From IMG/VR virus record IMGVR_UViG_3300027749_000055, positions 1 through 64,000 of that record: DNA of 64,000 nucleotides; one strand, given 5' to 3'. The position numbers were made by a program, and so were the translations under genes. This document shows, piece after piece, positions 1-64,000 of the stretch (position 1 is the first letter of the stretch; each line of letters starts with the position of its first letter). The notes under the pieces are model-generated. The model had not been told where the DNA came from, made no database searches, and saw only the letters and a list, made by a program, of their open reading frames with translations. The stretch comes from a virus.

Positions 1-304
1 GGTAGTGAAATAAAACTAGGGGGGGGGGTGGTGGCTATGTCTGTGTACCTGTCCCTGTGCGCCTGTGGCTCTGGGCTGTCGTTGTCCTGCACTCTGATAG
101 CACTTGTCCTATCAAGCCCTATGGGTAGGGGGGGTCTTGTCCTATGGGTGGGCTAGTTGTTTCACTACCCCTAGGGGATTGCTGTATCACTTGGTTCTAT
201 ACCTTGGGCGGTATGGGGTGGAGTAGTGGCTACCCCTCCCGCTATGCCCTGTGCCCTGTGTGTGTGGTTGTGTGCCCCTCTACCCTTGGAGGGTGGGGGA
301 TTGG

Positions 305-517
305 CTACATAAGCAGTTGAAGACGCTCTACGTCTACGCCAGCCTCGGCTAAGTCCTTTAGGCGTGGCTTGATGTAGCCATACTTCTGACTGATGATGAC
401 GGTCTTCAGGGGTGCGCTCACTATGTAGTGCGCCCCGTTGAATCTCGTCTCTAAGCCGTATTTGCGTATGGCTTTGAGAAGTCTGCGTAGTTCGTTGTTG
501 GCGACTTTACTTGTCAT
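305..517 (-). CDS. HicA-like small protein
   Basis: 70 aa with helix then G-x-H (NGAHYIV) strand pattern typical of the HicA fold; start overlaps upstream ORF. Confidence 0.5.
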   Translation of the reverse strand: MTSKVANNELRRLLKAIRKYGLETRFNGAHYIVSAPLKTVIISQKYGYIKPRLKDLAEAGVDVERLQLLM

Positions 518-674
518 TAGTGCCGTCTTTGTGTTCGGGGAATAGCCCGCTTACAAAGACAGCCATTCCGCCGATTGACTCAATGAATTCGACTTCGCTG
601 GCTAGGGCTTCTTCAAGCCTTGCGAGGTTGGACGGGTGGCGCAACTTTGCCTGTGATTCTTCTTGCGTGTTCAT
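507..674 (-). CDS. hypothetical 55-aa protein (MNTQEESQAKLRHP...), below the ORF-track cutoff
   Basis: Translated by hand; ATG at 674 preceded by ATAGGAGGAACC RBS and a promoter at 708-724. Confidence 0.7.
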   Translation of the reverse strand: MNTQEESQAKLRHPSNLARLEEALASEVEFIESIGGMAVFVSGLFPEHKDGTNDK

Positions 675-707
675 TGGTTCCTCCTATGGTTAGACACTTC
701 TACTACG

Positions 708-724
708 AGTGTACCACAGTTGAG
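708..724 (-). promoter_or_regulatory. promoter with CTCAACTGTGG-TACACT motif
   Basis: Extended -10 preceded by the recurrent CAAC box. Confidence 0.6.
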
Positions 725-744
725 TAACAAGTGGTGGATAGATA

Positions 745-803
745 CAACAAAGCCCCCGCCGAAACGGGGACTTGTCGCACCAGAGAAAGGAGGAACCCTA
801 GTG
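745..803 (-). ncRNA. putative anti-SD small RNA 1
   Basis: TTGACG-N16-TAGTGT promoter (836-809); CACTAG/CTGGTG hairpin with loop GGTTCCTCCTTTCT; intrinsic terminator 772-745. Confidence 0.5.
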
Positions 804-842
804 GGACAACACTACGACGGTTTGCTCATACGTCAATAAGTG

Positions 843-1448
843 TTAGTCGCTGAGACGCTTCCTCTGAGCGGGTGCTTGCTCTATCAGGGAATCAAGTTTG
901 CTCATTACGTCGTCCGTATTCGGCGTTTCCAATTCAAGCGTGGAATCTGGCTCGACCACCTCCGCCTCAATGACGTTGTATCCCGACGGCAGAATCGCTC
1001 GCTCGCTGAGTAGGGCTTCAATCTTGCGGTTCACGCTGGAAGCGTCAATTTCAATTGCTCCGCCGTCTGCGCCCGTAATCTCGGTGCGAGATACTCGACC
1101 CCAATCACGGGGGTTTGTGCGCTCTAGATACCACGCAGCGGCTTGCCACGTCTCGTTAGCGGCTTGTCGAATCTTCTCGACGGACTTGATTTCTGCCCAA
1201 GCCCGTGCCTTTTCTACTTCCACGGCAAACCAAACGAACAGTTGTTCGGTTTCGTCCAATTCACGGTCTTCTGCCTCGAAAGAAAGTGTGTTTCCCTTGC
1301 GAACCCACGCCGTAATGGAGGCTGGTGTAATCCCGACGTAGGCGGCTGCGGTGGCTAGGTAATTGCCACGCTTCAGGAGGTCAATAATGGCGTTTGCCAT
1401 TTCCTCGTTGAGAATTGAGGGTCGCCCGCCCTTAGTGTTCTTTGCCAT
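843..1448 (-). CDS. terminase small subunit
   Basis: GGRPS start, HTH, WQAAAWYLER and EITGADGGAI motifs typical of TerS. Confidence 0.8.
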   Translation of the reverse strand: MAKNTKGGRPSILNEEMANAIIDLLKRGNYLATAAAYVGITPASITAWVRKGNTLSFEAEDRELDETEQLFVWFAVEVEKARAWAEIKSVEKIRQAANETWQAAAWYLERTNPRDWGRVSRTEITGADGGAIEIDASSVNRKIEALLSERAILPSGYNVIEAEVVEPDSTLELETPNTDDVMSKLDSLIEQAPAQRKRLSD

Positions 1449-1469
1449 ATCTAAAGGCTATCAGGGGGT

Positions 1470-1592
1470 TTAGAGGTCGTCTATCTGTAGGTTGAGGGAA
1501 TCGAGGGTTGCCTTCATACGGTCTATGCGCTCTCCTAGTGCCCACATCATTACGAAGATTTCGGCGTATTCGAGTTCTTCTTCGGGGGTCAT
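1470..1592 (-). CDS. hypothetical 40-aa protein
   Basis: ATG overlaps upstream stop; MTPEEELEYAE... Confidence 0.45.
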   Translation of the reverse strand: MTPEEELEYAEIFVMMWALGERIDRMKATLDSLNLQIDDL

Positions 1593-2197
1593 TGGATAAG
1601 TGTATGAACTTGGTTGGCTGGCATTGTGTATATGGGCATTTCGGCGTAACGATTCCAACTGGTTTGCTCAAAGCCTTCGTGTTCCCAGAATCCTACCGAT
1701 GTGAGTTCTGGTTCGAACGCAATGCCGAGGTTCTGGCTAGAGGCGACCTTGGCTACTTCGCCTAGTAAAGCCTTGCCTACTCCGCTTGTGGTGTGGGTTG
1801 AGCCGATGTAATGAATGTAGAGTTCCTTTAGTCGGGGTTGAATCATCGTTGCGCCGACAGTCTTGCCTTCCGTATCCTTGGCTACCAGAATGGATACGGG
1901 GGCGTCTGGGTGTTCGTATTCTTCCTTCTCAAAGAGGGATAGGGCGGCGTAGGTCATACGGTATCCGAGCCATAGTTCGTGCTGGCTGGGGTCGGTTGGT
2001 TCTCCCTTGGGGAGTATGTCTATGCCTTGCGCCTTGGCTTGGTCAAGAACGCTTGATTGAGCGTCTCGGATTGCTTCTTCGTCTGTTAGGGGAGTAATCG
2101 AGCCTGTGAACTGCTTAGAGCCTTTGGGGTATCTTCCTGAACCTTCCCCACCTTTGGTAAAGGGGAGTAAAAGTGCGTCGGTGCTAAAGCGGTTCAT
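1589..2197 (-). CDS. leader/KGG-motif protein with GNAT acetyltransferase domain
   Basis: Start re-called at MNRFSTDALLLPFTK|GGEGSGRY; GNAT motif A (SGVGKALL) and FWEHEGF. Confidence 0.8.
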   Translation of the reverse strand: MNRFSTDALLLPFTKGGEGSGRYPKGSKQFTGSITPLTDEEAIRDAQSSVLDQAKAQGIDILPKGEPTDPSQHELWLGYRMTYAALSLFEKEEYEHPDAPVSILVAKDTEGKTVGATMIQPRLKELYIHYIGSTHTTSGVGKALLGEVAKVASSQNLGIAFEPELTSVGFWEHEGFEQTSWNRYAEMPIYTMPANQVHTLIQ

Positions 2198-2214
2198 AGG
2201 TATTTGGTTCCAAT

Positions 2215-5085
2215 TCAGTTCGAGACGATTTGGTTGTTGAACTTCTCTTCGCCACCCAAAATAACTACTTCTCGTTCCTTCAGACAGCCGACACCTGTGA
2301 GGGGTAGTGAAAAAATGCGGTCTGCGGGGACGGTGGCGGAAATGATGTTGCCGTCTAGGTGTTTGCGGTCTTTGGAGGTCAGCCCACCGGCAAAACTTTC
2401 GGCGGATTGACGGGTGGTTGCAAATGACGAGAGTGGTCGAATGTTGATTGTTACCTCTCCCCCTTGCTTCTGCCACTCGGTTTGGGCGTTATACAGTCCT
2501 CGATACAGCGGGAGGTTGGTAATTCCGTGGTCGTTGAGAAATTGTTGGGTGTTGTCGTATTGCGCCTGCAAAAATGCTTTGTAGAGGTCGCCGTTCTTGG
2601 CGGTTTCCTTGTTCAGTTGTTCTTGTTGTTTGGGCGTTATGTCCCAATCGAGGGTTCGTCCAAGCCCGAACTGTTCTTTGGCGGCTTCTTGAATGGCAAG
2701 GGACTTGATTTTGAACGTAGAGGTCGTTCCTATGCCGTTGGAAGAAACTGCCCACAGATTGACAAGTTTGGAAATGGCTGCTTGGCGAATGAGCGAACGC
2801 AGTTCGGGGTCGTCCCCCTTGAAGAATTGTGCGCCTTTGTCTTTGAGGTCTTGGAAATACCAAGTGTTGAATTGGTCGCCGGTTTTACCGAAAAACTGAA
2901 TCTCCGTCTCCACTGCCCCCATTACGCCTTGGACATCTGTTTGCACCATAAAGTTGTTGTCGGCGGTTAATGCCTTCTCCCAATTGCGAAGCGGGGCGGT
3001 TCCAATCGAGATGATTCGAGCCATTGAGAAAAGTTGCTTGTCGAACTTGTCGCCCATACGGTCTGAAATGTCTTTGGCTACCTTGGCTTTGGCAAATTGG
3101 GCGTTTTCCTTGTTGTTCAGGGGGTCGTCGCTAACGTCTTCCTGCTTGTGGGGAAGAATCTTGGTTACTGCGTCGTAGAGACGGGCGTTGTTGAGGTCAG
3201 CGGTGGAAATTTGGCTTGTCCACCCTTCTTTGTGCCGCCCAGACCCAGGCCCGCCCTTTTCGACGTTTAGGTAGTTCTTGCCTATGGGGAGTTGGGCGAT
3301 TGCTTGCATTTCTTCGAGCGTCCAAGTGGAGGTGAACGAGCCTGTAGGGGTTTTGTCGAAGGGGTGGATAATGGGTGCGAGAGTTCTGCCAATAGCCGTG
3401 TGGTAGTTGGTTGCGTCTGCCGTAGAGACACTCTCTAGGTTGGTTTGCCCTGCGACGGTGGCTATGTAGTGTTCCAAAGCCGTTGCAGTGCCAGAAATTT
3501 CGTTAGTTGAGCCTAACTCCGTGATTTTCCAATCTTTGCCCGTGCGGTGTTGGATTGCCCCCATTACGCCAACGATATTGCCGTCTTTGTCTAGGGCGAT
3601 ATACGCCTCACGGTTGTTTTCCTTGTTGAGCATTGCTAAATTGCGTCTCATCATTTGGTAGCCCTCGATAAGCCGTTTGCGTTCGGGGGTCAGTCGCTTC
3701 ACGTTGGCGAGTTCCACAGCCTTTTGGTGGATTTCACTACGGGCTTCATCAAGGGATTTGCCGTTGGGGAGTTTGGTTGCGCCTGATTTGACTTTGATGA
3801 TTGTTCCGCCAGCCTTGTAGAACTTGTTGGCGTTGGTGGTGATGAACTCCGCTACTTCGGGCGTGATTCTACCTACCGTTGTCCACTTACTTCCTTTTGG
3901 GTATCGCCCACTACCGGGCCCACCCTTGGAAACGGGTGAAAAAACTTCACTCGCAACTGCTTTGACTTCGGCGGGGTTCCAATCTAGATATCCGTCTTCA
4001 TCAGTCATCAACCAACCGTCGAAATCCTTTTTACCAAGGTCGCCCCAGAAATCTTCGCCTTCGCCAGAAGGTTCAAGGCGTATTGAAAATCCGTTGTCGC
4101 TGGCGTATTGGAATAATGCTTGTGCCAACGACGCACCTGCGCCTCGAACTTCGCCCGTTGTGCCAAAAAATGAGCAACTCACCGTGTTGGCATAGGGGCG
4201 AAAGCCCAATGCGCCAACTGCCTTGCCGTTAGAGGTGGCTACAAAGGCGTAAGCGTTGCCCAAAGCCTCTAGTGCCATAGTTGCACCGTCGGAATCGGGG
4301 TGGGCGGAGAGAAACGCCTTTAGGTCGTTGGTGTATTGGGTCTTGTCCGTTGCCAGAACAACCTTTCCGCCGTTGGTGGAAAAATAACGAATGGCTTGGG
4401 AATAATCGCTCTCCTTGTGTCGCCCACTGCCTTGCCCGCCTTTGGAAACAATGTGGTCGAGAATGTATTGGGCGAACTTCTCTGGTGCGCCCTCTGGGGA
4501 ACTCATATAGCCCTTAGCGTCTTTGATAATGGCGGGGGTTGCGTCTACTAGGTGGTTGAAGAATAAACCGTTGTTCATCGGCTTTGGCTCTTCACCAAAG
4601 TTAATGCTGGTGATGAGGTCAAGGGCGTGAGGCTCGGTAATAACGCCCCGTGCGTCTAGATACTTGTCTTCGTCTATGGAGAGGACAAAATGGTCTACTT
4701 GTGGCGTTCCCCCTCGCTCGGTGGCACTCTCAATGTGAGAGAGTGAGGTCGTAATGCTTGCCTTCATTACGGCGTTTGGAAAAATGATGTTGAGTGCTTG
4801 TGCGGTCATTAGGCAACCGCCAAAAACGGGTGTGTTGCGAATCTCGGTGCTACCCGTGATAAGTCGGTTCAGTTCTTCGTGAGCCTCTTTGGTTTCCAAA
4901 ACTTTGGCTACTTGCTCTGGGGTGGCTTTTGCGCCTTCAAGCGAACCCTCTTTTCCAAAGGGGAACGCTGGGTGGATTTCAGTGTGCCTGCCACTGCCCG
5001 GCCCGCCTTTTACAATCCTGCCCAGACGAGCCTCGGAAAACGTCGGCATTGACTCTCGAAGAATCTTCGTTAGGTCAATGGTCAT
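2215..5085 (-). CDS. polyprotein: papain-like domain, GNAT, GNAT-like, ADP-ribosyltransferase, separated by KGGxGSGR linkers
   Basis: Start at 5085 (ATGA overlap); GGC...DHF...YLD triad; RGAGASLA; YRG...SSF...EREVV. Confidence 0.8.
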   Translation of the reverse strand: MTIDLTKILRESMPTFSEARLGRIVKGGPGSGRHTEIHPAFPFGKEGSLEGAKATPEQVAKVLETKEAHEELNRLITGSTEIRNTPVFGGCLMTAQALNIIFPNAVMKASITTSLSHIESATERGGTPQVDHFVLSIDEDKYLDARGVITEPHALDLITSINFGEEPKPMNNGLFFNHLVDATPAIIKDAKGYMSSPEGAPEKFAQYILDHIVSKGGQGSGRHKESDYSQAIRYFSTNGGKVVLATDKTQYTNDLKAFLSAHPDSDGATMALEALGNAYAFVATSNGKAVGALGFRPYANTVSCSFFGTTGEVRGAGASLAQALFQYASDNGFSIRLEPSGEGEDFWGDLGKKDFDGWLMTDEDGYLDWNPAEVKAVASEVFSPVSKGGPGSGRYPKGSKWTTVGRITPEVAEFITTNANKFYKAGGTIIKVKSGATKLPNGKSLDEARSEIHQKAVELANVKRLTPERKRLIEGYQMMRRNLAMLNKENNREAYIALDKDGNIVGVMGAIQHRTGKDWKITELGSTNEISGTATALEHYIATVAGQTNLESVSTADATNYHTAIGRTLAPIIHPFDKTPTGSFTSTWTLEEMQAIAQLPIGKNYLNVEKGGPGSGRHKEGWTSQISTADLNNARLYDAVTKILPHKQEDVSDDPLNNKENAQFAKAKVAKDISDRMGDKFDKQLFSMARIISIGTAPLRNWEKALTADNNFMVQTDVQGVMGAVETEIQFFGKTGDQFNTWYFQDLKDKGAQFFKGDDPELRSLIRQAAISKLVNLWAVSSNGIGTTSTFKIKSLAIQEAAKEQFGLGRTLDWDITPKQQEQLNKETAKNGDLYKAFLQAQYDNTQQFLNDHGITNLPLYRGLYNAQTEWQKQGGEVTINIRPLSSFATTRQSAESFAGGLTSKDRKHLDGNIISATVPADRIFSLPLTGVGCLKEREVVILGGEEKFNNQIVSN

Positions 5086-7871
5086 AGCGGTTCCAATTCT
5101 ACAAGAACGTAATTGTTCAAACGGCGATTGTAATTTGTCCATTCTGGCATAGTGGGGTCTTCGGAGAGGGGTGCGTAGGGAACGTCTTTGGTGACGCTGA
5201 CGACCTTGAACGAAGATTCGGGAATTAGCCACTCCGCTTGGTATTTAAAATCCTCTATTGCGTAGGGTTCGGCGTTTACGCCCCGTGCGCCTTGTGGAAT
5301 GTGGAAAACGATGTAATTGTCGCCTCGGTTTCCCATAGGGCTGTTATCGGAAGCGAATTGTTCGCCCACCAACTTCTTGCGTGACCAACTCGAAAACGGC
5401 AACTTGACGGTTTCGCCTACTTGTAGCGACTTTATTAACTTGGGGTAGTCCTCGACGTCTACGTTAATCCCACGCCACAGTTCGGGGGCTTCTTTGTTGG
5501 CTCGCTTGGCAATTTCTTCCAATTCCTCCCGACTAGGGGAGCCCCACCCGTCGCAATTTTCTGTCCACGCTTCAATGGCTTGTTGCTCGGCTTGGGTAAG
5601 GTCGCTCTCCTTGTGCCGACCACTGCCCGGCCCGCCCTTGGTGACTTTAGAAGAAGGCGTGGTGAACGATATGCCAAGTTTGGTCAATGCCTTTACCTGC
5701 GCTGGTGTTGGCTCACCGTCAAACTCCACTCGCTCTATGTCCTTTAGGGATACGCCACCGTGAATCTGCGCCTCGACGTAGGTGTCCAACTTGGCGGAAC
5801 CGTTTTCTATCTCTTTCAACGTGGCGATTGCGTCGTTGTATATACGACTTGCCATTCCGTAGTTATGAAACATTCGAGGCGAGACAAAACCTGACGGTTG
5901 TGGGTCGGTGGCGGACAAGGGGTGATTCGTCCGCCCTAGAATCTTGTCGGTTGTTTTGTGAGCACCGTACATATCGAGGCTGTCTCCAATGGTGACGGTT
6001 GTTCTGTTCTTGACGGAATCTTTGAGAACAAACTTCACTCCGCCATACATAGTGGGGTCGGCTTCGCTTCCCTTGTGGTCTATGTATCCATAGACGGGGT
6101 GCTTACTATCAGGCTCACCCTTCAAACCGAAGAGGACATTTTCGGCTGAATATCTTTGGTATTCACCTTTTTTGCCCCAATATTTGCGTTCCGAAGTTTT
6201 AGATTCGTAGCCATTGAGGATTTTTCCGCTTTGGAGTATTTGGTCAAGGTTTTTTTCGGGAACTCGGATAGAGACGGGGTTCTCGGCAACAAAAGTCTTG
6301 ATTGCCTTAGCCGCTTCTTTTTGGTAGTCCTCTAGCGACCTGTAGCCGAGTTCGGAAAGTGCCTCTAACCCATTCTTTTGATTTTCTTCTCTAGCAGTAG
6401 CCGTGTATTGGAGGGCGTTCCGTCCTGCTTTGGCTCGCAACTTCTGGTTGGCACTTTCCAATCGAGCATTTAGGTCAGTTTCGTTTGACCTACTTGACCC
6501 CTTGTGCCGACCGGAACCAGGCCCGCCTTTGGAAATAGGGGCGATGACGTTCCAGCGGGGGAAATTCTCCTTCATCAAGTCCACGACGGGCGGGGGCGTG
6601 TCGGAGGTCATAATGGCACGGTTCGTTGCCATAGCGTAAGTCTCTGCCACGAACTCGGCGGGGTTTTTTGAGCCGTATTCAGTCATACCCGCTTCTTGAA
6701 GCATTTGGCGTTCGATTTGGTTAAATCCGCCCGTGTAATCCCATACGCCCTTGCCAAAATGGTTGCGCTCGGTGTATTGAATTTCACTGAATCGTTCCTT
6801 CCAATACGCCTCCGACGTCATTTCGTAATACGAATCCCGTTCTTCTTCCGTCAGGTATTCCTGACGGTTCCAAAACTCGTTGCCCTCAATGGCGAGTTCT
6901 GCCATTCCACTAAGCACGGGAACCAACTTGTCGAGGTTCTTTGTGTCCCAATGGAATCCTTCGTCTCGTCCGTCCTGCGCTTTGTCGCTGTAAGAAATTT
7001 CCATATCCCGCTCGAAGGCGTAGTGTCCGAGTTCGTGGGCAATCGTGTTGAAGGCGACTTCGGCTGAGTTGGTGCTAATACCGCCGACTTGGTAGTGGGT
7101 ATAGTCATACTCACGGGTGCTACTAAACGGGGAAAAATGGTCGGGTTGTTCGCCCCCCATAGCCGTTTCAATGTCGTGTCGGACTACGCCCTTGTAGATA
7201 CCCTTGTCGGGAATCAAAATCTGGTGCTGATAGCCAGAATCGGGGCGAGTTCCCGCCGCCATTCCGAGGTTGTTCTCGTAATAGGCGACTGCCGTTCTAC
7301 CACCAAAGTTGCTATTAGAAAAAAACAGTTGTATTCCGCCCTCTGGGTTCAGTTGGTCGAGCGCACTGACGATTTCACTACTTTCTTGGTCAGACGGACT
7401 CCACGCCTCGGAATTGCCCTCTGAATCCTTCGACCACTCCACTTGAACTGCGTTGTCCTTGCTGGTCAAGTAGTTGAGTATGTAATTGTCGGTTGGTTCG
7501 CCCGTCGAGCCATTCAGCACTCGGTCACTGCCAACAAATTTCCAATCCTTCGGCGTTTCCCACGAACAACCGTCGGGGAGACTGCCTGATTCGGGGTGTC
7601 TGCCGGAACCAGGCCCGCCCTTTTTGACCCGTTTTTCCTCTTTCTCCCGTTTTTCCTCTTCACCCAACATCTGAAAAAAATTTACGAACGACTGAATCTT
7701 GTATCGGTCAGCACGGAATCGGTGTCCGGCTTCGATTTCTTCTTGGGCGTGGCGTAGTGCCTCTGCCATTTGTTGTGAGTTCTTGCGCTCTTTGTCTGAT
7801 TGACGAGCGGGCTGGGCGGTTTCGTGCCCTTTTACACCACTACCGACTCCACCTTTGGAAACAGGACGCAT
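5082..7871 (-). CDS. polyprotein: short module, zincin metallopeptidase, DUF3626-like, ADP-ribosyltransferase, separated by KGGxGSG linkers
   Basis: HELGH...EYGSKNPAEFVAE; PVYG...YG...RTTVTIGDS...YVEAQIHGG; WRG...SSWS...QAEW. Confidence 0.8.
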   Translation of the reverse strand: MRPVSKGGVGSGVKGHETAQPARQSDKERKNSQQMAEALRHAQEEIEAGHRFRADRYKIQSFVNFFQMLGEEEKREKEEKRVKKGGPGSGRHPESGSLPDGCSWETPKDWKFVGSDRVLNGSTGEPTDNYILNYLTSKDNAVQVEWSKDSEGNSEAWSPSDQESSEIVSALDQLNPEGGIQLFFSNSNFGGRTAVAYYENNLGMAAGTRPDSGYQHQILIPDKGIYKGVVRHDIETAMGGEQPDHFSPFSSTREYDYTHYQVGGISTNSAEVAFNTIAHELGHYAFERDMEISYSDKAQDGRDEGFHWDTKNLDKLVPVLSGMAELAIEGNEFWNRQEYLTEEERDSYYEMTSEAYWKERFSEIQYTERNHFGKGVWDYTGGFNQIERQMLQEAGMTEYGSKNPAEFVAETYAMATNRAIMTSDTPPPVVDLMKENFPRWNVIAPISKGGPGSGRHKGSSRSNETDLNARLESANQKLRAKAGRNALQYTATAREENQKNGLEALSELGYRSLEDYQKEAAKAIKTFVAENPVSIRVPEKNLDQILQSGKILNGYESKTSERKYWGKKGEYQRYSAENVLFGLKGEPDSKHPVYGYIDHKGSEADPTMYGGVKFVLKDSVKNRTTVTIGDSLDMYGAHKTTDKILGRTNHPLSATDPQPSGFVSPRMFHNYGMASRIYNDAIATLKEIENGSAKLDTYVEAQIHGGVSLKDIERVEFDGEPTPAQVKALTKLGISFTTPSSKVTKGGPGSGRHKESDLTQAEQQAIEAWTENCDGWGSPSREELEEIAKRANKEAPELWRGINVDVEDYPKLIKSLQVGETVKLPFSSWSRKKLVGEQFASDNSPMGNRGDNYIVFHIPQGARGVNAEPYAIEDFKYQAEWLIPESSFKVVSVTKDVPYAPLSEDPTMPEWTNYNRRLNNYVLVELEPL

Positions 7872-7881
7872 TAACCCTCAC

Positions 7882-9618
7882 TTACGCCGAGGTGGTCTTG
7901 AAAATGCCCTTGTCAGACGACCAACCGTATCCTTCGGGAAGCAGGTAGTCACCAATGACGATATTGAAGTTAGCGTCGTTTGTCCACTCGGAGTCCCGTG
8001 CTGTCCGCATAAATTCACGGTCAATCGGTTCTCTAGAAATCTGTCGTGCTGGCTCACCCTGAATCTTGTCCAAGTTCCTAGCACCCGTGAAGTCAGCACC
8101 GACAAGGTTTGCACCTTCAATGTTGGCAAATGCAAGGTCAGCACCGTTGAAGATTGTTTCTGCTTGGTCACGTCTACCGTCAAGTTTTACTTTTGCAAAG
8201 TTGGCATTGGTGAGGTTAGCGTCAATGAATTTGCCACCAATCTCACGACCAGCGAAGTTCACATTGGAAAGATTTGCACCAGAGAAGTCTGCCTTCAACT
8301 CACCACGATAATCTGCCGTGAAGCCCTTGTCATTTACCTTGGGGTCGGCAAATGTTGAGCCACTTAGGTCAGCCATAGCGAACGACGGTAGTTTCATTCC
8401 GTAGGAGTTTGCCTCAAAACCACGCAAGTCGGCATTTCGCAAATCGGCACTTTCAAAGGTGGTGTTCCTTATGTCGGTTCCACCAATTCCCTTAGCGGAA
8501 GCGGCGGTTCGCACCCCTTGAAGATTCGCCCCGTCAAACGAAGCCCTAAAAGGCTTCATTCGTGCAAGGTTCGCACCGGAGAGGTCAGCGTCTTGGAAGT
8601 TTGCCCCCTCCAACTTTGCCCCCGACAAATTGGCATTGACCAAAGTTGCGTTGGAAAAATTGGCTTGTTCGGCGTTTACCTTCGTCAAGTTTGCGTCGGT
8701 AAGGTCTGCGCCTCGGAAACTACCCAATGGGACATACGCCTTAGTGAAATTAGTGCCAATAAGTTTTGCGCCGCTGAAGTCGCTCTCCTTGCCACGTTGT
8801 TCGGTGAAATCCTTGCCGGAAATGTCTTGTCCGGCAAAATCAGCCCTGATGTGCAAATCGCCAGCGACCCGTGCGGTGCTGAAGGTGTCGCTCGTCCATT
8901 CGACGGGTGCGGTGGGGAAACAGTGGGTGCAAAGCGTTGAGCCACCTTGGGCAACGGCTTCTTCTTCGGTCAAACCAGAAAAACGAGGCAACCATACAAA
9001 AGAAGTAGGGGTTATGCCGTTATTGCAAGAATGGCACTCCATTGACGAGTGAATGTGACCGTCTTGAACTCCAAAGTATCGGTTCCAACCCTCATAGTGG
9101 GAGTCGGCTTCCTCATAAACGGCACGGGCGGTGTCACGGGCTTCCTTGGTCTTTTCAAGTTCCGCCATAGATTTATCAAAATCTTCTTTGTAGTTGCGAG
9201 GCGACCCATACTGATTCTTTTCGGGAAACTCACCAAACTTGCCAGCGAGCCGTGCTTCGATAAGTTGGAACGCCTTTGGGTTCACCATTTGCTCGCCCGT
9301 GACGGTGGTGTAGACAGTCCGTTGTTGCTTGCCGTAGCCCTCCTTCTTTACTTCTACGCCTTGCTTTGCATACATAGCGGCACGTTCCTCGGCAACCATT
9401 TTGTCTGCAACCGTTCCCTGAAACTTGTAATACTTCTCGGCAATGTCGGTGTCTATACGCACCATTTCTTCACGGTCAGTGATTTTGCCGTTGGTGTTCA
9501 CTCCGGCGGGGTAACGACCTGTCCCCTCAGGGTGACGACCCGAACCAGGCCCACCTTTAGCAACGGGGTAGTTGCTCAACGGGCGCAACAGTTCTGAGGT
9601 TGAGAACGGGGTCTTCAT
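7882..9618 (-). CDS. leader/KGG-motif protein with Cys/His zinc domain and pentapeptide repeats
   Basis: MKTPFSTSELLRPLSNYPVAK|GGPGSGRH; GHIHSSMECHSC...LCTHCFP; many A(N/D)(L/F)xx pentapeptides. Confidence 0.85.
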   Translation of the reverse strand: MKTPFSTSELLRPLSNYPVAKGGPGSGRHPEGTGRYPAGVNTNGKITDREEMVRIDTDIAEKYYKFQGTVADKMVAEERAAMYAKQGVEVKKEGYGKQQRTVYTTVTGEQMVNPKAFQLIEARLAGKFGEFPEKNQYGSPRNYKEDFDKSMAELEKTKEARDTARAVYEEADSHYEGWNRYFGVQDGHIHSSMECHSCNNGITPTSFVWLPRFSGLTEEEAVAQGGSTLCTHCFPTAPVEWTSDTFSTARVAGDLHIRADFAGQDISGKDFTEQRGKESDFSGAKLIGTNFTKAYVPLGSFRGADLTDANLTKVNAEQANFSNATLVNANLSGAKLEGANFQDADLSGANLARMKPFRASFDGANLQGVRTAASAKGIGGTDIRNTTFESADLRNADLRGFEANSYGMKLPSFAMADLSGSTFADPKVNDKGFTADYRGELKADFSGANLSNVNFAGREIGGKFIDANLTNANFAKVKLDGRRDQAETIFNGADLAFANIEGANLVGADFTGARNLDKIQGEPARQISREPIDREFMRTARDSEWTNDANFNIVIGDYLLPEGYGWSSDKGIFKTTSA

Positions 9619-9648
9619 AGCCCCTAGATTACACCAGCGATTTTGAAT

Positions 9649-9777
9649 TTAGTCGCAGCAAGAATCCCGCCACCCACACTTGCGACACTTGAAGTGGGCG
9701 TGTTCGGGGGTGAGTTCAGAACCACAATGCGGGCACTCGGTGAAACAGGCAAGCGAATTATTTGTTCTTTCGGTCAC
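9649..9777 (-). CDS. CPxCG-type zinc-ribbon microprotein (42 aa)
   Basis: Hand translation ...ECPHCGSELTPEHAHFKCRKCGWRDSCCD*; GTG start. Confidence 0.65.
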   Translation of the reverse strand: MTERTNNSLACFTECPHCGSELTPEHAHFKCRKCGWRDSCCD

Positions 9778-9982
9778 GAAACCACTTCACCAAGTTGCGG
9801 GAGTAAACAATACCGTAGAAGAGTCCGAAAAAATCAAAGCCGTATTGGTGGCTAACGACTCCGTAGATAAGCCACAAGCACAAATTGAATAATACAACTA
9901 GCCAACTCCACCAATACTTACGTCCAATTAGAAACGAACCGCAGACACCGATTCCCTCTAGAACCCACGACCACAGTTGCAT
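9758..9982 (-). CDS. PnuC-like small membrane protein
   Basis: 3 TM segments; GRKYWWSW...QYGF pattern. Confidence 0.6.
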   Translation of the reverse strand: MQLWSWVLEGIGVCGSFLIGRKYWWSWLVVLFNLCLWLIYGVVSHQYGFDFFGLFYGIVYSRNLVKWFRDRKNK

Positions 9983-10726
9983 TTAGTAGTCGTAGTCGTA
10001 ATCGTCGTAATCGTCGGGTTCCCTAAAGTTGTCGTCTTCTCGACTCTCTTCTGCGTAATCTGTTGCCCTTCCTTCAATCCAAGAGTCAGAGTAGCCTTTT
10101 CCGCCGCCCGTGTAAGCAAAGTGCAACGCTTGTCCAGCCGTGCAGATTGGAACTCGCTCGCCCTTGGTGTTGTCTCCGAAGACCCAACTGTTAGGGGTAA
10201 GTTCCTTTGGTGCGTCTTCTTCCTTGCCCGATTGAGAAAAAGAAAAGTTGGTAAAACCCTTAATCAACGACTCGGCTCGAACCGCATAAGCACCTTTGGT
10301 TTCGTATTTTCCGTCATTGGCAAGGTCGGTCATAATGCTGTTGATTTTGTCGGGCAAAGAAAACTTGTAGTCCACCCGTGCTGTGCGCTCGTCGTCTAAG
10401 AAAACTTCGTAGTCATCGACCTCCACGTCTCCGGCGGGATACATAGTGTATGCGTCGTAGTTTTCGTCCTTGTTGGGGTCAAGGTAGCCCCTGCGCTCGT
10501 TGCTTGAAAACTCGTAATACTCCACATTGCCGTTGTTTTCCTTGACGGTTTGAACTGCCGGTATGGGCATCTTGCGACCAATTGCTTGACGGTAGCGAGA
10601 CAACTCGCTGTTTGCTTCAATTCTGAAGTCTTCCTTGTGGCGACCACTGCCCGGCCCGCCTTTGACGACGGGGTAGGTGCTGGCGTTCGGTAGCAGTGCG
10701 TCAGTTGAGAATGGGTTGTTGCTCAT
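9983..10726 (-). CDS. leader/KGG-motif acidic protein
   Basis: MSNNPFSTDALL...VVK|GGPGSGRH; D/E/Y-rich, ends DDYDDYDYDY. Confidence 0.8.
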   Translation of the reverse strand: MSNNPFSTDALLPNASTYPVVKGGPGSGRHKEDFRIEANSELSRYRQAIGRKMPIPAVQTVKENNGNVEYYEFSSNERRGYLDPNKDENYDAYTMYPAGDVEVDDYEVFLDDERTARVDYKFSLPDKINSIMTDLANDGKYETKGAYAVRAESLIKGFTNFSFSQSGKEEDAPKELTPNSWVFGDNTKGERVPICTAGQALHFAYTGGGKGYSDSWIEGRATDYAEESREDDNFREPDDYDDYDYDY

Positions 10727-10768
10727 ACCCTAAACAATACACCCCACCTGCGACACAGCGGTTGATAG

Positions 10769-11152
10769 TTACTCGTCCTGAAGAATCCTGTCCAACGTGG
10801 CGTTGAGTTCGTCCTGTTGCCCCTTTCCATTCTTTACGCCGTCCTGCACCATTTGGTTCAGGCGGTTGATGTTGTGCTGGTAGTTGGCTTTGATTACGTC
10901 GTAAGCGTCGCTGGTGGTCTGTGAGAGGACGGCTGAAGCCACCGCCATTTCTTCGTCGGTCATTTCGCCCGCCAGCCATTTCTTCGTAATCTCGCCCGCC
11001 CGTAGAGCGTGATTCACGGTCACTTGGTGACGGTCATACTTGGCGTGGTTCTCGAACATTTCCTCGACTTGTGCGATGAGGTAGCCCAACTTCTCGGCTT
11101 CGTGTTGAATCGAGGCAATGAGCGACGGGTCTGGATACTGAGGCTTATTCAC
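10769..11152 (-). CDS. hypothetical helical protein
   Basis: ORF in minus-strand operon. Confidence 0.65.
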   Translation of the reverse strand: MNKPQYPDPSLIASIQHEAEKLGYLIAQVEEMFENHAKYDRHQVTVNHALRAGEITKKWLAGEMTDEEMAVASAVLSQTTSDAYDVIKANYQHNINRLNQMVQDGVKNGKGQQDELNATLDRILQDE

Positions 11153-11369
11153 TGCAAATCCGAATCACTAACTCTGAGGTGACGTGATACTTCTTCGCCA
11201 CGTCTGCGGGGTCTTCACCCTTGGTCACAAGCCGACGAATTGCCTCAATTGTCCTGTGTCGTGAGTCCTGTCCACCACAGCCTCGACACTTGCCTCGATA
11301 CGGGATTTCACTATCCACCCATTCGGGCGGGCGGGAATCCACAAGGTCGTGGGGGTAAATCAACTTCAC
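11145..11369 (-). CDS. small CxxC + HTH-like protein
   Basis: CRGC, then GEDPADVAKKYHVT HTH-like pattern. Confidence 0.55.
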   Translation of the reverse strand: MKLIYPHDLVDSRPPEWVDSEIPYRGKCRGCGGQDSRHRTIEAIRRLVTKGEDPADVAKKYHVTSELVIRICSE

Positions 11370-11427
11370 CGAGCCAACCGATACTCGTTACGGTTCTGGG
11401 CGGCTCGGATTGAGCGAACGTCCTGCA

Positions 11428-11649
11428 TTAGCGGTTGCGAGCCTTCTCTAAGCGGTTGATTTCGTCGTTGATGTAGAAGATTGCCTTTTTCAAGTCCTCA
11501 ATGTGCCTTTGGTCGTCCTTGATACCGGCTCGCCACAAATACTTGATTGCGTTTCCAATGTTGAAATTCCGGTGACGGGTCACTTCGATACATTCAATCC
11601 CCGACGGGTCGCTTGTGTAATGTGCGGGGTGATTTACAAAGTCTTTCAC
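11428..11649 (-). CDS. DUF3310 family protein
   Basis: VNHPAHY...IECI...GNAIKYLWRAG.K...EDLKKA signature. Confidence 0.85.
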   Translation of the reverse strand: MKDFVNHPAHYTSDPSGIECIEVTRHRNFNIGNAIKYLWRAGIKDDQRHIEDLKKAIFYINDEINRLEKARNR

Positions 11650-11790
11650 TTTTTCTCCTTCAGTGTTGCCAACAATACCGAAATTGGGGTTAGCAAATTG
11701 GCGTTTACCGCAACTCTTTTAGGGTCGCCATTGTAAGCGGTTCCAAGGGGGTAAAGGTCGCTGGCAAACCCCCCACCCAATCGGAAACAT

Positions 11791-11997
11791 TCATTTGGGG
11801 TCTTCGTAAATCAACGGATACAAAATTTCTACGACGGATTCGTGTTCGAAGAACTTTGCGGTCATTAGTGCCCTTTCCACACCGTCCACCAACTCTTTGA
11901 TTCGAACCTTCATTTTGGCTTCACGGACGCAGTGTGGGCAATAATCCTCACTCCAACCGTGCGGGCAATCAGGAGGGGAGGCGGTTCGCTCGGTCAT
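11791..11997 (-). CDS. hypothetical protein (CPH...CPHC)
   Basis: ORF in operon. Confidence 0.55.
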   Translation of the reverse strand: MTERTASPPDCPHGWSEDYCPHCVREAKMKVRIKELVDGVERALMTAKFFEHESVVEILYPLIYEDPK

Positions 11998-12067
11998 CTG
12001 CCAAACTGCCAGCCCGCCATAATGCAGAGCAAACCCGCCAACACAGCAACAACCAACGCTGCCGTGT

Positions 12068-12304
12068 TCACGGTGCGGGTTTCTCAGCGAGAGCCTCTAG
12101 CCCCTTACGGATACAAACGTCTACGCCATCTCCGTAGCGGTGCTGAAAGCGTGTCGTGTAGTCCCAGAACGGGGTATCCCCGAAAGCGGTTTCCATTATG
12201 ACGTAGGTGTTGAGGTCGTCTGCGTCCGTGCCACCCGATTCCCGCCCAATGTGCAAAGACTTGATTGGAAGGTCGTTTACTCGAACGTCGATGTGAATGG
12301 ACAT
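12068..12304 (-). CDS. hypothetical protein
   Basis: Start MSIHIDVRVN overlaps upstream stop; HRYGDG..VC motif. Confidence 0.6.
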   Translation of the reverse strand: MSIHIDVRVNDLPIKSLHIGRESGGTDADDLNTYVIMETAFGDTPFWDYTTRFQHRYGDGVDVCIRKGLEALAEKPAP

Positions 12305-12501
12305 TACTTGGCGGCGACAACCACGGGTCGAATCGCAACAAGATAAAAAACCGCTGCGAAAATGCCGAAGAGGAAAATCAGAATCGCCCACAGAGCCTTG
12401 CTCTTACCAGCCTTGGCGTAAGCCGTGCTGGGCTGAACGAGCGAGTCAATAAACGAGCCAATTGTCACAATGGCAACAAACAAAATAATAAACGAGTCCA
12501 T
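12304..12501 (-). CDS. DUF2516-like membrane protein
   Basis: AYAKAGKSKALWAIL...YL..IRP resembles actinobacterial DUF2516; own promoter 12527-12556. Confidence 0.6.
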   Translation of the reverse strand: MDSFIILFVAIVTIGSFIDSLVQPSTAYAKAGKSKALWAILIFLFGIFAAVFYLVAIRPVVVAAK

Positions 12502-12645
12502 AGCCCCCCCCTGATTGGTTGCACCCACTCTACCAGAGTTGATGATTTGTGGTCAAGTGTTATTTGCCCCTAGCCCAAAATCCAGCAATAAACCCAGTGG
12601 TGCTAGAAATGAATGAGGAAAGCACGACGATAGCGGTGTGCGACA

Positions 12646-12807
12646 TTAGTTCTCCCTTTGTTGAATGTTGTAAGCGATAAGCAGGGCTTCGGCAAAACCC
12701 TGAGCAAAGCCGTTTTCATAGTCACTCTGCTTGGCTAACGCCAACTTGGTGTGGTGACGTGCTTCGTTTGAGAGAACCTCGACTGCTTCATTTAATTTTT
12801 TGCCCAC
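12646..12807 (-). CDS. hypothetical protein
   Basis: YENGFAQGF pattern; start uncertain. Confidence 0.45.
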   Translation of the reverse strand: MGKKLNEAVEVLSNEARHHTKLALAKQSDYENGFAQGFAEALLIAYNIQQREN

Positions 12808-13021
12808 GACCGTCCTTTCGCCATTCGACTGCGTTGCGAAAGTATATAACTTGATAAACGCAAGACGCAAGCAAAAATCCGTATTGTTTACTTATCACGG
12901 AGTAAACAATCCACGTCACGTTGTAAAACGACATTACGACCCACGCCCACCAATAACGTTTGCCCGTCAGGTAGGTTCCCGTCAAACCCATAATGCTCAA
13001 AATCCACGACCACAGTTTCAT
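12788..13021 (-). CDS. PnuC-like small membrane protein (paralog of 9758-9982)
   Basis: MKLWSW...GKRYWWAW...QYGF. Confidence 0.6.
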   Translation of the reverse strand: MKLWSWILSIMGLTGTYLTGKRYWWAWVVMSFYNVTWIVYSVISKQYGFLLASCVYQVIYFRNAVEWRKDGRGQKIK

Positions 13022-13527
13022 ACGCTTGGTGTCCATAATTCCCCGTTGCGGAGAATCGGCGGAATATCGTCAATCGGCTGGTCGAGGGTGATGACCCTGA
13101 TATTTGTTTCTGCAAACATTTGCTCGGCGGACTCGATACTGTCGTCCCAATGCGAGTTGTGGTGTGGCGAATTGTAGCGCACCACGGTTGTAATGCCCGC
13201 TTGAATAATTGCACGGGCGCAGTCGTGGCACGAAGCCCAAACCGCCACCATTGTCGCCCCACGGGTAACAAGACCGTTTCGGGCGGCTTGATAAATCACA
13301 TTGCGCTCGGCGTGTTCGACAAAGTGATACTTGGTTGGGCGTTGCCACCGCTCGGAAGATTTCACTACGTCATTTGGAAAATCGTTCACCGCCAAAGCGA
13401 ACAAATCGTTGCCGCCGTAAGTCAAACAAGCCGCATTTTGCGTCGAGGGGTCAGGGCTTTGCGCCGCCAAAAGCAGAACATATTTCATTTGCGGGTAAAA
13501 ACCGCCTAGTTCCTGCGCCGTAGCCAT
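13018..13527 (-). CDS. dCMP deaminase-like protein
   Basis: SPDPSTQ, HAERN, CxxC (CHDC) zinc-deaminase motifs. Confidence 0.85.
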   Translation of the reverse strand: MATAQELGGFYPQMKYVLLLAAQSPDPSTQNAACLTYGGNDLFALAVNDFPNDVVKSSERWQRPTKYHFVEHAERNVIYQAARNGLVTRGATMVAVWASCHDCARAIIQAGITTVVRYNSPHHNSHWDDSIESAEQMFAETNIRVITLDQPIDDIPPILRNGELWTPSV

Positions 13528-13561
13528 TTCCAAATGGTAACAGGGTTGGGTGGTAAAAAAA

Positions 13562-13828
13562 TTATTCACCAACGGTGGCGGACAACGAATCTGGGTCGTC
13601 CAAATCACAATGTTGAGCGTTGGTGCGAAGGTGCTTCCAAACGCCCTTTGGCATAACGACACAACCACCGCAGTTTACGCACGTCTTGGCGTATTTTGCC
13701 ACCCACGTTCGAATAAAAGCAGAGACAGCCCCAGAAGCGTATTCTTCCACGCTGACGTTTGTTTCCTTCGCCGCCGTTTCGAGAAATGTGTATTCTTCTT
13801 CAGTTAGGTCAATAACAAATGTGCCCAC
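13562..13828 (-). CDS. ribbon-helix-helix-like protein with CxxC tail
   Basis: FVIDLTEEEY..LE.AA pattern; CVNC. Confidence 0.55.
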   Translation of the reverse strand: MGTFVIDLTEEEYTFLETAAKETNVSVEEYASGAVSAFIRTWVAKYAKTCVNCGGCVVMPKGVWKHLRTNAQHCDLDDPDSLSATVGE

Positions 13829-13849
13829 GGCTTACAGAATACCCTTTGA

Positions 13850-14272
13850 TTATTTCAAGTCGAGTGTTGCAAAACGACAGAGCGACAGGGGAATCTCCAC
13901 AAAATCTTCTTCGCTTGTGTAGATTGTGCGCTTCTTCACAATCTTGGCGGTAGTGAAATCTTCTCCCCGCACCGCAAGAAAACGGGTTCGCTCGTCATTG
14001 AGCATAAGAAAATGATGGTTTGGCAAGGCAAACTTCAGTTTTCGGGCGGCAAAGTGAACGGCAGAGTACGGAAATGTATTTCCCTTCCAACTGTGCTTGA
14101 CTTCGACTTCCCAGCCAAACGTTTTACCACCACGGGTTCCGAGTAGGTCAATGCCGTAATCGTCGGGATTTACCCACGCTTCGTAGCCTTTGACTTCGAG
14201 CCACGCAATCACTTGGTGCTTTGCCCCGTCATCAGCCTCATACAGCGAAGGACTGAAGGGCTTGGAAACCAT
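13850..14272 (-). CDS. PD-(D/E)xK-type nuclease-like protein
   Basis: YGIDL...EVEVK motif. Confidence 0.65.
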   Translation of the reverse strand: MVSKPFSPSLYEADDGAKHQVIAWLEVKGYEAWVNPDDYGIDLLGTRGGKTFGWEVEVKHSWKGNTFPYSAVHFAARKLKFALPNHHFLMLNDERTRFLAVRGEDFTTAKIVKKRTIYTSEEDFVEIPLSLCRFATLDLK

Positions 14273-14321
14273 TTTGCCACACTACCACGGTTGGTGACTG
14301 CGTGTTGTAATTACGTCGTTG

Positions 14322-15515
14322 TTATTCCGCTACAACCGCAGTAATTGGGATACCGAGACGGTGCAGGGCTTCGTTGGGCATTTCGACACCCTCGACCCAC
14401 TCTTCGTAAATGCTCTCTGGGGCGGAAAAACCGTAATCGCCCACCTTGAATTTTACCTTTGGTTGCTTGGGCGTGGATTCACGACCTTCCAAAACCTCAG
14501 TGAAATCTTCGTCGTCAAAGCCCGTGCCCTCCAGCGAATCAAGGCTCTTTAGAACGCTACCGAGTAGGTCGTTGTCGTAGGTTGCTTTGTCCGCCGTGCG
14601 GTTATCCGCTAGAACAATTTTGGCAGCCGCCACTTCGTCCACGTCCACCCAAACCACAGCAATTTCTGTCCACCCAAGGGCTGAGGCGGCGGCGGCGGTA
14701 TGGTTGCCCTTCAAAATCTCGTTGGTGCGTCGGTTTACAACTACGGGGCGATACTGCCCCAAAACCCGCAAAGACTCGCTCACAGCCCCTATATCGCCCT
14801 CACGGGGGTTCTTGTGGTATCGGCGTAGTTCCGAGAGGGGGACAAGTTCTGTGGCTTCCAGCGTGTATTCAGCGGGTTTAGAGGTCTTTGCTTCCTTGGC
14901 TTCCTTGGGCTTTGGCGGGCGAGGTTCCTTGGGAACGTCAAGTCGTGCCCGCAGTTCCTTGTTGATGGCGGCTTTTTTGTCCCCCACAACCTCGATAATG
15001 GAGTTCAACCAGATTTCGTGGAGTTCGTGGTCGAGTTGCGCCCGCCACGCCCCAATGCGAATTGGAACATTGAGGTTCTCGATTTCGTCGGTTTCGTTTT
15101 TGGGCTGGGAAACGCCTCCGCCGGACGATTCGGACTCAGATTCCAATTCTTCCAGTATTGACGGGTCGTAGCCAGTTCCTTCGAGGTCGGGCAGTTCCCG
15201 CAAAAGGTCAATCAGGTATTGGTTGTTGTAGGTGGCAATGTCCGAAGTGCGGTTGTCGGTAATAAGTACCCGCAGAGCGTCACTTTCCGAGCCTTCGTAG
15301 CGAGTAATGGCGACTTCCTTCCAGCCCAACGACTTTGCCGCCTTCCAAGTGTGCGTTCCGGCAATGATTATGTCGTTCCACACAACCACGGGTGAGTATT
15401 GCCCATTGACGGTGAGTGATTCGGCAATCGCCGCCACGTCGCCCATACGGGGGTTTGAGGGGTGGGGCTTGATTGAGTCAATGGCGACTTTTTCCGCCCG
15501 AACGTTGATAGCCAT
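14322..15515 (-). CDS. protein with two tandem ParB/Srx-like domains
   Basis: Two copies of NPRxGD..A..ESL...GQY.PVVV...G(T/N)HT..AA..LGW.E...DNRT. Confidence 0.85.
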   Translation of the reverse strand: MAINVRAEKVAIDSIKPHPSNPRMGDVAAIAESLTVNGQYSPVVVWNDIIIAGTHTWKAAKSLGWKEVAITRYEGSESDALRVLITDNRTSDIATYNNQYLIDLLRELPDLEGTGYDPSILEELESESESSGGGVSQPKNETDEIENLNVPIRIGAWRAQLDHELHEIWLNSIIEVVGDKKAAINKELRARLDVPKEPRPPKPKEAKEAKTSKPAEYTLEATELVPLSELRRYHKNPREGDIGAVSESLRVLGQYRPVVVNRRTNEILKGNHTAAAASALGWTEIAVVWVDVDEVAAAKIVLADNRTADKATYDNDLLGSVLKSLDSLEGTGFDDEDFTEVLEGRESTPKQPKVKFKVGDYGFSAPESIYEEWVEGVEMPNEALHRLGIPITAVVAE

Positions 15516-15539
15516 ACAGCAAGGCTACCCCCCTTAGAT

Positions 15540-15610
15540 AAAAAAGAGGGGTGGCACGACAACGAGATAGGAGGAACCTATTGCGTGTCTGTTTGCCCCG
15601 CTGCCGTGCC
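15540..15610 (-). ncRNA. putative anti-SD small RNA 2
   Basis: TTGCAG-N17-TACACT promoter (15645-15617); 14-bp stem 15610-15597/15566-15553 enclosing GGTTCCTCCTAT; T-tract end. Confidence 0.55.
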
Positions 15611-15657
15611 GATAACAGTGTATCAGGGTTGAGTACCAACTGCAAGTTATTTATTAG

Positions 15658-15729
15658 CACGGGGGCAAGGACTCGAACCCTGAATGGCAGAGCCAAAATC
15701 TGCTGTGTTGCCAATTACACCACCCCCGT
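15658..15729 (-). tRNA. tRNA-Gln (TTG)
   Basis: Cloverleaf: ACGGGGG/CCCCCGT acceptor, GCAGA-TTTTGGC-TCTGC anticodon arm, GGTTCGAGTCC T-arm. Confidence 0.9.
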
Positions 15730-15751
15730 AAGGCTTGTTCAGTGTATCGCC

Positions 15752-16717
15752 TTAGCGACGGGGGTAATTGGATAATGAACGAAGAAGGTCGTCGGTAAAA
15801 AAGGACTTTTTGGTGTCTTGCGGAACGGTTGTGATTTCCTGCAGTTTCACGCCCTTCTCCTTGTCCCACGTCAAGCCCAACTTCACGGCGTTATCCCACG
15901 TCGTGTTGATTTCGTAGACCGGCAGACGCATTGAGGGGTTCAAAATGTGCATTGCGATAGCCGCAGCCCAATTGTGGTGTCCGTCGAGAACGTGACCGTC
16001 CGAGGTGACAAGGATTCGCTGGTCGTCGGGGTAGCCACCCTTCTTCAAATACGATTCCAAAATTCCACCAGCCTTACGCCCGTTGATTTCTTTCTGAATA
16101 GGCTTTAGGTCTTCGGGGTTCACTTCTTTTTTAGTGAAAGTAATGCCGTGCTTGTCGCCCAGCCATTTCAAAAACTCAGGACGCTCGTTTGATTCAATTT
16201 GTGGCATTTTGATTCGGGCAAAGCCCTTGCCATTGTGTCCAATGAGATATGTGCCCATAAGACGCAGTTCGGTAATGTCGAGCGGTGACTTTCCGCCGAG
16301 GTGCGCCATTGCTTTGATAATGTCGGGAAATGACGTGCGTGTAATTTCGGGGTCACGACCACGCCTCAATGCACGGGCGATATTGGAAGCCATTTCCTTT
16401 ATTTCTTCGGGCGTTTTACCAGCCGTTGTGTGTGGGCCGTGTTCCGGTTGCTTGCGATTAGCGGGAGTTTTGGAATTCGGATTGGTCTTCGGTGCTTTAA
16501 GTCCGTTTCTACTAGCGGGGGCAGGCTTGGGCTTTGCCTCCGTTTTCGGTTGAGGCATTTCCTCACGGGTGGACTGATAACGGTCTTCGGAAACTTGATT
16601 ACGGGCTGGGTCGGATTGACGCTCAGGTTGAGCCGTGGTGTGCCCCTTGACACCAGACCCCTCGCCACCCTTGGCGACGTGCGACAAAAGACTGTCGATA
16701 GAGAATGGCGTTTTCAT
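15752..16717 (-). CDS. leader/KGG-motif protein with ParB/Srx-like domain
   Basis: Start re-called at MKTPFSIDSLLSHVAK|GGEGSG; LKPIQ...ILVTSDGHVLDGHHNW. Confidence 0.8.
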   Translation of the reverse strand: MKTPFSIDSLLSHVAKGGEGSGVKGHTTAQPERQSDPARNQVSEDRYQSTREEMPQPKTEAKPKPAPASRNGLKAPKTNPNSKTPANRKQPEHGPHTTAGKTPEEIKEMASNIARALRRGRDPEITRTSFPDIIKAMAHLGGKSPLDITELRLMGTYLIGHNGKGFARIKMPQIESNERPEFLKWLGDKHGITFTKKEVNPEDLKPIQKEINGRKAGGILESYLKKGGYPDDQRILVTSDGHVLDGHHNWAAAIAMHILNPSMRLPVYEINTTWDNAVKLGLTWDKEKGVKLQEITTVPQDTKKSFFTDDLLRSLSNYPRR

Positions 16718-16755
16718 ACCCCCAAGGATACAGAACGATTTTTGAAATCCAATTG

Positions 16756-16828
16756 TGGAGAGTAAGGGACTCGAACCCTTGACCCCCTGCTTGCAAAGCA
16801 GGTGTTCTACCAACTGAACTAACTCCCC
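16756..16828 (-). tRNA. tRNA-Ala (TGC)
   Basis: GGGGAGT acceptor, CCTGC-TTTGCAA-GCAGG anticodon arm, GGTTCGAGTCC T-arm. Confidence 0.92.
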
Positions 16829-16955
16829 AAATTCGTCACATCACTCTAGCAACCCTGTTATTGTTCTTCTCGCCGTCAAATAACACGGTCTTCGCTGGAA
16901 AGTCTGGCGTTGTAATCAAACTGAAGCAATCCGACACTGCAAAGGTTTAACGATT

Positions 16956-16982
16956 TACCCCCACTGCAAAGTGGGGGTTTTT
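16956..16982. terminator. intrinsic terminator hairpin
   Basis: ACCCCCAC-tgcaaa-GTGGGGGT followed by TTTT. Confidence 0.6.
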
Positions 16983-16985
16983 CGT

Positions 16986-19469
16986 TTATTGCGCCATTCC
17001 TCGCTGAGCAAGCGCAACAAGAAGGTCGCCCAACAATGAGTTGTCTTCTTGCTCGTCGTCGTCCGAGCCGTCAATGGCACGGTTCACGATTCCCCGCTTG
17101 CGCTCGATAAGAGCCGCAATGTCTTCGTCAATCGTGTTCTGCGTGAGCATTAGCCAACCCGTCACGGAGTCTGTCTGACCGATACGGTGGCAACGGTCTA
17201 CCGCTTGTTCCATATCGGCGGGAGTCCAACCTTGCTCGATAAACAGCACGTCGCTCGCTGCAGTCAGGGTCAGACCAACGCCAGCCGCCTTGATTTGGCA
17301 GGCGATTACCTTCTGGTCGTCTGACTGTTGAAATGCGTCCACGGCTTCCTGACGCTTCTTCATAGACACGCCACCCTGAATCTTGCAATTGCCCGCAAAG
17401 TTATCGGCAACCATATCCACGACTTCCGTGTGCCAACCAAAGACAACCAACTTTTTGTCCTGAGCAAGAAAATCCCGAATCCATTGCTCAGCCGCCTTCA
17501 TCTTCGCCTTGGCTGCGAGTTGCTTTAACGTCGAAATAGAAACAAGGTGTTCTGCGCCACGGGCACGAAGGGCACGTTGCCACGCTTCGTTCTGCGCTTC
17601 CTTGTCGGACGCACCGGACTCACGGGCAATGCGAAGAGCCTCTTCCGAGAGATACTTCACAATGTCGGCTTCCGCCTTCTTGTATTCCTTCATAATGTTC
17701 TTGTCGCCCTCAACGAGAACTTCAGACCACATCTTCGGGGGCAACTCGGTCAGCACGTCAGCCTTGCGACGGCGAACGTAACAGGTCGCACGGAGTTTGC
17801 GATTGAGCGAGGCAAGGGTGCGAGCGTTTGAGCGTCCGTAGGCGTTGCGGAATTGCGACGACCCACCGAAATCGCCCAAGCGGTTCAGCACTTTCAACTG
17901 CGTCATTAGTTCAAGGGGTTGGTTTACGATTGCCGTTCCCGATAGGCAGATACGAACGCCGTCGTCCGTCACTTTCTCGGAAAGCGAGATACACGCCTTG
18001 GCACGAATCGTGCTTCCGTTTTTGATGTAGTGGCTCTCGTCCAAGACCAAGCCCCTGATGTTGCCAAACTTGGAATACCAATGGTCGAGAATGTCGTAGT
18101 TCACGACGTAGATGTCAGCGTCGGGGAGGTTTCCGGACGTGCCCGACAGCACAGCGACCCGAACGCCGTCAATCCACCTCTCAGCCTCTCGCTTCCAATT
18201 TATTTTGAGCGAAGCGGGAACGACCACGACTGCGGGAAAAGCGTTAGCCGCTTTGAGAACGCCCAAGCCCTGCGGGGTCTTGCCTAATCCCATTTCGTCG
18301 CCAATCAGAACGCCCTCATTACCTTCACGAACCTTGGTGAACTTGCCGTCGGCATACTCAAAGCCCATAGCCCGCATTGCATAGCGAACGCCCGCACGTT
18401 GGTAGGGAAACAGTTGAAGGTTGGGCTTACCAAACCCTTCAATAATCAACTCAGCGTCGCTGGCGGACGACGAGGCAATAATGTCTCGAACGTCAGCGGC
18501 TTCTTGGAGAAGAGCCATTGCGTCGGGGGTGACGACAGCCTCTTGCAGTGTTACAAAAGCCAGCACTTCGTCGGCGGCTTCGATTGGAACAAGCCACGCT
18601 CGCTTTGACGGATTCCACGACGAACCAGGCATTTGCCTAACGAGCGAAATGGTCTGAGCGTCGTAAGGGAATGAAAGCGCAAAGTTACGTTCGTGAACGC
18701 TGACGACTGAGCCGTTGCCCATATCAACGTCGGGCAAATCCTTCACTTCGTCGGTGAGGGTGATGTTGTATTCCTCGGCAATCTTGCGGACAAAACCCAC
18801 ACATTCCTTGGAGACAATCCACAACTTTTTTGCGCTATCCCAACGGCGATTGGGAATCGTGCGAACTGCGTCCACAATGTTCGGGTTGTAGTCGAAGCGA
18901 AGGGCGATTGACCCCTCTAAGATGAAGGCGTGACCGGCTGGCTCGGCGGGATTAGCGGACGTGTCTACCTCGTTGAGAATCGCCGTTGCACGTTCAGTGA
19001 TTGGAATGTTGTAGCGACCAGCCCAAGTGACGACTGAGCCATACTTCGCCACGCTGACTTGCCAGCCTCGAAGGTCACGATTCCAAATCGCACCCAAGCC
19101 GGACTTCGGATAGGCAATGTCGCCGTAGGGCAAGAAAACCAGCACCTTGCCACCACGAACGTCAATGCAACGAATGTCGTCTGCACCACGGGCTTCCGGT
19201 GGTTCGGGAATGGCGGTGTAGTCAATTCCGCTCTTAGACAACTGACCCTGATACTTGTGAAGCATTGTCCACGCCTTGCGCTGAAGGGCTGGTGTCCACA
19301 CTTCGGGCGGGGTGCTGGCAAGTTTCTTGCCAAACTTCGAATCAGTGCCGTTGAAACCTTGACCGTCGCTAGACGACGCACCGTCGCAACGGGCGGCTAT
19401 CGCTTGGATAGCGGAAACGAGAATGGGATTTGGTGTGTGAGCGGTGGTTTGCTCTAGAGTCATAGTCAT
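16986..19469 (-). CDS. SNF2/SMARCAL1(HARP)-like helicase
   Basis: GDEMGLGKT, DESH, LSGT, QAVDRCHRIGQ; N-terminal repeated HARP-like W-rich units. Confidence 0.9.
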   Translation of the reverse strand: MTMTLEQTTAHTPNPILVSAIQAIAARCDGASSSDGQGFNGTDSKFGKKLASTPPEVWTPALQRKAWTMLHKYQGQLSKSGIDYTAIPEPPEARGADDIRCIDVRGGKVLVFLPYGDIAYPKSGLGAIWNRDLRGWQVSVAKYGSVVTWAGRYNIPITERATAILNEVDTSANPAEPAGHAFILEGSIALRFDYNPNIVDAVRTIPNRRWDSAKKLWIVSKECVGFVRKIAEEYNITLTDEVKDLPDVDMGNGSVVSVHERNFALSFPYDAQTISLVRQMPGSSWNPSKRAWLVPIEAADEVLAFVTLQEAVVTPDAMALLQEAADVRDIIASSSASDAELIIEGFGKPNLQLFPYQRAGVRYAMRAMGFEYADGKFTKVREGNEGVLIGDEMGLGKTPQGLGVLKAANAFPAVVVVPASLKINWKREAERWIDGVRVAVLSGTSGNLPDADIYVVNYDILDHWYSKFGNIRGLVLDESHYIKNGSTIRAKACISLSEKVTDDGVRICLSGTAIVNQPLELMTQLKVLNRLGDFGGSSQFRNAYGRSNARTLASLNRKLRATCYVRRRKADVLTELPPKMWSEVLVEGDKNIMKEYKKAEADIVKYLSEEALRIARESGASDKEAQNEAWQRALRARGAEHLVSISTLKQLAAKAKMKAAEQWIRDFLAQDKKLVVFGWHTEVVDMVADNFAGNCKIQGGVSMKKRQEAVDAFQQSDDQKVIACQIKAAGVGLTLTAASDVLFIEQGWTPADMEQAVDRCHRIGQTDSVTGWLMLTQNTIDEDIAALIERKRGIVNRAIDGSDDDEQEDNSLLGDLLVALAQRGMAQ

Positions 19470-19553
19470 ACCCATACTTTACCACGGTTGAGAGGCAGAA
19501 TCTAGTTATTTTGGGCGGTTACAAGAGATTTCTTATAACCTAGGCGGAATTGC

Positions 19554-19817
19554 CTACTTACCTCGGTTGTGGTGTTTGAACAAGGCTTGCTCGGTGGTGT
19601 TAGCCCACTCCGCAATCGTGCGCCAAGTAATTCCGTGTTCACGGAGACGGGTGACGGTCTGGCGACGGTCAATTCCCAACTCCACGACCTTCTTCTCGCT
19701 ATCACGCATTTGCTTGCATACGTCCTGAATGTGTTGTAGCAGTGAAGCGACTTCGGGCGAGTAGTCCTCGTCAATCGTCTTGCGGGTGGGTAGCGGGGTC
19801 ATAGGGTCTTTGGGCAT
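19554..19817 (-). CDS. HTH DNA-binding protein
   Basis: GITWRTIAEWANTTEQAL. Confidence 0.7.
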   Translation of the reverse strand: MPKDPMTPLPTRKTIDEDYSPEVASLLQHIQDVCKQMRDSEKKVVELGIDRRQTVTRLREHGITWRTIAEWANTTEQALFKHHNRGK

Positions 19818-20022
19818 TGGAGTATTCCTTTCGCACGGTTGAGTGTAGTCGGGTTTGGAACGGGCTGTCTAGTTGGTTTCAGAAGAATCGCTTTTTACCA
19901 CTTCAGCGACCTTGCATTGGTTGGCGCAGAACCACTCCCCAGACACAAAAAATGCCCGAAGACGACAAAATAAGCAGTGACCTGCCTCGACTTCGGTGGG
20001 GACTAGATTTTCCATAACCCCA

Positions 20023-20397
20023 CTATACCTCAATAATGGTAATTTCTAGTGCGTCCCGTCCGAACTGCGGTGCTAAAAACGTCAGTTTGGTAACTATGTT
20101 GGCGTTATCGTCAATCAACACGCCTGCGTCCACAATTCCGTCAATGGCGGCTTTGACCACAGGGAAACAAGCCCCTACGTCTTGACGGTATCGAGCGTTC
20201 AGGACATACGGCTGAACCACGACCTCGATTTGTTCCAAATGTGGAACCATTGCGTCTTGCGCCAACTCGCAGAAAATCTGCCGCCAAGATTTCACTACTT
20301 TCGCCCGTGCGTGGTGGTGGACGGTGCGTTCCTTGTTGAGCGTGAAATCGGGGCGTTCTTCGTGAACAAGAACGTAGGACTTGGTTTTTTTGCTCAC
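20023..20397 (-). CDS. RusA-like Holliday junction resolvase
   Basis: D....VKAAIDGIVDAGVLIDDN motif. Confidence 0.75.
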   Translation of the reverse strand: MSKKTKSYVLVHEERPDFTLNKERTVHHHARAKVVKSWRQIFCELAQDAMVPHLEQIEVVVQPYVLNARYRQDVGACFPVVKAAIDGIVDAGVLIDDNANIVTKLTFLAPQFGRDALEITIIEV

Positions 20398-20882
20398 AGG
20401 CTCAGCACCTTGAAGGGCGCACGGACTTGGGCGGTGTGATACGCCGAGGCTTTGAGTGCGGTGGTAATACGGTCTTTGCCCGTCATAGTGGTTCCTTGCA
20501 GGGCGAACATTGCGGACATTGCCGATAAGCCTCCTGCGCCAATAGCCGTATAGTTCTCACGAAGTCGAACTACCGAGAAATCATTTCCAATTACCCATAC
20601 GCCCACAACACTAATTACCAAAATCGTTGTGTCGTTTTCGGCTTGCGACGAAGAATTGGATATCCACCAACTTTCAAGGTGGTCACGGAGTTTGTGAGGG
20701 TCGCCAATAAAAGAATCGTAGGCAATCTCCGCAAGACGGAACCCCCCAGAAGCACCCAGAAGGTAATCCTCAGCCTTCCAAACCTTGATTTCGGTCAGCG
20801 ACACGCTGTCTTCGTCAAATGCGCCGGAATCTCCGCCAATCCACGCTTGCTTCTTGTCGTGCCAGCCAACGATAACGGTCAT
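20394..20882 (-). CDS. HslV/proteasome-like Ntn hydrolase
   Basis: N-terminal MT-VIVG, GGDS, K, AIGAG. Confidence 0.75.
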   Translation of the reverse strand: MTVIVGWHDKKQAWIGGDSGAFDEDSVSLTEIKVWKAEDYLLGASGGFRLAEIAYDSFIGDPHKLRDHLESWWISNSSSQAENDTTILVISVVGVWVIGNDFSVVRLRENYTAIGAGGLSAMSAMFALQGTTMTGKDRITTALKASAYHTAQVRAPFKVLSL

Positions 20883-20913
20883 AGGGCAAGAATACTAGAC
20901 CCTAGTGAAATAT

Positions 20914-21432
20914 TTAGATTGAGCCTCGCATACTTGTTCCAAAATCGTTGATTTGACGCATTACAGAGCCCCAAGCACAGTTGTAGTGGCGACCTTCGAT
21001 ACTGCCGTCGGCGTTGCGGGCAAAGTCCTTTTTAGACGGAATCCAAGTGACCTTCACATAGGAGTCAGGCTTGCTCTCTCCCTCGGCTGGCTCGCTCATC
21101 TTTTTTGCACAAACTTTGCAAACAACCTTGTCTATGTCGGGCGAACCCGCTGCCAACTCGACAGTTTGAGCGTTGCGAAGTCGAAGTTTGGAAAACGCTG
21201 TCTTGATAGCGGCGAGCGTGTCGCCAACTTGAATCTTGTGCCACTCCGAGTTGAGGTTGGAACGGAAGACACCGTTACGTCCAGCAACGTAGTCGTGGGT
21301 GTGAGCGTCGGGCATATGCTTACCCGCAATTTGGCTACTGCCAGCGGGGTAACGCCCCGAACCCGGCCCACCTTTAGTCAGCGGGAAGAAATGCTCGTTG
21401 ATGAGATTTTCGGTGGAAAACGGGTTCGTCAT
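20914..21432 (-). CDS. leader/KGG-motif protein of unknown function
   Basis: Start re-called at MTNPFSTENLINEHFFPLTK|GGPGSGRY; CKVC...HYNC. Confidence 0.75.
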   Translation of the reverse strand: MTNPFSTENLINEHFFPLTKGGPGSGRYPAGSSQIAGKHMPDAHTHDYVAGRNGVFRSNLNSEWHKIQVGDTLAAIKTAFSKLRLRNAQTVELAAGSPDIDKVVCKVCAKKMSEPAEGESKPDSYVKVTWIPSKKDFARNADGSIEGRHYNCAWGSVMRQINDFGTSMRGSI

Positions 21433-21457
21433 ACTTGTAACGATACAACAGGGTTGG

Positions 21458-21685
21458 TTATTTTCCGTTCTTGATTTGGAAGATGACCGACGGGTACGGG
21501 CGTGGGTCGGCAATGTGTTTTTTCGCCCCTGCCTCCGCCGTGGGCTTGGTGAAAAACCGCTCTAGCCACCCGCAAGAACACTTGGCTTCAAACATATTTC
21601 CAAACATTTGCGACTTGTAGTCCTCAACGGTTGCTGAGTGGTCATCATTCGCAAAAGCGGGAGCGGTCTTCTTCTTAGGGGGCAT
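21458..21685 (-). CDS. hypothetical protein (CSCGW...H)
   Basis: Start MPPKKK overlaps upstream stop. Confidence 0.55.
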   Translation of the reverse strand: MPPKKKTAPAFANDDHSATVEDYKSQMFGNMFEAKCSCGWLERFFTKPTAEAGAKKHIADPRPYPSVIFQIKNGK

Positions 21686-22023
21686 TAGATGTTGCGCTTG
21701 AACAATTCCCAGAACCGTGCGCCACGCTTGACGACAACAATCCATTGGTCGTAGCACATACGTCCCTCACGATATCCCACACACTCCCAAATGGTTCCAA
21801 TGGGCGTGTTCCACGAATCGGGCAAGTCGCAGTTGTGCGGGCTGTAAATAATTCGACCCGTGGGCGGTTGAGGGTGGTGGTGTTCTACCTCAGGAGACGG
21901 CTTAGTGAAATGTTTGCGGTAAGCCTCTTCGCTCATCTTGGGCGCAGAAACAACCCGCCACGGCAGGTTCTTGTTTTCGGCGTTCCATTTGTTTATAAAA
22001 TTCTTGCGCTCTTCGTCGGACAT
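21685..22023 (-). CDS. hypothetical protein
   Basis: HNCDLP...GTIWEC. Confidence 0.6.
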   Translation of the reverse strand: MSDEERKNFINKWNAENKNLPWRVVSAPKMSEEAYRKHFTKPSPEVEHHHPQPPTGRIIYSPHNCDLPDSWNTPIGTIWECVGYREGRMCYDQWIVVVKRGARFWELFKRNI

Positions 22024-22175
22024 TACTTCCCCATAGCCTTGTGAGCCTCACGACGCTCTGCGTTTCGCCTGTGTAGTGAAGCACGGTTTACGGTTTGTAT
22101 ATTAGACCTGTGCTTGCGTAGGCGCAAGCGTGTTTCGAATCGAGCCAACTCACTGAAAAAAAACATCGGAAACCT

Positions 22176-22697
22176 TTAGGACTGAGGACGAATTGCAATC
22201 CACAATTGCGTGGGAGTAACAGTATAAATGTCGTCCCAATCAAAGTAGACACCGCCATATCGCAGTGCTTCCGCTGCAAGGGCTGAACAAATCCACGTTC
22301 CATTGCGTCGAACCGACAAAAACCAATCGGGGGTCAAAATGTCCGTGGCGATACACAGGTCGCTCAAAAGTCCATACGGTTTACCCACCTGAGCGTGAGC
22401 AAAGTCAGCCACCCTGTTTGGATTTACTTCCTTTGGCGGGTGAACAATATGAATTGACGCACCTGATTCAATTAGGTTGTGAAGGTTACTTACCACCACG
22501 CCCTTCAGGGTCGCTTGGGCAATCCAAATTTCGTTAGCAAGTTCCCCAACGCTTACCACAACAAAGGTGTGGTTCCACTCACACTCACGCCACTTTAATT
22601 TTTCACCGGCTCTAATCAAGCCACCAAGAACTCCGGTGGTGTGGGCAAATCCAATATCGCCAACTTTGATTTCGCCTTCAGTGACGAGGCGGGGCAT
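22176..22697 (-). CDS. permuted papain-like (YiiX/YaeF) protein
   Basis: GDI...WNH...QVGKPY...WICSAL...VTP order (His before Cys). Confidence 0.8.
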   Translation of the reverse strand: MPRLVTEGEIKVGDIGFAHTTGVLGGLIRAGEKLKWRECEWNHTFVVVSVGELANEIWIAQATLKGVVVSNLHNLIESGASIHIVHPPKEVNPNRVADFAHAQVGKPYGLLSDLCIATDILTPDWFLSVRRNGTWICSALAAEALRYGGVYFDWDDIYTVTPTQLWIAIRPQS

Positions 22698-22732
22698 TTT
22701 TAGGGAAGCGGTCACGGGTAAGAGCCTACAAG

Positions 22733-23212
22733 TCATTCCCAAGAATGTTTGGTAAGCCCTAAAGCGTGGGCTTCTTCGGGGTTGTCTTCAATCCAAGTGT
22801 TGTGGTGGTTGCAGACCAAAATGATTCCCGATACGTCAAGAAGGTTCTCGTCTGTGCGTCCAGCCCGTGCCCGTGAGAGGATTTCGTGTCCGTTCACTTC
22901 GCCCCAGCACATTGTTGGGAGAATGTCTCGAACTGAACATTTCCAATCCTCACGCTTGCCGAAATGCTCTTCGAGAGCGATACGGCGTTTCTTATTTACT
23001 TCTTTGCGTCTGTCGCTTATTGGCTTCAGGGCGGTGCGCTTCATCGTCGAAGTCTTGCGCTCTAACGGCTTGCGTTGCAGCGTTTTTGTTTGACGCTCAG
23101 AAGCCCGACAGGACTTGCACCGTGGCAAATACTTGTCGGGCTTGTCTTTGCGTTGAATGAACTCGGTTAGTGGCAGTATCTCCCGACACGACCCGCACCG
23201 CTTGTTGTCCAT
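22733..23212 (-). CDS. HNH-like endonuclease with N-terminal Zn finger
   Basis: CGSC...CKSC; GHE...VCNHHN. Confidence 0.7.
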   Translation of the reverse strand: MDNKRCGSCREILPLTEFIQRKDKPDKYLPRCKSCRASERQTKTLQRKPLERKTSTMKRTALKPISDRRKEVNKKRRIALEEHFGKREDWKCSVRDILPTMCWGEVNGHEILSRARAGRTDENLLDVSGIILVCNHHNTWIEDNPEEAHALGLTKHSWE

Positions 23213-23307
23213 TAGTTGTCGTCTTTCAGGCGGAAGCAGTGGTTAATCACAGCGACTATCAGCACCAAGGCATTTATGCCCAGCCAAAAACAAACGACGT
23301 TGAACAA

Positions 23308-23880
23308 TTACTGCAGAGTGTTGTTGGCGTTCGACAAGGCGTTCGACAGGTTCTCAATGTCTTTGCCAACCGCCGAACTTGCGTCGATGAAGCCCTGCGT
23401 CACGTCGCCACCGTTCTGAATGTTCGAGATTGACGTAATGCCCTCAAACGAAAGCGTCTGAACATCGTTTGCCAATTGTTGAACTACCTGAGTGGTTGTC
23501 ACGTCGGGCGAGATTGAGTCAGAGTCCAAGTTCGTAGCGTCCTGCCCCAGCGTTGCGAGGTCAGAGGTAGCCGCAGAAGCGTCGTTGTTGTTCAGGTCGG
23601 CAAGCGTGGTGGTGTAGTCCGAACGGAACTGCGAGAAAAGGGGCTGAAAGTTTGCTTTCCAATCAGACCACTGCGACGAGAGGCTCTGCGTCGTAGGGGT
23701 GGTGTCCTGAGTCGAGGGCGTGTTGTTGCTATTTCCATTGTTGTTACCACCGCTCGCACCGGCGATAATCAAAACCACCACAACGACGGCAACGCCAATA
23801 GCAATCTTGGCGTTCTTACTCAGGGTGTTCCAGCCCGACTTCGGTTCAGCCGTCGGGGTGGGGGTTGGGGTTGCTTCCAT
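23308..23880 (-). CDS. membrane-anchored extracytoplasmic protein
   Basis: Single TM, N/T-rich linker, helical domain; AAGGAGGAAC RBS; own promoter near 23927-23942. Confidence 0.7.
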   Translation of the reverse strand: MEATPTPTPTAEPKSGWNTLSKNAKIAIGVAVVVVVLIIAGASGGNNNGNSNNTPSTQDTTPTTQSLSSQWSDWKANFQPLFSQFRSDYTTTLADLNNNDASAATSDLATLGQDATNLDSDSISPDVTTTQVVQQLANDVQTLSFEGITSISNIQNGGDVTQGFIDASSAVGKDIENLSNALSNANNTLQ

Positions 23881-23900
23881 TGTCTGTTCCTCCTTGGGAA

Positions 23901-24437
23901 TCAGTCGCCTTGTGGCGCACTGAGAGACTCTACCACAGTTGATTTGAGAAGCGCAACATTTCCTGATTCAAGGGCAAATCCCTTGCTTGCGATAATTTGC
24001 TGGTCGGACTTGTTTTTGAGTTGTTCATACATTTTGTTGAACTGCGCTCGAACCGTCGTGATGTTATCCGTCTGGCAGATGTGCCAGTAACCCAATGCCT
24101 TGACGGTTTGACGAATCAAATCGTGCGACCAAGGGGGGCGAGCCTCAAACTGATAAACGCCGTAGCGTTCAGCCACGTCCTGCACTTCAACCCACGCCTC
24201 GGCCGGAGACGGGGCAAGAAATCCTTGTAACTCGGCGGACTTTTTGCGGAGAGCCGCCACACTCGGCGGACGTTCTTCGGTCAAAATCCATTGCGTCGCC
24301 GCTTTATGAATTACGGTGGCGGGAATGTCCTGCAGTGCCCTGTGAAATACCAGCACGGTTTCCTTGGGCGCACTCCACGACGGATATGCGCCTGCGATAA
24401 TAGCCATCACCTCGGCTGTCTCTTGCGGTGTGGTCAC
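23901..24437 (-). CDS. helicase loader/inhibitor (G39P-like)
   Basis: MT..ET..VM.II.GAYP...PPSVA...EAW; directly follows the initiator. Confidence 0.7.
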   Translation of the reverse strand: MTTPQETAEVMAIIAGAYPSWSAPKETVLVFHRALQDIPATVIHKAATQWILTEERPPSVAALRKKSAELQGFLAPSPAEAWVEVQDVAERYGVYQFEARPPWSHDLIRQTVKALGYWHICQTDNITTVRAQFNKMYEQLKNKSDQQIIASKGFALESGNVALLKSTVVESLSAPQGD

Positions 24438-25279
24438 TGAACTTCCTCCAAAAATTGTATGATTCCGCTAAAGCCCTTGGGCTGTGTCTTCTTGAAATCC
24501 TTTTCCGCCTGAAGACGAAGGCGGTCATACTGCTTACGCAACTTGGCGGGGCTGAGAATGTTAGCCCGCCAGAAATCGCTGGCTTGTGCCCAGCGAATCA
24601 GAACCTCGACCTCAACGGGGTCACGCTTGTCTATGCGAATGGTCTTCTCAATGTCTCGCACCCACGCCGCCGTAACCGTTGGGGGCTTACAGCCGTTCTC
24701 GACAATCAACGTGGCGAGCAGCGTCGCTAAACGGTGAGGCTCAACCCACTTGCCCGCAGTCAAATCGTTTGCGGTTAGTTCGTCGTCGTCAGGGTCATAA
24801 ATCTCAGCCTCGACAACGACGAAAGAATCCGCCCCGAAGGGTGCGGCCTCCATTTCAGTTATTTCTACTTCATCAGTATTTACTAATAAATCAGTTCTTA
24901 CTATGTCTACGGGTTTGCCGTATACGGCTGAACCGTTTACGGTTTTACCGTATACGGTTTTGCCGACTACGGTGGAATCGGAAATGTCGTGGACGATTCG
25001 TTCCATTTCACTAAACTCGCCACCTTCGCAGCGGGTCTGTTCCTGCGTGATGTAACCAGCCGTCTCTAGTTCGTTGAGGATTCGATAAACCTTCTCTCGA
25101 CCAGCGGACGGCGATTCACTGATGAGGTGCTTTACGTTCACCTTCCAATGGTCGGGCTTGGATAGGAGATAAACGAGAAGCCCACGGGCTTCCCAAGACA
25201 AGCGGGAATCGGTGATTGTCGGATTACTGACGATAGTGAAGTTCCTACGAAGGGCTGAGGGCGAACGACGAATAGCCAC
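24434..25279 (-). CDS. replication initiator protein
   Basis: NFTIVSN...LSWEARGLL.YLLSKPD.W HTH; FW..NILSPAKLRKQYD C-terminus. Confidence 0.85.
   Translation of the reverse strand: MAIRRSPSALRRNFTIVSNPTITDSRLSWEARGLLVYLLSKPDHWKVNVKHLISESPSAGREKVYRILNELETAGYITQEQTRCEGGEFSEMERIVHDISDSTVVGKTVYGKTVNGSAVYGKPVDIVRTDLLVNTDEVEITEMEAAPFGADSFVVVEAEIYDPDDDELTANDLTAGKWVEPHRLATLLATLIVENGCKPPTVTAAWVRDIEKTIRIDKRDPVEVEVLIRWAQASDFWRANILSPAKLRKQYDRLRLQAEKDFKKTQPKGFSGIIQFLEEVQ
24908..24972. repeat. iteron array / probable origin of replication
   Basis: About four tandem 15-bp units TACGG-N5-CCG(TA) inside the initiator gene. Confidence 0.7.
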
Positions 25280-25401
25280 GGTGTCTCCTTTCTGTGTAAG
25301 TGGAGTAGCACTCTACACTCAACTGTCGTCAAATGGGTGTAGACACGAAAAGACCACCCCAGCATTTCTGCCAAGGCGGTCTTCTCCACTGCGGGTCTGC
25401 C

Positions 25402-26310
25402 CTACGAGGGAATGACCTCTTCGGCTTCGCCGTCCCCACCCTCAATGTAAGTCAGAAGGTCAATGACTTCCTGATAACGGGTTTCGGTGAGTTGCGCCAC
25501 CTTCGGCAAGTTTGCCTCCGACCACGCCTTCTTCAACGCCGACTTAGTTTCGGGATTGAGGTTGGCAATGCGGTTCTCGACAGCGTTGCGCTTGTTTGAG
25601 TCAAGCAACGGCTCGCCAGCGTTGAGCCACGTCGTGAACGTGTCCAATGCTTCCTGCGAGTTAGCCGGAGTAAAGGTGCGGTCAGCGAGAGCGACGCAAC
25701 GGGTCTTTGATACGGAAGCACGGTGCTGAGCGTCAATGTCGAAGACGAGGGTGAACTCGTATTCGATACCGTCACGCTGTTGCGGGGCGAGTCCGACTTT
25801 GCGAATTTCGGTCTTGCCCTTCTCGTTCTTGTCCATAGCCCACTCGGTCTTTGAGCGCATAGTGACGACAATGTGCCCGTTGAACGAGAGCAGTGCGTCA
25901 ATCATCTGCTGTTGAATCGGAGTGCCGACCGCCCACGCACGATACGAATTGTTGAGACGAGCGTTTGCTTCCTCAACAATTTCGAGAGTACCTCCCTTGC
26001 CCGACCAGAAGTGAGTAAGTGAGTCAATGACGACGACCGCATACTCTTCTTGCTCGGCAACACGAAGAACCTCGACGAGACGCTGGGGGTTGTAGGGCGG
26101 TGAAAACGACAAGGTGTCGAAAGCAAACTTGTCTGCGTAGAGCGAAGCGGAACTGCGCTCGGTGTCTATCACGGCAATCTTTCCGCCGTCAGCCAACTCG
26201 GTTGCCATTTGCAATGACCAATAGGTTTTGCCGGAACCGGACGGCCCGCTGAAAGCGACCCGTGCCTTTGCCTGCGACTTCTTTGCCTTGCTAAACAATG
26301 AACTACTCAT
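25402..26310 (-). CDS. AAA ATPase, Sak4-like recombinase
   Basis: GPSGSGKT, IDTE, VIDSLTH, GIEYEF. Confidence 0.85.
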   Translation of the reverse strand: MSSSLFSKAKKSQAKARVAFSGPSGSGKTYWSLQMATELADGGKIAVIDTERSSASLYADKFAFDTLSFSPPYNPQRLVEVLRVAEQEEYAVVVIDSLTHFWSGKGGTLEIVEEANARLNNSYRAWAVGTPIQQQMIDALLSFNGHIVVTMRSKTEWAMDKNEKGKTEIRKVGLAPQQRDGIEYEFTLVFDIDAQHRASVSKTRCVALADRTFTPANSQEALDTFTTWLNAGEPLLDSNKRNAVENRIANLNPETKSALKKAWSEANLPKVAQLTETRYQEVIDLLTYIEGGDGEAEEVIPS

Positions 26311-26351
26311 TTTGAGCCTCCTGTATCTATCTGTCCTAATGTCCTGCGGTC

Positions 26352-26381
26352 AGTGTAGTGCGTAAACACAACCCCCGTCAA
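26352..26381 (-). promoter_or_regulatory. leftward sigma70-type promoter
   Basis: TTGACG-N18-TACACT. Confidence 0.6.
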
Positions 26382-26390
26382 GTCAAGAAA

Positions 26391-26456
26391 CCGTGGAACC
26401 CCCGTTTAGTAGTTTCCCTTGTACCGTGGAACCCCCGTTTAGTAGTTTCCCTTGTA
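26391..26456. repeat. perfect 33-bp tandem duplication
   Basis: ccgtggaacccccgtttagtagtttcccttgta x2. Confidence 0.95.
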
Positions 26457-26489
26457 ATTACAGGGGTTTGAAGTTTCTTGTTCAATGAT

Positions 26490-26518
26490 TTGCAATCTTC
26501 ACTCAACCATAGTAGAGT
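26490..26518 (+). promoter_or_regulatory. rightward promoter with CAAC box
   Basis: TTGCAA-N17-TAGAGT with CTCAACC in the spacer. Confidence 0.7.
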
Positions 26519-26557
26519 TCACTACGTCACAACGACACGGACGCAAGGAGGAACCAA

Positions 26558-26905
26558 ATGTCCGAAGTAAAACAAGACACACTTCTCGAAGAAGTAACGC
26601 TTCGTGAGAAGGCTCAGTATGAAGGCAAGACGTTTGGCAGTCTTCGCTTGACCAACATCACTTTCGAAATCTCGCTGAGCGAGAAAAACGATTGGGTCAT
26701 CACCGCAAACGAATACAACGGCGAGGGCAGGTTCTTCGTCAGCGGATTCATCAGCGGTGATTCAGCGAAGTCGGCAATGGACGTGGCGATTGAGGTTATG
26801 GCGAATCCCCTGCTTACCAACGTCTACAACGTCGAGGCGCAGTTGCAAATGGGCTACGACCTATTGAGCGTAATTGCAGTGTCACACGACTCTGCAATCA
26901 TTTAG
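26558..26905 (+). CDS. hypothetical early protein
   Basis: AAGGAGGAACC RBS; own promoter. Confidence 0.75.
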   Translation: MSEVKQDTLLEEVTLREKAQYEGKTFGSLRLTNITFEISLSEKNDWVITANEYNGEGRFFVSGFISGDSAKSAMDVAIEVMANPLLTNVYNVEAQLQMGYDLLSVIAVSHDSAII

Positions 26906-26930
26906 TTTCAACAACAAGGAGAGAAAAACA

Positions 26931-27506
26931 ATGGAAACCACTATTACCGAAATGTCGCTGGAAGACTTCCTTACCAGCGAGGCAACTCCCGAAGGCTTTG
27001 CCTTTGGCGAGGCGTTCACCATCAACAACGACGACGAGGCTCTGTGGGCTATGCGCTCACTGGCTCAGGCTCAGCGTTGTATTGACGAGGTGGAGCGTCA
27101 GGCTCAAATTGAACTTGACCGAATCAACCGTTGGGTCGAAGCGAACGTGGTCGGCAACACGCAGACCGTTGAATACTTTGACCGTATTCTTGGTGACTAC
27201 CTAATGCGAGTTCGTGAGAACGACGCTGACGGGCGCAAGTCGCTGTCCTTCCCCGACGGCACAGTGACGAGCCGTGTGACCCAGCCCAAGGTTGAAGTCA
27301 CCGACCTCGAAGCGTTTTTGACGTGGGCGGAGTCCAACGGTCACGCCGAGTGGGTGCGTGTGAAGCGTGAGGCGAACCTTGCCGAAATCAAGAAGGGCGT
27401 GGACTTTGAAGAGTCCGCTGTCCTCGACCCGATTACGGGCTTACCGATTGACGGGCTTGCGCCTGTCGCTGGCGGTATCAGCACCTCAACCAAGGTGGCT
27501 GAGTAG
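26931..27506 (+). CDS. Mu Gam-like host-nuclease inhibitor
   Basis: FTI..D.EA.WA.R...KSLSFPDGTVTSR; AAGGAG RBS. Confidence 0.75.
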   Translation: METTITEMSLEDFLTSEATPEGFAFGEAFTINNDDEALWAMRSLAQAQRCIDEVERQAQIELDRINRWVEANVVGNTQTVEYFDRILGDYLMRVRENDADGRKSLSFPDGTVTSRVTQPKVEVTDLEAFLTWAESNGHAEWVRVKREANLAEIKKGVDFEESAVLDPITGLPIDGLAPVAGGISTSTKVAE

Positions 27507-27618
27507 CCCACGGTCGTCACGGTGGGTAGGGAAATCACTACCCAATCAGGGTTGCAGTTGTGCTACCCCTACCTACCGTGTCGTTAGCCGTAGTGTGGAC
27601 TACAACGCTACGCAAAGC

Positions 27619-27659
27619 AGAAATCCCCACCAGCCCTTATTTGGTTAGGTGGGGATTTC
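27619..27659. terminator. terminator between convergent units
   Basis: GAAATCCCCACC...GGTGGGGATTTC inverted repeat. Confidence 0.6.
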
Positions 27660-27710
27660 GCCGTTCTAAGACGGCCACTGTGCTTGCCTATCGCAAAGCC
27701 TGTGGCGATA

Positions 27711-27989
27711 CTACTGCTTGTTTAGTGAAGCGGGCTTGGTAGCACCAAGAAGACGGCTGAGGGCGGGAACCTTCGCTTCGAGGTAGTGAGAGACGGTGCT
27801 GTAGACCGTGCCAACTACGGGTGCAACGATTCCAAACGCCTGTGCAGGCGAGAGGCTGAAGCCAGCCTTCGCAGCAAGCGATACAAGAACGCCGACCAAC
27901 GTGGGAACAACGTAACGAATGACTGTGGCTTGAATAGCCTTAGGGTCAATCTTGATTGGGGTGGATTGTGGGGTAGGTTGGGTAGTCAC
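27711..27989 (-). CDS. holin-like protein
   Basis: 2 TM; IRYVVPTLVG...LEAKVP.LSRLLG resembles actinophage holins. Confidence 0.65.
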   Translation of the reverse strand: MTTQPTPQSTPIKIDPKAIQATVIRYVVPTLVGVLVSLAAKAGFSLSPAQAFGIVAPVVGTVYSTVSHYLEAKVPALSRLLGATKPASLNKQ

Positions 27990-28314
27990 CTTTGTATTCC
28001 TTCTTTAGAGCCGATTCTAGGTCAAAATCACTTTCGGCTTCGGCTCTATGCCAACCGAGGTGACGCTCTACCTTATCCTCAATCGAGTCGAAGCGTAAGT
28101 CCATACGCTCAACCTTGATATCAACTTTTTCGAGGCTTGTCTGCAGAGTTCCAAAACGATTGTCGAGTTGCAGCAAACGGTCTTGAACGATGGCGTGGTC
28201 GGAACTGTTTTCTTTGCGACCACGATGAGAGTTTTTCCAAGCGGCGATAGACGAAACCGTTGCCGGAATAGCGGTGATTACCGCTGCAATTACAAATGGT
28301 TGCGCTGTCGCCAT
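27946..28314 (-). CDS. membrane protein, N-terminal TM plus coiled coil (lysis cassette)
   Basis: Hydrophobic N-terminus, heptads, next to holin. Confidence 0.6.
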   Translation of the reverse strand: MATAQPFVIAAVITAIPATVSSIAAWKNSHRGRKENSSDHAIVQDRLLQLDNRFGTLQTSLEKVDIKVERMDLRFDSIEDKVERHLGWHRAEAESDFDLESALKKEYKGDYPTYPTIHPNQD

Positions 28315-28351
28315 AGCAAAATCCTACATTCAAGTTTTGGAAATAAAGTTT

Positions 28352-29191
28352 CTAGGAGTGAACGCCCAAGTCGGTAATCATCAACCGCTGGGGGGAACTT
28401 GCGCTCATTGTGACCGTCGTGGCTGCGTTGGCAACCCTGAAGGCAACACCCCAAAACCCCTTGTTATTTGGGTGTCGAGCCGTCCAAGCACCAACGTTGG
28501 TGTAGTGCGTGGGGTTGTTATCCCACCACGTCGTTGATGCGCTGACCGTGTAGGTCTGCCCTGCAGTGGTCGGGCTTTGGAAAACTTGGTGCGGAACCTG
28601 CGTGGTCGAAGACGTGGCGGAAAGACCGTCGGGGGTGACTACGCCAACCGAAACACTGCTTGCCGTGCCACCTACGGTGAAAGAGATGAGCAACTCCGCT
28701 TTGTAAATCCGATTTGGAAGAACGTTGTGCGTCACCAGAAATGGCGTAGGGGCTGTCGAGGACGTTACGGGGTCTAACTGCTTCCACCAGAAAGGGCTTG
28801 TCCAACCAGAAAGAACCGTGGTGCTAGTGAAATCTCCGTGGCTGACCGTGGTTGCCGAGGAACGCTTGAATCCCACAACGTCACTTGGAATGTCGGATTG
28901 GGCGGAGGTCATAGAGCCAAGAACCCACAAGTCTTCGCCACTCATAGTTATCCATACCGTGTCGCCCAGAACCGGCGTGTAGGTGTCGGCAAAGCGAATT
29001 CCGTGAACAACCTGTGAGTCACCGCCGATAGTGACGCTAACAACGGGATAACCGTGGCTTTGATTAGCAAAGTTGTAGGACGGGTCGTATCCAATTACTC
29101 GCCCAAGGCGCAGATTGTCCTGCGGGGGCAAACGAAACTGCCCATTGTTCACAATTGAATTGGAAAGTGACTTGAAGTCGAAGTTTGCCAT
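28352..29191 (-). CDS. minor tail protein
   Basis: YTPVLGDTVWI...LWVLG OB-like N-terminus; position in tail module. Confidence 0.65.
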   Translation of the reverse strand: MANFDFKSLSNSIVNNGQFRLPPQDNLRLGRVIGYDPSYNFANQSHGYPVVSVTIGGDSQVVHGIRFADTYTPVLGDTVWITMSGEDLWVLGSMTSAQSDIPSDVVGFKRSSATTVSHGDFTSTTVLSGWTSPFWWKQLDPVTSSTAPTPFLVTHNVLPNRIYKAELLISFTVGGTASSVSVGVVTPDGLSATSSTTQVPHQVFQSPTTAGQTYTVSASTTWWDNNPTHYTNVGAWTARHPNNKGFWGVAFRVANAATTVTMSASSPQRLMITDLGVHS

Positions 29192-30825
29192 TAGTTGTAA
29201 ACCGCCCACGGGTCGGGAAGGGTGTATTCACCGATACGAATAGCCTCCTGCTTGGTTCCCACTCGACGCTCACGGGCAACAATTTCCATTGGTTTGTCGA
29301 GGTCTAGTGGAATCGTAACGGAGTCCACCATATAGTTTGTTCCACCGTCACCGCCCGTGTTGGGGTCAATGAAGTCGGTGTAACGGCGGAAGTTTGTGAG
29401 CAACGTCACAGGGTTGATGTGTAAAACCGTGTCGCCCTTATTGGCGTTTGCCGACACGACAACATTTTGCGTGGCAAACGAGTTGATGAGTTGAAGGGTC
29501 GTGCCTGCGCCAATTGGTTTTGCCAGCGGTTGCACACGGATTTCACCAATCGGGCTTGCGTCGTATTGGCGAAACAAATCCTGTCCTAGCGAGGCAACAC
29601 TATTACGTTTATTGAAGATTCCAAGACGCTGACGGCGAACTCGAACCACGTCGCCTACGTCCAAAGCGGGATTTACCACGCCTTCGATAGTTACGGCTTC
29701 GTCACCGCCCGTATACCAATTGAGGTAGGTCTTCGCCGCCAAGTCCACCTCGGCTTGGGTTGTAAGTTTCTTACGGCCTGGTTCCATTGCGGAGACAATG
29801 CCAAAATCGCCACCGTAGTAGGTCGGGGAGGACGGGTCATTGTTGATAGCAATCGAGCGCAGCGGTAATTGCGTCATTGAACTTTCGCCCGTCGCCCACA
29901 CATAGTTCACAGCCTTCGAATCGTCCAACTTGCGGGTGGCGGAAATTAACAGACCGCCTTCGCCGTCCAAAAACTCCCACGTCGGCTGAACCGAGTTGGG
30001 GTCTACGATTTCCAAAAGTGTGAACGCACCTTCTGGGTCTACAAAGATTTCAGCACCCATAGACGCAGCGATACCGGAAATATCAGTCCACGGAGAGGTT
30101 GAACTCATTGAGGTCGGGTTGGTTGAACCGAAAACAATGGGTTTGAGTAGTTTCTTGTCCGCTACTGCGCTGAAATGAAAAACCGGCTGACCAATATGGC
30201 TTTTCTTAGGCCACCTATCTCGAACAAGCAGTTCGATTGCTTCCTTGAAATACGAAGCGATAAGCGTCTGAACGTTGAGAAGAATGGCAGACACTTGCGT
30301 CATAACAATTGGCGGAGTGTAATGAGTTGTCCATACGGTAGTCGTGCCCGTCCAATGGTTTTTGGCAATGTTTGACGTAATATCCGAGCCGCTTACCTGC
30401 AGTTCCAAGGTTCCGTCACCCTTTTCGTCAATGGTGACGGAGTTGATTCGGAAAACACCCACGGGGACGAGTTCATATGCAAGATTGGCGGGTCGTAGCA
30501 TTTCTTCGGAGAGCGGAACGTTGGCAGACCATAATTTCGGGTCAATCTCAGGACGGTTCCAAATCACGCCTCGATAAGCAAAAATGTGGTTGGCGTAAAT
30601 GTTGAGCGGGTCGGCATTGTGAAGCGGAACCAGAGTTTCGTCATTGGTAGTGAAATTTATGGTGCGCCGAGCGTCCTGAGAGGTTCGGTCAATCTTGACC
30701 GAGCCACCCGTAATTGGAATGTTCGTCATTGTTCCATCTATCGACAAAACTTTGATGACGACAAAGGGAACGTGCGGCCCTTTGATTGTGTCCGTCATTC
30801 GCTGCGTCATTTTTGCGTAGGGCAT
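29191..30825 (-). CDS. minor tail / hub protein
   Basis: GGSVKIDR...RRT, VPVGVFRI, VNPALDVGDVV typical of actinophage minor tail proteins. Confidence 0.75.
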   Translation of the reverse strand: MPYAKMTQRMTDTIKGPHVPFVVIKVLSIDGTMTNIPITGGSVKIDRTSQDARRTINFTTNDETLVPLHNADPLNIYANHIFAYRGVIWNRPEIDPKLWSANVPLSEEMLRPANLAYELVPVGVFRINSVTIDEKGDGTLELQVSGSDITSNIAKNHWTGTTTVWTTHYTPPIVMTQVSAILLNVQTLIASYFKEAIELLVRDRWPKKSHIGQPVFHFSAVADKKLLKPIVFGSTNPTSMSSTSPWTDISGIAASMGAEIFVDPEGAFTLLEIVDPNSVQPTWEFLDGEGGLLISATRKLDDSKAVNYVWATGESSMTQLPLRSIAINNDPSSPTYYGGDFGIVSAMEPGRKKLTTQAEVDLAAKTYLNWYTGGDEAVTIEGVVNPALDVGDVVRVRRQRLGIFNKRNSVASLGQDLFRQYDASPIGEIRVQPLAKPIGAGTTLQLINSFATQNVVVSANANKGDTVLHINPVTLLTNFRRYTDFIDPNTGGDGGTNYMVDSVTIPLDLDKPMEIVARERRVGTKQEAIRIGEYTLPDPWAVYN

Positions 30826-30833
30826 ATCTATTC

Positions 30834-33800
30834 CTAATTTACATAAGTGTAAGTAGGCGGCGCAGACTCCACGAACGGAATGGTTATTTCTCGATAAGGG
30901 TTCACGGCGGCGTGGTGAACAATTTGAATGTCCTGATTGACGAAGATGTAGCGACGCTCGTTCTCGACGGGGTTGAGCAAGATAAAGATTTCACCACGCT
31001 TCAAGAACGCCAAGAACGCTTCCCACGTTGTCGGGTCTGTCCACATAACCTTCAGCGAGCCGTCTCGACCCGTCACCACCCCAGGCACGGTCAGCGGATA
31101 CGGAGAGCCAAGCGGGTAGAAGGTTCCCGCAGGGTGACGCTGGCTTTCGTCCATACCGTCCAAAACGTTGATAGCAAAGCGGATTGAATCGTCCGAGGTG
31201 CTGGCAATCCACCACGAATTGTTGGAAATCGTGTTTGCTTGCAGAGAGGCAGAACGAATACCGACCACGCCTTTTCCGGCAGGTGTCGTGTAGGTCGGGG
31301 TTATGCGGTAAATTGTGGTTTGGTTTGGAATTGCCTCATAGTCAATGAGAGATGTGAACCCGCTGCTATTTACTTGCAATTGACTACCACCACGAAGGGA
31401 CGACCACGTTTGCCCTTGGTCTTCGCTGCGCTCAACCAAAACCTTGTAGGAAGTGTGGGTATTAGCAGTGTTCACCCAAGCGGCGGTGTTCCAATTGAAG
31501 ACCGCAACCTGAGTTCCACTGTTTTGATTTTGACGAACCTGACCCGAAATACCGGCAGTCGCAGCATAAATCTGTGCGCCCTTCTTGTGGCTGAACCACA
31601 GGGGCGAAGCAAGCGTCACGGTTGCCGAACCGTTCCACGTCGAAGAAATGTTTACATATTCGACCTGAGACGAGCCAAAATCCACCGTCAGGGCAGAGTT
31701 GGCGGCAAGTCCTTCAACGGAATTCAAAATAATTGAGGTGTCGCCCACGTTTGCTGCGGAGGTCAGCGACGACCAAAGGGCGGAGTTTCCACTGCCGTAG
31801 TGGATTTCACGGGTTCCAGCGTCGTTGGCGGGGTCAATGACGTAAATCGAGGCTTCACCCAACGTCGGAGTGCTACTAGGAATGGTCAAAGCATTGTTAT
31901 TGGGCTGGTTGATAGCCCCTGTGACCACTGAGGACTGTAGGGTCGCCAGAGACGTGTTGAGGGGGCTGTAATCGCTTGTGGGGGCTGGGGCTTGCATAGC
32001 CTTGAACATCACCGCAGAGAGCGAATAGGCGTCCGTGTTGAGAACGTTTACCCATTGGAAGCGAGGACAAGCGTAAGAGGCGGAAACGGTGATATTTCCA
32101 ACAGTCGGCGGAACGGTTCCAGTGGTAAAACGAACTGCCATTGTGGTTGCGCCCTGAGCCGTGGTGGTCGTGGTAATAACGTTAAACGTGCCATTAAAGG
32201 TCAGCGGGGTTCCGGCTGAGATTGAGTGTGCCAGACCAATTGAGAAGTTGAGTTGTGCCGTTGAAGACGTTACGCCCGAAGTCGTGGCGGCGTAGGCAAG
32301 AACGTAATTTTGCGGGGCGGTGGCGACCATAAACGCAGGACACCAACCCTGACCCCACACGTTTTTTGTGTCGGTCAAAACCGTCGCTGCGTCTTGAACA
32401 GGGTTCAACTTGGTTCCCGCAGTGAAATTGTTGTGAACGTAAATATTTATGTTTGTCAAAGAAGCGGTGGCATTGGCGGACATAGTGATTGTCGTGCCAG
32501 AAATCGAGGAAACCGTTGTGCCAGAGGGAATTCCAATTCCCGAAATCACCTGATTCACGGCGACGTTTGTAATGGGCGACACGTTGCTCAGTTGGTTGCT
32601 ACCAGAGGTGATGTTTCCGGTAACAAGGGGCTTTGTCAGGCTTCGAGTGCCATTTGAAGTTGCAATTAAGTTGCCATAGGAGTCATACCAATCCACATAG
32701 GGCGTAAACAACGGATAATCCGGCGTGGAAATACCAGCCGTGCTGGGCACACGGGTTCCCTCAATCATCTTCGAGAAGCCACCAAAACCGTAGGTGTTAC
32801 CGGCATAAACCGGAACCGAGTTCGTAGCCGTCCAACCGTTCCACGACGCAGGGGCTAATGAAATCTCTGCGGTGAGCGGTGAAGCGTAGGTTCCTGATAG
32901 CGAAGGGTCAATCGTGGCGGTGTTCTGTCCAAAAATTGGCGGGTTGGTAATAACAATTGGGCAGTAAGCGTCGTAGTTGAAGTTGGAGTAGAAGGGCGTA
33001 ACGGGAATACTCGTTGAACCGGCAGGAATTTTTTTAGCGGCGGGTGAGTAAAGAATTACATCAACCGTGCCAGAGAGCGTGAACGAGCCGGTAGAACCGT
33101 TGTAGCCCGTAGCGGCTTGCTGGCAAGAGTTACTCAGCGTCACCGTAAACGAGCCACCGCTCGACGCAGTATTAGAAACAACGTATGCGCCCGCAGGCAT
33201 ACCAACGCCTGAAATAATCCAACTTTGATAGGCGTTTGAGGCAACGCTGGTTGTAATCGTCGTCGTCGTTCCGTTGGCGGTTGCCTTGTTCGAAAGCGTG
33301 ATTGAGTTGTTGATGTTGTTGATGTAGGTAATGGTGGTGCTTGACGGAATACCCGTTCCCGAAACGTTCATTCCAATCGTCAAACCACCAAGCAGGCTGG
33401 CGGAAATATTAGAAACAGTGGTCGAACCATTCGTGGTATTTCCGGTGAACGACGAGGTTCCAAGCGGAATCGAGAGTGTCGTGTAGGGGTCGGACGGAAT
33501 TACCGCATTTTTATAGGTGGCGTAATACTGCGTCAGACCAACATAGAACGTCTGATAGGTCTTGTTGGAAACTTGTTTTTGCGGGGTAAACCACTGCCCC
33601 TGAGCCGTTGAACCACCAACAACTTTGTTCGTGGTGAACTGCAACTTGTCGTTCTTTCTAACGGTCTGACCCGCCCACTGACCTTGATTCAGAGACTTAT
33701 CAAAAATGACCTTCTTGCGAGAAGCGTGACGGGGTGCGGGAACGTAGTGAACCATATTGCCGACAGGAATTGCCGACATTTTTGTCCCAGGAATCGTATA

Positions 33801-36800
33801 CATTGGGCACGAAGTCGTGGGAACAACGGGAATGTTCCACGTTGAAACACCGCCCGCAAACTGCCCGCCGGAAAAATTTGAAGCAACTGTAAAAATGGCT
33901 GCGACAGTTCGGCTTGTGTCTTGTGTTCCGTCCGCCTTGAAGGGGTGTCCAAAAACTTTGAAAATGTCGCCCTTGCGCCAACCGTCATCGTAGAGACGAG
34001 TGGCATTGGGGGTAGCACTGTTCAAGGGTGATACTGAAATATTTGTGTTTGTAACCGTCACCTTTAGGTGAGTAATAACTTTGACCTTGCCGGTGTGCTG
34101 GTCGGTTCCGCAAGCGTGGTCTTGTGACAAGTATCCAATTCGAACATCGGCTCCACCGGACGTAGTAGCACCCACAACGCTAATGATTTTTGCAGGTTCG
34201 GCTGATTGCGCCGAGGTCGGGGCGGTTTGCGTTGCCTTGGGCTGTATGAAAGTAACCGCTTGGCTGCTTCCGGCAGAGTTGAAGGTGTAATAACTCTTAG
34301 CCGCCGGAACCGTCCACGTCGAGTATTGAATTTGACAGTCGAGGCTTTGACCACTGCCAACGGGCAGGCTGTCGTTTGGGTCGTCAATGAGGACGTAATT
34401 CTTGTGCTGGTCGTTGCCTTCAACAATATTGTAAGAGTTAGTGACTGACTTGGAGTAAGTTCCGCCCGTTGCCGGTTCAACAATTTTCCAAACCGCCGTG
34501 CCGAGAACGGTGGTGTCGTAAGTAAATGACAAAATTCCATTACTGCCGGTGTAAATGGGTTGTTGCAGACCATAAACAATTTGCGACCATTTGGAGTGCG
34601 TCAGACCCGTGCCGCCCGTGCCCGTTGAGTAGTTGTAGTTGCGGAGAATAATTTTGAACGTGTCCGCCTTAGTTTTGGAACCGTCCGAGAGGTTTTTCAC
34701 TAAGATTTGCTCGGCGTTGGTTCCGTCGGCATTTTGGACAGTTACCCAAAATGGCGGGCTGGTCGGGCTGGTTGAGCCAATCGGAAATCCCGTTGCTTTG
34801 ACGGTTGCACCATTGAGGCTCGACACGGAGAACGTGCCGGTTCCGGTGGTGGTAGAAAGCGCACCCACCGTAGAGACGTATCCAGAAGCACCTACGGGAA
34901 TTGAACTAATCAACTGACCTTTGGTGAACGAACTGCTTGAGTTGGTGGCGGTCTTGCCAAAATAAAGCGACGTTCCGGCGGTGTCGTTAGTTCCCTTGTG
35001 CCAACCACCCACGCTGGAACCAAAGTCGGCGTTGTTGTCGCCCAAAAGGTTGTCCGACACTTGAATCGCCAAGTGATTGACTGCGTTGGTGTTGTCTGTG
35101 AAAGCGGTCACAAGCGGTTGCTGTGGCTGAGTTACGAGCGTGGCAAAATACGCCGAGTTCCAATCACTCCACCACGCCTTCTGGTGGAAATCTTTGGAGA
35201 CACGAACAAAAACCCAATAAAACTCGCCGCTAATGAACCGCTTTGTTCCGGTAAAACCGTCTGAAGTCAAGAAAACCGACGAAGCGTCGTTGTTGGCGGA
35301 CTTTTTCCAAATTGGCGTTGAAGAGTTGGGGTCGAAAGCGGAGTTCTGATAAGTGAAATCGTCAAAGACTCGAACGTCCCAGCCGGTCTGTGGGTCGTTT
35401 TCAACGTCGGAGTAAGTCCACCCAATGTAGGGGTTGGTACTGTCGGATATTTCCAAAATATCCGAAGGCGAGAGGTAAATACCGGCAACTGACGGGCCGC
35501 CTCGGAACGTAATCTGCATTGCGATTGCTCGGAGAGCAACGCTGGTGGACTGAGGAACAACAACCCGTGCGTTGAGCAAAACGTTTTGCAAAGAACTTGC
35601 CGACCATTCGTTACCGTTGGGGTCGGTCGGGCGAACATTACCGACGTTCACCGTGTAACTAGCGGGCGAGTTGTTCGAGAAACTGTCGGCAGTTCCCACC
35701 GCACCCGTCACGGGGTCTACAAGGGTGAAAATTTCTTTGTCTTTGTAGGACGAAGAAACTGCGCCAAGGACTGAGTAGACATTTTGAACGTTGTGGACAC
35801 GGGCATAACTCCACCCGTTGCCGTCAAAGATGTAGAAACTGTCCAAATCGGGGCGGTAGGTAACGTCGCCAATGGCGGGATTTGTGGGGAACTCATACCA
35901 TTCGAGGGTTGCGCCTGCGCTGTGGTTGTAAACCGTCGGGAAGGCAATTGGAAGGGCAAACGGCGGGGTTCCGGCGGTGATGTTCGAGGTGGAATACGGC
36001 AGAGCCGTGGGGTAGACGGTTTCTTGCACTGCGCCAGAATCCAAAACCAAGGGGTAGAGGTATTGAATTTGCGCCGTGTTGTCGTAGGGGTAGTTCGGGT
36101 TGAACGGCTTTACGGAGAATGATGTAGACGTTTCAGGCGTGTAAGCGGTGACGGTCAATGTTTGGGTCGTGGTTCCATCACCGGAAGTAAGCAAAACAAC
36201 GTCATTTTGATTGAGCGGAATGTTCAACCCGACGGTGATAATGGTGTTGTAGTTGGTAATTACACCATTTGAGCCAATTACCGCAGGGAAATTGTGCGGA
36301 GGCTTAAAATATTGAATTGGAATTGTGGTTGAACCAGCGGGGGTGTCCTGCGCCACCGTAACAACTGCCGAGGCGGTTCCGTAAACGAGGTAAAGGTTCA
36401 AGCCATTTGTCAAAGCAATCGGCGTAGGTGTTGTCGTCAATGACGTAATGGGGTTTCCAATAACCACATTGACCGTGGGGTAAAAGTAGGGGACGGATAT
36501 TGAAGTAATGGTGCTGGATACGTCCATAACCGCCGTCGAAACGGGCGACAAATCGGGGTAGGTATTTGTTGTGGGCGAAGTCAGTGTAAAAACGTATGAC
36601 GAAGTATTGTTCAAAATCGAGGAACACGTCAGCGTGTCTCCGTTGATAACGATTTGGAAGTTTGACGTTCCCGACAGGGCGATTGGTTGCTGAAAGCCAG
36701 AGGTGACGTTGATTGAAATTTGCGTTGAGCCGACGGGGGTGTTCCCAACCACCCGACCCAAAGAGCCAATGGATAGTCCGATGGGGGTCTTTGTGGTGTC

Positions 36801-39800
36801 GTCATTTTGATTGTAAACCGAGGAATAAGCAGTGGGGAAGTCGTTTGCGTCGTCAATGGTGATAGAGCCGGAGCCAACGGTTGCCGAGTAAGTCAGCGTG
36901 GTGTTGATGTTGGGCTGACCGCTTACGCCAGACTGATACCAAGGCTGAGTGAAATTCATAGACGCATTTGTGGTGAGTGTCGTTTGACCACTTGGGTTTG
37001 AGGCGACAAGTGCGCCAGCGGTTAATACGCCGTTGTTGGCAACGGTTCCATTGTCTGCTCCACTGAGAACGGGGGCATTCTTGCCGTGGTTGTTGGCAAA
37101 ACTGCCAATAACGTTTGGAATGGTAACAGTTTCACCCGCACTGTGATTGTATTGAAACGACTGCCCTTCGGCAAGCGACCAAATTACCGCCCCAGCGTTG
37201 GCTTGTGTAATGTCGCTACCGTCGATTGTTGAATACGAGCCACTAATTACAACGGCTTCTTGCGTTTCGCCGTCGCCAACAATGACGACGTTGTTGGCGT
37301 TGCCGTAGGTCAAGTTTATGAAATTGGTAATGGGTGCAACGGGGCTTCCCGAACGTGCAGGCTTGTAAGAACTGCCCGAAGTCAGTCCGCCGTTTACAAT
37401 TAACGCTTGCGAGGACTGAGAAACAATGTCGGAAAAAAGAGTTCCGCTAACGTATGAGCCGAGGAAGGCGGGGGCGACTGTTTCAATGTCTCCCGTCGTG
37501 CTACTGCCAAAATAACGATTGCCGGAAAGCCAACTGCCGACGGCGGTTCCCGCAACGTGCTTCTTGGCGATGGCGTCCACATACACACAACCAGAACCCG
37601 TATTTTGATATCCGGTGTTCGTAATCATTGAGCCGTCGGAATAACCAGCGGAGTTGTATGCAAAAAACGAATTTTTGGCGTAGTCGCCGTTGGTGTAGGG
37701 GGTGGTAGCCAAGGTGTAAGCGGGGCTTCCCGTGTTAGCGACAAAATACGGTTGAGCAACGTTTACAACGCCGCCACTGACGTAAACGTCCGTCTCCGTG
37801 CTACTGACGGTAAAGGTGTTTGAGGTTGTTCCCGTGATATTTACACCGACCAAGTTCAACGTCGTTGGGATAATGCCGGAAATGGTGACGGTCTGAAGCG
37901 TTGCAAGATTGTGCGTTGCGGAGGTCGTGTAAGTAACGGCAGAACCCGTGGTCGAAACTCCAATAATTGTCCACGACTGCGATTTTGTTGTGACCGTGTA
38001 TAGAGCGTTGCGGAAGAGGTAGGTAGAGTTAATGTTTATATTTGCGGTGGAATCAACAAAGAACGTTGAGGTTCCGGTCTGTAATGACGTTGATTGAACC
38101 AACGTCGCCGCAGGAGTTTTTGCAAAGTTGGTCAAAGACAACGTGACTTTGCCATAGGGTGCAGTAACAGAACCAACGTCCTGTGCCCGCCACGGGAAGG
38201 TTCGGAACTGACCATAAAAAGATGATTCGCCAATCTGCGAGCCGTCCAGAGTGCAAAAAGGATAAACCAACGAAGGCGTGAAGGTCGAAGACGAAACAAG
38301 CAACCAATTGCCGGAAACCGTGGTGCTTCCGCCGTTGGTGTCTATGGTTGAACTGCCGTCGGCAATATTGACAGCCACATTGGAAGAAAGCGTCCCCGTG
38401 AAGGCGTTGGAGATAGTGAAATAACTTGTGTCCGCCAAATATGCCGATACAGAGCCGCCCGTTGAAAGGTGTGAACTACCGTCGGTGGCGAGGCTCCACG
38501 TTCCCGTCAGCGTTCCACCAGACGGGTTGGTTGCACGGGTAATGGTGAACTGCGTAGAGGTGGCAGAAACAACCTTTTCGCCGGTGGCCACGTTGAAGTT
38601 GGTGGTTCCCGTGACCGTGATGTAGTCGCCCGCTTGCAGGTTGTTGCCTGCGGTATAAGTCCAAGTGTATAGGCCTCCACCAGCCGCCGAAGAAGAAACG
38701 GTAGTGATAGAACCGTAGGCGGTTTTGGAAATGTTGAATGACGTGGACGAGGGAACGCTTGAAATCGTGTAAGTGCCGTTGATGTAATTTCCACCCGACA
38801 ACGTAACTTGTTGCCCAACAACAAAGGGGTGCGCCGACGAGGTGGCAACCAAGCACCACGCTTCGTTGTAAGGGGAAGAATTAGTTACGATTGACGTAAC
38901 TGCATATGAAGGTAAGGAGACACCCGCACTGCCAACGCTGGGGATTCCGGTAACGGTGGTGCTGGTGGGGATTCCACTGCCCGTAATCGTTGTACCAATG
39001 CTCGGTGAGTATGAACCGCTAGTCAAAGACATTGGGTTCTGAGTAGAAACCGTCGAACCCGTAATCAACTTGTTTTGTAACGAAGAAGGGGTGGTAATCG
39101 AAAAGGCTTGGCCAGGGCTGGCGTAGGTATATGAACCTTGTGCGCCCGTGTTGATGTAAATTGCGTTGTTGGCAGCGTCCACGCCTACAACCGTGGACGC
39201 TGCAAGGTATCCGCCAATTACCCCAAACGCCATTCCGACTTGGATACCCACTGTGCTATTTACAATCAAACGGGTAACGGCATTTATCATAATTCCAACC
39301 GCCCCAACGCTGGTGGTGGTGCTAGTGCTGGAAAATGTAAGAGTGGTGGAACTATTGACGGTTACAACGGTGTAAAAACCCGTGTATGCCGAAATGTTCG
39401 CAAACGAAATCAAGTCGCCAACCGAACGTCCGTGGGCGGTTCCCGTTACCAAAACGGCATAATAGTTAGTAGGTGAACCAGCGGCTGTAATCGAGGTTAC
39501 GGTGTGTAAGGTAGAGGCATACGAGGCTGTGATATATCCGGTAATGGTCGGGTTTTGAAATTGCGTTGTAAACGTTGCACCAGAAATGGGTGCGGAAATC
39601 GCTTGACCAATTAAGGTTCCACCAGCGTTGGTGGGGTCGTAGAGATTATCTCCGCTAAGAACCGACGGGCTGGGAATTGGGGTGTTGATGTATCCCGTGT
39701 TGTCGAGGTAGTCAAAGAGGATAAAACTCTTTGGGCTTCCAATGGTTGCACCGGCAATTTCGTGATATTGAGCGGTTGCGCTGATACTTGCACCCGACAT

Positions 39801-41351
39801 TGCGCCATAAATGGAAACAATGTAAGCGGTTCCGCCACCGTTGGACGTTCCCGTTGTCGAATTGGTGACGGTGAACTGCGAACTGTCTGCGTATGCGATA
39901 GTCGCATTAGAGAGGTTGAGCGAGGGCGTATCGGTAAGACCAATAATCGTGACCGCCTGACCCGCCACAAAAGAGTTGGGTGCGGTGTAGGTGACTGTCG
40001 TTCCATTACCCACAGCCGACGAAATCAAAGCGGTGGTAGAAACCGACACGCTTACATAGTCGGTTGAAGAAACCGTCGTGGAATAGTTGTAGGAACTAGG
40101 CGTTGCGCCAGAAATCGTAATGGGCGTTCCAACGGGCTTTTGAAGGTAACTGTCGTTCCACCCAATTTGGAAATATCCCAAAGTGGCAACTCCCGTTTGC
40201 CCCGTCAAAGTGCCGGAAGCATTGGAACTAACGGTAAATTGCGTCGAGGTTGCGGTGGCAACCGGAACGTTCGTCAGGTTAAACGCCGAGTTCGTTAGCC
40301 CTAAAACGGTAACTACGTCGCCCACGGAAAAGTTGTTGCTTGCGGTATAGGTGACTGTCGAAATACCATCACCACTTGCGCCCGTGATTTGAGCGGCATT
40401 TTTCACTGTAGAAAAATTACTTGACGTGGTGGCGTTGGTGCTGGTGTTTGACTGAGTGTCCTGCAAGGTTAAATAACCTGCCGACACCGCTGTAATTACA
40501 CCAAGGTAATTCGAGTAAGAGTCTGTAAGCGTTTGCCCAACAACAAAGTTGAGTCCGTCGTTGTTTGGAAGAAAAACAACGTTATTGGGAATTGTTACTG
40601 TTACGGTTCCCGCACCCGTGGTGGGGGCAGAAATGGTAATTTGCTTTGACGAACCAATTGAAACAATGGTTGCACCGGACGGAATGTTTGTTCCTGATAC
40701 CGACATACCTACGGCAAGGTTGGCGGTTGAAGAAACGTTGGTCAAAACTGCAGTCGAACCGTCCGTGGTTGCAGTCAGCGTCCACGGCAAGTTGGTGTAA
40801 TAACCAGATGAGAGCGTGTAGTCGGAGAAAAGGCGACGCATAACGGCTTGCGGAACGTCTGGTGGAGTAGAAAAATTCATTGTGATTGGGGTTCCGCCAC
40901 CAATGGTGTCGGGGTATGGAACCGCAGTCCACGTTGGAACGTTTGTGGTGGGAATCAAACCAACCGATTGAATGTTGGCTTGCTCACTGTAAAAATTGTC
41001 CGTTGAGGTATTACCACCATAACCTTCGATAACGGCAAGATTTTGACCCTTTTGGAAACCAGCAACCTCATCTATGAAAAGCCACGATTGGTCAGCACCC
41101 TTGGGAAAGTCGTTTGCGTAAATCGCACTGCCGATAAGGGTGCTATTAGTTGTTGTGGAAAAGCCGGTGAAAAAACGAGTAATGTCCTCAACCTGAATAG
41201 AACTGTAAAGCGAAATGCTATCCAAAATGTTGCCAGCGGCAACTTTGGTCAGGGTTGAAAGTGCTGAGGCTGCGTCGGACGTTTGCGGAACAGACCACCC
41301 TTGGTCGGTCTGGGCATTGGCGTAATTGGGGGCTGCAGTCAGAATCCTCAT
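30834..41351 (-). CDS. giant (3505 aa) tail/adhesin protein with repeated beta modules
   Basis: Follows tape measure; T/S/G-rich; repeated VTYTA.N.F.VG..VT and VG..VSGTGIPS.TT units. Confidence 0.85.
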   Translation of the reverse strand: MRILTAAPNYANAQTDQGWSVPQTSDAASALSTLTKVAAGNILDSISLYSSIQVEDITRFFTGFSTTTNSTLIGSAIYANDFPKGADQSWLFIDEVAGFQKGQNLAVIEGYGGNTSTDNFYSEQANIQSVGLIPTTNVPTWTAVPYPDTIGGGTPITMNFSTPPDVPQAVMRRLFSDYTLSSGYYTNLPWTLTATTDGSTAVLTNVSSTANLAVGMSVSGTNIPSGATIVSIGSSKQITISAPTTGAGTVTVTIPNNVVFLPNNDGLNFVVGQTLTDSYSNYLGVITAVSAGYLTLQDTQSNTSTNATTSSNFSTVKNAAQITGASGDGISTVTYTASNNFSVGDVVTVLGLTNSAFNLTNVPVATATSTQFTVSSNASGTLTGQTGVATLGYFQIGWNDSYLQKPVGTPITISGATPSSYNYSTTVSSTDYVSVSVSTTALISSAVGNGTTVTYTAPNSFVAGQAVTIIGLTDTPSLNLSNATIAYADSSQFTVTNSTTGTSNGGGTAYIVSIYGAMSGASISATAQYHEIAGATIGSPKSFILFDYLDNTGYINTPIPSPSVLSGDNLYDPTNAGGTLIGQAISAPISGATFTTQFQNPTITGYITASYASTLHTVTSITAAGSPTNYYAVLVTGTAHGRSVGDLISFANISAYTGFYTVVTVNSSTTLTFSSTSTTTSVGAVGIMINAVTRLIVNSTVGIQVGMAFGVIGGYLAASTVVGVDAANNAIYINTGAQGSYTYASPGQAFSITTPSSLQNKLITGSTVSTQNPMSLTSGSYSPSIGTTITGSGIPTSTTVTGIPSVGSAGVSLPSYAVTSIVTNSSPYNEAWCLVATSSAHPFVVGQQVTLSGGNYINGTYTISSVPSSTSFNISKTAYGSITTVSSSAAGGGLYTWTYTAGNNLQAGDYITVTGTTNFNVATGEKVVSATSTQFTITRATNPSGGTLTGTWSLATDGSSHLSTGGSVSAYLADTSYFTISNAFTGTLSSNVAVNIADGSSTIDTNGGSTTVSGNWLLVSSSTFTPSLVYPFCTLDGSQIGESSFYGQFRTFPWRAQDVGSVTAPYGKVTLSLTNFAKTPAATLVQSTSLQTGTSTFFVDSTANININSTYLFRNALYTVTTKSQSWTIIGVSTTGSAVTYTTSATHNLATLQTVTISGIIPTTLNLVGVNITGTTSNTFTVSSTETDVYVSGGVVNVAQPYFVANTGSPAYTLATTPYTNGDYAKNSFFAYNSAGYSDGSMITNTGYQNTGSGCVYVDAIAKKHVAGTAVGSWLSGNRYFGSSTTGDIETVAPAFLGSYVSGTLFSDIVSQSSQALIVNGGLTSGSSYKPARSGSPVAPITNFINLTYGNANNVVIVGDGETQEAVVISGSYSTIDGSDITQANAGAVIWSLAEGQSFQYNHSAGETVTIPNVIGSFANNHGKNAPVLSGADNGTVANNGVLTAGALVASNPSGQTTLTTNASMNFTQPWYQSGVSGQPNINTTLTYSATVGSGSITIDDANDFPTAYSSVYNQNDDTTKTPIGLSIGSLGRVVGNTPVGSTQISINVTSGFQQPIALSGTSNFQIVINGDTLTCSSILNNTSSYVFTLTSPTTNTYPDLSPVSTAVMDVSSTITSISVPYFYPTVNVVIGNPITSLTTTPTPIALTNGLNLYLVYGTASAVVTVAQDTPAGSTTIPIQYFKPPHNFPAVIGSNGVITNYNTIITVGLNIPLNQNDVVLLTSGDGTTTQTLTVTAYTPETSTSFSVKPFNPNYPYDNTAQIQYLYPLVLDSGAVQETVYPTALPYSTSNITAGTPPFALPIAFPTVYNHSAGATLEWYEFPTNPAIGDVTYRPDLDSFYIFDGNGWSYARVHNVQNVYSVLGAVSSSYKDKEIFTLVDPVTGAVGTADSFSNNSPASYTVNVGNVRPTDPNGNEWSASSLQNVLLNARVVVPQSTSVALRAIAMQITFRGGPSVAGIYLSPSDILEISDSTNPYIGWTYSDVENDPQTGWDVRVFDDFTYQNSAFDPNSSTPIWKKSANNDASSVFLTSDGFTGTKRFISGEFYWVFVRVSKDFHQKAWWSDWNSAYFATLVTQPQQPLVTAFTDNTNAVNHLAIQVSDNLLGDNNADFGSSVGGWHKGTNDTAGTSLYFGKTATNSSSSFTKGQLISSIPVGASGYVSTVGALSTTTGTGTFSVSSLNGATVKATGFPIGSTSPTSPPFWVTVQNADGTNAEQILVKNLSDGSKTKADTFKIILRNYNYSTGTGGTGLTHSKWSQIVYGLQQPIYTGSNGILSFTYDTTVLGTAVWKIVEPATGGTYSKSVTNSYNIVEGNDQHKNYVLIDDPNDSLPVGSGQSLDCQIQYSTWTVPAAKSYYTFNSAGSSQAVTFIQPKATQTAPTSAQSAEPAKIISVVGATTSGGADVRIGYLSQDHACGTDQHTGKVKVITHLKVTVTNTNISVSPLNSATPNATRLYDDGWRKGDIFKVFGHPFKADGTQDTSRTVAAIFTVASNFSGGQFAGGVSTWNIPVVPTTSCPMYTIPGTKMSAIPVGNMVHYVPAPRHASRKKVIFDKSLNQGQWAGQTVRKNDKLQFTTNKVVGGSTAQGQWFTPQKQVSNKTYQTFYVGLTQYYATYKNAVIPSDPYTTLSIPLGTSSFTGNTTNGSTTVSNISASLLGGLTIGMNVSGTGIPSSTTITYINNINNSITLSNKATANGTTTTITTSVASNAYQSWIISGVGMPAGAYVVSNTASSGGSFTVTLSNSCQQAATGYNGSTGSFTLSGTVDVILYSPAAKKIPAGSTSIPVTPFYSNFNYDAYCPIVITNPPIFGQNTATIDPSLSGTYASPLTAEISLAPASWNGWTATNSVPVYAGNTYGFGGFSKMIEGTRVPSTAGISTPDYPLFTPYVDWYDSYGNLIATSNGTRSLTKPLVTGNITSGSNQLSNVSPITNVAVNQVISGIGIPSGTTVSSISGTTITMSANATASLTNINIYVHNNFTAGTKLNPVQDAATVLTDTKNVWGQGWCPAFMVATAPQNYVLAYAATTSGVTSSTAQLNFSIGLAHSISAGTPLTFNGTFNVITTTTTAQGATTMAVRFTTGTVPPTVGNITVSASYACPRFQWVNVLNTDAYSLSAVMFKAMQAPAPTSDYSPLNTSLATLQSSVVTGAINQPNNNALTIPSSTPTLGEASIYVIDPANDAGTREIHYGSGNSALWSSLTSAANVGDTSIILNSVEGLAANSALTVDFGSSQVEYVNISSTWNGSATVTLASPLWFSHKKGAQIYAATAGISGQVRQNQNSGTQVAVFNWNTAAWVNTANTHTSYKVLVERSEDQGQTWSSLRGGSQLQVNSSGFTSLIDYEAIPNQTTIYRITPTYTTPAGKGVVGIRSASLQANTISNNSWWIASTSDDSIRFAINVLDGMDESQRHPAGTFYPLGSPYPLTVPGVVTGRDGSLKVMWTDPTTWEAFLAFLKRGEIFILLNPVENERRYIFVNQDIQIVHHAAVNPYREITIPFVESAPPTYTYVN

Positions 41352-41389
41352 AGTCGGCTCTCTACCACTCTACTCCGCCTTTGGAAAAA

Positions 41390-44089
41390 CTACCGCCCCA
41401 TTGCCCGCAACGTGCGGTGAAATTCTTTGAACTGACCTTCGACGTGGTGCTTGATGAGTTCGACAGTGTGCTGGTCGGCATTGCCATTGACCACAATGTT
41501 CACGTTGGGGGCTTGCTGAGCCTGTCCGTTGCCTCGACTGCCACGACTCAGGGCGTGAACCGCCGAAATGCTCAATACGGCTTCACCCGCCTGAAGAATG
41601 GCGGGAACTTCGGAACCCTTGCGGCCAGGAACCATACCGCCTTGGTGAAACTTGATGACTTTGGCAGTCTTCGTGTCGTGGACGGTTCGGGTCGGCTTGG
41701 GAGGCCCTGAATTTCCAAGACCGAGGAAGTGTCCAATTCCCTTCAGCGCACCGCCAATTTGGTGACGGAACTGATACGCCAAAAGACCGGCAGCAACCAC
41801 CTGCCCAATACCAGGAATCAAGTTTGCCAACGCCTCTGCACCTGCCATTTCAGCACCCGTGGCAACTGCGTCTGCACCGAGGCTTAGACCCAACTTTTTA
41901 GCAAGCGAGGTTCCACCCAACTTTGCCAGACCGCCACCAATTTTGGTTGCGCCGAACTTCTCTGCCATTGCGCCAAGGCGACCTCCACCCGCTCGAAGAA
42001 GACCATTGCGAGCAAATTTGGCAAGACCCTTTTCGCCAAACTTTTTCATTTCGCTTTCAGCCTTGTTTTTGATTTCTTTTTCAATTGGGTTTGAGCCACT
42101 GCCACCCACACCACCGCCACCTTTTTGAATGACTTTGGTGAGGTTGATAATGGCGTTCGTCAGGTTCACGGTGGGGTTTTTGGTGTTGGTGGACAACATT
42201 CCACCAAGGTCGCCAGTCATTCCGCCAGCCTTGCCCAATAACTTGCCAGCCATTCCACTGAATTTTCCAATAATGGGAATTTTGGAGAATAACTTGACCG
42301 CCAAGCCGGAGTGTTTTTCCACTTCCTTAGCGACGATACCCTCAACCTTTGAGGTTGTTCCGCCACCCAAACGCTTTAGCATTGGAATAGACGCAATAGC
42401 ACCTGCTACACCTTCGCCGCCTTCGAGGGCAGTAACGCCCATCTTGGCAACCTTTCCAAGACCAAACAACGATTTGACCTTGCCTCCCACCGAACCCATA
42501 ATTCCGGTAAGACCACCAAGCCCGCCAGCAATTGCCTTGATTCCCGAAAGCATAAAGTCAATCGGGCCTCCAAACATCTTTTTAGCAAACCACACCGTTG
42601 CAAGTATGGCAAAAGCGTCCTTCAAAAGACCCACACCACCGACCAATTTTGCCATTGAAGCAATGACGAGAAGAAATTGGTTTCCCGCTTTGATGAGAAT
42701 GGCTAGAAACTTAACAAAATATTCGACCAAAAGGGCAAGATACGGCAACATCTGAATCAACGTCGGCAAGGCGGCGATAAAAAACTGTGCGAACGTCGTT
42801 GCCAACAACGGGAGAAGGGGCGCAATGGCAACAATGGTTTGTTCGAGGGCGTTCAGGAAGACTTGCATTTGCCCATTGCTGACCATATCGCTGAACGCCT
42901 TAGATACCGCTTCGGCGGCGGGCTGAAGGTTTTTGGCAAACGTGTTTGCCATATCGGTCAAAATGTAAGCCAGACCCTTGAAATCGCCCTTGCCGTTGAT
43001 AATGGTGGTCAAAATACCCACCAAGGGCTTAGCCATTTGTGCAATGACGTTGATGACTGATTCTGCAATGGTCAGAATGGCTGGCAAAATGCCTTGGGCT
43101 AGGGCGTTGAACAAGGGAACTAAAACCGTGAAAATATCACCAAGGCTCTTACCGAGTGCTTCGGTTGTTGCCTGAATCGCAGTCGCCATAGATTCGAACA
43201 CGGGCTGTAGCGCATTGAGAAGCGGGGTCAAAGCCTGTGCGAATGATTCAAGAATTGGAAGAAGACCGACACCAATAGACTGATAAATCAACATCAAGTC
43301 ATTTTTCAATCTGTCCATAGGAGAACGGCTTGCCGACGCAATTCCCTGAACGTGCTTGTTGATATCTTGAAGCAACAAGTCCTGAGCCGCAAGCAGACCA
43401 GAGGTCGCTTCGGTAGCCTTAATTCGCTGTTGCTCAGCCTTCGAGAGCGACACACCCGTTCGCACCATTGCGCTCATACGCTTGGCGGGGTCGGTCAAAA
43501 CACGGCTCAGGAGTCGGGCTGAACCAACTACAGAACCACCGCTACCGCCACCCATAACCTCAGCCATATTTGCAGCGTTCTGCAATGTAAGTTTCATATC
43601 GCTGGCGTGTGCTTGATACAACTTCGCAAGGTCTTGGTTGGGAAGCAGAAGGTTCTGTGCTTGGATATATTGGTTTTTAGCAATACCCGTTTGAACAGAC
43701 AGGCTGTTTGCCTGATTGTCGAGGATTACCGAGTAGGCACGACCCGACTTAGTAACTTGGTCGTTGGTTTTTACTATTTTGCCGGATTGGTCTACGATAT
43801 TGCCCGAAATGTTCTTCAGGCTCACGCCCATTGCGGCTTGGTTGTTGAGAAGGACAGCCTGAATCTTCTGCAACTTGACTTGCTGTGCGCCGAGTTCAAG
43901 ACCCTTATCAACGGCTGTGCCAAGGGCAAGCCAACCAACGGCTTTCTTTAGGATTCCACCAAGTTCGTTGAACTGCTCGCCAACCTTTTTGGAAGTTTCC
44001 GAGGCGGCTTTTTCGGTTTCCTTAAACGACTCCTTTACCCCCGAAGCGTCGCCAAGGATTTTATAAAGGAGTGAGTTTTCGTCTGCCAT
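41390..44089 (-). CDS. tape measure protein
   Basis: ILGDAS start, long amphipathic helices, FHQGG.VPG...EVPAILQAGE C-terminus. Confidence 0.9.
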   Translation of the reverse strand: MADENSLLYKILGDASGVKESFKETEKAASETSKKVGEQFNELGGILKKAVGWLALGTAVDKGLELGAQQVKLQKIQAVLLNNQAAMGVSLKNISGNIVDQSGKIVKTNDQVTKSGRAYSVILDNQANSLSVQTGIAKNQYIQAQNLLLPNQDLAKLYQAHASDMKLTLQNAANMAEVMGGGSGGSVVGSARLLSRVLTDPAKRMSAMVRTGVSLSKAEQQRIKATEATSGLLAAQDLLLQDINKHVQGIASASRSPMDRLKNDLMLIYQSIGVGLLPILESFAQALTPLLNALQPVFESMATAIQATTEALGKSLGDIFTVLVPLFNALAQGILPAILTIAESVINVIAQMAKPLVGILTTIINGKGDFKGLAYILTDMANTFAKNLQPAAEAVSKAFSDMVSNGQMQVFLNALEQTIVAIAPLLPLLATTFAQFFIAALPTLIQMLPYLALLVEYFVKFLAILIKAGNQFLLVIASMAKLVGGVGLLKDAFAILATVWFAKKMFGGPIDFMLSGIKAIAGGLGGLTGIMGSVGGKVKSLFGLGKVAKMGVTALEGGEGVAGAIASIPMLKRLGGGTTSKVEGIVAKEVEKHSGLAVKLFSKIPIIGKFSGMAGKLLGKAGGMTGDLGGMLSTNTKNPTVNLTNAIINLTKVIQKGGGGVGGSGSNPIEKEIKNKAESEMKKFGEKGLAKFARNGLLRAGGGRLGAMAEKFGATKIGGGLAKLGGTSLAKKLGLSLGADAVATGAEMAGAEALANLIPGIGQVVAAGLLAYQFRHQIGGALKGIGHFLGLGNSGPPKPTRTVHDTKTAKVIKFHQGGMVPGRKGSEVPAILQAGEAVLSISAVHALSRGSRGNGQAQQAPNVNIVVNGNADQHTVELIKHHVEGQFKEFHRTLRAMGR

Positions 44090-44130
44090 AAGGGTTTACC
44101 TAGCCCTTAGTCTGCCACAGGATTTTAGAA

Positions 44131-44325
44131 TTACCCATTGCGGGCGGCACGTTCCGCTTCTTCTTGCTCATAGGCACGAAGATTCCATATAGCCTGCCAT
44201 TCCACTAACTCTTTTGAAGATAGTGGTCTATGCGCTGGGGAACCTTCGAGAAGTTCGCCAACCGTCCGACCCAATTTTTCCGCTAACTCAAAGAGAAAGC
44301 GTCGGTCAGGGTTGGCTAAGAGTCT
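44131..44325 (-). CDS. tail assembly chaperone, -1 frameshift extension (gpT-like)
   Basis: -1 frame after GGGAAAA reads RLLANPDRRFLFELAEKLGRTVGELL...ELVEWQA...RNG*. Confidence 0.8.
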   Translation of the reverse strand, partial: RLLANPDRRFLFELAEKLGRTVGELLEGSPAHRPLSSKELVEWQAIWNLRAYEQEEAERAARNG

Positions 44326-44669
44326 TTTCCCGCAACATCAGCCGCCCCGTCAGCCAAACCCGAAAGTTCCATTGCGACGGTAGCGATTTGCTCAATGGCA
44401 GCGGCACTCTTAGCAAGAAGAGCGTCACGGTCATTTTCGCTAAACACCCTCTCGCCCGTTTCGGGGTCGTAGGTACAAAGGATAACAATTTCGGGCAGCA
44501 CGTTGCCGAGGTCAATGTTGCCACCATTTTCAGCGGCCGACGCCAACATCTTGCTACGGTCACGGGCGGTCATTGACTTGACGACAACGCTCACATTCCA
44601 CTGCTTGACTTCGACAACCTTCGACTCAATGTCGTCGGAAGCAAAAATCTGTTCTGAAAGGCTAGACAT
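44316..44669 (-). CDS. tail assembly chaperone (gpG-like)
   Basis: Between tail tube and tape measure; ends at slippery G GGA AAA (44331-44325). Confidence 0.85.
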   Translation of the reverse strand: MSSLSEQIFASDDIESKVVEVKQWNVSVVVKSMTARDRSKMLASAAENGGNIDLGNVLPEIVILCTYDPETGERVFSENDRDALLAKSAAAIEQIATVAMELSGLADGAADVAGKDS

Positions 44670-44736
44670 AGCACTCCGTTTCTAGGGGTAAACCCCTAGT
44701 CATAGAGTGTAGTCGCTGTTTTGGAATCGTGCAGGA

Positions 44737-45459
44737 TTACAGAATCGAGCGGGTCACGACACCCGTGACCTGCAATTCGCCGTCAAACGAAATCACAGCG
44801 TTCACGCCCGACTTCAAGTCATACTTGTTCAGGAGAGCCTGACCGTAGAAGACAACCGAAGGGGTCTGACCCGTAAACGCCCCAGGCGTCGAAGGCCCGT
44901 AGATGAACGAGATGAACTTGCCAGCGTCCTGAAAAGAAATCAGCGAGTTCATAATTGCGTCAGTTCCACCCGTGGTGGTCGAAGAACCGGCGGTGGGGTC
45001 ATACATACCGGCAAACGTAATCGTGTAGGCCTTCAGACCCACAATGTAGGTCTTTACACCAGCCTGCGAGAACGTGGTCGTCTCAGGGGTTTCTATTTGC
45101 GTCGGGAACGAAACGTCGTTGATGAAGGGCGAGAGGTTCACCATAGGAAGCACGGGGCTTCCTGCAGCAGCGGAAACCGAAGAGGGTGACACCGAGAGGG
45201 TGTAGGACGTCGTGGCGGTGGCAAACGGGGTTGCCGTGCCAACGGGGATACCGTTCACGAACGCACCGTAGACCGTCGAGGTCGGGGTGGAAATCGCCTT
45301 GTCCGCTAGTGAAATACCGCCAGCGAGCAAAGTTCCCGCCGTGGGGGTCACGGTCAGCGAACCACTCGTAATCGAGCCTGTGTTTATCGTAGCGGCACTT
45401 GTTTCGTAGCCAATTGCCAGAAACCCGTTCTTACCGTGTTGGAAAGCAGGAGTAGCCAT
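44737..45459 (-). CDS. major tail (tube) protein
   Basis: FQHGK...ETTTF...KTYIVGLK...GELQVTG. Confidence 0.8.
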   Translation of the reverse strand: MATPAFQHGKNGFLAIGYETSAATINTGSITSGSLTVTPTAGTLLAGGISLADKAISTPTSTVYGAFVNGIPVGTATPFATATTSYTLSVSPSSVSAAAGSPVLPMVNLSPFINDVSFPTQIETPETTTFSQAGVKTYIVGLKAYTITFAGMYDPTAGSSTTTGGTDAIMNSLISFQDAGKFISFIYGPSTPGAFTGQTPSVVFYGQALLNKYDLKSGVNAVISFDGELQVTGVVTRSIL

Positions 45460-45472
45460 TATTTATTCCTTC

Positions 45473-46429
45473 CTAGAAACGGGCAAACCCGTAGCAGATA
45501 GTTGCCGACGGGCTTGTTCCCGAAAGCGTCCAAATGAGTTGTGTGTATTGCAACAGCGGATTCGGCAAAAACAAGACCACGTTGCCAACCGTCGAAATGG
45601 TTGAACCAGAAACCGTCTGGTAGGTCGAGTTGTTAGCCGAGTGCTGAAAACTGAGGCTCAAAGTTCCTTGCAGTGCAAGAACGTTGATAATCAGAAGACC
45701 GCCCCTAGTGGTTTGCAGACCATTGTTTTTGGCAGTGGTGCTACTGCTAGAGGTCGTAGTGAAATATTGCCCGAAGCCACGCCACACGCCACCGTCGGAG
45801 ACGATTTCGGTGTCTATAGCCACAACGCCCGAAACGGGAGTCTTCAGGTCATACTTGTTTTCCAATCCACGGGCGAGGTGGCACACAGAATTCTGCGCCG
45901 TTCCGCCGTCGGGGAACACAAGTACCGCCTCGTCTGCGGAGTTTTTTGTGGCGTTTGCCATAATCTCATCTACCGCAGCGTATGAGCCGTCGTAAAAACC
46001 GGCGAGGGTGATTGAGCCCTCCTTCAAGCCTGAGATGTAGGTCTTCACACCGCTGTTTTGGAAGGTCGTTGTCTCAACGGGGTCTAAGGCAGTGGCGACA
46101 CTTACATCATTGAAGAACTGAGAGAGGTCGAATGAAGCACCATTCGAGAGGGCAAAGGAGATAAGGGTCGGCGCAGTCAGGCTTGAAGAAGCCGTGGCAT
46201 TTGCCGAGAGGGTCAAAGTGTATTGAGTAATCGCCGTAACCGTGGTGCTTGACGGGATTCCCGTGCCCGTGACGGTTGCGCCGAGAGGCAGGGTGGCAGG
46301 CAGATTTCCCACAATGGTCACAACGTTGCTACCACTGGCGAGAACGCCTAGGAACGATTGGCTGGTCTGCGAGGGGTTTGAGAACACAACCCGTGAGTTC
46401 TTACCGTGGAGAAATGAAGGGCCAGCCAT
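45473..46429 (-). CDS. tail tube paralog with beta insertion and C-terminal domain
   Basis: FLHGK...ETTTF...KTYISGLK...NKYDLK shared with 44737-45459. Confidence 0.75.
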   Translation of the reverse strand: MAGPSFLHGKNSRVVFSNPSQTSQSFLGVLASGSNVVTIVGNLPATLPLGATVTGTGIPSSTTVTAITQYTLTLSANATASSSLTAPTLISFALSNGASFDLSQFFNDVSVATALDPVETTTFQNSGVKTYISGLKEGSITLAGFYDGSYAAVDEIMANATKNSADEAVLVFPDGGTAQNSVCHLARGLENKYDLKTPVSGVVAIDTEIVSDGGVWRGFGQYFTTTSSSSTTAKNNGLQTTRGGLLIINVLALQGTLSLSFQHSANNSTYQTVSGSTISTVGNVVLFLPNPLLQYTQLIWTLSGTSPSATICYGFARF

Positions 46430-46689
46430 TATTGAGCCTCTGTAGTGACCTCAGAGCCGTCGGAAGGAACGCTCGAAGGGTTTGGGGTAGGAGATTCATC
46501 AGGTGTTACGGGGGTTTCGGCAGGCACGGGGGCAGCGTCAGAGGGGGCAATCCAGCCCAACGCCAAGTCCGACGTAATGCTGTCGGCTGGGTAGTCGGTC
46601 ACGATATCGCCCGTCTGCACGAATTTCCCGTTGTAGTAAAGCGGCGTAGGGCTGATGACCACATACGCAACTTGCTTAGCCTTTGCCAT
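46429..46689 (-). CDS. small virion-associated protein
   Basis: GDIV...LALGWI pattern, P-rich tail. Confidence 0.55.
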   Translation of the reverse strand: MAKAKQVAYVVISPTPLYYNGKFVQTGDIVTDYPADSITSDLALGWIAPSDAAPVPAETPVTPDESPTPNPSSVPSDGSEVTTEAQ

Positions 46690-46736
46690 ACGACCTTCCG
46701 AGTAGATGACTTCGGGAAAATCGTAGCATTGGAAAT

Positions 46737-46772
46737 AGAAAAACCCGTTGGCTCAAAACCAACGGGTCTTTC
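46737..46772 (-). terminator. intrinsic terminator
   Basis: ACCCGTTGG...CCAACGGGT followed by TTTT on minus strand. Confidence 0.65.
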
Positions 46773-46787
46773 ATTGTGGAGGTGGGT

Positions 46788-47060
46788 TTAGTCCTCCGAG
46801 GCTGTCCTGCGCTTGCGCTTACGGATTGCCGAGACACGGTGAGGGTAGAAGGCTCGAATGGACTTGTTCCCATTCGTGCCGCCGTGGACGATTACGTCCG
46901 TGACCTCGCCCTGACGAGTGTGAATCTTGATGAACGTGAACTCGCCACGCTCGCCCTGAACCCTCACGGGGTCATTGGGTTGAATTCCGTTCCACTCCAA
47001 CTCGACCTGATAGGTCGGCGTGTAGTGAGGCGCAATCTCCATTGTCTTCCTAGTTGCCAT
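46788..47060 (-). CDS. small SH3-like beta protein, moron-like insertion
   Basis: Own promoter TTGATG-N17-TAGGAT, AAAGGAGGAACC RBS, own terminator. Confidence 0.7.
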   Translation of the reverse strand: MATRKTMEIAPHYTPTYQVELEWNGIQPNDPVRVQGERGEFTFIKIHTRQGEVTDVIVHGGTNGNKSIRAFYPHRVSAIRKRKRRTASED

Positions 47061-47122
47061 ATGTGGTTCCTCCTTTGAAGCAACGAGTGAATCCTAGCAT
47101 ACTTATCAACCCCCATCAAGTA

Positions 47123-47359
47123 TTAGGAAACAATTTTTTCTTGATAACCACATTCACAAACTTGAAACACGCCTGCGCCCGTTGAGATTTTCAATGCGTT
47201 TTCGTGGGTGCAATCCCCTTCGACAACATCTTCTGTCGCCTCTACGGGCTTCTGAGCGGGTGCGATTATCTCCAACACAGCGTCAATCGCCATAATTGAA
47301 GCGAGATTGCTTTCACGGGCTGCTTGTAGCGCAAGCACTACGACGTTGGGAGAACTCAC
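47123..47359 (-). CDS. hypothetical protein (CTH...CECG)
   Basis: ORF in operon. Confidence 0.6.
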   Translation of the reverse strand: MSSPNVVVLALQAARESNLASIMAIDAVLEIIAPAQKPVEATEDVVEGDCTHENALKISTGAGVFQVCECGYQEKIVS

Positions 47360-47820
47360 GGCATAGGCAGACCGTCACTGCCAACGTTCATAGTGAAGGT
47401 GAAGTTCATTGTGAACTTGGGACGTTGAATCTCGTCATAACCAATTGGGTTAGGAATACCGAGTGATTCAATCCTGAGAACATTTGTGAAGTAAGTCGAG
47501 TTCGGAAGAATCACTCCGGTCAGCGTGTTGCGAATCAAGCGTGACCACGCATACGCCGTTGGGTAGTCCTCTCGAAGACCACGCACCTCAATCTGCACCT
47601 TGGGATACTCGATTGCGGAGTTGCCACCTGCGCCCATAGTGAACGTCGGGGCTTTGCCCTGATATTGCTGAATGACGATTGCAGCGTCGGGGGCTTCGGC
47701 GGGGTATCGAGCCAAGAACATATTGACTCCACTCACCAATCCCTGAGTCCCGTAAGTTGCGGGAACAAGCGTCGCTTGTAGGTATGAGGCAATCTCTTCG
47801 ATTAGTGGCGTGTAGGTCAT
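47356..47820 (-). CDS. tail terminator / minor capsid-family protein
   Basis: P.APD..I...YP.VQI.VRG...GYDE.QRP.F..NF. Confidence 0.75.
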   Translation of the reverse strand: MTYTPLIEEIASYLQATLVPATYGTQGLVSGVNMFLARYPAEAPDAAIVIQQYQGKAPTFTMGAGGNSAIEYPKVQIEVRGLREDYPTAYAWSRLIRNTLTGVILPNSTYFTNVLRIESLGIPNPIGYDEIQRPKFTMNFTFTMNVGSDGLPMP

Positions 47821-48218
47821 AGTTGTCCTAGAAATTGGTTAATTGCTTCCGAGAGTTGTGAGGTTATCTCAGGCACTTGTTCCTCGAAGGGGATTTCGAG
47901 GAACTTTGCTTGACCGCCGTGGGGGTGGTGCATTTGCAGGTCTTCGTGAACCTTGACCGCATAGTCCACCAAACCACCGCCATAGGAGATAGACGCATAC
48001 ATTTCTTCGTTACCTTCGGGGTCTTTGGTCAGCACTTCGCCGGAATCCCGCAGCCTACCCGTGAGAACCGGAATAAGGGGCTGGCTGTTCTCGTAAATGA
48101 TTTGAGCGTTGTCCTCGAAGACTTTTTGAACAACCTTGGGAATTCCTCTTTGCGCTTTTTTAAGGTTCTTTTTGAAATTGGAATCCTCGACCTTGATACT
48201 GATTGCCTTGCCCTTCAT
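47817..48218 (-). CDS. HK97 gp10-like neck protein
   Basis: PV.TG.LRDSG...YAVKVHE...GQAKFLE. Confidence 0.8.
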   Translation of the reverse strand: MKGKAISIKVEDSNFKKNLKKAQRGIPKVVQKVFEDNAQIIYENSQPLIPVLTGRLRDSGEVLTKDPEGNEEMYASISYGGGLVDYAVKVHEDLQMHHPHGGQAKFLEIPFEEQVPEITSQLSEAINQFLGQL

Positions 48219-48220
48219 AA

Positions 48221-48655
48221 CTACTCGAAGTGAATTGTCGTGTTGTATCCAACTATGCCGGTTTCGTCATAGTTGTTCTCAATGAACGCAATGACGGGGT
48301 GCTGCAGGGCGGGCTGAACTTGTTGTGGAACCGTGAGGCGGGCTTCTGTCGAGATTTGCGGGAAAAATCCAGCGAGGTAGGCACGACCAGAACTTTTGCG
48401 GTCACGCCCGTCTTTGCTTGGGACGATTTTTACCGAGTATTCCAAACGGCACTGATACGTCACGCCCGCTTGCCACTCGACGTTGCCGGAGACGGAGGGC
48501 GTTCCGGTGCTAGTGGAATCGTGTCGTCCATACAAGTCCAAGACGGGCGTAGGGGTTCCCGAAGCACTGACGGGCGTGTAGGCAGTGACGGGCGTGGGGT
48601 TTTCCACGATAATCGTCTGCGTCATCACCTCTAGAAGTTCGGGGTCAATAGTCAT
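48221..48655 (-). CDS. head closure/adaptor protein
   Basis: Position; D.YG motif. Confidence 0.65.
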   Translation of the reverse strand: MTIDPELLEVMTQTIIVENPTPVTAYTPVSASGTPTPVLDLYGRHDSTSTGTPSVSGNVEWQAGVTYQCRLEYSVKIVPSKDGRDRKSSGRAYLAGFFPQISTEARLTVPQQVQPALQHPVIAFIENNYDETGIVGYNTTIHFE

Positions 48656-48666
48656 TACATTGAGTC

Positions 48667-49140
48667 CTATCCGCCACCGTTTTGCGGGTTGTAGCCCGTT
48701 CCGTAGGTGGTGGTAACACCCAGCACGGACTCGGACGGCCAATCGTTGGGAGAGGCGTAATAGGGGTCAAACTTGCCAATAACAAACTCCGCACCAAGGG
48801 CGTTGGAGTCTACGTTCACCATTGGTGGGTTCACACGGCGTGAGCGGGCAAGCAAGTCCTTCGAGAGACGTTGATACTGTTGCGCCTTGTCGCCAAACGA
48901 CTTGCTGAGGCTAAGTCCACCAACTGACTTGCTGGTGCTTTGGGCCCCTCCCGTGTAAAAAGCGGCAATGCTCTGTGCCACCGTCGAGGCGGCTCGGTAG
49001 ATTTCACCACCGAACTCAGCGAGGCAAAAAGCGATTTCCTCGTCCTGAATCAACGGCGAGTCAATATCGGTGTCGCCCACCAACCAGCGAATTGCGTCCT
49101 TCTTCGAGGTTGTGGGGTCTGCGCTATAAGTCCAAGACAT
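48667..49140 (-). CDS. head-tail connector protein
   Basis: SWTY..DP...D.IR.LVGDTD...L.DEEI...VG.LSLS. Confidence 0.75.
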   Translation of the reverse strand: MSWTYSADPTTSKKDAIRWLVGDTDIDSPLIQDEEIAFCLAEFGGEIYRAASTVAQSIAAFYTGGAQSTSKSVGGLSLSKSFGDKAQQYQRLSKDLLARSRRVNPPMVNVDSNALGAEFVIGKFDPYYASPNDWPSESVLGVTTTYGTGYNPQNGGG

Positions 49141-49150
49141 TTTTACACTC

Positions 49151-49492
49151 CTACATTGGTTGATAATCAAAGCGCATTGAACCCGTGAGGATTCGCTGTG
49201 CGTTATTCGAAATTTGAGTTGCGGTGATTTGGAAATACCAGCGACCAGCGGTCAAACCGGAGAGTTCGTTGTTTGTCCACGCAACAACGAGATTTGCTGT
49301 TCCGTTTGCGCCATTACTGCTCGTAAAACCGACGGTCTTAGTGATTTTGGCGGTGTTCGGCGGTTGCCCAATCTTCATTGAGAACGTCCAGCCGGTAGTG
49401 AAATCTACGGGGTTGCCACCTGCGTCGAGCCAGCGAAAGTTTGCTGCGGGAAGGCTGGAGGCGGGGGTGGGGTATTCAAGCGTGTCGGGCAT
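49151..49492 (-). CDS. virion structural protein (BppU-N-like)
   Basis: G.PVDFT.G...L.AG.W...G pattern. Confidence 0.55.
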   Translation of the reverse strand: MPDTLEYPTPASSLPAANFRWLDAGGNPVDFTTGWTFSMKIGQPPNTAKITKTVGFTSSNGANGTANLVVAWTNNELSGLTAGRWYFQITATQISNNAQRILTGSMRFDYQPM

Positions 49493-50325
49493 TAGGAGTT
49501 GTTCCACTTTCTCTCGGTAAAGAAGGATACCTCGCCCTCTTGGAAAACCTCGGTGGACTGCGGTTCAACAACGGTGGCAAACGTGGCGGTTTCGGCACTT
49601 GTGGCAGTGTTGTGGTCGGTTTGAGAACCCGTGGTCAGGAACTCGGTAAAAAGAATCGGGCTGGTGAGAATGATTTGAGTGACGTAAGCCCACACGCTCG
49701 TCGCTTGGGTGAGCGCAGCCTGCCCGTCCTTGCTAAATACCGCCCGTTTAATTGCGGTGACGGTCTGAGACAACGCCGAGGACACGTTTTGAACCCGTCG
49801 AACAGCCCTGACGGACGATACGGCTTGCGTCTCCGAAGCAGAACCAACCACTTTATGAACAACCGTTTTAGCACCCCTTGTGGCTTGTGATTCGGCATTG
49901 GCGGAACGACGAACCAGCGTTCTAGCCGCCGTGCCGACAGCCGATTCGGTTTGTGTTTCAATGCCAACCTGCGTGTGAATGGTTGCACGATTGGAAACGG
50001 TTGCTTCCGCAAGTATTTCTGAGCCAAGGCGGATTTTGACGGTGTTGGTATTTCCCAACGCCGATTCCAAAAGTGGATTCGCCCCAGAACGACCCAGAGC
50101 GGTGTTTTTACCACCATTGACCGCTTCGGTTCCCGCCACAGAATTCGAGCGAACCAATACAAGTGTGCGTGTTCCAATTGCGCTTTGTAGCAAACTTGCT
50201 ACGCCGACGACGTTGTAAGCGGTTCCCGAAAACGAGATTCCGTAATACAAGCCAGAGAAGGGCGTGTTGCCTCCGCCGTTGTAGAGGGTGCTAAAAACTC
50301 CGTAGGTAGGTTTGGTTATGGGCAT
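49492..50325 (-). CDS. putative structural protein
   Basis: Degenerate A/S/T-rich repeats; structural operon. Confidence 0.55.
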   Translation of the reverse strand: MPITKPTYGVFSTLYNGGGNTPFSGLYYGISFSGTAYNVVGVASLLQSAIGTRTLVLVRSNSVAGTEAVNGGKNTALGRSGANPLLESALGNTNTVKIRLGSEILAEATVSNRATIHTQVGIETQTESAVGTAARTLVRRSANAESQATRGAKTVVHKVVGSASETQAVSSVRAVRRVQNVSSALSQTVTAIKRAVFSKDGQAALTQATSVWAYVTQIILTSPILFTEFLTTGSQTDHNTATSAETATFATVVEPQSTEVFQEGEVSFFTERKWNNS

Positions 50326-50340
50326 AGCCCGTCACCAGCC

Positions 50341-50997
50341 TTAGTTGCTCATCAACCAAGTAGGCGTGAAGTTCAACGAGTCGTTGGGGGTCAAAACGGG
50401 GCTAGAAGCGTCCGCAAAGTTGGCTGCGTAGAGGGCGGTTCCACCCGACAAAGCCGTGGCAATAAAGAAGCCGTTAGCCGCAGTCCACGTTCCCTGAGCC
50501 GAGAAGACCGAGTTCGAGGCAGGAACGGACTTCATACCCGTCACAGCGTCACCAAACGTCACCGTTGCGCCGTTGGATTGGTTCGAGGCAAGGGGCGACG
50601 AGAGAACGACTTGGTTTCCGACAATGGCGGTCACGACCTTGACGGACTCCGTGCCGACCACAATGCTCATACCGACGGTCAGCGTTTTACTACTTGGGGC
50701 AACGCTGGTAAGGGTCACAACTTGAACGCCAGCGAGGACTGCGCCGTTGAGGGTCGTAGTTCCAAAAGGCGTGGTGTAAGAGGTGGCGACAGCGGGGGTT
50801 CCGTAAGTAACAGTCTGACGAGCGTAGTTCTGACCCGAAACCTCAACAATCGCAGGGGAACCGCCCGCCGCTGGAACTGTCGTGCCAGAAAGACTCGTAA
50901 ACAAACCAACATACAACTGCGAGTAGGTCACAGGGGAAGCCGTGATGACCTGATTGAACAGGACTGTAAGACCGCTATTGAGGAAAACCTGTGCCAC
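50341..50997 (-). CDS. tail-fibre-associated structural protein
   Basis: LYVGLFT...EVSG.NYARQ.V...ALSGG. Confidence 0.7.
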   Translation of the reverse strand: MAQVFLNSGLTVLFNQVITASPVTYSQLYVGLFTSLSGTTVPAAGGSPAIVEVSGQNYARQTVTYGTPAVATSYTTPFGTTTLNGAVLAGVQVVTLTSVAPSSKTLTVGMSIVVGTESVKVVTAIVGNQVVLSSPLASNQSNGATVTFGDAVTGMKSVPASNSVFSAQGTWTAANGFFIATALSGGTALYAANFADASSPVLTPNDSLNFTPTWLMSN

Positions 50998-51053
50998 GCA
51001 TACTCCTAGGGGACGTTATTCTCCCCCTAGTCTGCCACAAAGTTTGGAAAAAC

Positions 51054-51305
51054 CTACTGTGCGGGCGGGGTGGCTGGCTCAGGCAAAGCGGCAAGTTCTT
51101 CGATGTGAACCTGCAGGGCCTGGTCGAGGTTGGCAATCGAAGCCGTGGCATAATCAACGGCATTGGTATCGCCCGTGAGTTCGGCAACCTTCAGGTTCAG
51201 GCTGTGCTGGTAAGCCTCAGCCGCAAATTGCTGAATTCGCTGGGTCAGAAGTTCACGCTTCTGGTCGTCGGTAAGAAGTGCTGAGTAATCCATAGATTTC
51301 ATCAT
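51054..51305 (-). CDS. small coiled-coil protein (possible fibre chaperone)
   Basis: Downstream of fibre gene. Confidence 0.55.
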   Translation of the reverse strand: MMKSMDYSALLTDDQKRELLTQRIQQFAAEAYQHSLNLKVAELTGDTNAVDYATASIANLDQALQVHIEELAALPEPATPPAQ

Positions 51306-51403
51306 AGCGCACTATTCGCTTGGATAAGGGAACTTTTGCCAAGCCATAAAGCGTTGTGAGTGGGGGTAAATACGCTAATCATTTGATTAGCCTAAATTAT
51401 CCT

Positions 51404-54400
51404 TTATTGAAGGCCCAGAACGGTGAACGTAAAATAGTTGTAGGTGGGGGCGGTTGTTGGTGAACCGCTGTATTCCGTTTGAAAACTTAACGTAGTTGAA
51501 CCGCTGGTGCTAATGGTAATAGGCCAAGTAACGGAGTGAGAATTAAGCGAAGTAGATGTTGATGATGCTTGCCCAAGCGTATAAAAAGTAGTTGCTCCGG
51601 CGGTTATGGTTCCGGTGCTTAATGCAACTTGTCCCAACATACGAACCGAAGTGTTGGCGGCAACGGTTTGAGTCATACTGAATGAAACCAAATACTGGGT
51701 AAAACCCGACACAGTTACACTGTTTTGCGTTACAAATGATGAGGTTTGTTGAACAGCAATGTTGTTGTAACTAAACCAATAGTTGTTAGGAATACCAGCA
51801 CCAAGGTTGGTCAAAGCACCTGTTGCGGTTGTTGCGCCAGTACCACCGTTGGCAACGGGTACGGCACTTCCGTTCCAAGTTCCTGAAGTAATAGTTCCAA
51901 CGGTGGTGATTGAAGATGAACCGGCGAGGGGCGACAATGTTGCTTCAGCGGCTAACGCCCGTGTTTTTTCTACACCAACGGCAGAATCGGCGTAAGCGGT
52001 AGTTGCAAGTTGGGTCGAGTTGGTAAGCGCAGTAGCGGTGGGAGCGGTAGGGGTTCCCGTTAAAACAGGAGAAGCAAGTGGGGCTTTAAACGTTAAATCA
52101 GTTGATGTAGCAAGCGTTGCCGACGAAGGGATTGTCGTGCCGTTTACCGAAGTTACATTTGGAAGCGACACGGTTGCGCTGGTAATAAGCGTTGCCGAGG
52201 CGGGAATAGACGTTCCGTTTACCGTCGTCAGGCTGGGCAACGAGGTGGTGGCGGTTGTTACCAAGGTAGATGAAGCGGGAATCGTGGTTCCATTGACGCT
52301 GGTAACGCTCGGTAATGAAGTTACATTGGAAGCCATTGCGCCGAGGTTGGTGAGCGCACCAGAAGCGGTGGTTGAGCCGGTTCCACCCGCTAAAACAGGG
52401 AGGGTTCCAGCCGTAAGTGCTGATGAGGAAGTTGAATAAATAGCGTTATTTGCTGCCGTAAAATTAGTTAAGTTTGTTCCGCCATTAGCGGTGGGTAAAA
52501 CACCCGTTACGCCAGAAGTAAGGGGCAAATCCGTTGCGTTTGTCAGGGTTCCCGATAAGGGTGTTCCTAGCGCACCACCCGAAACCACAAGGGTTGCTGA
52601 CAACGGAATCGTCGTTCCATTCACCGAGGTAACGCTCGGCAAGGAAGTTGTCGCAGAGGTAATCAGCGTGGCACTAGCAGGGATACTGGTTCCATTAACC
52701 GTCGTGAGGCTAGGTAGCGAGGTTGTTGCCGTCGTTACCAAAGTTGCTGATGAGGGAATGGTAGTTCCGTTGATAGACGTGGCAGTAGCGACACCCAATG
52801 ACGGCGTAGTGAAAGACGGACTTACTAGCGGGGCTTTGGCAGCAAGGTCGGTGGTGAGGTTAGTTACTTGTGATTCCGTAACAACAAGGCTGGGAAGGCT
52901 TGTAGTTGCTGAAGTGGCAAGCGTCGCTGACGAGGGAATGGTCGTGCCGTTGATGGTAGTGGCGGTGGCAACTCCAAGCGAAGGGGTGGTAAAACTTGGA
53001 CTGACCAACGGGGCGTATGAAGCCAATTGACCGTAAGCAACTGCGTCGCTAGAGGCAGTGCCGTTAGCCAGACCCGTAATCTTGTTGCTGTAGGCGTTGA
53101 TTACCCAAGTAGGCGCACCAGCCGAGCCTGTGTTGGAAACACCGAACAAAGCCGTTCCTGCGGTATCCTGAACTTGTAAAACATCGGCGGTTTGACCCGT
53201 CGTTGTGGCGGTTCCCGTCGAAGTCGCACCCGTGGTTGCGCTGGTAATCGTGAACAAAATACCTGTAGCCGTGGCGATTGTGTAGGTTCCGTTGTAATTG
53301 GTTGTTCCCGTGATTACAACGGTCTGACCAACCGAGAAGTAGTGGTTGGCGGTGACGGTAATGGTCGTTCCGTTTCCAACAATCGCCGTAATTGAGGCGG
53401 TGTTTTGAACCGCTCGAACCACAAATGAAGTTGAACCACCACCCATAATCCAGCGTCCTGATGTATCGGCTCGCAGTAGGGTGTTGGTTGGGGCGGAGCG
53501 CAGTGAAATCAAGTCACCCGTGTTTACACCGTTTTGATAAATAGCAAGTCCGGGCAAGTTTGAGCCTGCATAGTTTGGGAGAGTAAGTACCCCCAACTGG
53601 TTCGCACCTGCAACTCGTATGTAAGGGCCTGTGTGATATAAGGCTTCGCTGAGGGTGGTTGTGCCATTATACTTAGTACCAGTTTGTAAAACTGTTGTTC
53701 CAATTGCGTCTTTCACCACCAACCCATAGGTGGTATTTGTGTATGCGGTTGCGGTTCCGCCCGATGTGTAAGTTCCAGTTGCGGTTGAGGCGATGGTGAA
53801 ACTCGTTGAGGAAACTGCCGTAATAGCCGCACCTGAACCCCCAACGTTAAACGCACCCGTTGGTACTGAAACCACACCCGTAACAGTGACATACTGACCA
53901 ACGCTAAATGAGTTGTTTGCGGTAAACGTCACCGAACCGGCAGAGGGCGAACCTGCTGCCACACCTGTAATGGTTGCGGTAGCACCTTGTTGTTGAATCG
54001 TCATTGTTGAGTTGGCGGTTGTAGTTCCCGAAGCGGTAGTGATACCGCCTAGCGTGACGGTGTTGTTGAAGGTATTAGCACCTGAAAAGGAATTTGTGCG
54101 AGACAAATATGGTTTATTGGCGTCGGCTACTACTGGCTCCCACGATGTAGACGCCGAATTGTAAACCACCACAAGCGTTTGATACTGCGTTGAGGAAGCG
54201 GCGGCGGCAGAGGTGGTGGAACCACGAATCGTGTCCGAGCCACTAGGCGCAAGAGTGGTTGTTCCTGTTCCTATATTGACAACGCCTACCTGAGTACCGT
54301 TAGCAGGGGCGGCAGGCAGTGTGACCGTTGTGTTTCCACTACCGTTCATCACGACAAAATCGCCAGCAACGGCGTTGGCGGAGGCGGTCTGAACGGTTGG

Positions 54401-55069
54401 TGTTAGGGAGCGACCAATCCATTGTCCGTAAGCCACAGCGTCCGAAGCCGACGTGCCGTTAGCCAGGCCCGTAATCTTCTGCGAGTTGAGGGTGATAAGT
54501 CCAGCCGAGGAAATCGCAACGAGGTTTGTTCCCGCCGAGTTTTGGATATCTACCAAGTCGCCCGTTTGTGAAGCAAGACCCTTGACGATTAGACCTACTG
54601 CAGAAGTCGAGGACGGGTTCAGGGTTGGCGAGAGAAGCGGGGCATACGTCGTTGGAATTGTGGAAATTACACTCCACAAAGCAGAAAAGTCGGTTCCGCC
54701 GATAAAGGGGAAGCAGTTGAGGTTTGCCGACGAGCCAGCCGAGTGAGCGGATTTTGGCGTTCCGTCCCAACCTCGCCCGTTATTGGTTCCGTCTGTCCAA
54801 ATCGTGACTACGCCCGTGGAGACGTTTACCGCTGAACAAAGTATGTGTTCTTCCGCTGCCGTGCCAAAATCCACAACTACGGTGAAAACTCCCGACGTTC
54901 CAAGGGGATTGGAAGTGCGCTGACCGTTGATTCCCGTTTCATACCACGTCGAAGCGTCCGCAATCGTGAAAGTCGTCTCGACATAAGTGCTAGAAAGCGT
55001 TGTGGTCGGGTATGAGGGATTGGCTGAACCTGCGACAGAGCGAAGTGCGGTAGCCAAGGGGTATGCCAT
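51404..55069 (-). CDS. tail fibre protein
   Basis: KITGLANGT..SDAV, APL.SP.FT, PVANGGTGATTA motifs; ~24-aa repeats. Confidence 0.85.
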   Translation of the reverse strand: MAYPLATALRSVAGSANPSYPTTTLSSTYVETTFTIADASTWYETGINGQRTSNPLGTSGVFTVVVDFGTAAEEHILCSAVNVSTGVVTIWTDGTNNGRGWDGTPKSAHSAGSSANLNCFPFIGGTDFSALWSVISTIPTTYAPLLSPTLNPSSTSAVGLIVKGLASQTGDLVDIQNSAGTNLVAISSAGLITLNSQKITGLANGTSASDAVAYGQWIGRSLTPTVQTASANAVAGDFVVMNGSGNTTVTLPAAPANGTQVGVVNIGTGTTTLAPSGSDTIRGSTTSAAAASSTQYQTLVVVYNSASTSWEPVVADANKPYLSRTNSFSGANTFNNTVTLGGITTASGTTTANSTMTIQQQGATATITGVAAGSPSAGSVTFTANNSFSVGQYVTVTGVVSVPTGAFNVGGSGAAITAVSSTSFTIASTATGTYTSGGTATAYTNTTYGLVVKDAIGTTVLQTGTKYNGTTTLSEALYHTGPYIRVAGANQLGVLTLPNYAGSNLPGLAIYQNGVNTGDLISLRSAPTNTLLRADTSGRWIMGGGSTSFVVRAVQNTASITAIVGNGTTITVTANHYFSVGQTVVITGTTNYNGTYTIATATGILFTITSATTGATSTGTATTTGQTADVLQVQDTAGTALFGVSNTGSAGAPTWVINAYSNKITGLANGTASSDAVAYGQLASYAPLVSPSFTTPSLGVATATTINGTTIPSSATLATSATTSLPSLVVTESQVTNLTTDLAAKAPLVSPSFTTPSLGVATATSINGTTIPSSATLVTTATTSLPSLTTVNGTSIPASATLITSATTSLPSVTSVNGTTIPLSATLVVSGGALGTPLSGTLTNATDLPLTSGVTGVLPTANGGTNLTNFTAANNAIYSTSSSALTAGTLPVLAGGTGSTTASGALTNLGAMASNVTSLPSVTSVNGTTIPASSTLVTTATTSLPSLTTVNGTSIPASATLITSATVSLPNVTSVNGTTIPSSATLATSTDLTFKAPLASPVLTGTPTAPTATALTNSTQLATTAYADSAVGVEKTRALAAEATLSPLAGSSSITTVGTITSGTWNGSAVPVANGGTGATTATGALTNLGAGIPNNYWFSYNNIAVQQTSSFVTQNSVTVSGFTQYLVSFSMTQTVAANTSVRMLGQVALSTGTITAGATTFYTLGQASSTSTSLNSHSVTWPITISTSGSTTLSFQTEYSGSPTTAPTYNYFTFTVLGLQ

Positions 55070-55073
55070 AGCG

Positions 55074-56201
55074 TTATTCTACGCTGACGATTTTTATTTT
55101 ACCCTTGTATTCGTGGGAATAAGAAAGCCGTGGGCTTGGTTGCCAATTGGAAAACTTGGCCACTCGGTTTTCCCTATGCATTGTATCCGTCCGTTTGACG
55201 TGGTTTTTTGACGTAGCCCGCCAGAATGGAGAAGCGTCTCGATATGCACCCATACGGGGGTGAGTTGTTTTGGCAAAGTAGCGGTAGCCGGAGGCAGTGA
55301 AATATTCCCCCAGCCAATCCGAAAGTCGCACCCCCAGCCCTAAACCTTGAAAATCGGGCAGAGTAACAACCCTGTGCCCCCGCCAAGCGTTTTTTAGGGT
55401 TCCGCTGGGAAGAGTGATTGCTGAGGCGAAGGCGGCTGGTCGTCCGTCAATAACGGCGACAAAGCATTTGGAAGCAATTGAAATATCTCCCGTGAGGTAG
55501 TGGTGTTCCAAGAAATGCGACCACAAGCCTCGGCTGACTTCATATACGTCTGCCACCAATTTTGGTTGTTGAAGACACTCCTTAGGACGAATGGCATACA
55601 TACCGGAATCGGTATCCACAACCCAATCGGGCTGTAGCCAAGGTAAAACGTCACGGTGGCAGGTGGCAAAGACCACGCCCGTAATTCTATTTTTCCGAAT
55701 GAACCCGCTAATTGAGCGTGATGTAGCCATAGCCACGGTTCTGTCTACGACGGAGGTGAACTCGTCAATTGCCGCTTCATTTTCCAATTGTCGAGCAAGG
55801 TCGGCTCGGAATTTCTCCCCCACAGACAAAACGTCGTAGGGCTTCAGCCACGTCGGAACGGAAGACAAGCCCACGGCGTAGAACTTCTCGGCGGCTTCGT
55901 CCGCAGTGGAAAAATGGTCGGCAATCGTCTTGTCGGACGACCACTCGACGAGCGTGGAAGAAAAGTTTTCTTTCAGAAGAGTGGATTTGCCCGTTCCTGA
56001 GCCACCGACGATTACGCCGACGTTCCACCCCTCAGGTAGTTCTGGGAGTATCCACGGGTCGAAATTAGCCCTTTTGTCGGGGTCGTAGTCAAATCGGCTG
56101 ACCAACTCCCTAGCGACGCCCTGAGGGGCTACAGGGGTCGTCAGAGGGGTTCCTAGACGCTCTAGTGGTGTCCAAGCGTCTTCGAAGGCGAGAGAACTCA
56201 T
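55074..56201 (-). CDS. ABC-type ATPase fused to GNAT acetyltransferase
   Basis: GGSGTGKS, LSVGE, IDEFTSVVDR, H-loop; HHYL...RVVTLPDFQGLGLG. Confidence 0.85.
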   Translation of the reverse strand: MSSLAFEDAWTPLERLGTPLTTPVAPQGVARELVSRFDYDPDKRANFDPWILPELPEGWNVGVIVGGSGTGKSTLLKENFSSTLVEWSSDKTIADHFSTADEAAEKFYAVGLSSVPTWLKPYDVLSVGEKFRADLARQLENEAAIDEFTSVVDRTVAMATSRSISGFIRKNRITGVVFATCHRDVLPWLQPDWVVDTDSGMYAIRPKECLQQPKLVADVYEVSRGLWSHFLEHHYLTGDISIASKCFVAVIDGRPAAFASAITLPSGTLKNAWRGHRVVTLPDFQGLGLGVRLSDWLGEYFTASGYRYFAKTTHPRMGAYRDASPFWRATSKNHVKRTDTMHRENRVAKFSNWQPSPRLSYSHEYKGKIKIVSVE

Positions 56202-56782
56202 TTGCAGGCGCAGTTGTCACTGCAACAAGCGGTTTTTGCTTGCTCGGAATCCCACAGAACCTTGGTGATGACAATTTGGTTCGCCAAGTCAAGGAGGCTG
56301 TCCGTGACGTTTTCGTGGTTCATTTTTTTTCCACCAAAGAAGTTGGTCAAGCGTTGCACTTTCTCCAAAGCACGAACAAAGCACGACTTCCAAGCCGGAA
56401 CACCAATGGCTTCGGCAGCGACGTAGTTGGCATACGGGTCTGCGCCCGTGCCGTAGTCGTTGGACTTGGAAATATGAATAGTTAGCATTTCTGCTAACAC
56501 CGCACGGAATCGAGGGTCGCCACCTTCGGGGAACTCTGGCTTGGTGTAGGGCGTTCCGTCGGGGTTCACACGACGACGACCCGAACCGGCTCGCACGACC
56601 TTGGGCGGAAGGCTAGTGAAATAGAACGTTCCGTTGCTGGTTTCGCTGGTATTGCCACCCGCAACGGTAACTTTGGCGAAGGGGGTGTGCAACTGCTTTT
56701 CCTGAATCTTGCGTTCTTCTTCACGCAAAAACCTGTTTACCCGCTTGGTGTAAGCGGGGCTGGTCAGTGATTCTTCGGTCAT
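56198..56782 (-). CDS. DUF1599/nucleotide-modification-associated helical domain protein
   Basis: K.NDYG...DP.AN...K..RL...D.LLDLAN. Confidence 0.7.
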   Translation of the reverse strand: MTEESLTSPAYTKRVNRFLREEERKIQEKQLHTPFAKVTVAGGNTSETSNGTFYFTSLPPKVVRAGSGRRRVNPDGTPYTKPEFPEGGDPRFRAVLAEMLTIHISKSNDYGTGADPYANYVAAEAIGVPAWKSCFVRALEKVQRLTNFFGGKKMNHENVTDSLLDLANQIVITKVLWDSEQAKTACCSDNCACK

Positions 56783-57258
56783 TCCGACTCCCTTCTTTCC
56801 AATTCAACAAGCGTGTGAATCTCGCTTGTCAATTTTTTGACGGCTCGAACTTCCCTTTGCAGTTCTTTGATTAGTTCACCGCTAGTCTTCGAGATGGTTA
56901 AGTGAGATAAGGCTTGCTCTGCGGCTACAGCGTCCGCTCGCTTCGCAGCGATAAGAAGGATTGCGCCCTGCAGACCCGCCAGCATAGACAAAAAAAGGTT
57001 GAGCAAGATGTATGGGTAAACGTCCCACGCACTGTGGCGCAGGATAAGTGAGTTTGTAGTTGCCCACAAAACCATAAACAGTAAGAATGAAGCAACAAAC
57101 CCCCACGAACCCATACGGTTGCGAACTGCGTCAGCGGCTTTTTCACCACGGGTCAGTTCTGCGCCCGTGCGGACGCCTGGGAGGTGTGTCCAAGGGTTGC
57201 TGGGGTCGAACCACGCCTCGGTTTCTATCCCGTCAGTCCACGCTTGAACTTCTGCCAT
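56779..57258 (-). CDS. DUF1003 membrane protein
   Basis: GEKAAD...GSW.F...D.YPYILLNLFLS.LA..Q. Confidence 0.85.
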   Translation of the reverse strand: MAEVQAWTDGIETEAWFDPSNPWTHLPGVRTGAELTRGEKAADAVRNRMGSWGFVASFLLFMVLWATTNSLILRHSAWDVYPYILLNLFLSMLAGLQGAILLIAAKRADAVAAEQALSHLTISKTSGELIKELQREVRAVKKLTSEIHTLVELERRESE

Positions 57259-57599
57259 TATGCCAAGACCTCAGCACGGGTCACGATTTTGATGTTGTTG
57301 AGTTGTTCTAACACTTCGGGACGGTATTGGTGGTAGGCATACACGGGCTTGCGGAGAAGTGTGGCGACCAAAATCTCACTTTTGGCAATGTCGTCTCGAC
57401 CCCACGCCGGTAAAACAATTACAGCGTCAGCGTCCAAAAGGGCGTTCATACGTTGAGTGTTGCTCGACAAATACTCCATTGGATTTTGAAGGTTGCAATT
57501 TTTCCGTAAAAGTGTGCCGTAAGCCTCGTCAAATGAAGCAATGTTGTTGTTGGGCAGTCCAGCCGTCGGGCCGGTCAGGTAGTAACGAATGTCGCTCAC
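57258..57599 (-). CDS. DUF4406 / nucleoside deoxyribosyltransferase-like protein
   Basis: YLTGP..GLP..N...F...NP...DAVIVLP.W...E. Confidence 0.75.
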   Translation of the reverse strand: MSDIRYYLTGPTAGLPNNNIASFDEAYGTLLRKNCNLQNPMEYLSSNTQRMNALLDADAVIVLPAWGRDDIAKSEILVATLLRKPVYAYHQYRPEVLEQLNNIKIVTRAEVLA

Positions 57600-58822
57600 A
57601 GAACTTCCAAATCTCCCCAGCCACGAACCCCGTAGTCCAAGCCGATACCAATGGTAATCATTCCCGCAGGGCTAGTTTGCCCCGTGTTCGAGGTAAACCA
57701 ATTCGAGCCACCGTCCATTGCCGGACTTTGAAAAATGGTACGTCCGGTTGCTTCCGAGCAAATGAAATGGTGCAAATGCCCGCTAAAAAGAATGGCGCAC
57801 TGTGATACGGGTGTGCGACCCATAACCTGACCCGTCAGCCAATTTTCCAACTTGGTCTGCGACTTGCCCGACTTGGCGCATTGGTGTCCGTGAATAAACG
57901 ATACGGGAACTCCGGCGATTTCTACCGTGGCAGAAAGGTCGTCGCTATTGAGAATCTCGTCAAAATCAGGGACGTGGACGTTGGCATATCGTTCGGGGTT
58001 GCCAAGGCAGATTTCACCGACTTGCTCGAAGACAGCCAAATCGTCGTTGTCGAGCCACGTTGTAAATGCTCGTCCTGACGCATTGCGGTTCTCTCCGTGA
58101 TTGCCAGGCACAGCCAAAAGCACAATTGGAATGTCAAACTTGTCCACCAGAAGGTCAATCAACTTCAGAATCAAACGGCGAGCAAGGCGCATTTGCGAAC
58201 GCCTATCCAAATCGGTATTGGCGGTCTGCATTGCGTAGTGTCCCGCACATTGTTCGATAAGGTCGCCCAAACCCGCTATATAAATAGCACTAGGGGCTTG
58301 ACCCTTCTTGACAAGTTCGGTAAGGCGGTGGACAATTTTGTCGTAGGCAAGAAGAATTCGCTCGGTTGTGCCTTTCGAACCGCCCCCCTCATTTTTGCCC
58401 AACTGCCAATCGCTCAAAACGTAAAGGAAGGCTCGGTTGCCGGTTCCGGCGGGGAGGGTCTTCTTGGGGGTCTTGTGCTTCGCTACAAGGGCGCAGAGAG
58501 CCTCAATGTCCTCTCGGTCATCTCCCGCCTCCCGACGCTTAATTGACGCTCGGTAGTAGCGCATACGGCGGATTTCACCACCGCCGACGTTGGTATCCCA
58601 GCCCCGAATGTGAACGCTTCCGTCCACGATTTCCGTAAACTTTGGGTCTAATCCCCAATCCTGAATAACGTCAGCCCAAATGCTTTCGTCGGGTTCTTGG
58701 TCGAGAAGGGGGGTGTCTATGTATCCCTCTTTGCCGTTCCACTTGATTGAGGGTTCGGTTCCCTTGTGAATGGTTGGCACACGCTTCTTGGGCAAAGAGG
58801 CTTCTACGTCTCGCAGGCTCAT
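57596..58822 (-). CDS. calcineurin-like metallophosphoesterase
   Basis: SDWQ, GDLIE, GNHGE, HGH, GHLH. Confidence 0.9.
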   Translation of the reverse strand: MSLRDVEASLPKKRVPTIHKGTEPSIKWNGKEGYIDTPLLDQEPDESIWADVIQDWGLDPKFTEIVDGSVHIRGWDTNVGGGEIRRMRYYRASIKRREAGDDREDIEALCALVAKHKTPKKTLPAGTGNRAFLYVLSDWQLGKNEGGGSKGTTERILLAYDKIVHRLTELVKKGQAPSAIYIAGLGDLIEQCAGHYAMQTANTDLDRRSQMRLARRLILKLIDLLVDKFDIPIVLLAVPGNHGENRNASGRAFTTWLDNDDLAVFEQVGEICLGNPERYANVHVPDFDEILNSDDLSATVEIAGVPVSFIHGHQCAKSGKSQTKLENWLTGQVMGRTPVSQCAILFSGHLHHFICSEATGRTIFQSPAMDGGSNWFTSNTGQTSPAGMITIGIGLDYGVRGWGDLEVL

Positions 58823-59073
58823 TGGTAAACCCCTCGCTGAACGGTTTTCTCAGGGCAGTGGCATACACCGTCGAGGTGACGCTTTAGCGTCTTTTCGTTG
58901 ATGGAAAGACCACCCGCCTTGACGACACGGGAAATCCAACCTGCGGGCTTTTTTTCACTAACCCACTCGTCAAATACCGACTTATCGTCTTTGTCTAGAC
59001 CTTGGTAAAAAGAGACGAACTTGCAGTGTGCAGAAGCCTGTTCCAAATGCTGTTGCGCTTGCCGTAATGACAT
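58819..59073 (-). CDS. small protein with H..G.C.C tail
   Basis: Directly upstream of the phosphoesterase. Confidence 0.6.
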   Translation of the reverse strand: MSLRQAQQHLEQASAHCKFVSFYQGLDKDDKSVFDEWVSEKKPAGWISRVVKAGGLSINEKTLKRHLDGVCHCPEKTVQRGVYQ

Positions 59074-59113
59074 ACTGCAAGAATACAGCGTCCTCTGCGG
59101 AAATCAAGTCTTC

Positions 59114-59404
59114 TTACTTGTCCGTGGACGGTGCAGCCTTCTTTGCGGCGGTTGCCTTCTTAGCCGGTGACTTTTTTGCCACGGGCTTCTCGTCTGCTTC
59201 CAAAACAGGCTCGGCAGGAACCTCGACGGCGGGTTTGCTCAACTTGGCAATCTCTTCGGGGGTAAGGCGGACGACAAAGCCCTTTTCTTCGACATACTTT
59301 TTGCCGTAAACAGTCCAAGATTCGTCCGACATAAGAGTTCCTACAGGAACCCACTCGTCGTTCTCCTTGAACGTGTGAACTACTCGGTGGGTGAAATTGG
59401 TCAT
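59114..59404 (-). CDS. hypothetical protein with K/A-rich tail
   Basis: Directly downstream of capsid gene. Confidence 0.6.
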   Translation of the reverse strand: MTNFTHRVVHTFKENDEWVPVGTLMSDESWTVYGKKYVEEKGFVVRLTPEEIAKLSKPAVEVPAEPVLEADEKPVAKKSPAKKATAAKKAAPSTDK

Positions 59405-59427
59405 AGTGAAATAATACACCCCCATAG

Positions 59428-59460
59428 CAAAACCCCCCCACCCTAAGGTGAGGGGGTTTC
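59428..59460 (-). terminator. terminator after major capsid gene
   Basis: AAACCCCCTCACC...GGTGGGGGGGTTTT hairpin. Confidence 0.65.
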
Positions 59461-59485
59461 ACTGAGAAACCGAGGGGTTTACTTC

Positions 59486-60505
59486 TTAGATAATCGCTGT
59501 CCAGAAGTAGCCCAAGTCCTTTGCAACGACCTTGTTGTCGAAGGCGATTTCAGCCTCAACACGGTCAGCCTTCAACTCTTCCATACGGAAGCGTGAAACG
59601 CCGACAGTCGTTCCCAGACCGCCCGACACACCCGTCCACATAAACGAGTAGCCAGCCGAGGGGGTCATCAGACCAGGGTTCGGAGCCGTGTAGCAAAGCA
59701 GAGCCGCACCCGCACCACCGTTGGTGGCGACGAAGTTGTAGGTCTGCGAGTTGCTGCCTTCCTTACCCGTGTTCACAACCGACTTGGCGACCAGCACACG
59801 GTCTACTCCGAAGAGTTGAGCGAGCAGGTCTTCCGTGACGATTGCGCCCGCTTGCGTATACTTGTAGCGGTCTACGAGCAGCGGGTGGTTCTTCAGGACT
59901 TGGAACACCTTGTAGCCAAGGACGAGCGTGTTCGGCTCGTAGCCGGTGTTCTGCAGGACGATTGCCTTGGCGACTTCCACGTCCACGATAGGGTTCGACT
60001 TGTAAGTCGTCGGGGCAGCCTCGTAGTCAGACCAAGCGTAGGTCTGACTAGCGGTGGGGTTGGTCGAAGCGTCGGCCACTCCCGTAATGTCGGTTGCCCA
60101 GACACCCGTTTGGAAGTAGTCCACTGCCCACTGAACCTCACGACGGAGAAGGAGACGCTGAGTAACAAACTGCGTAGCCTCCATATCGGGGTTCAAGGGG
60201 TTGTCGGCGTTCGCACGGGTCTGGTCGCCAATGTCCTTGTGGAAGGCAAACACGTCAGTCTGATAGGTGTCCGTGGTCAGACCGTAGCCGGAACCAGCCG
60301 AAGCAGTGCCGTCAGCACGACGCTGAGCCTCGTCACGGAACCAATCGTCCTTCGTGTATTTGAAGTAGAGGTTCGACTTCTTGTCCACAGGGATAGTCGG
60401 GAAGACCTTATCCGCAATGAAGTTGTTGGTGTTCTGCAAATAAGCAACCGAGATGTTGGTCAGGATTGCGTCAATGTGAACGTTGTTTACGTTGGGTTGT
60501 GGCAT
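59486..60505 (-). CDS. major capsid protein
   Basis: HIDAILTNISVAY...FIADKVFP..PV; lambda-E-like capsid family pattern. Confidence 0.9.
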   Translation of the reverse strand: MPQPNVNNVHIDAILTNISVAYLQNTNNFIADKVFPTIPVDKKSNLYFKYTKDDWFRDEAQRRADGTASAGSGYGLTTDTYQTDVFAFHKDIGDQTRANADNPLNPDMEATQFVTQRLLLRREVQWAVDYFQTGVWATDITGVADASTNPTASQTYAWSDYEAAPTTYKSNPIVDVEVAKAIVLQNTGYEPNTLVLGYKVFQVLKNHPLLVDRYKYTQAGAIVTEDLLAQLFGVDRVLVAKSVVNTGKEGSNSQTYNFVATNGGAGAALLCYTAPNPGLMTPSAGYSFMWTGVSGGLGTTVGVSRFRMEELKADRVEAEIAFDNKVVAKDLGYFWTAII

Positions 60506-60525
60506 TTTAGATTAGTCCTTTCTGA

Positions 60526-61278
60526 CTATGCCGCACGGCCAGCAGCGGCAGCCGCTACAGCCATAGTGATAACGTCGCCCTGAATACCCGAAGCGAGAGC
60601 CGTTCCGAGAATGTATTGGGTCGAAGACGTGGTGGTCTTTACCGAACCGGCAGAGCCGTAAGTAACCGTGCTTGCGACAGGGTTGGTAATGGTGAAGGCG
60701 TAAGAACCCGACGAACCACTGACGGCACTGATAACGCCCTCGTAGTTCAGCGAGCCAGCACCCGTGCCGGTCTGAACAATGCCCGAAACAGCCACGAACT
60801 GACCAACCGTGAAAGCAGTGGTCGAGTTAGTGGTGTAGGCAACGGTAGTGCCGCTAGCGGTTGCACCCGTAATGGTTGCAGTCGTCTGGGCGGCCGCAGA
60901 CACACCAAACTGTGCAGTGACCGCACGACCCGAAGCGTCAATGGTCAATGCGTCACCAACGGTAACGCTGTCGCCAGCGACAATTTTCGAGATACCGGAA
61001 ATGGTCACTTCAGCCTCCGACACACCCTCAATGTTTCCAGCAGCGTCGAACCAAGCCTTAGGCTGGTTCTGCAGGATACCGAGGGGACGGTCAGTAGCGA
61101 CGGTGCAAGCGGTCACGACGTTGCCGGACTCGTTGTAGGACGTAATGCTGGCAGTAGCCAACTTGACGAACGTGAACTGAGTCTGCAGGTAGGTCGAACC
61201 ACCAACGACTACGCTTGCGCCAGTAGCGTCTGCGACAGCCGTAATCTTTACAGCGTAGGGATTTTGCTCGTAAGCCAT
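60526..61278 (-). CDS. capsid cement/decoration protein with beta insertion
   Basis: GILQNQP...GISK...GD.LT.DASGRAV...G.AL...GDVI. Confidence 0.75.
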   Translation of the reverse strand: MAYEQNPYAVKITAVADATGASVVVGGSTYLQTQFTFVKLATASITSYNESGNVVTACTVATDRPLGILQNQPKAWFDAAGNIEGVSEAEVTISGISKIVAGDSVTVGDALTIDASGRAVTAQFGVSAAAQTTATITGATASGTTVAYTTNSTTAFTVGQFVAVSGIVQTGTGAGSLNYEGVISAVSGSSGSYAFTITNPVASTVTYGSAGSVKTTTSSTQYILGTALASGIQGDVITMAVAAAAAGRAA

Positions 61279-61280
61279 TG

Positions 61281-62039
61281 TTATCGTGCCTTCTCGTTCA
61301 GGTATTGAACGTAGAGTTTGGGGTTAGCCTGCGAAGCGGCAAGAAGCGCAGCCTCGTAGGAAGCCGACGTGCCAGAAGCGACGGCAGCCTTAGCGATTCC
61401 GTCCAACTTAGCGAAAGCGTCGTCAGCGGCAGGTGCGCTGTCTGAGCCAACTTCAGTGAAAACGGCGTTTGTGACCAGCAACGAGTTAGCCGAGTCAAGA
61501 GCCTTGACGATTTCGTTAGCCAGAACAGCGTCCGACTCCGAAAGACGACGAAGCGCAGGGCCAACAATCGTAGGGTCAATGTTGAGTTGCGACCACTCGG
61601 CAGCCTTGATTACGGCAGCCTCATCAGCACGGGCTTCACGCTCGTTGATGAGGGCTTGCTCGCTCGCAGCAGCCTTGCGGAGAGCCGCCTCAGCAGTTGC
61701 CTTGCTGTCATTCAACATTTTCTTGATGACGCTCGGCATTGCCTTGACGATATCCGCCTCGTTCGCACTCTCAGGAATCACGACCATTGACGGACGTGGA
61801 GAGGTGAAAGACATTTGGAAATCCTCCAAGTTAGTAGGGGTTGGTTGTGCTTTGAAAACTCGCTTCGTCGTCTCGACGGGGGCTTGCTTCTTTAAGCGCA
61901 GTTCGTCAAGAACTGCTTGAATTTCGGAGGACGTGTTAGCAGACGACTTCATTACAACCCAACCTTCGTGGAGGTGTGCGGGGTGGTCTACCCCACTCGT
62001 CTCCTTGATGTTGAGTTTTTGCAACTTACGTCGTGCCAC
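61281..62039 (-). CDS. scaffolding protein with N-terminal protease-like fragment
   Basis: GTG start with AGGAG; LNIKETSGVDHPAH resembles the E.S.V..PA motif of prohead proteases; helical body, EVGS, NPKLY. Confidence 0.7.
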   Translation of the reverse strand: MARRKLQKLNIKETSGVDHPAHLHEGWVVMKSSANTSSEIQAVLDELRLKKQAPVETTKRVFKAQPTPTNLEDFQMSFTSPRPSMVVIPESANEADIVKAMPSVIKKMLNDSKATAEAALRKAAASEQALINEREARADEAAVIKAAEWSQLNIDPTIVGPALRRLSESDAVLANEIVKALDSANSLLVTNAVFTEVGSDSAPAADDAFAKLDGIAKAAVASGTSASYEAALLAASQANPKLYVQYLNEKAR

Positions 62040-62163
62040 TTGTTCTCCTAGAACTAGCAACCTTTGAGTTATCTCGAAGGTCTTGACTACTAGAAGCGTA
62101 AGTGACGTTTTGGAAAAGTCAAGGCGTGTGAGTGTGTGCGCCCGAATTCGTTATTTTCTATGA

Positions 62164-62973
62164 CTAAAACGGGTCAGGCTCAGCCTTGGCGGGGCAAATG
62201 TCTTGGTAGGAACACCACCCGCAGAGGACACTCTCTTTCGGCGGGAAGAAGCCGTCCTCGTAGCAAGCCTCAACATTCGCCCACGTCTCCTTGACCCGTT
62301 GCTCAGCCTGAGCGATATCAGAATCAGTGACGGGCAGGGCGAGTGTCGTGCCGGTCTTGACGTAGAGCAACTTCATTTCCTTGGGGCGAATCCCATAGAC
62401 CTTCTCAATGAGATAGGCGTAAGTCTGCACTCCGTGGAAGGCTTTGGCTTCCCACCCTCGACGTGGGGGCTTGCCGGTTTTGTAGTCCACAATGGAATAC
62501 GAGCCGTCGGGCAGAACGTCAAGGCGGTCAATGATTCCTCGAAGACCCCAATCGTCGCCCATAGAGAAATCCAAACGAATCTCGACTTCTTTGGCAACAA
62601 CCGTGGTTGGGTCTTCCATTTGATAGTAGTTGCGAATCAACTTCACAATCTCGGCGGCAAAGTTTTGACGACCCACTGAATCGAGTTCAAGTTCTTCGGC
62701 AACCTCGTCGGTCACAAAGATAGGGAAGACCAGACGGAAGAACTCTAGGCAGTTGTCGAGCGTTCGCTTTTCGGGAGTCTCCATACTTTCTTGAAACATC
62801 ATCTCCATAACGGCGTGAAAGACCGTGCCACGGAAAGCGTCAATTTTCTTGCCCTCGACTCGTTTCTCGACGGAAACGTATTGGTATTGGCGGGGGCAGT
62901 TATTGAACTGCGAGATACGAGAGGGGGATAACCCGTCGGGCTTAGGGTGCAGATGAACGGGGGTTGAATCCAT
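62164..62973 (-). CDS. Cas4/RecB-like PD-(D/E)xK exonuclease
   Basis: LSPS...CPR, GIIDRLD...IVDYKTG, Q..Y, C.WC.Y...C. Confidence 0.9.
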   Translation of the reverse strand: MDSTPVHLHPKPDGLSPSRISQFNNCPRQYQYVSVEKRVEGKKIDAFRGTVFHAVMEMMFQESMETPEKRTLDNCLEFFRLVFPIFVTDEVAEELELDSVGRQNFAAEIVKLIRNYYQMEDPTTVVAKEVEIRLDFSMGDDWGLRGIIDRLDVLPDGSYSIVDYKTGKPPRRGWEAKAFHGVQTYAYLIEKVYGIRPKEMKLLYVKTGTTLALPVTDSDIAQAEQRVKETWANVEACYEDGFFPPKESVLCGWCSYQDICPAKAEPDPF

Positions 62974-63088
62974 AACGCACACGATAGCAGGACGGTGCGA
63001 CAAGGTATTGAAACCCTTACAAATATTGGGCTTTCAAAAGTTAGATAAATAACTTGCGTCTGTTACTCAACTGTGGTAGAGTATTAGA

Positions 63089-63243
63089 AGAACTAAAGAA
63101 CCACCCTGCGAAGGCGGGGAGGTGAGCCCGAACACCTTGCAGGGTGGGTCGGGAAGTTGTGAGCGAGACGGTTAGCCCTAGGAAACGGGAACTCCGGTAA
63201 GTAGCACAACGCAGAAGCCTCACCTTCGGGTGGGGCTTTTTTG
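63089..63243 (+). ncRNA. orphan structured ncRNA
   Basis: TTGCGT-N17-TAGAGT promoter (63054-63082); stems 63100-63148 and 63156-63210; terminator 63216-63243. Confidence 0.6.
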
Positions 63244-63244
63244 T

Positions 63245-63514
63245 TTACAGGGTGACTAAGCCGTTGTAGCGACGAGCCTTGCGGAAAATACGGTTGATTT
63301 TCTCCGCCGTCTTCATAGCCATAAGCAGGTCACGGACGGTCAGCGAGAAGTCGTAAAAGGGAACGCCCAGCCCGCCCTCAATGTAGTCGTAGCGAATCAA
63401 CCGCAGTTGTGCGTGGTCTTTGTCCGAGTAAACGACATACTTGTATTGACCGTCACGGGCTTCGAGGACGTTAGGGTCAGTTGTCTTCCATTCCAAAGCA
63501 GGACGGCGCAACAC
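63245..63514 (-). CDS. hypothetical protein
   Basis: ORF; start uncertain. Confidence 0.55.
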   Translation of the reverse strand: MLRRPALEWKTTDPNVLEARDGQYKYVVYSDKDHAQLRLIRYDYIEGGLGVPFYDFSLTVRDLLMAMKTAEKINRIFRKARRYNGLVTL

Positions 63515-63759
63515 TAGATAGAACCCTCGGCATACTGTGCCAAATGCGACAGGTGTTCCATCAGTTCCAACTTGGTAATGTGTTCACCCGCAATGCGGAG
63601 AGCCTCGGTGAGACGCTCGTTATCGGCGGCGAGTTGTTCAAGGCTTGTTCTTTGGTTGAGCGCAATCTGAATAAGACGACCAATATCGGTAGCGTCGTAA
63701 GCGTCTTGCGTCACGGACTTCCAAATTCTGTCGGTCAATTCTTGCAAAGGCTGGCTCAT
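63514..63759 (-). CDS. hypothetical coiled-coil protein
   Basis: GAGGGAG RBS before MSQPL. Confidence 0.6.
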   Translation of the reverse strand: MSQPLQELTDRIWKSVTQDAYDATDIGRLIQIALNQRTSLEQLAADNERLTEALRIAGEHITKLELMEHLSHLAQYAEGSI

Positions 63760-63812
63760 AATGTCTCCCTCACTAGGGTTGCTTACCCACAGGTTAGCAC
63801 ACAACCTGTGGA

Positions 63813-64000
63813 TTACTGCTGTTCCATAAAGCGAAACCACGTTTCGGGCTTGGCGGGGTCGGGTTTGTATTCGACGGCGGTTTCACGCCAACACAAAATG
63901 CAAACAACAAAGATTTCCCCGTTTTCGTTTGCCTCGGTGGTCTTGACCCGCCAATCGTGCTGGCATATTTCGGGATTATGACCGCTAACGACTCGAATCA
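63813..64000 (-). CDS. hypothetical protein (C.H.W...C..C), start at window edge
   Basis: Hand translation IRVVSGHNPEICQHDW...VCILC...EQQ*. Confidence 0.5.
   Translation of the reverse strand, partial: IRVVSGHNPEICQHDWRVKTTEANENGEIFVVCILCWRETAVEYKPDPAKPETWFRFMEQQ

What the first reader, a model, noticed from the sequence alone, without database searches (positions are those of the whole stretch)
15540..15645. Small RNA 2 carries the same GGUUCCUCCU seed in a different scaffold
Seen: the predicted start (15610) coincides with a 14-bp stem whose G-U pairs work only on the minus strand. It encloses AUAGGUUCCUCCUAU and is followed by a U-tract. GGUUCCUCCUAU is a 12-nt perfect complement of the RBS of gene 507-674 (676-687), which heads the HicA-like operon. 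Two independent intergenic RNAs with one seed argue against chance. It could act as an antitoxin-like or early-to-late switch RNA.
Basis: partly seen in the sequence, partly recalled or inferred. Interest (0 to 1): 0.75.

Follow-up and report, generated by a model that had tools for sequence, protein, structure and literature searches.

The report
Strain-specific phage promoter-hairpin cassette
Between a tRNA gene and a ParB-like gene, this uncultured 114-kb lake phage carries a 101-base promoter-plus-hairpin insert that its closest known relative lacks; the hairpin tip is a backwards copy of the phage's own ribosome-binding site, so a translation-blocking small RNA is possible but unproven.

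Summary
On the minus strand, a promoter (15645-15617) places the RNA start at 15610, the first base of a 14-bp stem with 3 G-U pairs. The stem encloses AUAGG/UUCCU/CCUAU. A U6 run follows, 7 nt after the stem.

The seed is less special than claimed. GGUUCCUCCU is the reverse complement of the phage's standard strong ribosome-binding site, AGGAGGAACC. That site has 7 copies in the genome, and 5 sit directly before real genes. The two backwards copies resemble each other no more than real sites resemble one another.

The promoter is real by sequence: an 8-member family against 0.55 expected by chance. Only this copy and the one at 63.1 kb are followed by strongly folded RNA without a reading frame.

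The whole 101-nt unit (15553-15653) is missing from the closest relative (ParB 95% identical). The ParB-like gene has its own conserved -10 element for a leaderless mRNA.

Best reading (about 0.45): a recombination-borne promoter/stem-loop cassette that acts locally. Main rival (about 0.3): a class-wide anti-Shine-Dalgarno small RNA. An RNA antitoxin for the HicA-like operon is unsupported.

Earlier notes of this scan report anti-SD RNAs in other phages.

The parts
15657..15729 (-). tRNA-Gln (UUG), immediately upstream of the cassette on the minus strand
   Evidence: ARAGORN; Rfam tRNA, 57.5 bits
15553..15653 (-). 101-nt strain-specific cassette (promoter plus hairpin). It is present here and absent from the closest relative, L002/L212, whose flanks are 91-94% identical
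   Evidence: Pairwise alignment; blastn blocks; L212 sequence
15617..15645 (-). Sigma-70-type promoter: -35 TTGCAG (15645-15640), conserved CTCAAC in the spacer (15633-15628), TGa, and -10 TACACT (15622-15617)
   Evidence: The motif CTCAAC-N4-7-TAnAnT occurs 8 times in the genome against 0.55 in shuffles. The sibling at 63.1 kb is conserved in L115
15610..15610 (-). Inferred transcription start: a G, 7 nt after the -10 hexamer and the first base of the stem
   Evidence: Geometry read from the sequence; not shown experimentally
15553..15610 (-). 58-nt hairpin: a 14-bp outer stem with 3 G-U pairs, a 2-bp helix, and an inner arm AUAGG/UUCCU/CCUAU
   Evidence: RNAfold dG -28.9, z -4.3; among the 8 promoters z -4.0, one of only two with a structured start
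15567..15581 (-). Inverted copy of the phage's ribosome-binding module. It reads AUAGGUUCCUCCUAU on the RNA and ATAGGAGGAACCTAT on the plus strand, where a TTG follows at SD spacing
15527..15552 (-). Second hairpin ACCCCUCUU / AAGGGGGGU, which contains the U6 run (15545-15540). Its 3' arm ends at the first base of the ParB -10 element. Part of this stretch is shared with L002
   Evidence: Folds; alignment
15522..15527 (-). -10-like TAGCCT, 6 nt before the ParB ATG: the gene's own promoter, giving a leaderless mRNA
   Evidence: GTAGnnT lies 6-9 nt before the ATG in the window and in all 25 relatives compared. Genome-wide, TAnnnT is enriched at spacings 6-7
14322..15515 (-). ParB-like nuclease-domain protein gene (397 aa), downstream of the cassette
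   Evidence: Pfam ParB_N E 3.9e-9; phrog_8071 E 2.3e-88
745..806 (-). The other minus-strand hairpin showing the same motif (loop UUCCUCCUUU, 797-788), followed by a terminator hairpin (773-750)
   Evidence: Folds; terminator scan. In read-through RNA the motif pairs with the SD at 685-676
676..687 (-). Ribosome-binding site AUAGGAGGAACC of gene 507-674, the proposed target, driven by promoter 730-706
   Evidence: The SD is unpaired in the promoter-proximal transcript
63054..63246 (+). Sibling promoter (shares ATAAATAACTTGC and CTCAAC) driving a ~158-nt ORF-less structured RNA that ends in a canonical terminator

Best explanation
**What it is.** The region is a 101-nt promoter-plus-stem-loop cassette. 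It was gained here, or lost in the sister strain, by recombination between the phage's repeated promoter modules. It sits between tRNA-Gln and the ParB-like gene.

**How it most likely works.** Host RNA polymerase starts at about 15610 from a sigma-70-type promoter of the phage's CTCAAC family. The RNA begins with a very stable 58-nt hairpin that leaves no free 5' end, and it carries no reading frame. Its effect is probably local. It adds a structured, stable, non-coding transcript in front of the ParB-like gene. Together with the U-run, it may attenuate or insulate transcription arriving from the tRNA operon, ahead of the ParB gene's own leaderless promoter.

**The CCUCC tip.** On this reading, the tip is inherited from an inverted copy of the phage's standard ribosome-binding module and has no demonstrated role in trans.

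**Shown versus inferred.** Shown: the anatomy, the promoter family, the fold, the presence/absence difference, and the leaderless signature. Inferred: transcription, the start point, attenuation, and the recombinational origin.
For: - **Presence/absence.** The closest relative, L002/L212, has ParB 95% identical and flanks 91-94% identical. It has only 23 nt between tRNA-Gln and the conserved GTAGCCT...ATG, so the 101-nt unit is missing.
- **No copy elsewhere.** Nothing similar was found in 5 related records, including a complete 121-kb genome, or in exact scans of viral and metagenome collections.
- **Promoter family.** 8 copies against 0.55 expected; four are followed by AGGAGGAAC(C).
- **Shuffling signature.** At the sibling promoter, L115 has a membrane-protein gene between two promoter copies, while the window has one copy and no gene. 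This is the pattern described for T4-type PeSL cassettes (PMC2839356).
- **Inverted ribosome-binding copy.** Alignment scores of the backwards copies against real sites (20-25) equal those among real sites (21-28).
- **No cis partner.** There is no AGGAGG on the minus strand between 9344 and 20535.
- **ParB's own promoter.** The ParB-like gene keeps its own -10 element 6 nt before the ATG.
Against: - A purely local or neutral role does not explain why an exact 10-nt inverse of the consensus ribosome-binding site sits at the tip of a minus-strand-specific hairpin, nor why a second such hairpin exists at 788-797.
- The hairpin is not a canonical terminator: a 7-nt gap separates the stem from the U-run, and the scan did not flag it. 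Attenuation is therefore unproven.
- Only the promoter is repeated in the genome; the hairpin is unique.
- Whether the difference is a gain or a loss is unknown, because no outgroup shares this junction.
Confidence: 0.45

Rival explanations
1. Trans-acting anti-Shine-Dalgarno small RNA. The promoter makes a short stable RNA whose tip (UUCCUCC, within GGUUCCUCCU) pairs with the AGGAGGAACC ribosome-binding sites of a class of promoter-proximal phage genes: 507-674, 26558, 47060, 89975, 94517 and near-matches. This lowers their translation, while the phage's leaderless mRNAs are unaffected. It would be a class-wide switch, not a HicA-specific antitoxin.
For: - The promoter family is real and the start falls at the stem base.
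- Only this promoter and the 63.1-kb one are followed by structured, ORF-less RNA (z -4.0 and -4.8, against +0.4 to -1.3 for the other six).
- The ParB-like gene has its own leaderless promoter.
- A second hairpin (788-797) shows the motif fully unpaired and has a terminator.
- The genome has two translation classes: 23 leaderless-type genes and 32 SD-type genes among 109.
- Opening the seed costs only 3.3 kcal/mol.
Against: - The element is absent from the closest relative, and nothing similar was found anywhere else searched.
- There is no canonical terminator.
- CCUAU of the seed is paired.
- The proposed target does not stand out from genome background in duplex energy.
- Any CCUCC RNA is complementary to any SD.
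- No expression data exist.
Confidence: 0.3
2. Plus-strand translation start. ATAGGAGGAACC-TA-TTG (15567-15583) is a working ribosome-binding site for a 64-aa plus-strand ORF (15581-15775).
For: The SD-to-start spacing of 6 nt matches that of real genes (4-8 nt), and the frame stays open for 64 codons. The other backwards copy also has a GTG at 7 nt.
Against: - The ORF runs antisense through tRNA-Gln and has no Pfam match.
- Its start and SD are missing in L002.
- The two backwards copies would encode unrelated peptides (12 and 64 aa).
- No plus-strand promoter of either type lies upstream.
- The stem's G-U pairs favour the minus strand.
Confidence: 0.05
3. Terminator or processing hairpin for the upstream tRNA operon. 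The hairpin ends or trims transcripts coming through tRNA-Ala, the 331-aa gene and tRNA-Gln, with the promoter merely adjacent.
For: The hairpin lies 46 nt after the tRNA 3' end, is strong, and a U-run follows. The phage's other intergenic terminators are also large structures.
Against: A 7-nt spacer precedes the U-run, and the scan did not flag it. The sister strain does without it. This reading does not explain the anti-SD tip.
Confidence: 0.1
4. Antitoxin-like RNA specific to the 305-674 (HicA-like) operon.
For: There is a 12-nt perfect complement to the ribosome-binding site of gene 507-674. The 70-aa second gene has a HicA-family structural neighbour (TM 0.64).
Against: - The two extra matching bases (AU) beyond the shared 10-mer are a 1-in-16 event.
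- Four other genes carry the same 10-mer.
- The element lies 15 kb away from the operon.
- HicA systems use a protein antitoxin (established knowledge).
- Pfam and PDB sequence searches for HicA are negative.
- Blocking the first gene of the pair would more likely lower the presumed antitoxin.
Confidence: 0.05

Closest known systems
PeSL (promoter-early stem-loop) cassettes of T4-type phages (Arbiol et al. 2010, PMC2839356; Comeau et al. 2014, PMC4122927)
   Same: Both are intergenic composite units of a sigma-70-like promoter plus a stable stem-loop, which in PeSLs can lie downstream of the -10. Both are tied to insertions and deletions between closely related phages. The gene flanked by two promoter copies in L115, against one copy in the window, mirrors RB49 ORF192 against phi1.
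   Different: The phage group is unrelated and has actinobacterial-style TAnnnT promoters. Only the promoter is repeated; the hairpin is unique. The ribosome-binding site at the 3' end is inverted rather than functional. Terminator activity is not shown and looks non-canonical.
C-rich-loop anti-SD small RNAs of Gram-positive bacteria (RsaE/RoxS, S. aureus RNAIII, Listeria LhrC)
   Same: A short structured RNA with a C/U-rich motif at a hairpin tip that is complementary to G-rich ribosome-binding sites.
   Different: There is no Rfam match, no canonical terminator, and only one partly paired motif instead of several exposed ones. It is not conserved, and it is phage-borne.
Promoter-dependent translation through cis anti-SD pairing in phage T4 (gene e lysozyme, soc, gene 49, I-TevI). 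Recalled from the literature, not re-read here
   Same: At the companion site (797-788), the anti-SD lies upstream of an internal promoter and pairs with the next gene's SD only on read-through RNA.
   Different: At 15.6 kb the anti-SD lies downstream of the promoter and has no SD partner on the same transcript.
5'-terminal stem-loop mRNA stabilisers (E. coli ompA leader, B. subtilis aprE leader). Recalled from the literature
   Same: The stem starts at the first transcribed base and leaves no single-stranded 5' end.
   Different: The downstream gene appears to be translated from its own leaderless transcript, so there is no obvious mRNA to stabilise.

Membership tests
PeSL-type promoter/stem-loop cassette | Sigma-70-like promoter within an intergenic cassette | tested here: met
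   TTGCAG-N17-TACACT with TG extension. The family motif occurs 8 times against 0.55 expected. This is a sequence-level test only.
PeSL-type promoter/stem-loop cassette | Adjacent stable stem-loop | tested here: met
   dG -28.9 kcal/mol, z -4.3
PeSL-type promoter/stem-loop cassette | The whole ~100-bp motif, stem-loop included, is repeated at many intergenic sites | tested here: not met
   Only the promoter part recurs. The hairpin has no second copy in the genome.
PeSL-type promoter/stem-loop cassette | Functional Shine-Dalgarno and start codon at the 3' end of the cassette | tested here: not met
   The SD module is inverted, and the ParB-like gene is of the leaderless type.
PeSL-type promoter/stem-loop cassette | Marks insertions and deletions between closely related phages | tested here: met
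   The cassette is absent in L002/L212. A gene lies between two promoter copies in L115.
PeSL-type promoter/stem-loop cassette | The stem-loop terminates or attenuates transcription | not testable with these tools
   The consensus scan does not flag it, because the U-run starts 7 nt after the stem.
Trans-acting anti-SD small RNA (RsaE/RoxS/LhrC type) | Own promoter and Rho-independent terminator delimiting a short RNA | tested here: inconclusive
   The promoter is present. The terminator is not canonical.
Trans-acting anti-SD small RNA (RsaE/RoxS/LhrC type) | C-rich motif held unpaired in a loop | tested here: inconclusive
   UUCCU is unpaired (P 0.91-0.98), while CCUAU is paired (P unpaired about 0.12). 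Opening costs 3.3 kcal/mol.
Trans-acting anti-SD small RNA (RsaE/RoxS/LhrC type) | Conserved among relatives | tested here: not met
Trans-acting anti-SD small RNA (RsaE/RoxS/LhrC type) | Match to a curated RNA family | tested here: not met
   Rfam at gathering threshold and at E up to 10 gave only chance-level hits.
Intrinsic (Rho-independent) terminator | G+C-rich stem followed within 0-2 nt by a U-run | tested here: not met
   ACCCCUC separates the stem from U6.
RNA antitoxin (type I or III toxin-antitoxin system) | Encoded next to, or overlapping, its toxin gene, with extended complementarity or repeats that bind the toxin | tested here: not met
   It lies 15 kb from 305-674, the complement is 12 nt and generic to five genes, and there are no repeats.
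T4 gene e-type cis anti-SD control | Anti-SD and its SD partner lie on the same read-through transcript, with an internal promoter between them | tested here: not met
   No AGGAGG occurs on the minus strand between 9344 and 20535. The feature is met only at the companion site 797/685.

The most novel reading that the evidence does not exclude
The phage encodes a small set of RNAs that copy the ribosome's mRNA-docking tail: 745-806, 15553-15610 and perhaps the hairpin at genome 84.0 kb. These RNAs would cover the strong AGGAGGAACC-type ribosome-binding sites of its promoter-proximal genes, and perhaps host SDs. Translation would then shift to the roughly 20% of phage genes that are leaderless. 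This would be an RNA-based switch between two modes of translation initiation.
Probability: 0.15. Interest if true: 0.8.

Novelty: new variant of a known kind. Interest (0 to 1): 0.35.

Why it matters
If the local-cassette reading is right, promoter-mediated module shuffling, so far described for T4-type phages, also shapes an unrelated, uncultured freshwater phage lineage. It would also show how antisense regulators could arise from inverted copies of a ribosome-binding module.

If the rival is right, a phage would use an RNA copy of the anti-Shine-Dalgarno sequence to choose between SD-led and leaderless translation. That would be a new kind of temporal switch. As it stands, the element is a single-genome feature with no expression data.

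Tried and rejected
- **Known RNA family:** none found (Rfam).
- **Degenerate tRNA or minihelix:** ARAGORN finds only the two tRNAs. By eye there are no D or T arms.
- **N4-like hairpin promoter:** first suggested by the 3505-aa ORF, then dropped. The record is 113.6 kb and the promoters are sigma-70-like.
- **15-mer ATAGGTTCCTCCTAT in IMG/VR:** 86 stretches matched. By my rough estimate this is near chance level. None of the loci checked extends into the hairpin.
- **Exact scans for the hairpin arm, hairpin core and the companion core:** no match.
- **Target prediction by duplex energy:** the proposed target is not above genome background.
- **Relatives of terS and of the 70-aa HicA-like protein, to test conservation of the companion site:** terS relatives are distant, and their downstream regions are unrelated. 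No relatives of the 70-aa protein were found.
- **Host identification through the ParB-like protein in prokaryote genomes:** nothing found.
- **Target-site duplication or microhomology at the cassette borders:** none seen.

Full report
**Context.** The window is the first 64 kb of a 113.6-kb uncultured virus record. Nearly all genes near the finding are on the minus strand.

The order on that strand is as follows:
- SNF2 helicase (16986-19475)
- tRNA-Ala (16755-16828)
- a 331-aa protein of unknown function
- tRNA-Gln (15657-15729)
- the flagged region
- a 397-aa ParB-like nuclease-domain protein (14322-15515)
- further genes, including a dCMP deaminase

**The observation.** The minus-strand RNA from 15610 folds into one dominant structure (48% of the ensemble, -28.9 kcal/mol, z -4.3).
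- It has a 14-bp outer stem with three G-U pairs, a 2-bp helix, and an inner arm AUAGG/UUCCU/CCUAU.
- The plus strand cannot form the same stem and folds less well (z -2.3).
- A U6 run follows, but only after ACCCCUC. In the longer fold it is the 5' arm of a second hairpin, ACCCCUCUU/AAGGGGGGU.
- The terminator scan does not flag the site.
- GGTTCCTCCTAT at 676-687 is the exact complement and lies directly before the ATG of gene 507-674.

**What the seed is.** AGGAGGAACC occurs 7 times in the genome.
- Five copies sit 0-4 nt before the ATG or GTG of real genes: 507-674, 26558, 47060, 89975 and 94517.
- Close variants (AGGAGGAAC/A) precede about eight more genes.
- The motif is thus the phage's consensus strong ribosome-binding module.
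- The two remaining copies (788-797 and 15569-15578) lie on the plus strand inside minus-strand gene blocks, so the local sense RNA carries the inverse.
- Local alignment scores between these two, and between them and real sites (20-25), equal those among real sites (21-28).
- They are therefore inverted copies of the module and not a separate seed family.
- Each even keeps a start codon at SD spacing on the plus strand: GTG opening 12 codons, and TTG opening 64 codons antisense to tRNA-Gln.
- That plus-strand frame has no Pfam match and no plus-strand promoter upstream, and its start is missing in the sister strain.

**The promoter.** The sequence upstream of 15610 is TTGCAG-N17-TACACT, with TG before the -10 and CTCAAC in the spacer.
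- CTCAAC-N4-7-TAnAnT occurs 8 times in the genome against 0.55 in shuffles.
- Four copies lead to AGGAGGAAC(C) genes, and one leads to a gene with the related AAGGAGAAACC.
- One gives a leaderless SNF2 helicase mRNA.
- Two, this one and 63066 (+), are followed by RNA that is strongly structured (z -4.0 and -4.8, against +0.4 to -1.3 for the others) and has no reading frame.
- These two also share ATAAATAACTTGC upstream.
- The 63-kb promoter is conserved in contig L115. It drives a ~158-nt RNA ending in a textbook terminator.

Transcription from 15610 is therefore plausible, and this promoter type appears to drive at least one non-coding RNA.

**The downstream gene does not need this promoter.**
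- In the window and in all 25 relatives compared, the ParB-like ATG is preceded by GTAGnnT at 6-9 nt.
- Genome-wide, TAnnnT is enriched at exactly 6-7 nt before start codons: 13 and 10 genes, against 1-4 at other spacings.
- That makes 23 of 109 ORFs, only one of which also has an SD.
- This is the signature of leaderless mRNAs (established for Actinobacteria).
- It fits the ParB-like protein's best cultured matches, which are Arthrobacter, Mycobacterium and Gordonia phages.
- A 95-nt leader without an SD would not help translation of the ParB-like gene.

**Conservation.** The ParB-like protein retrieved 27 related loci (60-95% identity).
- Only L002 shares the tRNA-Gln/ParB junction. L212 shows the same junction sequence.
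- The flanks are 91-94% identical, but tRNA-Gln is followed by 23 nt and then GTAGCCTTACTGTATG. The 101 nt at 15553-15653 are absent.
- No similar sequence exists in five related records, one of them a complete 121-kb genome, or in exact scans of the viral and metagenome collections.
- The companion core at 788-797 is also unique.
- The regions downstream of terS in two relatives are unrelated.
- Relatives use AAAGGAGGAAA as a normal SD, and no backwards copies turned up there.

**Recombination signature.**
- L115 carries a 122-aa membrane-protein gene between two copies of the 63-kb promoter. The window has one copy and no gene.
- L002 differs from the window by three further block replacements at gene borders.
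- This is the pattern described for PeSL cassettes in T4-type phages: promoter plus stem-loop units that mediate insertion and deletion of small genes (PMC2839356).

**The companion site.**
- In RNA reading through from terS, both the minimum-energy and the centroid folds pair GGUUCCUCCU (797-788) with the SD of gene 507-674 (685-676).
- RNA started at promoter 730-706 leaves that SD free.
- This is the logic known for T4 lysozyme and soc (recalled knowledge). It explains that copy without a trans-acting RNA.
- A stand-alone 60-nt RNA from a TTGACG-N16-TAGTGT promoter remains possible.
- The 15.6-kb copy has no such partner: there is no AGGAGG on the minus strand between 9344 and 20535.

**Trans-target test.**
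- A duplex-energy scan of the whole genome with the 24-nt tip gives many sites at -22 to -27 kcal/mol. The 507-674 leader is not among the top 14.
- Opening UUCCUCCU costs 3.3 kcal/mol, against 0 for the companion RNA.

**Weighing.** Intergenic promoter/hairpin units are usually cis elements.
- Raising the odds of a trans role: the exact anti-SD at the tip, the sibling non-coding RNA, and ParB's own promoter.
- Lowering them: absence from the sister strain, the lack of a terminator, the half-paired seed and the generic target.
- My estimates are about 0.45 for a local or neutral recombination-borne cassette, 0.3 for a class-wide anti-SD small RNA, 0.1 for an operon terminator or processing hairpin, 0.05 for a plus-strand start, and 0.05 for the HicA-specific antitoxin idea.
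- The HicA label rests only on a structural neighbour. Sequence searches are negative.

**Earlier notes of this scan.**
- One note on this window describes the companion RNA at 745-836. I tested it partly.
- Several notes on other genomes report conserved phage RNAs with anti-SD loops. I took from them the comparison with C-rich-loop small RNAs. They are unchecked notes and do not count as evidence here.

Noticed in passing
window 63054-63246 (+): A promoter (TTGCGT-N17-TAGAGT) is followed by a ~158-nt ORF-less structured RNA that ends in a canonical terminator. It is about 95% identical in L115. Four of six changed pairs keep pairing, including one G-C to A-U double change. The first hairpin's loop shows the SD-like GGAGGUGA. 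There is no Rfam match. This is a better small-RNA candidate than the flagged one.
   Followed up: partly
window 655-850 (-): The anti-SD at 797-788 pairs in cis with the SD of gene 507-674 on read-through RNA from terS. RNA from the internal promoter (730-706) leaves the SD free. This resembles promoter-dependent translation of T4 lysozyme.
   Followed up: partly
whole genome, e.g. window 3-11, 20903, 21903; genome 113298-113526: The 9-mer TAGTGAAAT occurs 35 times (fewer than 1 expected) on both strands, inside and outside genes. Five copies cluster next to G/C runs at the record's end and one lies at its start. It also lies just upstream of the ParB-like gene in many relatives. Its function is unknown; it may be a protein-binding or packaging site.
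   Followed up: no
whole genome; e.g. window 15513-15527, 14270-14290, 19469-19492: Leaderless-mRNA signature: TAnnnT lies 6-7 nt before the start codon in 23 of 109 ORFs of 90 aa or more, nearly exclusive of SD-led genes. This suggests an actinobacterial-type host and two translation classes.
   Followed up: partly
L207:1480-1640 (-) = genome 83979-84139: A large terminator-like structure (17-bp outer stem plus U-run, z -5.6) contains a sub-hairpin GGAAAG/CUUUCC with loop UUACCUC. This is a third intergenic CCUCC tip on the sense strand.
   Followed up: partly
window 305-517 (-): This 70-aa protein has no Pfam or PDB sequence match, but its nearest structural cluster in the ESM Atlas is a HicA toxin family (TM 0.64). 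No relatives were found in IMG/VR.
   Followed up: partly
window 2127-10676, 21347-21388, 23877-23903: DNA repeat families D1, D3, D7 and D8 (CCACTGCCCGGCCCGCCTTTGG and variants) are in-frame copies of a K-GG-x-GSG-R peptide tag within several large minus-strand ORFs. Other first-stage notes on this genome flagged the same tag.
   Followed up: no
window 26390-26455: A perfect 33-nt tandem duplication (ACCGTGGAACCCCCGTTTAGTAGTTTCCCTTGT x2) lies in the divergent intergenic region upstream of gene 26558.
   Followed up: no
window 13952-14298 versus L002: A 347-nt block just after the ParB-like gene, including the start of the 140-aa ORF with its own leaderless-type promoter, is absent from the sister contig. 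The sister contig in turn carries about 860 nt with no counterpart at that position in the window.
   Followed up: no
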